Shown piece after piece: positions 1 through 32,000 of a DNA stretch of 32,000 nucleotides. Source of the DNA: Acaryochloris marina S15 (GTDB lineage: Bacteria; Cyanobacteriota; Cyanobacteriia; Thermosynechococcales; Thermosynechococcaceae); NCBI RefSeq assembly GCF_018336915.1, contig NZ_CP064923.1, positions 3,060,001-3,092,000 of the forward strand, written 5' to 3'. Positions within the stretch are counted from its first letter, which is position 1, and each line of letters opens with the position of its first letter. The translations under genes and the position numbers were made by a program. The notes beneath the pieces are model-generated. The model saw only the letters and a list, made by a program, of their open reading frames with translations, ran no database searches and was not told where the DNA came from.

Positions 1-1
1 G

Positions 2-145
2 CGTGAGTCCTATGACATGTATGGCATCATCTACGAAGGTCATCCAAACCTGACTCGTATCCTTATGCCTGAAGATTGGGTGGGTTGGCCGTTGCGTAAG
101 GACTATATCAGTCCAGATTTCTACGAACTTCAGGATGCCTATTAA
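2..145 (+). CDS. ndhJ: NDH-1 (NAD(P)H-quinone oxidoreductase) subunit J, 3' end only; the gene begins upstream of the window
   Basis: The frame starting at nt 2 reads [47 protein letters not shown], then TAA at 143-145. This is the conserved NdhJ/NuoC C-terminal block. It is absent from the ORF track because no start codon lies in the window. Confidence 0.85.
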
Positions 146-172
146 ACTCACTCAAACGTTATCTGCTAAAAG

Positions 173-204
173 AAAAGGCCCTACTAAATTTAGTAGGGCC
201 TTTT
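173..204. terminator. Bidirectional rho-independent terminator between convergent ndhJ and ino1
   Basis: Perfect 14-bp stem AAAAGGCCCTACTA (173-186) / TAGTAGGGCCTTTT (191-204) with loop AATT. An A-run lies upstream and TTTTCTTTTT downstream, so it works on either strand. Confidence 0.7.
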
Positions 205-228
205 CTTTTTACAAAACCAAGATTTTCC

Positions 229-1332
229 TTAGTCTTCCCGACGACCTGCAATAAAGTCTTCGGTCATGTCATAGGCTTCTTGATCCGTGAACTGCTGAGG
301 AGGATGCTTCATAAAGAAGGATGAGGGGGAGTGGAGAATCCCACCTTTCTTAGCTTTCAGCGCTAGTTTGCAGCATCGAATTGCATCAATAGAGACGCCC
401 GCAGAATTAGGAGAGTCTTCCACAGACAAGCGCAGTTCTATGTTCATGGGAACATCGCCAAACAGCTTCCCTTCCATACGAATAAAACAGACTTTATTGT
501 CTTGCTGCCAGGAGACATAGTCACTTGGCCCCACATGAATATCGTGATCGTCTAGGCGATCACCTAATACTGCCTGAACCGCTTCGGTTTTCGACTCTTT
601 CTTCGAGGCCAGGCGGCTGCGATTAAGCATATTCAGAAAGTCTGTGTTGCCACCTGTATTGAGCTGGTAAGTCCGCTCTAACTTCACGCCACGCTTCTTA
701 AATAAGTCAGATAGCGTGCGGTGGGTAATGGTGGCACCCAGTTGGGCTTTAATGTCATCTCCAACAATGGGAAGATTATTTTGCTTAAACTTTTCGGCCC
801 ACAGAGGATTGCTAGCGATAAAGACTGGAATGCAATTGACAAAGCCGACGCCTGCATCAATTGCACATTCAGCGTAAAAGTTCGTCGCTTCTTCCGAACC
901 TACGGGTAAATAGTTGACGAGAATCTCGGCCCCAGAGTCTTTAAGGCTTTTGACAATATCTGCTTTAGAAGGTTCTGCTGCCTGACTAAGAATAAACGTA
1001 TATTCAGGCTTGTGATCGCTCATATGCTCAGAGAAGCCATCCAAGATTTTACCCATAGAGACTTTGACACCACTATCGGGAAGGTCTGAGCAAAAGACAG
1101 TGGTGCAGTTAGGTGCAGAAAAAATAGCTTTAGAGACATCCTGACCAACTTTGCGTTCGTCAACATCAAAAGCCGCAACGACTTCTATATCGTGGGGTTT
1201 AAACCCACCAATGTCCCAATGCATAATGCCAATGGCGTCTTCAGGGCTTTTGGTTTTGTAATACTCAATCCCTTGAACCAGGGAGCTTGCACAGTTGCCA
1301 ATCCCTATTATCGCTATCTTGATCTTTTCCAC
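229..1332 (-). CDS. ino1: myo-inositol-1-phosphate synthase (inositol-3-phosphate synthase), bacterial/archaeal Ino1 type
   Basis: 367 aa. N-terminal Rossmann motif IAIIGIGNCASSLVQGIEYY. Conserved blocks LPVGSEEA, PIVGDDIKAQLGATITHR, LNTGGNTDFLNML and DSPNSAG are colinear with actinobacterial Ino1. GTG start preceded by GAAGGAGA. Confidence 0.93.
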   Translation of the reverse strand: MEKIKIAIIGIGNCASSLVQGIEYYKTKSPEDAIGIMHWDIGGFKPHDIEVVAAFDVDERKVGQDVSKAIFSAPNCTTVFCSDLPDSGVKVSMGKILDGFSEHMSDHKPEYTFILSQAAEPSKADIVKSLKDSGAEILVNYLPVGSEEATNFYAECAIDAGVGFVNCIPVFIASNPLWAEKFKQNNLPIVGDDIKAQLGATITHRTLSDLFKKRGVKLERTYQLNTGGNTDFLNMLNRSRLASKKESKTEAVQAVLGDRLDDHDIHVGPSDYVSWQQDNKVCFIRMEGKLFGDVPMNIELRLSVEDSPNSAGVSIDAIRCCKLALKAKKGGILHSPSSFFMKHPPQQFTDQEAYDMTEDFIAGRRED

Positions 1333-2207
1333 TAAAACTTATCTCCTTCGCAGAATTTAGGGTTTCGAGCAACCTGTTTGTTATCCAACCAAATGGCCGT
1401 AATGTAAAGCCCATCACCTAATAATTTTGATGGCAGCCAAACAGATACATTCTTTTGCGAAAAACTGCATAGAGCCGATCGCTGCAATCCCTGAATATCA
1501 ACAACTTTCTGGTGAAACAGTTCAAGATTCTGATGAAAACATCCTTCCCAGGTAAATACAACGACAAAAGACTAAAACAAATGTTCCAACAGCCAAGGTT
1601 CCTATGGGATAAGAACAAAATTTGGGTTGGATTCTCGCTTTAGTCTAGGTCCAGCATGCCAAGGAGGAAGATCAAATCTGTTCACCTAGTATGTTAGGGG
1701 ATAACGATCTAGCGCATATCCCTGCACTCTACTAGAAGATAGTAACTTAGCTTTCACCATTCGTTAACCGGAGTTAACCAAAAACCTATGGTAAACCGAA
1801 GAGGTACAAAACAGAAATAGATTTTTCAGGTGTTGGTAGGGTTTCCTCATCCTTTGGCGGAGGCTAGTCTTCTGGGGGTGAGGTGGAATGAGTTGAAGAT
1901 CACACTGCTGTAGTGTGTCCAGTTGGTGGAGAAGGGTTGAGTCAGTCCGGGCCAGGGCAAGGGGTATACAGGTCCGATTTCTCTGACATGTGTCGCATAA
2001 CATACAGAGTCTATATCCTTAACAATGGGTAGATATTGAAGGATCACACAGGTGAATCAATATCTCCTGATCTACTGACAAATCAACCAAACAATCGTGG
2101 GTTAGGTATGGTTTGATGCTCAGCTAAGTTTGCCAGCCTTTGCAAATTTAGCAATCTCAATTAGAAAAAGCGGTTGCCTTAACTACAAAAGTAGGATTTG
2201 GGCAACG

Positions 2208-2705
2208 TTAGATTTTGGGGAGCTGGTCAATCTCAAAATACTGATAGAACTGATTGGTCACTTGCACTCGGTAAGACCGTCCAGTCGATAGACGACGTCT
2301 TTGCACAAATCCCTGATCCATTAGGTCATGGACATGCTGATAGGCGCCTGATCCTCTCAATTCCACCAGATCGGTTTGGGCAATGGGACCTTTTAAGGCA
2401 ATGGCAGCTAAGGTTCTTAAGGCTCCAACTCCTATATCAACAGGAACCAGCGTATTCACCATACTTTTATAGGTTTGACGCAGTTGGAGGCTGTAGCCAA
2501 CATCGGTTTCAACAATTTCTAGGGCACTATCCCGGTGGGCATAATCTTGCATCAGTTCGATCAAGGCATCTTCAGCATCATCGCGATCGCATTGAGCGTA
2601 TTCCACAATTTTGCTGAGGGTCAACGGTTGGGCTTTTAGGTAGAGAATGGCCTCAATCACCGTTGCTAAACGGGTGGATGCGGCTGTTTCAGTAGTGCCA
2701 ACCAC
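2208..2705 (-). CDS. scpB: segregation and condensation protein B
   Basis: 165 aa. IEAILYLKAQPLTLSKI ... ALRTLAAIALKGPIAQTDLVELRGSGAYQHVHDLMDQGFV is the tandem winged-helix ScpB pattern. The start (GTG at 2705) is uncertain. Confidence 0.85.
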   Translation of the reverse strand: MVGTTETAASTRLATVIEAILYLKAQPLTLSKIVEYAQCDRDDAEDALIELMQDYAHRDSALEIVETDVGYSLQLRQTYKSMVNTLVPVDIGVGALRTLAAIALKGPIAQTDLVELRGSGAYQHVHDLMDQGFVQRRRLSTGRSYRVQVTNQFYQYFEIDQLPKI

Positions 2706-3212
2706 AATAAATGCTCCTCGATCAATGCAGGGGGAAAGACAATCTGTATTGCGCCAATGATAGCTTCTCTGCTCGCGATCGCAACCATAGGTAAGGATTT
2801 TAATCCAAATTGCGTCCCGTCAGTTCCACCAAAATATCATCTAGGTTTGCAGGACGAAATCATCCCCACCCGATCGTTTTGATGCTCTAGAGTGTCCTGG
2901 GCTGCATCTGGGGTGGGGAAAAATTGATCATCCCATTGAGAAAGGCTACTTTCTTCTACCTGTTTAACCAGTAGCCCCTCTCTATGCTGCTTTTTGAGTC
3001 CTGCTAGAGTGCCGTATATTTCTCCAAATTAATTGCTCAAGATAGACCGTTAACCGCTGGTACTTGGCTATAGATTTGGGAAATATGGTGAAGTGAAACC
3101 GATGAATTCATGGATGTGATACGATAAATTGTTCCGCCGACTTCATCTCCTTTCGGTTAGGTGGCATGTAGTCCACCAAGATTCGAAGTCCATCGTCCTT
3201 GTTGAGGTATTT

Positions 3213-3416
3213 ATGGCTAAGCGCCGCAACCTAAAGAAAGAAAAAGCCTTGCGAAATCAAGCTTATGCCCGAAAGTTTCGTAAGCGTTCAGGCTCTGGCC
3301 GCTTTGGTCGACGTCAGTATAATTCTAATCGTCAAGAATCCACTTCGGACAATCAAAACGGAGAGAATCAGGAATCTAATAATTCTTCTGATAATACAGC
3401 CACCGCTTCAGATTAG
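3213..3416 (+). CDS. small basic hypothetical protein (67 aa) with a Lys/Arg-rich N-terminus and a Ser/Asn/Gln-rich tail
   Basis: Internal ATG at 3213 of the 3129-3416 ORF, preceded by GAGG. Translation is MAKRRNLKKEKALRNQAYARKFRKRSG.... No family recognised. Confidence 0.45.
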   Translation: MAKRRNLKKEKALRNQAYARKFRKRSGSGRFGRRQYNSNRQESTSDNQNGENQESNNSSDNTATASD

Positions 3417-3869
3417 TTTTTGCTAACGTCGCTATTCTTTTTCGGGGTTTACTTTTTCTCGAACAGGATTAGCTTAACTTGAGTATCCAAGGATAATGTG
3501 GTCTTTGGATGCTTTTGTGTAAGTATCACCTGTACTTGGTCCATACTCAGCTCTGTTCCTAAGCAGCTTCTTCACCCAGTCTTTCTCAGGTTTCTCAGCA
3601 AACCCTCTAACTCTTCTCAGATTAGTTCTTTCATCTTTTCAGGAAAACATCATGGTTTTCTCAGAGTAAAACCCTATGATGCCGACAAAAGAATGGAGAG
3701 GAGTATATTAGATGGGATAGATTTCTAATACTGTTCATTACACAATTAAACGGGTTCTTTCGCCATTTCTTATTATCCTTTGCAAGCTTAAATTAGAGTT
3801 GTCACCCTCACAAAAGCTTAGGGGTACCATCGCAAGAAGACCGAGAACCGTTAAGTCCAAGGGGAGACT

Positions 3870-4928
3870 ATGCAAACCATTCTTGCTGGGGATATTGGAG
3901 GCACTAAAACCATTCTGCGCCTAGTCAAAGCAGAACCATCGCTTTCCCAACACTCTATTCCCCAACTGACAACGCTATCTGAACAGACTTACCCAAGTCA
4001 GGACTTTTCAGACTTAAGCCCTATGATTGAGCAGTTTCTGGCCCAATCCGAGGCAGGAACTACAACCCAAGCAGCCTGTTTTGGCATTGCTGGCCCTGTC
4101 ATCGATGACACCTCAGAGCTCACTAACTTATCTTGGTCTTTGAATGCTCGTCGTCTGGAGTCGGAATTTGGTATCAATCATGTTGCCTTGATCAATGACT
4201 TTGCTTCAGTGGGATATGGCATTTTGGGCTTAGAAAAGCAAGACATTGCGACGCTGCAGGCTGCACCTGCAAACCCAAAAGCACCCATTGCCGTCATTGG
4301 CGCCGGTACTGGCTTAGGGGAAGGATTCCTGATACCAGATGCTAAAGGCTATCATGTCTTTCCCAGTGAAGGAGGCCATGCAGATTTTGCCCCCCGCACG
4401 CCTATTGAGTTTCAACTCCTTGATTTCTTGCGAGAGAATATGAAGCTAGAACGGGTTTCTGTGGAACGGGTCGTGTCTGGCACAGGGATTGTCTCGGTCT
4501 ATCGATTTCTGCGGAGTTTAGGTCAGCATCCAGAGTCATCTGAGATGGCCCAGGTCTTTCAAGCTTGGGAGCAAAGAGGGGATCAACCCGATCATTTAGT
4601 TGATCCGGCAGCTGCGATCGCACAAGCCGCATTGCAGAGCACAGATCCCCTCTGTCAAAAAACCTTGGCCCTCTTTGTCGAAGCCTATGGGGCTGAAGCT
4701 GGAAATTTAGCATTAAAGCTTCTACCCTATGGAGGGCTGTACATTGCTGGGGGCGTAGCAGCTAAAATTTTGCCCTTACTTCAGACAGGGGCATTCCTCA
4801 AAGCATTTCAGACTAAGGGACGAGTGAGTCCTCTCCTCCATAAAGTTCCGATTCATGTCGTGCTCAATCCCAAAGTAGGGCTAATGGGTTCCGCCATCTA
4901 CGCAGCCCAGCTCTCAGCAGATTCTTAG
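3870..4928 (+). CDS. glk: glucokinase
   Basis: 352 aa. N-terminal ATP-binding motif LAGDIGGTKT. The rest is colinear with bacterial Glk (ROK-independent glucokinase family). AAGGGGAG Shine-Dalgarno before the ATG. Confidence 0.92.
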   Translation: MQTILAGDIGGTKTILRLVKAEPSLSQHSIPQLTTLSEQTYPSQDFSDLSPMIEQFLAQSEAGTTTQAACFGIAGPVIDDTSELTNLSWSLNARRLESEFGINHVALINDFASVGYGILGLEKQDIATLQAAPANPKAPIAVIGAGTGLGEGFLIPDAKGYHVFPSEGGHADFAPRTPIEFQLLDFLRENMKLERVSVERVVSGTGIVSVYRFLRSLGQHPESSEMAQVFQAWEQRGDQPDHLVDPAAAIAQAALQSTDPLCQKTLALFVEAYGAEAGNLALKLLPYGGLYIAGGVAAKILPLLQTGAFLKAFQTKGRVSPLLHKVPIHVVLNPKVGLMGSAIYAAQLSADS

Positions 4929-5023
4929 AATTTATCTGCATAATGGTTGCGTTGATTTTGACTGGTCTGGGAAAGAGTTTTTCGTTTCTATACCTATTTA
5001 ATCCTGAGGAGTTTTCGCAATCC

Positions 5024-6571
5024 ATGACACAATCTTCTTTTTCTGGTGTGAACATCCCCCCCATGGATGTTCATAATCGCAAGCTCATCAATAACGTTCA
5101 TCCTCCAGATTGGGTGAATCCTACCCCAGTTGAATGTTATGACCTGGTTGTGATTGGATCGGGAACAGCGGGTTTAGTCACTGCAAAGGGCGCAGCAGGT
5201 CTAGGCGTCGGCCTGAAGGTCGCCTTAATCGAAAAGCACTTGATGGGCGGAGATTGCTTGAATGTAGGTTGCGTGCCCTCCAAGTGCCTGATCCGATCCG
5301 CCCGAGTCGCCGCTGATATGCGGGACTCTGAGCCCTATGGGATTCATCCGCCAGCCCAGATAGATATCGACTTTCAAGTAGTCATGGAGCGGATGCGTCA
5401 GGTTCGTGCTCGCATTAGTCCCGTGGACTCTGCTGCTGCTGCCGCTAAGTCTGGTGTAGATATGTATTTGGGAGAGGGCAAATTTACAGGTCCCAATACA
5501 GTATCCGTAGATGGGAAAACCCTCCGGTTTAAAAAGGCCGTGATTACCACAGGTGCAAGGGCCGTCAGACCCCGAATTGAAGGGATTGAGGAAGTCGGGT
5601 ATCTCACCAACGAAACGGTTTTCTCCCTAACGGAACTACCGAAGCGCCTTGCCGTGATTGGGGGTGGACCCATTGGCTGTGAACTCGCCCAGTCCTTTCA
5701 CCGCTTAGGCAGTCAAGTGGTGCTCTTCCACAGAGGCTCCCATCTCTTGAATAAAGAAGATGCCGATGCCGCAGATATTGTGCAGCAAGCCTTTCTCAAA
5801 GAAGGCATTAAGCTGGTGTTAGGCTGCCAAATGAGGCGAGTTGAACAAACTCCCGCAGGGAAAGTGATTCACTTCATTTGCGATGGCCGAGCAGAATCCA
5901 TTGTCGTCGATGAAATATTGGCCGGTGCAGGTCGTGCTCCCAATGTCGATGGATTAAATCTCGAAGCTGTTGGGGTTGAGTATGATAGCCGCAAAGGCGT
6001 TGCCGTCAACGATCACCTTCAAACCACAAATCCTAAAATTTATGCAGCTGGGGATATCTGCATGAACTGGAAATTTACCCATGCTGCCGATGCTGCTGCC
6101 CGCATCGTCCTCAAAAATACCTTATTTTCCCCCTTTGGCATTGGTAAGTACAAACTCAGCGATCTGGTCATGCCCTGGGTGACGTTCACGGATCCTGAAA
6201 TTGCCCATGTCGGCTTGTATGAAGGGGAAGCCCAGGATCAGGGCATGGATGTCAACACTATTAAGATCCTGTTTGATGATGTGGATCGAGCCCTCGCGGA
6301 TGGGGAAGAAGAAGGTTTCGTCAAAATTCATCTGGCCAAGGGATCGGACAAAATCATCGGAGCCACCATCGTTGCCCGTCATGCTGGTGAAATGATCAGT
6401 GAAATTACAACGGCCATGATTGGCAAAGTGGGATTGGGAAGTATGGCAAGCGTCATCCACCCCTATCCCACCCAGGCATCTGCCATTAAACAGGCTGCAG
6501 ATGCTTACCGTCGAACTTTACTAACAGCCAGAACCATTAAGTTCTTGGGACTGTTAACCAAACTCTCCTAG
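5024..6571 (+). CDS. FAD-dependent pyridine nucleotide-disulfide oxidoreductase, MerA / dihydrolipoamide-dehydrogenase-like
   Basis: FAD motif VVIGSGTAGL. Redox-active disulfide motif GGDCLNVGCVPSK. Second dinucleotide fold VIGGGPIGCE. C-terminal dimerisation domain present. I prefer ATG 5024 (GAGGAG upstream) over the track start 4943, whose extra 27 aa look non-coding. Confidence 0.88.
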   Translation: MTQSSFSGVNIPPMDVHNRKLINNVHPPDWVNPTPVECYDLVVIGSGTAGLVTAKGAAGLGVGLKVALIEKHLMGGDCLNVGCVPSKCLIRSARVAADMRDSEPYGIHPPAQIDIDFQVVMERMRQVRARISPVDSAAAAAKSGVDMYLGEGKFTGPNTVSVDGKTLRFKKAVITTGARAVRPRIEGIEEVGYLTNETVFSLTELPKRLAVIGGGPIGCELAQSFHRLGSQVVLFHRGSHLLNKEDADAADIVQQAFLKEGIKLVLGCQMRRVEQTPAGKVIHFICDGRAESIVVDEILAGAGRAPNVDGLNLEAVGVEYDSRKGVAVNDHLQTTNPKIYAAGDICMNWKFTHAADAAARIVLKNTLFSPFGIGKYKLSDLVMPWVTFTDPEIAHVGLYEGEAQDQGMDVNTIKILFDDVDRALADGEEEGFVKIHLAKGSDKIIGATIVARHAGEMISEITTAMIGKVGLGSMASVIHPYPTQASAIKQAADAYRRTLLTARTIKFLGLLTKLS

Positions 6572-6610
6572 GGTTGGAAAGTCTCTCAATCACTCTGAAA
6601 TTTTTTGGCG

Positions 6611-6647
6611 CAAACTTACAGTCAGGTATTGCCTGACTGTAAGTTTG
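6611..6647 (+). terminator. Rho-independent terminator after the oxidoreductase gene
   Basis: Perfect 16-bp stem CAAACTTACAGTCAGG (6611-6626) / CCTGACTGTAAGTTTG (6632-6647) with loop TATTG, followed by the T-rich GGTGTTGTTATTT. Confidence 0.65.
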
Positions 6648-6678
6648 GGTGTTGTTATTTATATCAAGGAAGAGCTTC

Positions 6679-8358
6679 ATGCCCGCAGCAATAGATGCCA
6701 ATCACAAGTGGTGGCAAGGGGGAGTCATTTATCAGATCTACCCCCTCACCTTTGCCGATGGGAACGGGGATGGCATCGGGGATTTACGGGGAATTATTCA
6801 ACGGCTAGACTACCTAAACGATGGAGATCCCGATAATACGACTGACTTAGGCATTGATGCCATATGGCTGTCTCCGGTCAATCAGTCACCAATGGTGGAT
6901 AACGGCTACGATATCAGCGACTATCGCGATATTTGCCCTACCTTCGGCACCTTAGCAGAATTCCAAGAACTGATAGAGCAATGCCATATCCGAGGGATTC
7001 GGGTGATTATGGATATGGTGCTCAACCATACTTCCAATCAGCATCCCTGGTTTATTGAATCCAGTGCTAGCCAGGACAATCCCAAAAGCGATTGGTACCT
7101 CTGGCAAGATCCTGGCTACAAAGAAGGACTTCCTAATAACTGGCTGTCCTATTTTGGGGGAACCGGGTGGACGCTTAATGAAGATCGCCAGCAATATTAC
7201 TTTCATGTTTTCAACGAAAACCAACCTGACTTAAATTGGCGCAACCCCGAGGTCAAGGCAGCCATTTATGACATGCTGCGCTACTGGCTAGATATGGGCA
7301 TTGACGGCTTTCGATTAGATGCCTCTAGTGTGTATAGCAAGGACCAATATTATCGAGATAACCCCGTCAAATTTGGGGCAACCGACAAGAATGCTTACTA
7401 TAACCAAGATCACCTCTACGACAAAGATCTGCCCGACAATCATGGAATTATCCGGGAAATTCGCGCCCTCATGGACGAGTACGAAGACCGGGTCTTGATC
7501 GGGGAGACTTTTATCGACAGCCGTTTGTATGACTCCAATAGCTTTTATGGGGTCAACAATGATGAACTGCATCTCCCCTTTGCCTTTGAATTCCCATTCA
7601 GCCCTTGGTATCCCGGCTATTTACAACGGGAGATCGAGAAGAAAGAGCGGATTACCCCAGCTGGGGCTTGGCCCACCTATTTTCTGGATAACCATGATTT
7701 ACCTCGCCATTTGTCCCGTTGGATTGAATGTGCCTTGTGCACCAATCCCACGGAAATTGCCAAGGCCGCTGCTACCCTACTCTTAACGGTGCGGGGAACG
7801 CCTGTGCTTTACTATGGCCAAGAAATTGGCATGGTTGACAACCAAGATATCCCCCCCGAACTACAGCGCGATCAGGCGATAGTAGCTAGTCCAACGGGAG
7901 AGCTGCCTCCCAATCGAGATGGCTCTCGCACCCCAATGCAATGGGATGCTTCGGCCAATGCTGGATTTAGCTTTGGTAAAGAGGTCGCGCCCTGGCTACC
8001 CGTTCATGCCAACTACCCGGAAATCAATGTAGAGACCACCTTAAAAGACAATGAGTCGATCTTGAACTTTTATCGTAAGTTGCTCTATGTGCGGGCACAA
8101 AGTGAGGCTCTCAAGTTTGGCACTTGGCGGACTCTCATTCATTACCCTTACGAACATATGGCCTATCTGCGAGAGACAAACTCTGAGCAGGTGCTAATCT
8201 TGATCAATTTTGCCTATGAGAAACCCCTAGAGTTAGATGAACCCATTGTCCAAGAGGACTGGACTGTTTTAGCTTCTAATAAATGGGACTCTGGTAAAAC
8301 CGTGACTCTCCCCGAGAATTTGCAATCCTTCGAAATAGATGTTTTGAGGAAAGCATAA
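6679..8358 (+). CDS. GH13 alpha-glucosidase (oligo-1,6-glucosidase / trehalose-6-P-hydrolase-like alpha-amylase family)
   Basis: WWQGGVIYQIYPLTFAD, GIDAIWLSP, DMVLNHTS, GIDGFRLDA, GETF and FLDNHD are GH13 conserved regions I-IV. ATG 6679 (AGGAAG upstream) is preferred because the track start 6649 overlaps the terminator. Confidence 0.9.
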   Translation: MPAAIDANHKWWQGGVIYQIYPLTFADGNGDGIGDLRGIIQRLDYLNDGDPDNTTDLGIDAIWLSPVNQSPMVDNGYDISDYRDICPTFGTLAEFQELIEQCHIRGIRVIMDMVLNHTSNQHPWFIESSASQDNPKSDWYLWQDPGYKEGLPNNWLSYFGGTGWTLNEDRQQYYFHVFNENQPDLNWRNPEVKAAIYDMLRYWLDMGIDGFRLDASSVYSKDQYYRDNPVKFGATDKNAYYNQDHLYDKDLPDNHGIIREIRALMDEYEDRVLIGETFIDSRLYDSNSFYGVNNDELHLPFAFEFPFSPWYPGYLQREIEKKERITPAGAWPTYFLDNHDLPRHLSRWIECALCTNPTEIAKAAATLLLTVRGTPVLYYGQEIGMVDNQDIPPELQRDQAIVASPTGELPPNRDGSRTPMQWDASANAGFSFGKEVAPWLPVHANYPEINVETTLKDNESILNFYRKLLYVRAQSEALKFGTWRTLIHYPYEHMAYLRETNSEQVLILINFAYEKPLELDEPIVQEDWTVLASNKWDSGKTVTLPENLQSFEIDVLRKA

Positions 8359-8472
8359 AGTTGAGATGTGTACTCCAGAATTATTGTTCCGTTTTCCAGA
8401 ATTAGTGCCACACAACGGCTTTGTTGCATGAATCGAGTAAAGGGTAAAGATACGGTTGGCTAGGCAAAAAAT

Positions 8473-9549
8473 ATGACCATGCATCAATCGTGGGGATATG
8501 GCGTCATTGAAGGCTTTTTTGGTAAGCCTTGGACCTGGCAAGCTCGGTTAGATTACGCCAATTTCCTCAAGAAAAATGGGTATCAGTTTTATATCTATGC
8601 TCCCAAAGCAGATCCCTATTTGCGCATCCGGTGGCAGGACTGTTGGCCGGAGACTACCTATGTAGAACTGAAACGGCTAGGAGAACGGTATCGCCAAGCC
8701 GGTATAGCTTGGGGAATCGGCATTAATCTATATGAAATCTTCTTCAATTACGATCAACAGACGATTCAGCAGTTAACTGCCAAAATTCGGTATCTCAATC
8801 AACTTCAACCGGATATTCTGGCAATTTTATTTGATGATATGCGAGGAGATTGCGATCGCATTGCCCATATCCAAGCCGAAATCACCCATCGGATTACTGA
8901 ACTGAGTACGGCAAAAACTTTTATCATGTGCCCGACCTACTACAGTAGCAGTCGGATTCTGGATCAATTGTTTGGAGAACGCCCCGATGACTATTTGGAG
9001 ACCCTGGGAAAATTAATCGATCCACAATTGCATATTTTCTGGACAGGGCCAGAGATTTGCTCGAACAGCTATCCTCTCGAACACCTACAGGAGGTCAGTC
9101 AGAAGCTGGGGAGAAAACCCTTTATTTGGGATAACTATCCGGTCAATGATAGTGCCAATATGTGTAACTATCTGCATCTCAGTGCTTTTGAAGATCGGCC
9201 CTTTCAAATGGCGGAGTGGATCTCAGGACATGCGGTTAATCCCATGAATCAGGCTTACCTTTCTCAAATTCCGTTGCGGACCCTGCACCTGAGTTATCTG
9301 CAACAAGAGCAATATTGTCCTCAGCAGGCGATGCAGGAAGCAGCTCAATCACTATGTAGTCCAGACTTGGCTAATATGCTGATTGATGATCTCAGCTTAT
9401 TGACAGAACAGGGTTTGGAGCAGATGGGGCCAATGCGAAAAGCAGAGTTAATTGCCAAATACCAACCTATAGGTACTGAATTCTCTCAAGAAATCGTGAG
9501 TTGGTTGCAAGGTAACTATCCGTTCTCCACGGACTGTCTAACAATGTGA
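8473..9549 (+). CDS. GH84-family (O-GlcNAcase / beta-N-acetylglucosaminidase-like) protein, catalytic domain only
   Basis: Colinear with GH84/OGA motifs: GVIEGFFGKPW, YIYAPKAD, ILFDDM (the catalytic Asp-Asp pair, nt 8833-8838), CPTYY, WTGP, IWDNYPVND. Confidence 0.85.
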   Translation: MTMHQSWGYGVIEGFFGKPWTWQARLDYANFLKKNGYQFYIYAPKADPYLRIRWQDCWPETTYVELKRLGERYRQAGIAWGIGINLYEIFFNYDQQTIQQLTAKIRYLNQLQPDILAILFDDMRGDCDRIAHIQAEITHRITELSTAKTFIMCPTYYSSSRILDQLFGERPDDYLETLGKLIDPQLHIFWTGPEICSNSYPLEHLQEVSQKLGRKPFIWDNYPVNDSANMCNYLHLSAFEDRPFQMAEWISGHAVNPMNQAYLSQIPLRTLHLSYLQQEQYCPQQAMQEAAQSLCSPDLANMLIDDLSLLTEQGLEQMGPMRKAELIAKYQPIGTEFSQEIVSWLQGNYPFSTDCLTM

Positions 9550-9602
9550 TTATCAAAGCTTTGGATTTCCTCTGTAAGCTGATTTCTACATTTAACTCCT
9601 GA

Positions 9603-9737
9603 TTACCCAACAGAAGGCTTACGTCCAGCTGTGTTCTTGGAGAGAGGTCGCCAGGAGCTTTCTATGAAAAGATGGGCTTTGCCCACACAGTTGAAAAAGA
9701 CGAGGATGGAGAGTTGATTATGCAGCGTGTCTTGTAA
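9603..9737 (+). pseudogene. 3' remnant of a GNAT-family N-acetyltransferase (last ~30-44 codons, no start)
   Basis: The open frame after TGA (9600-9602) reads ...SPGAFYEKMGFAHTVEKDEDGELIMQRVL*. A-x-x-FYEK-x-GF is the typical GNAT C-terminal beta-bulge/helix motif. The N-terminal ~100 aa of a GNAT fold are absent. Confidence 0.4.
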
Positions 9738-9880
9738 GCTGGGGCCTCAGATTTGAGGCTCGTTAAATTCCCCCATCCCAGGAAAAATGGTGGTAGATAG
9801 GCTGGTTTTTGGAAATAGAATATCAGCAGTTGTCATGGTTAAGCAACGCCCTTAGTTTGACGATGCTCACCATAATGCCA

Positions 9881-10837
9881 TCAGTAGAGCTGGGGAACAA
9901 AAAACTGTTCGTTTAACGGGGGGCGTACATAATCACTAGGTGCTTTTTTCCGGGGTGGTAGTTCCATCGGATCGGGCGTCATATCTTCATAGGGAATCTT
10001 ACTCAAAAAGTGGCTAATGCAGTTAAGACGAGCTCGTTTCTTGTCGTCCGCTTCCACTGTAAACCAGGGCGCTTCAGGAATATTCGTGTAGGCGAACATA
10101 TTGTCTTTGGCCTGAGAATATTCAGCCCAGCGATCGCGAGACTCTAGATCCATTGGACTCAACTTCCAGCGGCGAGCTGGATCCGTTGTCCGGGCCTGAA
10201 AGCGCCGCTCTTGCTCTTCATCACTAACGGAAAACCAGTACTTCAGCAAAATGATGCCGGATCGAACCAACATCTGCTCAAACTCAGGGCAGGTTTGCAG
10301 GAATTCCTCATACTGCTCTTCGGTGCAAAACCCCATCACATGTTCGACTCCAGCCCGGTTATACCAACTGCGATCGAAACAAACAATCTCTCCGGCTGCA
10401 GGGAGGTGGGCAACATAGCGCTGAAAATACCATTCTGTCTTTTCGCGATCGCTGGGGGTACCCAAGGCTACTACTCGACAGCCGCGAGGATTGAGGGGTT
10501 CAGTCATGCGTTTAATGGTGCCGCCTTTGCCTGCCGCATCTCGGCCTTCAAACAACATCACGATTCGAGTGCCTGTATGTTTGACCCAGTACTGCATTTT
10601 GACCAGTTCGAGTTGGAGCCGGGCTAGCTCTTTCTCGTATTTCTTTTTGGAGAGTTTGGAGCTGCCTTCTGCTTCTGAAATATGGTGAAACACTCTGCGT
10701 TCTGAAGATTTAAGGCTCGCTTTCGGTTGTTTGCTGGCTTTCTTTTTCTTCTTGGATTTAGGTGGGGTATTCTGTTTGGCCTCAGCCTTTTTGGGTGGGG
10801 TATCAGAGGAAGTATCTTGCTTCTTTTTAGATGTCAT
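9881..10837 (-). CDS. ppk2: polyphosphate kinase 2 (single-domain PPK2) with a Lys-rich N-terminal extension
   Basis: 318 aa. Walker-A-like FEGRDAAGKGGTIKR, then LNPRG...VVALG.P...E...WYFQRY..HLPA.GEI..FDRSWYNRAGVE, which is the PPK2 signature. Confidence 0.9.
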   Translation of the reverse strand: MTSKKKQDTSSDTPPKKAEAKQNTPPKSKKKKKASKQPKASLKSSERRVFHHISEAEGSSKLSKKKYEKELARLQLELVKMQYWVKHTGTRIVMLFEGRDAAGKGGTIKRMTEPLNPRGCRVVALGTPSDREKTEWYFQRYVAHLPAAGEIVCFDRSWYNRAGVEHVMGFCTEEQYEEFLQTCPEFEQMLVRSGIILLKYWFSVSDEEQERRFQARTTDPARRWKLSPMDLESRDRWAEYSQAKDNMFAYTNIPEAPWFTVEADDKKRARLNCISHFLSKIPYEDMTPDPMELPPRKKAPSDYVRPPLNEQFFVPQLY

Positions 10838-10968
10838 GACTCAAATCCTTCTAGATTGGATAACACCCTACATCTATACTAGCCCTAGCTTTTGGGCAGA
10901 GTGGTTTAAATCAAGAAACTCACTTAAAATGCTTCAAGTGAGTTTCAGATGGTTATTCGCTAATGCCG

Positions 10969-13143
10969 TTACTTAATGAATAACATTTCTTGATAGGTGG
11001 GCAAGGGCCAGAAACTATCTGCAATTTCACCTTCTAACGCATCTGCATAGGAGCGCACCTCGTCCATGAGGGGGCGAATTGTTTTGGCGCAATACATCAT
11101 ATGCTCTTCTGTCGAACTAAAGTCATGGGTTTCTGCTGCTGCAGTCAACTTGCTAGTGACAGCCGACATCGAATTGGTGAGTTCAGCAATGGTCTTAGCA
11201 CTGTCCTTATTACAATCGATGTTTAGAGTGGCCAAGCTAGAGATGGTCGAGGACAGCTTGGATAAGTACTCAACTGCCGCTGGGTAAATAATGGTTTTGG
11301 CCATATTAGCGACTAGCTTCGCCTCTACCTCAATGGAGAGAATGTACTGCTCCGCATAGACTTCAAAGCGACTTTCCAACTCAACGGGGGTTAAGACACC
11401 CGTTTTCTGGAAGAGGTCTTCGATGAATTCTGCTTTGAGATAGGGTAAGGCATCAGCAGTGGTGGGTAAGTTGGCTAACCCCCGTTCTTCGACAGCCATT
11501 TTGTGCCATTCGTCGGAATAGCCATTGCCGCCAAATACGACTGCACCATGGGCTTCCATGACTTCTTTGAGTACCGTCAAGATGGCTGTACTCAGTTCGA
11601 GTCCCTTCGACAACTCACTTTCTAGACGATTGCCGATCCATGCTAGGGAGTCAGCCAACATGGTATTGAGGACAATCAAGGGACCGGAGACGGATTGGCT
11701 AGATCCGACGGCTCGAAATTCAAATCGATTTCCCGTAAAGGCGAAAGGAGAGGTCCGGTTGCGATCACCTGGATCTTTCGTCAAAGGAGGCAGGACATCG
11801 ATGCCTAAATCCATTACCCCTTTGTGCTTAGAATCGGTTCCTGAGCCATTTTTGATTTGCTCAAAGACTTCTTCTAGCTGAGTGCCTAGGTAAACAGACA
11901 TAATTGCTGGGGGAGCTTCATTTGCACCCAGGCGGTGGTCGTTGCTAGCGGTTGCGATCGCAGCCCGCATCAAAGGACCATATTTATGAACGCCTCGAAT
12001 CACCGCGCCACAGAAGATCAGGAATTGGGCATTCTCCTTGGGAGAGTCGCCTGGATCTAGCAGGTTGCCTTGGGTGGCGTTGCCCACAGACCAGTTCACA
12101 TGTTTGCCCGACCCGTTAATCCCTGCAAAGGGCTTTTCGTGGAGCAAGCAAATAAACCCATGCTTCTTAGCCGTATGCTTGAGGACCGTCATAATCAACT
12201 GCTGATGATCGCTGGCCACATTGGCAGCTTCAAAGAAGGGAGCAATTTCAAATTGTCCGGGAGCCACTTCGTTATGACGGGTTTTGGCGGGAATGCCGAG
12301 TTTATAGAGGGTTTCCTCCACATCCTGCATATAAACCTGAACTCGTTCTGGAATGGCACCAAAATAATGATCATCAAATTCCTGGCCTTTAGCCGGAGCT
12401 TTGCCGAATAAGGTGCGTCCCGCTAGCATCAAATCAGGTCTCTGGCTAGCAAAGTTGGAATCGATCAGGAAATATTCTTGCTCGGCACCACAGCTAGAGT
12501 TGACCTGAGCCACATCCGCATGGCCCAAAAGCTTCAGTACTTTGTTGGCCGCTTTGTCCATGGCAGCAATGGATCGCAACAGAGGAACTTTCTTGTCTAA
12601 GGCTTCTCCAGTCCAGGAGACAAATACGGTGGGAATACAAAGGGTAGCGCCATAGTCCGTTTCCATAATGTAGGCGGGACTGGTGACATCCCAGCCCGTA
12701 TAGCCCCGAGCTTCAAAGGTGTCGCGAATGCCACCATTAGGGAAGGAAGACCCGTCGGGTTCTCCCTGGACGAGCACTTTGCCAGAGAATTCTGTAATAA
12801 CGGTGCCATCCCCTTGGACGGAGATAAAGCCATCATGCTTTTCTGCTGTCTGGTTAGTCATGGGATAGAAGACGTGGGCATAGTACAACGCCCCTTTGGC
12901 GAGGGCCCAGTCTCTCATGGCCGTTGCCACTGCATCTGCCACAGACGGGTCAAGCTTTTCACCCGTGGTAATGGTCTTTTTAATCGATTTGAAGACGGCT
13001 TTCGGTAGGCTCGCCTGCATTTTACTTAGATTGAAGACGTTCTCAGCCCAAATTTTCTCTAGGGATTCAGGAGGCTTGGGTGGCATCAATTCCCGATTGG
13101 TAATTTGGTGAACAGCTAGGACTCGGGCTTCATTTCCACTCAT
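10969..13143 (-). CDS. glnN: glutamine synthetase type III
   Basis: 724 aa, the GSIII length. Full-length colinearity with cyanobacterial GlnN (…[16 protein letters not shown]…, …[18 protein letters not shown]…). Confidence 0.95.
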
Positions 13144-13620
13144 AGTGATTCCTCAGGACTCGAACCTCCTGATGGTACGCAAATTTATTCCTCAAAATAG
13201 ATAGAATCGATACCAAATTGACAATCGACTCTTTCTCTCACCTTCTATAGGGTAGATGAGACCAGTGGGTAAAACCTTTGGAACTCCTTCGGAGAAGGAA
13301 TAATGGCGCTACTTAAATCAAAAAAAAGACCCTGGTATCAATAGAAAAATAGCATTAATAAAAGTTAACCTATCGTTCTCAACACGCTGAGTTGGTAAAT
13401 TCAGTAACGCCACTGAAGTTGGAGTAATCCAAGCCTAGACCTGAATTGATTTCATTACTGACATGTAATCTAAACCACTGCTGTGTTCCAAACTACAGAA
13501 CATCTGGTTTTATACCGTTTTCTCTAAATAAATTTAGTTCTCCCTAGAGCAAGTGACTTGCTAGACTAGAACTTATTAAGAATGACTCTCAACTAAATAT
13601 TCACTCTTAAACTGAACTTT

Positions 13621-14550
13621 ATGGATATTTCTGCTGCATTACCCACCTTTGTGATCACCCTCCGAGAAGGCGTCGAAGCAGCTCTCGTGGTGGGGATTGT
13701 CCTGGCTTGCTTGCAAAAATCGGGAAAAAGCTATCTCAATACCTGGGTTTACCTGGGAATTTTGGCGGGTTTAGTGGGGAGTGTACTCACAGGCTTTCTC
13801 TTAAACTGGACGCTGACCTGGGTGACGGTGAGTAACGCCACTTTTGAACCGATCATTGAGCCATTGCTGAAAAGTGGCTTGTGCCTAACGGCCATTGTGA
13901 TGTTGAGCTGGATGTTGATCTGGATGACTCAACAAGCGCGTTCCCTTAAGTCAGAAATAGAGGGGTCGTTGATTTCAGCTTTGCAAAAGAATGGCAAATC
14001 GGCGGGATGGGGCGTATTTATGTTGGTTTTGATTGCTGTTCTGCGAGAAGGATTTGAAACGGTCCTGTTTATCTTTACGAATTTGCAGCAAGGAACAGCA
14101 GGTAGCGTGGGTGCGATCGCAGGCTTGATCGGAGCCACTGGCATCGGATTTGGTCTATTCAAATTCGGGGTCAGAATTAATATCCGCCGCTTTTTTCAGA
14201 TCATGGGTATCTTCTTGCTACTGATTGTCTCGGGATTGGTCGTCTCCGTTTGCAAGAACCTGGACGCCGCCGCCTATGCTTGGGAGCAAATGGCCATCTC
14301 CCCCACGAATCTTTGTTTTGCCCAAGACTCTTGTCTGCTTGGCCCCCAACTGTGGGATACCAGCAAAGTCCTATCCGATCAACAATTTCCTGGATTGCTG
14401 TTTAAGGCCCTATTGGGCTACCGCGATCATATCTACTTGGGGCAAGCCGTTGCTTATGGTACCTTCCTATTCTCAGTAGGAACCCTGTATCTCAGAAGTC
14501 TGCAGCCTCAAGCTGTAACCCCAATCCCTTCTAAGACCACCGCATTATGA
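13621..14550 (+). CDS. FTR1-family high-affinity iron permease
   Basis: 309 aa, polytopic. Two REXXE iron-binding motifs (REGVEAALV near the N-terminus, REGFETVLF mid-protein), as in FTR1/EfeU. Confidence 0.88.
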   Translation: MDISAALPTFVITLREGVEAALVVGIVLACLQKSGKSYLNTWVYLGILAGLVGSVLTGFLLNWTLTWVTVSNATFEPIIEPLLKSGLCLTAIVMLSWMLIWMTQQARSLKSEIEGSLISALQKNGKSAGWGVFMLVLIAVLREGFETVLFIFTNLQQGTAGSVGAIAGLIGATGIGFGLFKFGVRINIRRFFQIMGIFLLLIVSGLVVSVCKNLDAAAYAWEQMAISPTNLCFAQDSCLLGPQLWDTSKVLSDQQFPGLLFKALLGYRDHIYLGQAVAYGTFLFSVGTLYLRSLQPQAVTPIPSKTTAL

Positions 14551-15516
14551 AGACTGACGAACGCTGGCAAAAGGGCTGTTGTAGCATTTAGAGGCTATTT
14601 CAAAAGGCAAAGTTTGGCCGAAGCCAGAATCACTGATGCTATGCACCTCGACATGCAAGTGAGGGGCCGAACTCCAGCCAGAATTGCCGCTAAAGCCAAT
14701 CAGGTCTCCAGTCCTAACCCAATCATTCAACTTGATTGGGATTTTTCTTTTAAAGTTCTGCTGTAAATGAATGTAGGCAGAACGGACACCATTACTATGC
14801 TCTAGCCAGATAAAGTTAAACTTCTCCGCATTTCTACGTCTTCCCCCTTTGTCGGGATATTTATCTCGCACACCAATCACTCGCCCACCCTGCATGGCAT
14901 AAACAGGCATACCAATGGGAACGCCAAAATCATAGGCATATTTCATCCGGCCTTGATGGGTGCTGCCTCGGGTCCCCTGGCTGAGAAACCCTTTGCCCTG
15001 AAGAGGATGACAATACCCTTTCATAGCTGTACTGGGCAGATCAGTTAGGGGATGTGTTCCTTGACGATTATCAAACCACTGCTTTATCCCCAATCGCCTG
15101 GGAATAAATCTGGGCATGGAGGGAGGATCAGGAAAAGCACCACCGATGGCAGGAGCAGGTCGAGATGCCAATGATGAGCAGCCCGTTCCAAATCCACACA
15201 CCAATGACAAGCTGACCAGAGTGGCCGTTTGCTTAATGCCCTTGGGGAGACGATTTAGAATCTGTTGTGTTCGGTGGTGTTCTAAAGGGAAATCCCACCA
15301 ATTCTGCTTATTGCTAAATAATTTATAGAAATATTGATAATAATCAGCTTTAAATCCATTTTTCCCTTTTTTTAGGCGAGAAAAATGATTTTCTGGAAAA
15401 ATATCTTCTAAATAATTCTGATTTCTAAGCTTATTTAAGTGAGGAATAATGGGATTGAATATAGAGGTTAAAGAGGAAAATTCTCTTACCCAGCAAGGAA
15501 TCTTCTCATCAGACAT
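14545..15516 (-). CDS. M23-family (LytM/lysostaphin-type) metallopeptidase with a ~100-aa N-terminal region of unknown function and one hydrophobic segment
   Basis: C-terminal M23 motifs: YAYDFGVPIGMPVYA, SNGVRSAYIHL, GFSGNSGWSSAPHLHVEVH. The ATG at 15516 (MSDEK...) is taken, though a GTG at 15531 is also possible. The 5' third of the gene is markedly AT-rich. Confidence 0.82.
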   Translation of the reverse strand: MSDEKIPCWVREFSSLTSIFNPIIPHLNKLRNQNYLEDIFPENHFSRLKKGKNGFKADYYQYFYKLFSNKQNWWDFPLEHHRTQQILNRLPKGIKQTATLVSLSLVCGFGTGCSSLASRPAPAIGGAFPDPPSMPRFIPRRLGIKQWFDNRQGTHPLTDLPSTAMKGYCHPLQGKGFLSQGTRGSTHQGRMKYAYDFGVPIGMPVYAMQGGRVIGVRDKYPDKGGRRRNAEKFNFIWLEHSNGVRSAYIHLQQNFKRKIPIKLNDWVRTGDLIGFSGNSGWSSAPHLHVEVHSISDSGFGQTLPFEIASKCYNSPFASVRQSS

Positions 15517-16072
15517 AATACTTGAACACACTGGTTAGGCTGCCCAACTCTAAAATTGATCAAGATAATAATGTAGTAGCATTGAATACATTTATGCAAA
15601 TAAAATTTATTCTTCAAGTATTGATTGATTGTTTTTATATTAGAAAATGTTAATCATTTTTTATTGTTTCTAGACTTGCCTGAGGCAGCCAATTGAAGCT
15701 TTATAGGAATAAAATAACGCTCTGTTTTTTTGTTGATTCCTCAGTTGATAAGCGATTGCCATTTATCTTATCCCTGTCCCATTCTTAAGAACTTGGAGAT
15801 AGGGGGAGAAGTACAACCAGCTTCAAAATTCTCTCCCTTGGAATAATATATTTAGAGAGGTAGAGAGCTAAATTACTTACAGAGAAAGCTTTGTAGCCAA
15901 ATTATCTTTGCTTTTATTGCCCTGTTTGCGGGAGAAGGAAAGGCTTTGCCTTGGAAGACGAAAGCATTTTAAAAATCATTAATGCTATTAAAATCTGAGA
16001 AATATAAATTACTTCATTAGCCATTCTGAATGCAAAGAATGTTGTCTCTAAATACTATGGGCAAGGGAAAAT

Positions 16073-16252
16073 ATGCCTGGCATCATTGAAGGTTAGGTGG
16101 TAGCCGAAAAAGAGTCTGAATTGAAGGTTGATGCCGGAAGTCGCGATACTCTTTATACTGGGCTTGCTTTTTGCGATGGGGAAGAGAGAGTTGCTGAGAA
16201 ACGATGGTCGAAGCGAGTGCTGGTGGATGTGGCGATGCTCAGAAATCAGATA
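16073..16252 (+). pseudogene. Degenerate paralog of the 20224-20595 Trypco2-like gene, with an in-frame TAG and a 3' truncation
   Basis: ATG 16073 gives MPGIIEG, then TAG (16094-16096), then VVAEKESELKVDAGSRDTLYTGLAFCDGEERVAEKRWSKRVLVDVAMLRNQI. It aligns to MSDTIELW-VVAEAEDEVPAETGSRDGGYTGPSFGD...RKRVPVDVALLRKQM of the intact copy. The TAG sits where the intact copy has TGG (Trp). Similarity stops at about 16250, so the whole C-terminal half is missing. Confidence 0.6.
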
Positions 16253-16336
16253 AGGATAACGAACTTAAATAACACCGGAAAATATAGTTGAACACGGCTC
16301 TACCTCCTATCCTCCACAGCCTTAACACCACTGATG

Positions 16337-16491
16337 GCCCCCTAAATCCCCCACTGGTGGGGGACTTGTCTGCTCGACCCACACAGGATCTGTGACAGAG
16401 TTGAACCTCAACAACTCTAGAGATCTCACTGTCTAGATTCATTAGCCTATAGCTAGGCTCAAAGTCCCCCAGGATGGGGGATTTAGGGGGC
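16337..16491. repeat. MITE-like element: ~31-nt terminal inverted repeats, each holding a C5/G5 hairpin, around a ~94-bp core
   Basis: 16337-16367 is GCCCCCTAAATCCCCCACTGGTGGGGGACTT. The reverse complement of 16462-16491 is GCCCCCTAAATCCCCCATCCTGGGGGACTT. The two are identical apart from the hairpin loop. No target duplication is visible. Confidence 0.55.
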
Positions 16492-16647
16492 GATTGCAAA
16501 AGCTGATGTTGTCAAAAGAGACGGCAGAAATCTCGGTATTAATCAATTTTCATTCCTAACGGTGTTTTCCTCACCAAAAGATGAATACTTATCTTCTCCT
16601 TGAGTTAAACAGTCAAGAAATGGGGTTTGGATGAGTTTGGCTAGTTA

Positions 16648-16668
16648 AAGGCCCGGTTTGGGGCCTTC
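16648..16668 (+). terminator. Short GC-rich hairpin, either a terminator-like or a 5'-UTR structure, upstream of the caspase gene
   Basis: AAGGCCC (16648-16654) / GGGCCTT (16662-16668) with a 7-nt loop, followed by CTATAATTTTG, which also contains a TATAAT hexamer at 16670-16675. The role is ambiguous. Confidence 0.3.
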
Positions 16669-16787
16669 TATAATTTTGAATGATTCTTCTATAGATGTTG
16701 TCAGACAAGCTGCTTGATGTTGCTTGGGCAAGAAATCAGTTAGAAATATATGCGACATTAGAGAACAGTTGGAAGTTCTGCTAGGTA

Positions 16788-17474
16788 ATGGGTAAAAACT
16801 GGGCAATTGCCATTGGTATTAACGATTATCAAAATATGCGTCCGCTGAAATTTGCCCGTAAGGATGCAGAGGCGGTGTGTCAATTTTTTCAGGAGACCTT
16901 GCACTTCGATAAGGTGGATCTATTTGCTGATGGAGCAGAGCCCGTCCGCTATGCAGATAGCCCACCTCTTGCAGCAAAACCGACGGTTGGCAATTTAGAT
17001 AATTTTTTTCATGTTCGCTTTGAACGTCCATTCCTAGAACCGGGAGATAATCTGTGGTTTTTCTTTGCTGGACATGGCAAACGCCACAAGGGACGAGATT
17101 ATTTGATGCCGATTGATGGCAATCCCCGCCGTGTTGAACAGATGGGTATTGCCATTGATTATGTTGCTGAGCGACTGCGGCGCAGTGGGGCGGATAATGT
17201 CATTTTGATGATTGATGCCTGCCGCGGAGAGGATGATCGCGATGGCGGTGAAGGGGTGGGTCGTCAACAGCAGAAAGGGATTATTACGCTGTTTGCCTGT
17301 AGCCCTAATGAGCTGTCCTATGAAATTGAGGAGATAGAGCAAGGGGCGTTTACCCATACTTTGCTAGCCGGACTTCAGATCCAGGGAGCGGGAAATTGCG
17401 CGACGGTGGAACGCTTGAGCCAATATCTAAGGGCGAAGGTGCCCGAGGTTAATCATCGGTACAACACAGGGTAA
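16788..17474 (+). pseudogene. 5' fragment of an IS-disrupted orthocaspase (peptidase C14)-FGE-sulfatase gene; the caspase catalytic domain is complete
   Basis: KNWAIAIGINDYQ..., catalytic His in FFFAGHGKR (17073-17075), catalytic Cys in MIDACRGE (17220-17222). The frame runs into the IS and ends ...VNHRYN-TG*, the last 3 codons using IS sequence. Confidence 0.85.
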
Positions 17475-18796
17475 GCGCAAGAAAATCAAGCCTCTGAAAG
17501 GCTAGACTGTAAAGGAAGAGAAGCGCCTAGAACTTTGAGCATATACGCTTCATCCATGCTCGCCCGTTTTAGTTTTTGACGGGTACTTTTCTTAAAGGAC
17601 GTTTCTTGATTGAGAAGGTTGATGCTCCAGCGTCTCAGGATGGCCATGTTTTCCGGCGCATGTCCTGTGCGAATGCGGCTAGCATCTTCGCCAAAGGTCA
17701 CGTCTAAGACCCAGTGGAGTTGGTTCTCAATCGACCAATGCTGGCGGATGGCTTTGCCCAACTGCTGAGCATTTGGCGGTAGAGAACTGATATAAAACAT
17801 CACCTCATAGGTGGTTTTGTTCCACAGATGTCGGGTCCGAGCGACCTTGACGATGGTTTGCAAGCCCTTCCACTGCGCCTGCTTGTACAGAGGACCCATC
17901 TGTTGAAGGGACACGGCCCAAACTTGTCGTTTCTCGCGACGATGGTGCCCTGCTTCCACACGCGCATCATAGCTGTGCTCAATGCACTTAAACTCATTCG
18001 CTTCAGCCGTTTCAAACCATTGCTCAACCTGCTCAAACAGCGTGGGATGATTCTCCTTGAGGGCCAGCACATAGTCAGCCTCTTTAGCTTGAATGTGGCG
18101 GGCAATCTCGTGCTGAGTTCCCATTGCATCAATGGTAATAATGCACCCGGCAATGTCTAATAGCTCTAGCAGTGCTGGAATAGCGGTAATTTCGTTACTC
18201 TTGTCTGCAACTTTGACCTGTCCTAGAAATAACCGATACTCACTGGCCCAAGCACTGACCAGATGCAATGCGGATTGGTCTTGATTGCGATCATAGGAAC
18301 CTCTGAGTTGTTTGCCGTCAATCGGTATCACTTGAGCGCCGAGGGTTGTCACTACCTGATCCAACCAGTGATTGAAACTCCGCTCAAAAGCGGTGGGGCA
18401 AATACGCTCAAACACTCGTCGATAGGTGTCTGCTGTCGGTATCCCGGACGGTAGCCTCAGAAAACTCGACAACCAATCTTGATGGCTTAGACCATAGGTT
18501 TCAATGTCTTCCCACCCTTGTGCGCCACCTAAACTTGCCAATAGTCCAATCACGACGATGCTGACAAACGGATGCTGGACACCTTGGCCTCCACGTGGAT
18601 CAGGCAAATCTTCAAAACACTCGGACAATTGTTGATAAGCCTGATCGCAATCACTGGCAGGCAGGAGTGACGAGGATGAGTCAGTGGAAGCTGGTGAGGA
18701 AGGAGGCTTGCTGAATCCTGTAGCCATGGGGAAACCCTTTTAACAGAATGGAGTTCCATAGCATATTACAGCTTCATTTTTCTTGCGCTGCCCCTG
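17467..18796 (-). mobile_element. Complete ISAs1-family insertion sequence (1330 bp) inserted in the caspase-FGE gene
   Basis: Terminal inverted repeats are CAGGGTAAGCGCAAGAAAA (17467-) and the reverse complement of the right end, CAGGGGCAGCGCAAGAAAA (-18796). Perfect 10-bp direct repeat CGGTACAACA at 17457-17466 and 18797-18806. One transposase ORF. CAGGG ends and 8-10-bp duplications are ISAs1-family traits as I recall them. Confidence 0.88.
17486..18727 (-). CDS. ISAs1-family DDE transposase (H-repeat-associated-protein type)
   Basis: 413 aa, uninterrupted. The N-terminal block DLPDPRGGQGVQHPFVSIVVIGLLASLGGAQGWEDIETYG matches the DDE_Tnp_1-associated domain pattern. This is followed by IDGKQLRGS..., ITIDAMGTQ and IENQLHWVLDVTFGED. 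Confidence 0.9.
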   Translation of the reverse strand: MATGFSKPPSSPASTDSSSSLLPASDCDQAYQQLSECFEDLPDPRGGQGVQHPFVSIVVIGLLASLGGAQGWEDIETYGLSHQDWLSSFLRLPSGIPTADTYRRVFERICPTAFERSFNHWLDQVVTTLGAQVIPIDGKQLRGSYDRNQDQSALHLVSAWASEYRLFLGQVKVADKSNEITAIPALLELLDIAGCIITIDAMGTQHEIARHIQAKEADYVLALKENHPTLFEQVEQWFETAEANEFKCIEHSYDARVEAGHHRREKRQVWAVSLQQMGPLYKQAQWKGLQTIVKVARTRHLWNKTTYEVMFYISSLPPNAQQLGKAIRQHWSIENQLHWVLDVTFGEDASRIRTGHAPENMAILRRWSINLLNQETSFKKSTRQKLKRASMDEAYMLKVLGASLPLQSSLSEA

Positions 18797-18806
18797 CGGT
18801 ACAACA

Positions 18807-20072
18807 AGCCCTCTCAGACGCCCTATACACGGATAGAACCTGAGTCGAAGCTGCACTTTATTTTGCTGCCGGGGCAAGCTACGCTCCAAGATGTGGCAGC
18901 GATGAAAATTGATGCCCTGGAAGCTTGAAACAGAGAATGATTTGGATGGGGCTGAGCATCTGTGGACTCGGGTGTTAGCAGCTTCTCAGGCAGACACTCA
19001 AGCAATTAAGGGCTTGCAGCGGATTGCGGTCAAACGAGCGACGGGCCAGTCTCCCAGACCAACACCGACTCCAAGTCCAGAGACGTTAACTCCTCGGGCT
19101 GATGACTCTTCCCGAGAACCTGGGGTTAACCTCTCGTCAGCCCCCAAAGACAATCTGGCTGATAGCGAACCGTCTGATCCTCAACCCTCAAGGGTGACGT
19201 TTACGGTAGTCAAGGTGAATGCCCAAGGCGAGGTGATTGAGCAGCAAGAGCAACAGGCAGAACAAAGCTTGGTAATGTTGCCGGGAGAAGTCCCCCTATC
19301 TCTGGTTCGCATTCCCCAGGGGAAGTTTTGGATGGGTGCTCAGAAGAATGAAGAGGGTGCCGATGATGATGAATACCCTAGGCATCAGGTATCGGTTCCC
19401 TCTTTTTGGATGGGGCAATATCCGGTAACGCAACAGCAGTGGGAAGCTATTGCGGGACTGAGCAAAGTCAAGGTTGATTTGGATCCAGATTGTTCCAATT
19501 TCAAAGGAGAGACTTTACCCGTAGAGAAGGTGTCTTGGTATCAGGCGGCTGAATTTTGTGAACGCCTGTCCCGACATTCTGGCCGAGACTATCGGTTGCC
19601 GACTGAAGCCGAGTGGGAATATGCCTGTCGTGCGGGTACTGAAACCCCTTTCCATTTTGGGGCTACTCTAACTACCGACTTGGCGAATTATCGTGGGCAA
19701 GATTTGGAATATGAGGGAAAAACGTACCCCGGTAAATATGGTCAAGGTCCCTATGGGAAATTCCGCCACCGAACAACTCCAGTCATTCAGTTTGGAGGGG
19801 CGAATGCGTTTGGGTTATTTGACATGCATGGCAATGTTTGGGAATGGTGTCTGGATTATTGGCATGAGGATTATAAAAACGCTCCTACCGATGGGACTGC
19901 TTACAAAAATGATAATCATTATCACCTGCTGCGGGGCGGCTCCTGGCGCAACCATCCGAGGTACTGCCGCTCGGCCACGCGCTACAGGGGCGGGCCCGAC
20001 TTCCAGTACGGCAATGTCGGTTTTCGTGTCGTGTGTGTTTCGGCGAGTACTCTCCGTACCAGAACCGATTGA
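18807..20072 (+). pseudogene. 3' fragment of the disrupted caspase-FGE gene: linker, short helical repeat, Pro/Ser-rich spacer and a complete FGE-sulfatase (SUMF1-type) domain; carries an extra 1-nt frameshift near 18925
   Basis: From the IS junction the frame reads KPSQTPYTRIEPESKLHFILLPGQATLQDVAAMKIDALEA, then TGA at 18926-18928. The +1 frame continues ...ETENDLDGAEHLWTRVLAASQADTQAIKGLQRI.... FGE motifs present: RIPQGKFWMG, YPRHQVSVPSFWMGQYPVT, LPTEAEWEYACRAG, MHGNVWEWC, LLRGGSW, GFRVVCV. Confidence 0.85.
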
Positions 20073-20223
20073 TGGGAATCAATGGGGCGTGTGCTAGAAG
20101 AGTCCAGGTCTAGTCCAGAGATGCGGGTAACGGCATCCAAAAATCAAACCGGGCTGGATAGCTTCGTAGGTGAGCTGCCGAGCAGTTATTCAGTCCAACC
20201 AAACAATGTAAGCGGGGACTATT

Positions 20224-20595
20224 ATGTCAGACACAATTGAACTTTGGGTAGTAGCAGAAGCTGAGGATGAAGTGCCAGCGGAAACCGGAAGTCGCGACGG
20301 TGGCTATACCGGACCTAGTTTTGGCGATACGGTGGATCGGACAACAAGAAAGTTGATTTCCATGACTCGTAAACGAGTACCCGTGGATGTGGCTCTGCTC
20401 AGAAAACAGATGAATAGCATGATGCAGGTAGTGGATGAGCTATTCATCCAATCAGAAGTTCAGACCAAAATGCAGCTTGATGAAGTAGAGCTGAAAGTTG
20501 AAATTAATGCAGAAGGTCAGCTTAGTCTCGTAGGCAATGGCGGTAAGCTGGGGAATACGGGCGGAATTACCTTAAAATTTAGCCGTCCTAAGTAA
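20224..20595 (+). CDS. Small (123 aa) Trypco2/Pepco-like protein, the peptidase-effector-associated partner domain of predicted conflict systems
   Basis: Intact ORF 151 nt downstream of the caspase-FGE gene on the same strand. N-terminal beta strand IELWVVAEAEDE, a central helix, and a C-terminal beta-hairpin signature LDEVELKVEINAEGQLSLVGNGGKLGNTGGITLKFSRPK. This resembles remembered Trypco2-family sequences (...EVEVEFGV...AEAG...G...TVKLTW.R). A paralogous pseudogene lies at 16073-16252. Confidence 0.65.
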   Translation: MSDTIELWVVAEAEDEVPAETGSRDGGYTGPSFGDTVDRTTRKLISMTRKRVPVDVALLRKQMNSMMQVVDELFIQSEVQTKMQLDEVELKVEINAEGQLSLVGNGGKLGNTGGITLKFSRPK

Positions 20596-20941
20596 TTTCA
20601 AAAGTTTTGCTGATTTCCACAATCCTATCTCCCTGTCTTAGCTGTTCTAAAGCATTAGGTAAAGCAGTCATCAGCAATTGCCGTAAACTGCGATTTGTGA
20701 CATTCCCACAGGTTAGCCATATGACCTGAGGAGGCGTTCCTAAATGATCTACTAAATCAATGAAATCGCTATCCTTCGTCATAATCACAGCATTTTCAGT
20801 CCGTGCAGCTTCAAAAATTTCAATATCTTGAGCATCTCTTAGGGACAAATCTCGCAGAGCAGCAGCTTCTACATCATCAAAGGTCGCTGACAACCACTCA
20901 GCTAAAGTGGGTGGAAGTTGAGCATCTACCCAAATCTTCAT
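20588..20941 (-). CDS. DUF5615-family PIN-like (Mut7-C-type) putative toxin
   Basis: 117 aa. MKIWVDAQLPPTLAEWL...DAQDIEIFEAARTENAVIMTKDSDFIDL is the DUF5615 pattern. It overlaps the upstream DUF433 gene by 4 nt (ATGA). Confidence 0.85.
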   Translation of the reverse strand: MKIWVDAQLPPTLAEWLSATFDDVEAAALRDLSLRDAQDIEIFEAARTENAVIMTKDSDFIDLVDHLGTPPQVIWLTCGNVTNRSLRQLLMTALPNALEQLRQGDRIVEISKTFEIT

Positions 20942-21168
20942 GCGGTCAGTTGAGGAACGTCAGTCCGTCGTGCCGCAAACAGCAAGCAGGCTTGAATATC
21001 TGCCAACTCCAAATCAGGAAAGTCATCCAGAATCTCAGCAGTGGTGACATTTTCTGCCAACATTTCCAATATGTCGGAGACTCTAATTCGCATTCCTCGG
21101 ATACAAGGACGCCCCCCACACTGGCCCGGTACTTGGGTAATGCGAGTCAGTAGGTTAGTGGCATTCAT
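20938..21168 (-). CDS. DUF433-family putative antitoxin
   Basis: 76 aa. PGQCGGRPCIRGMRIRVSDILEMLAENVTTAEILDDFPDLELADIQACLLFA is the canonical DUF433 core. Confidence 0.88.
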   Translation of the reverse strand: MNATNLLTRITQVPGQCGGRPCIRGMRIRVSDILEMLAENVTTAEILDDFPDLELADIQACLLFAARRTDVPQLTA

Positions 21169-21265
21169 AGGACGATCTGCAAGCTGCTGGTCTCTATCTT
21201 AGCGAGTAATGTTTCTTACCCATCCGTTTGCAAGTTGCTATTGCCGAGTTTCAGAGCATTAGGTT

Positions 21266-22429
21266 TTAATTCAGGCCGATTCCCCTTAACCCCTTGACCA
21301 ATCGATTCAATCCTTCAGCTAGGGTAGCTTTATCCAAAGCTCCATAAGCAATCCGCAGATAACAGCCCGACTCCATGCCAAAGGCACTACCGGGAATCAC
21401 TGCCACCCCATATTTACGAATCAACTGCTCTACTAAAACCCGATCGGGCAAGTCTGTATCCACCTTAATCAACACATAAAATGCACCAGAGCTAGCAGGT
21501 GCTAACACCCTCTCAAGGGGCTGAAGTGCCTTCTGCACCAGATTCCGTTTCTCTGTAAGGGTCGCCAAATGCTGATGACAATACCCCTTCCCCACTTGCA
21601 GCGCACCAACTGCCGCATACTGAGACACCACAGGCGGGCAAATCAGTAATGTATCCTGAATTTTTTGCAGTGCCTCTTGCAAATGGCAAGGAATCACCAT
21701 ATAGCCGATCCGCCAACTGGCAAAGCCATAGGCCTTCGAGAGGGTAAATAGAGAAATTGTATGGGTTTGCTCAGGGTCAAAACGGCCCGGTGAAATATGC
21801 TCAACCTCGTCGTAGGTAAAGTACTCATAGGTCTCATCGCTGATGTGATAGAGATTGCGCTCCAAACACAACTGATTCACCACCTGCAAATCCGCTGCCG
21901 AATACACTGCCCCAGATGGATTATTCGGAGAAACCGTCACAATCGCCCGAGTCCGATCCGTAATCGCTGCTTCAATCTGATCGAGCTGGAGTTGATATTG
22001 CTGATCCGTGGGGATACAAACCGGCTGACCATTAGCGAGCCGAATCGCCATCTCATGGTTGAAGTAATACGGCGTTTGCAGAATCACCTGATCTCCTGGA
22101 TCAAGGATGGCGAGGACCGTATTCATAAACGCCATATTGCCCCCCGCCGTCACCATAATCTGGTCACGGCTAAAGCTCAACTGATTTTCAGCCCGTAGCT
22201 TCTGTGCGATCGCATCAACCAGCAGCGGGATTCCCTGCACCGATTGATAGAGATGCACTCCAGGATTTTGGTGAAACGTGGCTGCCTGGGCAAGAGCTTC
22301 TGGCGGCGGGCCATAAGAAACCACCCCCTGTCCTAGAGACAAGGTGCCAGGATGCTGGCGAATCAGATCGCCAATAATCGGGATAATGGGAGCCTGAACC
22401 GCTTCAACACGAGCCGATGGCCAGATCAT
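21266..22429 (-). CDS. PLP-dependent aminotransferase, class I/II (aspartate/aromatic aminotransferase-like)
   Basis: Fold-type I motifs: SPNNPSGAVY, and the PLP lysine in FTLSKAYGFASWRIGY. I prefer ATG 22429 (MIWPSARVEAV...), which overlaps the TGA of the upstream gene by 1 nt, over the track start 22471. Confidence 0.88.
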   Translation of the reverse strand: MIWPSARVEAVQAPIIPIIGDLIRQHPGTLSLGQGVVSYGPPPEALAQAATFHQNPGVHLYQSVQGIPLLVDAIAQKLRAENQLSFSRDQIMVTAGGNMAFMNTVLAILDPGDQVILQTPYYFNHEMAIRLANGQPVCIPTDQQYQLQLDQIEAAITDRTRAIVTVSPNNPSGAVYSAADLQVVNQLCLERNLYHISDETYEYFTYDEVEHISPGRFDPEQTHTISLFTLSKAYGFASWRIGYMVIPCHLQEALQKIQDTLLICPPVVSQYAAVGALQVGKGYCHQHLATLTEKRNLVQKALQPLERVLAPASSGAFYVLIKVDTDLPDRVLVEQLIRKYGVAVIPGSAFGMESGCYLRIAYGALDKATLAEGLNRLVKGLRGIGLN

Positions 22430-23097
22430 CAGACGGCAGCCGTACAGAGTTGCCCTAGAATTTGGCAGCATTCTGCCACCGACTTGCGATCAGTCATGGC
22501 TTGGACCAGGGCTTCGTAAGCATCCCAATTAGCCCGGATCATTTGTCGGGCTCGGTTCCCCGCCTGGCGCTCATGAACCTTCACATTCATCTTCAGTCGG
22601 TTTAAAGTTTGACGAAGCTGTTGCAGGTCATTCTTGCCCCCTTCTACGGCTTTGTAGACTAAGTCTTCGGCTACGCCACCCGCCATCCAAACCGTACAAT
22701 AGCGTTCGACTTGTTCTGCGGCACTCGTCTCAGAAAAATCGGCAGGCGTTTCAATACAAACGCCCCCTTGTCCGCCTTGTCCCTGCTGCAGAGCCTCCCA
22801 TGCCGTTAAGGTATAGCCCGTAATCGGCAGGTCCAGCAAATAAGCTGTTAAAAAATGTCCGGCTTCGTGATGAATGACCCGCTGGCGATATTGAGGAGAC
22901 AATCGGGCAAACCCATCTAGAAACAGTGTCATCCCTTTGCCCTGATACCCAAAGGTATCAGCAACTGCTAATCCTAGAACAATAGCGGCAAAGGTGAAGG
23001 GAATTTCTGGGGCAATGTTTAGTATGGGGCCCACCAGAATCGAACCGCTGAGAAGGGCAACGAAAAGTGCGATCGCATTAAGAGGGGTTTGATTCAT
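22429..23097 (-). CDS. Conserved membrane protein with an HEAGH zinc-metallopeptidase motif (FtsH-M41-peptidase-like, no AAA module)
   Basis: 222 aa. Two N-terminal hydrophobic helices, then VIHHEAGHFLTAYLL (HEXXH) and a C-terminal helical region. Confidence 0.75.
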   Translation of the reverse strand: MNQTPLNAIALFVALLSGSILVGPILNIAPEIPFTFAAIVLGLAVADTFGYQGKGMTLFLDGFARLSPQYRQRVIHHEAGHFLTAYLLDLPITGYTLTAWEALQQGQGGQGGVCIETPADFSETSAAEQVERYCTVWMAGGVAEDLVYKAVEGGKNDLQQLRQTLNRLKMNVKVHERQAGNRARQMIRANWDAYEALVQAMTDRKSVAECCQILGQLCTAAV

Positions 23098-23102
23098 GGG
23101 GG

Positions 23103-23846
23103 TTAAGATTTCAAGTTGCGGGCATTGTAGAAGGTCTCCAAGCTGTCTTTGTCACCGACATAGCGCCAGTGCCAGGGTTCATAACTAACCCCTTGGGAGT
23201 TCCCTTTTGGGAAGGATAACTCAAAGCTATACCGGGGTGCATTTTTTTGCAGCCAGTCGAAGGCCCGGGTCTCCTCAAAAGCGACATTCACATGGGCATC
23301 TGTCTGGGTGGCATCGCCAATATCCATGGCATACCCAGTATGATGTTCGCTCCGTCCGGGGGGAGCACTGACTTTAGCTCGCTGCTGTGCACCTTGGGCC
23401 CGCTCTTCTTTCACCTTAAAAAACAGGTAATCTTGATCGTCTACGGTCCGAAATCCAGATAATGCCTGTAGTTTTACGCCATCTGCTGCTGCCGCTGAGG
23501 ACATTTGCTTGTAGGCCCGAGCTGCAGCAGACCGTAGACGAATCCGGTTATCTGCTGTAATGGCTTGCAATTCGTTTTCCGGAGCGACTTTGTAGGAAAA
23601 ATGCCCTAAGGTCGTATCTGGAGTACTGGGAGTATCTGTTCCTCCAGTGGGAGATGTATTGGGTCCATTTTCTACCTTGCTTTGGGAGGGTTCAGGCTTA
23701 AAAAAGCCGATTGCAAATGCGGCTCCTACGGCAATCACTAACAGCCCGATGCAGCTGCCAATCAAAAGGGCAGGGTTACCTCGAGCAGGTGAAGATGCCG
23801 TTTGTGGAACGGTCTGCCGACGGGCCTCTGGAATATCGTCGTACAT
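23103..23846 (-). CDS. M15-family D-alanyl-D-alanine carboxypeptidase (VanY-like), membrane anchored
   Basis: 247 aa. N-terminal TM helix. SGFRTVDDQ, SEHHTGYAMDIGD and EPWHWRY match the VanY/M15B zinc-ligand pattern. Confidence 0.88.
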   Translation of the reverse strand: MYDDIPEARRQTVPQTASSPARGNPALLIGSCIGLLVIAVGAAFAIGFFKPEPSQSKVENGPNTSPTGGTDTPSTPDTTLGHFSYKVAPENELQAITADNRIRLRSAAARAYKQMSSAAAADGVKLQALSGFRTVDDQDYLFFKVKEERAQGAQQRAKVSAPPGRSEHHTGYAMDIGDATQTDAHVNVAFEETRAFDWLQKNAPRYSFELSFPKGNSQGVSYEPWHWRYVGDKDSLETFYNARNLKS

Positions 23847-24182
23847 AAAGACTCAAGCAAGAGAGATAAGCATCTTAATATTATTTCCTAAGGGACTAAT
23901 CTAAAAGGTCCGTTTTGATCACGAATCTGCCGTTACCCCCAGAAGATCCGTCTTAGTCTTCCTATCATAAAGTCCCTCACCCCTATCCCGCCAATTCTAC
24001 GATTGCCTTAAAATTCTTTGATGATGGGCAAAAACTAAGCTTATTGATGAATTTTGCCACCATAGGTTCCCTAACCTATAAGTGCAGGTTCACAAGGTAG
24101 GATGTTGAAGATTTTGCGTGATTCTCAATATGTGCGAGGATGCGATCGCTCTTGGGTATCATTCGGAGTGGTTTGATACCGT

Positions 24183-25799
24183 ATGGTCACCTCACTGATG
24201 GGAAATATGCCAATCGTAATCTCCTGCCGAAAAAAATTTTGGTTCAGTCCCGGCAGATTGAAACCTCTATCCCCACGGGCATTTCTCCTCAAGAGCTGTG
24301 GTTTGATGTTGGGGGTGATGGTGGCAGGTTGCGGGGATGCGATCGCAGCTCCAGAACAGCTGCAAACCCTTGATCGAGGGCATCGAATTCTGATCCAAAG
24401 GGGGCTGCAGCTGAACGCGCTGACCATTGGGTTCACCACCAAAGGAAAAGAAAATGATTCTGAGCTTTGGCAAAATTGGGAGGCTAGCCACTTTACTACC
24501 CTTGATGTGGGCGGCGAGCTATTGGCTCTACCCGAGTCGATCGCCGGCAAAAAGTCTTGGTCCACGTGGCGAGGCAATCCTAAAGATCCGACCCAAAGTC
24601 TGCCAGATCGACTCTTTCAGTCAGGGCAAATTAAGAATCTCGTCAGTTGGCAATATAAAGACGAACAAGATATTAGCGAAGAAAGTGAACTTCAAGAACT
24701 GGAAACCTGGATCAAGCATTACCGACCGCTACTCCCAAACACCCTCTTATATACCAATCAGCATGGTGATGAACGCTTTGGTGGTTTTGGCAGTACGCGT
24801 GACCTAACTATCCAGCGCTATATGCGTCGCATCCAGCCCGACTTGCTGATGCAAGATACCTATCCTTACGGGATTTGGAATGATTTGGGCAACCAAGGGG
24901 GGCGTCCCGCTCAGCTTTATTACGCTATGATCCGCTATCGCCGATTAGCCTTGGCTGGCAATGATGGTACAGGGCGTCGCCCCATTCCCTACGGATTATG
25001 GATTCAAACCTTCAAAGGGTCTGCTACTGGGGTAGGGACATGGACTCGCTTCCCATCTGAATCCGAACTGAGCCAGCAACAATTCGCAGCTCTGACACTG
25101 GGATTCAAACTCCTTAATGTCTTTACCTACAATGGCACCAGTGATGTTGGAGGGAAATTAAACGCTCCATTCTTCAATCAACCCTTCGGTAAACAACCCA
25201 CGCCAGCCTTCCAGCATATCGCCGAAATCAACCAGCAAAGCCTCAATTTAGGACCCACTTTGGTGAGATTACTCAGTACAGATGTGCGAATAATTCCCAG
25301 ACCCCCGACACTAACAGATTTAATCGCCCCTGATATCTCTCGTTGGGATACCAAGGCTGACCCTTATATGACTCGACTAGAAGTCAAAAACCTTGGAACT
25401 TTATATGGTGGGCGCAATGGCGATGTGCTGGTGGGGTATTTTAAGCCTTTACGAGAAAGCTTTGACGGTCCAGCCACCAATCAGCAATATTTTATGCTCA
25501 CGAATGGACTAGCAGGTAAGAAACATTCGATCGAGCAAACGCGCCAACAACTCACCGTCGAGTTTGATTTTGGCGAGAGCGAGATCACGGGGTTACAACG
25601 CCTCAATCGCAAAACCGGCAAAGTTGAACCCATTCAGGCCGGATGGACTGAGGAAGTGGCTCCGGGACTGAATTCTCGGTTTGATGCGGTTAGCGATCGC
25701 AAATACCGTCTCACCTTAATTCTCGACGGCGGGACAGGAGATCTATTTAAATTTGATACAGGTGCGACGTTTGTGGGGCAACAACAGACTCAGCTTTAG
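24183..25799 (+). CDS. Uncharacterised secreted protein, probable lipoprotein
   Basis: Long ORF with consistent coding character. Lipobox-like MVAG|C in ...RAFLLKSCGLMLGVMVAGCGDA. The true start is uncertain: ATG 24183/24198/24207, or TTG 24258, which would give a textbook 25-aa lipoprotein signal. No family recognised. Confidence 0.75.
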   Translation: MVTSLMGNMPIVISCRKKFWFSPGRLKPLSPRAFLLKSCGLMLGVMVAGCGDAIAAPEQLQTLDRGHRILIQRGLQLNALTIGFTTKGKENDSELWQNWEASHFTTLDVGGELLALPESIAGKKSWSTWRGNPKDPTQSLPDRLFQSGQIKNLVSWQYKDEQDISEESELQELETWIKHYRPLLPNTLLYTNQHGDERFGGFGSTRDLTIQRYMRRIQPDLLMQDTYPYGIWNDLGNQGGRPAQLYYAMIRYRRLALAGNDGTGRRPIPYGLWIQTFKGSATGVGTWTRFPSESELSQQQFAALTLGFKLLNVFTYNGTSDVGGKLNAPFFNQPFGKQPTPAFQHIAEINQQSLNLGPTLVRLLSTDVRIIPRPPTLTDLIAPDISRWDTKADPYMTRLEVKNLGTLYGGRNGDVLVGYFKPLRESFDGPATNQQYFMLTNGLAGKKHSIEQTRQQLTVEFDFGESEITGLQRLNRKTGKVEPIQAGWTEEVAPGLNSRFDAVSDRKYRLTLILDGGTGDLFKFDTGATFVGQQQTQL

Positions 25800-25819
25800 G
25801 CAGCCGTTTTCGTGAAGGA

Positions 25820-27046
25820 CTATTCAGGATCAACCCAACGACCATCAGATTTGATGAGGTTGATTAATTCTTCAACGCCTTCAGTCTCTGGTACCTTTTT
25901 CACTTCTTCTCTACCCCGATAAAGTGAAATGTAGCCAGGCTGTTTACCGACATAGCCGTAGTCTGCATCAGCCATCTCACCGGGACCATTGACGATACAG
26001 CCCATAACGGCAATATCTAGACCTGTAAGGTGGTTCGTTGCGGATCGCACTTGATGTAGAACATCTTCCAAGTTGAAAAGAGTTCGTCCACAGGAGGGAC
26101 AAGCCACATATTCCACCATGGTTTTGCGAAGGCCCAAGGCTTGCAAAATACTGTAGCAAACGGGAATTTCTTTTTCAGGAGATTCTGTCAGCGAAACTCG
26201 GAGCGTATCTCCAATCCCATCTGCCAACAGGGTGGCAATCCCGGCTGTAGATTTGATCCGTCCATATTCGCCATCCCCAGCTTCCGTCACGCCTAAATGC
26301 AGGGGGTAATCCATTCCCAGCGCATCCATACGCTGGGCCATCAGACGATAGGCAGCTAGCATCACGGGCACCCGAGACGCTTTCATGGAGATGACGAGAT
26401 TGTTGAAATTTAAGGACTGGCAGATGCGAATAAACTCTAGTGCTGATTCCACCATGCCTTCGGGAGTATCCCCGTAGGTGAATAGCATCCGCTCTGCGAG
26501 GGAGCCGTGGTTGACCCCAATGCGCATGGCCTTGTTTTGGTCTCGCAAGGAAATCACGAGAGGCTCCAGGGTTTCGCGAATTTTATCGCCAATATCTTCA
26601 AATTCGGATTGCGAAAATTCTGTCCGATCATCCTTGGCTTTCTCAAACACATACAGGCCCGGGTTGATCCGCACTTTATCAACATGCTTGGCCACCTCTA
26701 GGGCAATTTTCATGCCGTTATGGTGCACATCTGCAACGAGGGGGACGGTCTGGTAGGTTGCCGTTAATTTTTCCCTGATTGTGGCTAGGGCTTTGGCATG
26801 GGCCATGCTCGGCACGGTCACCCGAACAATTTCACAGCCCAACTCATGCAGACGACGGATGGCAGCTACGGAGCCATCAATGTCTAGGGTGTCTTCATTG
26901 ATCATGGACTGAACCACCACAGGGTGGTTTCCACCAATCATCACATCCCCAACGGGAACAGGGCGAGTCTTGCGTCGAATAATTGAAGTTGTGACTGGGG
27001 TGGACTGCTCGTCAGTTTCTTTGACAGAGGTTGATAAAGTCTGCAT
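25820..27046 (-). CDS. ispG: 4-hydroxy-3-methylbut-2-en-1-yl diphosphate synthase (MEP pathway)
   Basis: 408 aa. [23 protein letters not shown], and the [4Fe-4S] Cys ligands in VACPSCGRT...GCIVNGPGE. Confidence 0.95.
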
Positions 27047-27235
27047 GGTGAAAGGGTTAAGGCCACGATAAGGAAACTCAAGGAGCAGTATCGCTCCACC
27101 CCCTAGCTTGCCATAGATCGATCCCCGTGTGGCGGTCGATTCATAGGGAATCCTGCTCTCTTATGGATGCTCCCCCTCACGGATAGTGGATTAGTATTGA
27201 TCCACTATGAAGACTTCCTATCTGAGAGAACGGTC

Positions 27236-27940
27236 CTATTCAACTACTGTGGAGCCTTGAGCACAGACGATTGTAGAGCCTGTTAGCTTAGGAGTACCTG
27301 GAGGAGTTTTAGTGGGCTCATTCGATTTGCAAATGGCGGAAACGGGAATGCTTGCGTCTTGAGCATAGACCGCACCTGTGTAGCTGAAGATACCGTTTTT
27401 TTTTGCGATCGCAGCCACGATTGCCTTATTCTCATTGGCCTCTAAAACCTGCAGTTGAAATTCACCGCTATCTTTGGGGGAATCAGATTCCAATTTCTGC
27501 AAATTCGTGGTGAATCGGCCTGTTACTAACTTCTCAGCCTGTTGCGATTGCAGCACATTATCCAAATAGGTTTGCCCCAAATCTTGTTTCGCAACAGCTC
27601 CTTTTTTTTGCACTTCTTTGTGGACTTTGCTTACCAGCTTTTTGTCTGATTTCGACAGCTCCACCTTAGGTGCAGGTGAGAGCTTCACCTTGGCTTTAGG
27701 AGGTGCAGATACAGGCTTTTGAACCGCTGGGCTAGTTTGAGAGGTTGGTTTTGCTGCCGTGGTGGGCTGAGGAGACACCTTAGGGGAAGGTTGAGGAGAC
27801 TGGGAATTCGGCGAACTCTCAGGCACCGGAGACTTTACATTAGGTTTTGGAGATTGCTGCACGGTCTTAGATCCTGAACAGCTAATCAGTAAGCTACTCG
27901 CAATCACACATAACCAATATCTGTTTCGAAGCCAAGCCAT
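27236..27940 (-). CDS. Pro/Ser-rich secreted lipoprotein; the C-terminal domain resembles cyanobacterial type IV pilin-like G/H-family proteins
   Basis: I prefer ATG 27940 (MAWLRNRYWLCVIASSLLISC, lipobox LISC) over the track start 28048. It has a long SP/QP-rich spacer and a C-terminal ...YLDNVLQSQQAEKLVTGRFTTNLQKLE... segment. The function call is tentative. Confidence 0.7.
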   Translation of the reverse strand: MAWLRNRYWLCVIASSLLISCSGSKTVQQSPKPNVKSPVPESSPNSQSPQPSPKVSPQPTTAAKPTSQTSPAVQKPVSAPPKAKVKLSPAPKVELSKSDKKLVSKVHKEVQKKGAVAKQDLGQTYLDNVLQSQQAEKLVTGRFTTNLQKLESDSPKDSGEFQLQVLEANENKAIVAAIAKKNGIFSYTGAVYAQDASIPVSAICKSNEPTKTPPGTPKLTGSTIVCAQGSTVVE

Positions 27941-28302
27941 AGTCTTAAAATATTTAGAAAAATTACATCTGTCGTTCTCTAAGTTGAGTCTTCCCCAAAA
28001 AGATAAATAAGGACACAGCTTCAAAACACATGGCCTAGGCAATGCCACAGCGGAACACTGTTTATCCTCTTGTTAAAGATTGATATTATTTTCACCAGTT
28101 ATTCAGTTTGAGTTTTCATAAGTTGTAGCAGCTAACACTGTTTTCTCTTCTGATTTAGCGAAGGATAAAAGCAACTTGTTTTACTCCTAAGCTCAAGTTC
28201 TGCTTGATGTTTTGTCCTTCGCTACTTTCGTAGAACTATGAGGGCATTCTAACCATCAGCTTGATGTGTAGTTGATTCGATAGGGATGTCCCACCCTTGA
28301 TC

Positions 28303-29292
28303 ATGACCTCACCCTTTTTTCCCGTCACCTACTCAACCCTTGCTTGTGATGCTTTGGTATCTAGGATCCTGCCTCATTTTCAGATCAAAGATATTACCCA
28401 TTGCAAGTTATGGCACCGTGGTTTGAGTGATGTCTACTTAGTTGAAACTGCGGTTCAATCATTTGTGCTCAGGGTGTCCCATGCCCATTGGCGAACCAAA
28501 TCAGAAATTGATTTTGAGTTGGAATTATTGGTTTTTTTGCAACAAAGGGACATCCCGGTTGCCCGTCCATTACACACCCTAGACGGTCAACTATCTATCG
28601 AGATCGCAGCACCTGAAGGAAAACGGTATGCGGCTTTATTTGATTTTGCACCAGGCCAGGTTCCCTTAGGAGATTTGAGTCATACCCAAGGCCAAAAACT
28701 AGGAGAAACCATCGGTCGTCTCCATCAGGTGGCCACCGATTTTCACAGTCAGGCCCATCGACAGCCTTTAACCCTTGATTATTTATTGGACGATTCCTTA
28801 GATGCGATCGCACCCTTTCTCCAACATCGTCCCCAAGATCGTGAGTACCTAATCGAAATCATTTCCGAAATTAAGAACAAATTGCAAGGCATGCCCAAAG
28901 ACCCGCCTTTTTGGAGCGTATGCTGGGGCGATCCCCATAGTGGCAATGTTCATTTCACCGACGACAATCAAGTCACCTTATTTGACTTTGATCAATGTGG
29001 CTACGGTTGGCGGGCCTTCGAACTAGCTAAGTTTTTACATGTGTCGGCCCGCACTGGCATGCAAAAGAAAGTGCGCAACTCTTTTCTAGAGGGCTATCAA
29101 ACCGTTCAAGCGGTTACACCCAAGGAAGAAGACTCGATTCAACCGTTTTCCCAAGCGGCCCACATTTGGCAATGGTCTATTGGGTTGAAATCAGCCAAGG
29201 TTCACGACAATTGCCGTTTAGACGATAGTTATTTCAGTCAGCGAATTCAACAGCTCAAAATGCTGTCTTCCCCCGAATGGGAGCTGTTCTAG
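28303..29292 (+). CDS. Phosphotransferase of the APH / choline-kinase / homoserine-kinase-II superfamily
   Basis: Brenner-type catalytic loop GDPHSGNVHF and metal-binding LFDFDQCGYG. The ATG at 28303 is two codons inside the TTG-initiated track ORF. Confidence 0.85.
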   Translation: MTSPFFPVTYSTLACDALVSRILPHFQIKDITHCKLWHRGLSDVYLVETAVQSFVLRVSHAHWRTKSEIDFELELLVFLQQRDIPVARPLHTLDGQLSIEIAAPEGKRYAALFDFAPGQVPLGDLSHTQGQKLGETIGRLHQVATDFHSQAHRQPLTLDYLLDDSLDAIAPFLQHRPQDREYLIEIISEIKNKLQGMPKDPPFWSVCWGDPHSGNVHFTDDNQVTLFDFDQCGYGWRAFELAKFLHVSARTGMQKKVRNSFLEGYQTVQAVTPKEEDSIQPFSQAAHIWQWSIGLKSAKVHDNCRLDDSYFSQRIQQLKMLSSPEWELF

Positions 29293-29639
29293 CCCACTTT
29301 GACGATTTTTCGATCCACTGCCTTGAGATAGCTGCGGCAGTTGGGACAGCGTTTCAAGGTTGGCGGTACGGATTGGACAACACGACACTTAGGGCAAGGA
29401 CCTCTGGCAACGGACCATTGTAAAAAGACCCCCAATCCCGATAACACACCCCATAAAGGGATGACATACCATAGCCAGGGTCTAGGATATTGAGGAATCA
29501 GCACCAAGACAATACCAATGATTAGGGTCATGACGCTGGACCAGCCGACGCCGCCGACAATGCGCATGGAATTCGTAAAGTCCTGATCCTCTGGAGCAGA
29601 AGCTTGATAAGAGGTTGAGGAAGAAGCACGCTTGGCCAT
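29289..29639 (-). CDS. Small membrane protein with a C-terminal CxxC...CxxC zinc ribbon
   Basis: 116 aa. Two hydrophobic helices, then CPKCRVVQSVPPTLKRCPNC. Its 3' end overlaps the convergent phosphotransferase gene by 4 nt. Confidence 0.7.
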   Translation of the reverse strand: MAKRASSSTSYQASAPEDQDFTNSMRIVGGVGWSSVMTLIIGIVLVLIPQYPRPWLWYVIPLWGVLSGLGVFLQWSVARGPCPKCRVVQSVPPTLKRCPNCRSYLKAVDRKIVKVG

Positions 29640-30056
29640 GGTGACAGAGATTGAACGCTAATGGCTTCGATCCTACCTTGAATGCTCTCGGTGTAGCACT
29701 CCATGAGTGAGCAACAGAGAAAAGGAACTGAATTATGGGTTCATGGCAATATTTTTTTATCTCATGAAATCCTTTTGGTGTCAGGGTTTTTGAACATGAA
29801 TCCAGTTTTTTTCCTAAATCTTTCTCGAACTTTGCGTAAAAGCTTCAGAGCCAACCGATATATAGGCATAGGGGCGCAAGCTTCTATAAATCCTCTAATG
29901 CAGATATCACCTGCTAATGGCTCTAAAATCTACTTTTGGGGCCTTTTTTCTTTGATTTATATAAAGAAATGACCGTTCAGAATCTCTCTGTGGCACTGTA
30001 GACTCATATCGCTACGTAGGCAGCCTACCTTTAGCATTACAGAGAGAGTCCAAATT

Positions 30057-30233
30057 ATGGATAGTCAGTTCAAGACCCTCGTCGTATTTAGTCACGCCAC
30101 GATGATTGTCATGCTCATGGTTACCCTATTTTGGCTGTCAAATTCTTGGCCCAATTTGTTACCTGGCTCATTTCTACCGGCGCAGGAGCAAAATCAGATT
30201 ATCAACCCTTCCCTCAATTGGCCGCAGTCCTAG
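30057..30233 (+). CDS. Possible 58-aa single-pass membrane protein (not in the ORF track, below its size cut-off)
   Basis: ATG 30057 preceded by GAGAGAG. Translation is MDSQFKTLVVFSHATMIVMLMVTLFWLSNSWPNLLPGSFLPAQEQNQIINPSLNWPQS, then TAG at 30231-30233. Confidence 0.3.
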   Translation: MDSQFKTLVVFSHATMIVMLMVTLFWLSNSWPNLLPGSFLPAQEQNQIINPSLNWPQS

Positions 30234-30347
30234 CTTCTGAAGACAGAAGACGTCTGTTTAGATAGGATTGCTGACTAGACTGCCCCAAAGAATATTCATT
30301 TACGCCAAACATTTTAGCCAGGGATTTGTCTACACTCTTAAATTGAG

Positions 30348-31670
30348 GTGAAGATTATCTCTTTGTCTCAATTATTGAAGTGTGGATGCGTGGCAGTGGC
30401 AACAACCCAAAGAAGCGAACAGAATCAATCAGAACCCAAACAACCCCAACGCTCTAGGGATTGGTCATGGCCCTATTGGCCATTTGTCCCCCTGTACCCC
30501 TATAGTCAACGCCGCACCCTCTGCCGAGAGATCATCAAAGGAAAAATTTGGACCTTTGAGCAGCTCCAGGGCATTCTTTATGTGATTATCCCCGTGCGGA
30601 TGACGGTCATTAAATTAGCTGCTGGGGGGTTGTTGGTTTATGCGCCAGTTGCCCCCACACGGGAATGTATCCGCCTGGTCAAAGACCTAATTGAAAAGCA
30701 TGGTGAGATTAAATACATTATCCTGCCGACTGCTTCTGGGATTGAGCATAAGGTGTTTACGGGGCCTTTCTCTAAGCGGTTTCCACAGGCCCAAGTTTTT
30801 GTCTCACCTAGCCAATGGACGTTTCCACTCAATATCCCCTTGAGTTGGCTGGGGCTGTCTCGTCGCCAAACCCAAGAACTACCAGCCAATAGTGCAGATA
30901 CTCCCTTTGCCGATGAATTTGACTATGCCATTTTAGGTCCCGTGGATTTGGGCCTAGGTCCATTTGAAGAAGTCGCTCTTTTTCATAAACAATCCAAAAC
31001 TTTGCTGGTAACAGACTCCATTGTTTCTATTCCCGTGAACCCACCCCAGGTGTTACAGTTTGCCCCCTATCCGATGCTATTCCATGCCAAAAATAATGCC
31101 TTTGACGTAGTTGAAGATACGCCAACGGTCCGGCGCAAAGGGTGGCAACGTATGGCCCTATTCGCCTTCTATTTCCAGCCGAGTGTGTTAGACGTTGTGA
31201 ATACAAAACAGACTTTTAAGGATGCCCGGAAAGCTCCTGATCGATCCAAGAAAGCTTATTTTGGCTTATTTCCCGTACAGTGGAATCCAGATTGGAAGAG
31301 AGCCTTCGATGCATTCCGCCAAGATGGAAATCCGATTGTGGCACCCATTCTGCGAAAACTGATTTTTAATCGCAATCCAGAGATGGTACTCCAGTGGGCT
31401 GATCGAGTGGCTCAATGGAATTTTCGTCGCATTATTCCCTGCCATTTAGATGCGCCTGTTATGACCACGCCCCAGAAATTTAGTCAGGCTTTTGACTTTT
31501 TGCGGCCTTTACCACCTCCTAAACGAGGGTGGTTTGCTAAAAAACAACCCATCTCAGTGAGCTTTCCCAAGGAAGATATGGCCTTTTTGGATCGGGTGGA
31601 TCGATTCTTGTGCGATCGCAACATTACACCACCGGCTAAATCCTTGCCTAGAGAGACCTCAGAGCAATAG
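30348..31670 (+). CDS. Conserved cyanobacterial/plastid-lineage protein, DUF4336-like
   Basis: 440 aa. IWTFEQLQGILYVIIPVRMTVIKLAAGGLLVYAPVAPTRECIRLVKDL..HGEIKYIILPT...EHKVF matches my memory of DUF4336. GTG start at 30348, so the true start is uncertain. Confidence 0.8.
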   Translation: MKIISLSQLLKCGCVAVATTQRSEQNQSEPKQPQRSRDWSWPYWPFVPLYPYSQRRTLCREIIKGKIWTFEQLQGILYVIIPVRMTVIKLAAGGLLVYAPVAPTRECIRLVKDLIEKHGEIKYIILPTASGIEHKVFTGPFSKRFPQAQVFVSPSQWTFPLNIPLSWLGLSRRQTQELPANSADTPFADEFDYAILGPVDLGLGPFEEVALFHKQSKTLLVTDSIVSIPVNPPQVLQFAPYPMLFHAKNNAFDVVEDTPTVRRKGWQRMALFAFYFQPSVLDVVNTKQTFKDARKAPDRSKKAYFGLFPVQWNPDWKRAFDAFRQDGNPIVAPILRKLIFNRNPEMVLQWADRVAQWNFRRIIPCHLDAPVMTTPQKFSQAFDFLRPLPPPKRGWFAKKQPISVSFPKEDMAFLDRVDRFLCDRNITPPAKSLPRETSEQ

Positions 31671-31709
31671 TTTCTTGTTGTTGGATGCTTGGATCAAGGC
31701 GATCGCTCT

Positions 31710-31831
31710 GGGAGCATGTCACCTTTGCAATCTAGTATTTATACTTATCCCAGAAATCCTTGCTAGTCTTGCTTTCAGACATCAAATTTCTGATTACAAA
31801 TTTTGTGCATCTGCAAAGGTGACATGCTCCC
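31710..31831. repeat. Perfect 20-bp inverted repeat with an 82-nt spacer, downstream of the DUF4336-like gene
   Basis: GGGAGCATGTCACCTTTGCA (31710-31729) and its exact reverse complement TGCAAAGGTGACATGCTCCC (31812-31831). Confidence 0.6.
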
Positions 31832-32000
31832 CATGCCAACCACCACGAAGCTCAGAATGCCGCTTTAAGGGGACGATGTAGTGCTTATCGAAGGAGACAG
31901 AATCTCTACGCCAAGAAGCTGTCAGGGTTACAGCGGGTGTTAGACGTACAACGACTGATTCATAACTGAGTTAGGCCAAATTGAGGCCTCAGTAAGCAAA

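Follow-up and report, generated by a model that had tools for sequence, protein, structure and literature searches.

An orthocaspase gene fused to an FGE-sulfatase domain, with sequences for a small protein on either side, raises the question of whether the locus encodes a minimal two-gene conflict module or the remains of something larger. The region is best read as a decayed chromosomal copy of a known cyanobacterial protease–effector (caspase–Pepco cell-suicide) module, a reading to which we give a probability of roughly 0.8. The module itself is not new, having already been described (Evans et al., bioRxiv 2025; PMC12642450). Judged from the sequence, the protease gene has suffered two lesions and the older upstream Pepco copy is a pseudogene, which leaves the downstream Pepco gene as the only intact one. 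The features, in coordinates of the window (the whole 32-kb stretch of DNA that was analysed), are:

16073-16252, plus strand: Pepco pseudogene, N-terminal half only (tblastn with intact Pepco)
16334-16494, no strand assigned: small palindromic MITE-like repeat element, directly after the truncated Pepco pseudogene
16788-17466, plus strand: 5' part of the orthocaspase-FGE gene, including the complete Peptidase_C14 catalytic domain (Pfam PF00656, E 3.1e-22)
17467-18796, minus strand: ISAs1-family insertion sequence (IS), transposase ORF 17486-18727 on the minus strand
18807-18925, plus strand: protease gene resumed beyond the IS, about residues 227-266, where the helical segment begins; its frame differs from that of the downstream part
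18925-18926, plus strand: frameshift, one extra T (GCTTGA in the window, GC-TGA in L004 and A. marina)
18927-20072, plus strand: 3' part of the protease gene, with helical segment, Pro/Ser-rich linker and FGE-sulfatase (C-type-lectin-fold) domain (Pfam PF03781, E 2.4e-53)
19927-20050, plus strand: hybrid DGR variable repeat (VR), with VR-type 5' flank and variable positions and a 3' flank of template-repeat (TR) type
20059-20196, plus strand: structured RNA element overlapping the last FGE-gene codons (covariation of predicted pairs)
20224-20595, plus strand: intact Pepco gene, 123 aa, predicted latent pore-forming effector (Pfam PF24393, E 4.2e-29)

The sensor-protease and its Pepco partner

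The original prediction placed a full caspase/C14 domain in the 228-aa ORF at 16788-17474, and a Pfam profile search bears this out: the match spans positions 2-212 of the 233 of Peptidase_C14, and both the His in FFFAGHG and the Cys in IDACRG are present. The product of 16788-17466 is 88% identical to residues 1-226 of the intact ortholog at locus L004, and the tblastn segment 18797-18925 is 91% identical to L004 residues 224-266. The protein had been expected to continue over 18807-20072; the Pro/Ser linker and full FGE-sulfatase domain are there, but not in one open frame. By sequence, the closest solved structures to the FGE domain include PvdO and the Treponema DGR variable protein TvpA (2y3c). 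Of the two catalytic cysteines of FGE, one has no counterpart in the domain: an Asn aligns with residue 336 of human FGE. Because this cysteine is missing and the C-terminal part of the domain is a DGR variable repeat, the sensor role suggested earlier for the domain is supported.

The 123-aa protein, predicted to be of Trypco2/Pepco type, is intact and matches only the second of these families. Its residues 7-121 cover the PF24393 profile in full (1-112 of 112), and apart from Pepco the Pfam search returned no family with an E below 0.03 and no Trypco2 match. Cyanobacterial homologs number more than 120. In an AF2 monomer model of low confidence, a helix spans residues 56-81 and a beta-hairpin residues 87-120; the protein's N-terminal extension, about 50 residues long, is disordered and acidic, and within it Gly22, Arg24, Arg49 and Arg51 are invariant. 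The decayed paralog noticed upstream of the caspase gene is indeed a Pepco pseudogene: it aligns to Pepco residues 1-63 with 49% identity over 63 aa (tblastn, E 1e-10), and an in-frame TAG stands in place of the Trp8 codon. Its C-terminal half is missing, and the frame reads on through unrelated sequence as far as a stop at 16291. Two A. marina genomes (L001, 1898-2080; L002, 830-1012) have the orthologous pseudogene with the same in-frame TAG, so this copy is old. The inverted repeats of the element that follows (16334-16353 and 16475-16494) are 20 nt long and 95% complementary, suggesting a MITE; between the aligning blocks in this region the window exceeds A. marina by about 305 bp.

The expected conservation of the pairing was found. 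Among cyanobacterial Pepco loci with adequate flanks, 37 of 46 have a same-strand caspase(-FGE) neighbour and seven have one on both sides, and the intact caspase-FGE orthologs of L004 and L001 each have a Pepco neighbour; in L004 the 651-aa caspase-FGE gene is followed directly by Pepco. The orthologous A. marina locus (L001, AP026075; L002/L007, MBIC11017, CP000828 / NC_009925) has the order FTR1-M23-caspase-FGE-Avd-RT-TR-Pepco, RT being the reverse transcriptase. It shares with the window the upstream FTR1 and M23 peptidase genes, the chromosomal neighbourhood, the upstream Pepco pseudogene, a caspase-FGE gene whose caspase domain is 93% identical at the protein level, and a Pepco (NCBI name 'Pepco domain-containing protein') that is 84% identical. 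In contrast to the window, it retains Avd, RT and TR between Pepco and an intact protease gene, with the RT itself split by an IS in MBIC11017; the window alone has the IS and frameshift described below and lacks the interval from VR to TR.

The scar of a lost DGR

The presence of a DGR between the two genes in A. marina contradicts the idea of a minimal two-gene form, and the window carries the deletion scar of such an element. Compared with the A. marina TR, the window repeat differs at 15 of 29 TR-adenine sites and at 3 of 92 other sites (Fisher p 8e-9); in A. marina itself, all 14 mismatches between VR and TR fall on TR adenines. Ahead of the repeat the window aligns with the VR flank of A. 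marina, and beyond it with the TR-to-Pepco flank; the spacer between the protease-gene stop and Pepco measures 151 nt, compared with 152 nt in A. marina. Recombination between VR and TR would leave exactly such an arrangement: VR 5' flank, variable repeat, TR 3' flank with RNA element, and Pepco. In the decayed-module reading, the DGR cassette (Avd, RT, TR) has been lost along with the 1.6-kb VR-to-TR interval; no remnant of RT or Avd was found in the 32-kb window. The unrelated locus L038 has the same scar architecture. No description of this exact hybrid junction, VR fused to a TR flank with structured RNA, was found in the literature on cyanobacterial DGRs that was searched.

In cyanobacterial DGRs the RNA element sits beside the TR, at its 3' end; the window keeps it without RT or Avd. 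Of its 30 predicted pairs, 17 are preserved through two-sided changes, compared with 8.6 +/- 1.8 in shuffled controls (0/500 reach 17) and 1-5 in slid controls. A covariance-model search recovers it at 18 loci, and where both were mapped it lies no more than about 30 nt from a TR or FGE repeat end; Rfam yields no match to it at E <= 1.

One result counts against a simple loss. Among four relatives without a DGR, the VRs diverge from each other chiefly at TR-adenine sites, which would not be expected from one ancestral deletion that froze the VR. These differences would fit a locus that is still alive, in which a caspase-FGE paralog encoded elsewhere cuts Pepco in trans and the hybrid repeat and RNA element may still be diversified by a distant DGR. 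We think this unlikely, though it has the most in its favour among the alternatives. Pepco dN/dS is 0.08-0.14 in every comparison, including those with the window and with L008, the counterpart of this chromosomal locus in another Acaryochloris genome, which retains Pepco but lacks any caspase-FGE gene. In L089, the closest relative (Pepco 98% identical), a second caspase-FGE paralog lies 21 nt downstream of Pepco, and in seven other loci Pepco is flanked by proteases on both sides. Among lineages, the non-coding spacer is also better conserved over its first 118 nt (91.5-92.4% identity) than the Pepco coding DNA (82-86%). However, recent loss would explain the conservation equally well, constraint on the terminal branch is beyond what pairwise dN/dS can reveal, and the window holds no second protease, RT or Avd. 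Moreover, the repeat precedes a TR-type flank, not the VR-type flank of A. marina. In the Bordetella phage model, it is the sequence at the VR 3' end that marks the DGR target.

Assignment of roles and comparison with known systems

In the decayed-module reading, the intact module would have three parts: a sensor-protease, in which a helical and Pro/Ser linker connects an orthocaspase with an FGE-type C-type-lectin domain; a DGR (Avd, reverse transcriptase, template repeat, structured RNA), which would rewrite the ligand-binding tip of the lectin; and the small protein Pepco, which would pre-assemble into a beta-barrel and form a membrane pore once cut by the protease. By homology, binding of an invader-derived ligand to the lectin domain would activate the caspase, and the active caspase would cleave Pepco to give a pore that kills the cell.

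Pepco has been characterised as a protease-activated pore-forming toxin in Streptomyces subrutilus, where SsPepco is paired with the trypsin-type SsAvs4 and is cut after Ile97, removing a 2 kDa C-terminal tail (PMC12642450). The window resembles that module in encoding a small Pepco-family protein beside a sensor-fused protease and in the Pepco core, a helix and beta-hairpin with alternating hydrophobic and charged residues. It differs in that the protease is an orthocaspase rather than trypsin-like, the sensor, a lectin-fold domain, is joined straight to the protease with no STAND NTPase, and the copy is inactivated. The window Pepco, like all 40 aligned cyanobacterial relatives, ends a few residues past the core; because it lacks the 20-residue C-terminal tail and has the acidic N-terminal extension instead, the SsPepco cleavage site cannot be transferred to it. 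The caspase had been proposed as effector and the small protein as its regulator or substrate. Since the published Streptomyces experiments show Pepco to be the latent pore-forming effector and the adjacent protease its activator, the analogy reverses these roles. In caspase-linked members the orthocaspase would be the enzyme that cleaves Pepco, and the module may serve in defence. PADLOC 2023 contains no Pepco model.

The same logic of a protease releasing a pore-former is seen in bacterial gasdermin systems, in which, according to the account of Johnson et al. 2022 in PMC12642450, an adjacent caspase-like protease frees a latent pore-former by a single cut, leading to cell death. As presented there, the gasdermin fold is unrelated to Pepco, and gasdermin oligomerises only once cleaved whereas Pepco is reported to be pre-assembled.

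A VR in the C-terminal FGE/CLec domain is shared with the DGR-diversified C-type-lectin antigen sensors of multicellular cyanobacteria (Vallota-Eastman 2020, PMC7517822; Dore 2024, PMC10907252), for which paralogs with remnant TR-VR homology but without RT have also been noted. Orthocaspase N-termini occur in cyanobacterial DGR targets (PMC7517822), and Trypco-type small genes and peptidase genes adjoin DGRs in multicellular bacteria (PMC10907252). Most cyanobacterial DGR loci, however, are tied to MoxR/vWA ternary systems (PMC10907252), of which the window has none. The Trypco-trypsin pairs of vWA-MoxR ternary systems, often DGR-associated and enriched in multicellular bacteria (Kaur et al. 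2020, PMC7159879), likewise have a small co-occurring protein beside a peptidase, but no vWA, MoxR or STAND component lies in the 32-kb window. In that survey caspases pair with alpha/beta-hydrolases and Trypco with trypsins, whereas the window pairs Pepco with a caspase.

A role other than defence seems improbable, for instance in developmental programmed cell death or in signal transduction, with a self or environmental ligand recognised by the diversified lectin. Cyanobacterial DGR targets with orthocaspase domains were first read as regulatory or signalling proteins (PMC7517822), and the locus lies among housekeeping genes with no obvious defence island. Yet phage portal proteins trigger a response from Pepco-protease pairs that are fused to Avs-type sensors (PMC12642450), an antigen-sensing function has been argued for the DGR-diversified lectin targets of multicellular bacteria (PMC10907252), and frequent decay and presence or absence among close strains look typical of defence genes.

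Still less probable is the original prediction of an NTPase-less minimal conflict module, never studied experimentally, with the caspase as effector and a Trypco2-like adaptor or regulator. The adjacency is conserved, the window contains no NTPase gene, as had been noted, and Trypco domains were treated as partners of trypsin-like peptidases (PMC7159879) and later called adapter domains (PMC10907252). The statement that no such pair had been studied is outdated, and FGE-fused proteases are already listed as Pepco partners and cyanobacteria are named as a main host group (PMC12642450). For the Streptomyces pair the model is already contradicted: deletion of Pepco abolishes toxicity, Pepco truncated at the cleavage site kills E. 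coli alone, and Pepco forms beta-barrels (PMC12642450). The module also had a third component, a DGR.

Lesions in the protease gene

With the intact 651-aa ortholog as tblastn query, the protease gene of the window falls into three segments: 16788-17465 (frame 3), 18797-18925 (frame 2) and 18927-20069 (frame 3). The first break is the IS, whose transposase has DDE_Tnp_1_assoc and DDE_Tnp_1 domains (Pfam) and matches NCBIfam transpos_ISAs1 (E 4.6e-123); the caspase-domain ORF now stops inside it, at 17474. The element is bounded by terminal inverted repeats and a 10-bp target-site duplication, CGGTACAACA, at 17457-17466 and 18797-18806, and the relative L087 supplies the empty site, its positions 3-956 matching window 16513-17466 and 947-6517 matching 18797-24400. 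All of these are hallmarks of genuine transposition. The IS is present in nine places on three plasmids of Acaryochloris sp. 'Moss Beach', the best copy per plasmid being 99.1-99.3% identical. The second break, the extra T at about 18926, is supported by DNA alignment and by the frame change between tblastn segments. Removal of the IS with one copy of the target duplication (17467-18806), and of the extra T in GCTTGA, gives a product of 647 aa, the length predicted for the repaired protein.

An active ISAs1 element has parted the caspase domain from its sensor, later than the DGR loss, and the 1-nt insertion breaks the gene a second time. The damage appears recent, because dN/dS of the caspase domain against orthologs (0.07-0.11) is no higher than between intact orthologs. 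It is also recurrent, because the L087 protease gene has its own independent nonsense codon. That the disruptions are assembly or sequencing artefacts is hardly credible: the frameshift, one base in a TT dinucleotide, might in principle reflect a sequencing error, but neither the clean IS boundaries with their matching empty site nor the independent lesion in L087 fits such an origin. The 228-aa caspase-domain ORF is itself unbroken, and a free protease domain may still be made from it.

A decayed protease-Pepco module

The locus in the window is a decayed member of a known module, in which a diversity-generating retroelement (DGR) has been deleted, the protease gene has been broken twice, and one gene for the small protein Pepco is a pseudogene and another is intact. 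Each of the sequence elements listed in the original prediction was recovered by the ORF map and Pfam scans, and the features on which the argument depends are the following.

16073-16252: Pepco-like stretch in which TAG replaces Trp8 and the C-terminal half is absent (49% identity to residues 1-63 of Pepco; tblastn, E 1e-10)
16788-17474: caspase part of the protease gene, 228-aa product with a complete Peptidase_C14 domain and motifs FFFAGHG and IDACRG (PF00656, E 3.1e-22)
17467-18796, minus strand: ISAs1-family insertion sequence (IS) with a 413-aa ORF carrying DDE_Tnp_1_assoc and DDE_Tnp_1 (NCBIfam NF033564, E 4.6e-123)
within 18909-20072: full FGE-sulfatase (FGE) domain, of C-type-lectin fold, of the protease gene (E 2.4e-53)
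20059-20196: structured RNA of ~137 nt that adjoins the 3' end of the template repeat in cyanobacterial DGRs (147 bits, covariance model)
20224-20595: Pepco gene, 123 aa, matched end to end by Pfam PF24393 (E 4.2e-29)

The match of the 123-aa protein to the Pepco profile (101.7 bits against a cutoff of 27) places its residues 7-121 on positions 1-112 of 112 (Pfam PF24393). More than 120 cyanobacterial homologues were found, every one with PF24393, the nearest named ones being from Acaryochloris marina (84%), and 585 clusters at E <= 0.001 emerged when 1.84 billion representative proteins were searched with a profile. Two proteins from this search have unusual architectures: one of 2553 aa with 12 separate Pepco-like stretches (P0184), and one of 299 aa in which the Pepco core is fused at the C-terminus (P0132). 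A Pepco model is absent from PADLOC and from NCBIfam, and a sequence search of the PDB with the Pepco profile gave chance-level matches only, with no solved structure matched by sequence.

Trypco1 and Trypco2, as defined by Kaur et al. (2020), are small proteins found together with trypsin-like peptidases in conflict systems (PMC7159879), and Pepco and Trypco are regarded as one group by Evans et al. (bioRxiv, November 2025; PMC12642450). The latter work counts Pepco as one of the most abundant effectors associated with proteases, notes its prevalence in Actinobacteria and cyanobacteria, and mentions FGE-fused partner proteases. The Streptomyces Pepco studied there forms SDS-resistant beta-barrels of 9-10 subunits, and the trypsin-type Avs4 encoded adjacent to it cuts off a 2 kDa C-terminal tail after Ile97; Pepco truncated at Ile97 kills E. 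coli, and deletion of Pepco abolishes the toxicity of the pair. Pepco is thus described as a pre-assembled barrel that is turned into a pore by a single proteolytic cut (PMC12642450). These experiments make Pepco the effector and the protease its activator, reversing the roles originally given to them, in which the caspase was the effector and the small protein its regulator or substrate; they also overtake the statement that no such pair had been studied experimentally (PMC12642450). A claim to a new conflict system fails, since the family is in Pfam, its members are named by NCBI and the mechanism has been published for one of them. The ternary vWA-MoxR/STAND systems of Kaur et al. need an NTPase and a vWA partner, whereas the window has neither: Pfam scans of its ORFs of at least 110 aa found no MoxR, STAND, other NTPase or vWA domain, and there is no NTPase or vWA component among the Pfam-annotated genes listed for five homologous loci (L001-L005).

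The pairing of Pepco with a caspase was followed through 80 loci from different cyanobacterial species, which were probed with caspase, FGE, reverse transcriptase (RT) and Avd (DGR accessory protein) sequences. Where flanks were adequate (at least 4 kb upstream and at least 1.5 kb downstream; n = 46 loci), a caspase or caspase-FGE gene lies beside Pepco on the same strand in 37, and in 7 of these 37 there are proteases on both sides. The predicted pairing of the two genes is therefore borne out, both by the Pepco hit of the 123-aa protein and by the caspase neighbours in 37/46 loci. Two orders recur: Pepco followed 5-100 nt on by caspase-FGE (26 of the 67 loci with enough downstream sequence), and caspase-FGE upstream of Pepco (23 of the 51 with enough upstream sequence). 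The window has the second order, with the stop of the caspase-FGE gene 151 nt upstream of Pepco. The remaining nine of the 46 loci lack a caspase or caspase-FGE neighbour, their orphan Pepco genes standing amid unrelated genes. One orphan Pepco lies beside a CAP12/Pycsar-type TIR effector gene (locus L078, 6804-7751), and another beside a 2389-aa ORF without a Pfam match (locus L024, 435-7604).

Two lesions in the protease gene and the persistence of Pepco

The His-Cys dyad of the C14 domain can be read directly from the sequence in the AGHG and DACRG motifs, and the FGE domain is full length, although no single reading frame links protease and sensor: the frame is broken by the IS at 17467-18796 and by an extra T at 18925/18926. 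The IS has imperfect terminal inverted repeats, and CGGTACAACA stands on either side of it as a perfect direct repeat of 10 bp (17457-17466, 18797-18806). The empty site is preserved in the related contig L087, whose positions 3-956 correspond to window 16513-17466 and whose positions 947-6517 correspond to window 18797-24400; these two alignments overlap by exactly 10 bases, the duplicated target. Three plasmids of Acaryochloris sp. 'Moss Beach' carry the same IS, at nine sites in all, and the best match per plasmid is 99.1-99.3% identical; such near-identical copies indicate an active, multicopy element and a recent insertion. Since it lies just past the catalytic domain, the insertion leaves the 228-aa caspase ORF open but severed from its sensor.

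The IS is not the sole lesion. Its excision together with one copy of the duplication leaves the frame unrestored, so a second lesion was sought. The intact 651-aa orthologue of L004, a related locus in which caspase-FGE directly precedes Pepco and which has no DGR, aligns to the window by tblastn in three segments, in frames 3, 2 and 3, and DNA alignment places the second lesion at a single extra T, the window reading GCTTGA at 18925/18926 against GC-TGA in L004 and A. marina. With both lesions repaired a 647-aa protein results. The dN/dS of the caspase domain against its orthologues is 0.07-0.11, no higher than between intact orthologues, so the damage is young relative to the divergence of the lineages.

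Judged from its sequence, the intact Pepco of the window is without a working protease partner in cis, and decay around Pepco recurs among relatives. In L087, with a syntenic and 92% identical Pepco, the locus is IS-free and an in-frame nonsense codon interrupts the FGE domain (FWMG*YPV). Another Acaryochloris genome (L008) has, at the corresponding chromosomal locus, the FTR1, M23, Pepco and downstream aminotransferase genes and no caspase-FGE. Its homology to the window begins exactly at the Pepco start codon, and its Pepco N-terminus resembles that of the intact copy; recombination between the two Pepco copies was considered as the origin of this orphan, and the upstream flank of L008 has no similarity to the window by blastn. 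In Adonisia (L005/L026) the FGE and caspase genes that flank Pepco on its two sides are reduced to fragments.

Decay also extends to the DGR. The RT gene is intact in A. marina AP026075 (L001; 352 aa), and in A. marina MBIC11017 it is split by an IS, a DDE_Tnp_1 transposase gene lying between fragments of 73 and 281 aa (L002, 3556-5682). In six further loci (L017, L018, L020, L030, L037 and L040) Avd is kept between the FGE gene and Pepco without a detectable RT, a state of partial DGR decay that differs from that of the window. Every one of these decayed loci (L087, L008, Adonisia, MBIC11017 and the six with Avd only) retains an intact Pepco, whose dN/dS is 0.08-0.14 where measured (window, L004, A. 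marina L001 and L008). Among Acaryochloris and its relatives one locus can be followed through a natural series of states (with a DGR and intact, without a DGR, and with the protease hit by an IS, interrupted by a nonsense codon or absent), with Pepco retained in every state.

The closest relative, L089 (Pepco 98% identical; 96% nucleotide identity over window 20018-20591), has a second caspase-FGE paralogue at 602-2416, beginning 21 nt past Pepco and 47-51% identical to the first. The C-terminus of this paralogue has the same variable-repeat framework, LRGGSW..PR.CRSA…VGFRVVCV. Homology between L089 and the window ends with the Pepco stop codon; the window continues with a DUF5615/DUF433 gene pair instead.

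The lost retroelement and its structured RNA

The original prediction took the module to consist of two genes and missed a third component, the DGR of the orthologous A. marina locus. That locus shares with the window its FTR1 and M23-peptidase neighbours and the Pepco pseudogene upstream, and its genes are arranged as caspase-FGE, bAvd, RT, a short FGE-like ORF and Pepco. The 121-nt repeat that ends caspase-FGE and the copy past RT differ at 14 positions, at each of which the second copy has an adenine, so the two are a variable repeat (VR) and a template repeat (TR). RT and Avd are absent from the 32-kb window (Pfam scans; A. marina RT and Avd as tblastn queries, all E >0.4), as is a TR, there being no direct repeat in the window or in L004. 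The window at 19927-20050 nevertheless differs from the A. marina TR at 15/29 adenine sites and 3/92 others (p 8e-9), a pattern that reads as the trace of past mutagenesis and not as a working VR/TR pair.

In both the window and the DGR-less L004, the repeat has an A. marina VR-type flank upstream and a TR-type flank downstream as far as Pepco. From gene stop to Pepco the spacer measures 151 nt (152 nt in A. marina), and the window gene ends in codons (…ASTLRTRTD*) like those that close the TR-side ORF in A. marina (…ASTLRTRTE*). Such a junction is the product expected of VR x TR recombination removing the 1.6-kb interval with Avd and RT.

The variable segment lies in the FGE-type domain. The active-site cysteines of human FGE are Cys336 and Cys341. 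Aligned to human FGE chains, the window domain has Asn at the first catalytic Cys and Cys at the second, and the Asn position falls within the DGR-variable segment. With the first catalytic Cys replaced, the domain is a lectin-fold binder and not an FGE enzyme. The Treponema DGR variable protein TvpA is among the closest solved relatives of the domain by sequence, and this kinship, with the Asn in the variable segment, lends support to the proposed role of the FGE domain as a ligand sensor. The domain also agrees with the orthocaspase-lectin DGR targets described earlier in cyanobacteria (PMC7517822; PMC10907252).

Four DGR-less relatives (the window, L087, L088 and L004) have the identical junction. 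Their VRs differ from each other mostly at TR-adenine positions (window against L004, for instance: 17/29 adenine sites, 4/92 others), which a single ancestral deletion with a repeat frozen thereafter does not predict. Adenine-site differences under a shared junction may instead reflect independent deletions in each lineage, diversification in trans, or deletion by the retrohoming reaction itself. Mosaic similarity between the window and its relative L088, with 95% nucleotide identity in the housekeeping genes at 21260-28503 and 84% in the FGE-end/Pepco/toxin-antitoxin segment at 19820-21260, suggests exchange or fast evolution of the locus.

Conservation does not stop at the gene end. Over the first 118 nt past the FGE-gene stop, identity among the window, L004 and A. 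marina is 91.5-92.4%, against 82-86% for the adjacent Pepco coding DNA, and the RNA segment is also kept beside the TR in distant cyanobacterial DGRs. RNAalifold gave 30 pairs in four helices, 17 of them preserved despite changes on both sides; column shuffles gave 8.6 +/- 1.8 such pairs (0/500 reaching 17) and slid partners 1-5. A covariance model built from 7 loci matches the element in 18/85 sources, including the following.

Structured RNA element at other loci
L007 (A. marina MBIC11017): 7835-7972
L043: 7726-7861
L042: 570-704
L028: 250-385
L033: 1287-1422
L011: 1615-1754
L066: 373-508
L038: 7758-7893
L071: 10382-10519

Where both are mapped, the element is within ~30 nt of the TR or of the FGE repeat end, whereas its distance to Pepco varies from 28 to 861 nt, and the L071 copy stands behind a caspase-FGE gene and lacks a Pepco beyond it; the element therefore belongs to the DGR and not to Pepco. 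By position it corresponds to the TR-adjacent RNA region that the Bordetella phage DGR requires to prime reverse transcription. Rfam had no match to the element at E <= 1, and an Rfam scan of window 15500-21300 gave nothing meaningful. Loss of the DGR appears to have occurred through a clean VR-TR junction that retained a covarying RNA absent from Rfam. The full-length caspase-FGE frame of L038 (627 aa), a locus from an unrelated genus, leads directly into the RNA element, and neither RT nor Avd lies nearby, indicating that the same scar arose elsewhere.

The Pepco activation site and elements adjoining the module

In the intact module, the DGR-diversified lectin domain would bind a ligand and so activate the orthocaspase, which would then cut Pepco and cause cell death. 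The site of this cut is not transferable from the Streptomyces Pepco, since the C-terminal tail of ~20 residues through which that protein is activated is absent here: the window Pepco stops 4 residues past the core motif LKF. Forty aligned cyanobacterial homologues also stop a few residues past LKF, apart from one truncated and one divergent sequence, and tails of 20-45 residues are confined to a minority of distant members. A low-confidence AF2 monomer of the window Pepco (mean pLDDT 53) has a helix at 56-81 and strands at 87-94 and 114-120. Hydrophobic and charged residues alternate along strand 86-95 (z 2.45), and the helix has no significant amphipathicity by hydrophobic moment (z 0.58). 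The N-terminal extension of ~50 residues is acidic and disordered (pLDDT <50 in the model), and Gly22, Arg24, Arg49 and Arg51 within it are invariant among the aligned cyanobacterial relatives.

Orthocaspases favour Arg or Lys at P1 (PMC8283722). Taken with the invariant arginines, this preference makes a cut at an N-terminal arginine (Arg24, or Arg49/Arg51) a plausible candidate for Pepco activation. Caspase-linked Pepcos lack the tail whose removal activates the sole studied member. Two linked readings are given a low probability (roughly 0.15): that tail-less Pepcos are gated from the N-terminus, with the Arg-specific orthocaspase cutting in the disordered extension, and that the FGE-RNA junction, instead of being a random scar, is either the regular outcome of retrohoming that removes the Avd-RT-TR cassette itself or still serviced by a DGR in trans. 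If true, deletion by retrohoming or service in trans would explain both the shared junction with differing adenine variants and its recurrence in an unrelated genus.

Two minus-strand genes at 20588-21168, convergent to Pepco, make up a toxin-antitoxin-like pair: one encodes a DUF5615/PIN-like protein of 117 aa, and its end overlaps the Pepco stop codon by 8 nt; the other encodes a DUF433 protein of 76 aa. Syntenic Acaryochloris loci (L008, L087 and L088) share the pair, and a Pfam-annotated pair lies near Pepco in Adonisia L005. As a conserved Pepco partner it was rejected, since DNA and protein probes found it adjacent only in syntenic Acaryochloris loci, with scattered DUF433 hits elsewhere, and it is probably a chance neighbour.

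Scans of promoters and terminators gave no excess over shuffled expectation. A 116-aa ORF at 29289-29639 on the minus strand has no Pfam match at E <= 0.001. Directly past the truncated Pepco pseudogene, at 16334-16494, is a palindromic element whose terminal inverted repeats measure 20 nt (ATGGCCCCCTAAATCCCCCA / TGGGGGATTTAGGGGGCGAT); the window exceeds A. marina here by ~305 bp, and the element resembles a cyanobacterial MITE. The 538-aa ORF at 24183-25799 on the plus strand, also without a Pfam match at E <= 0.001, appears to be conserved in L088, which has a 536-aa gene at the same position.
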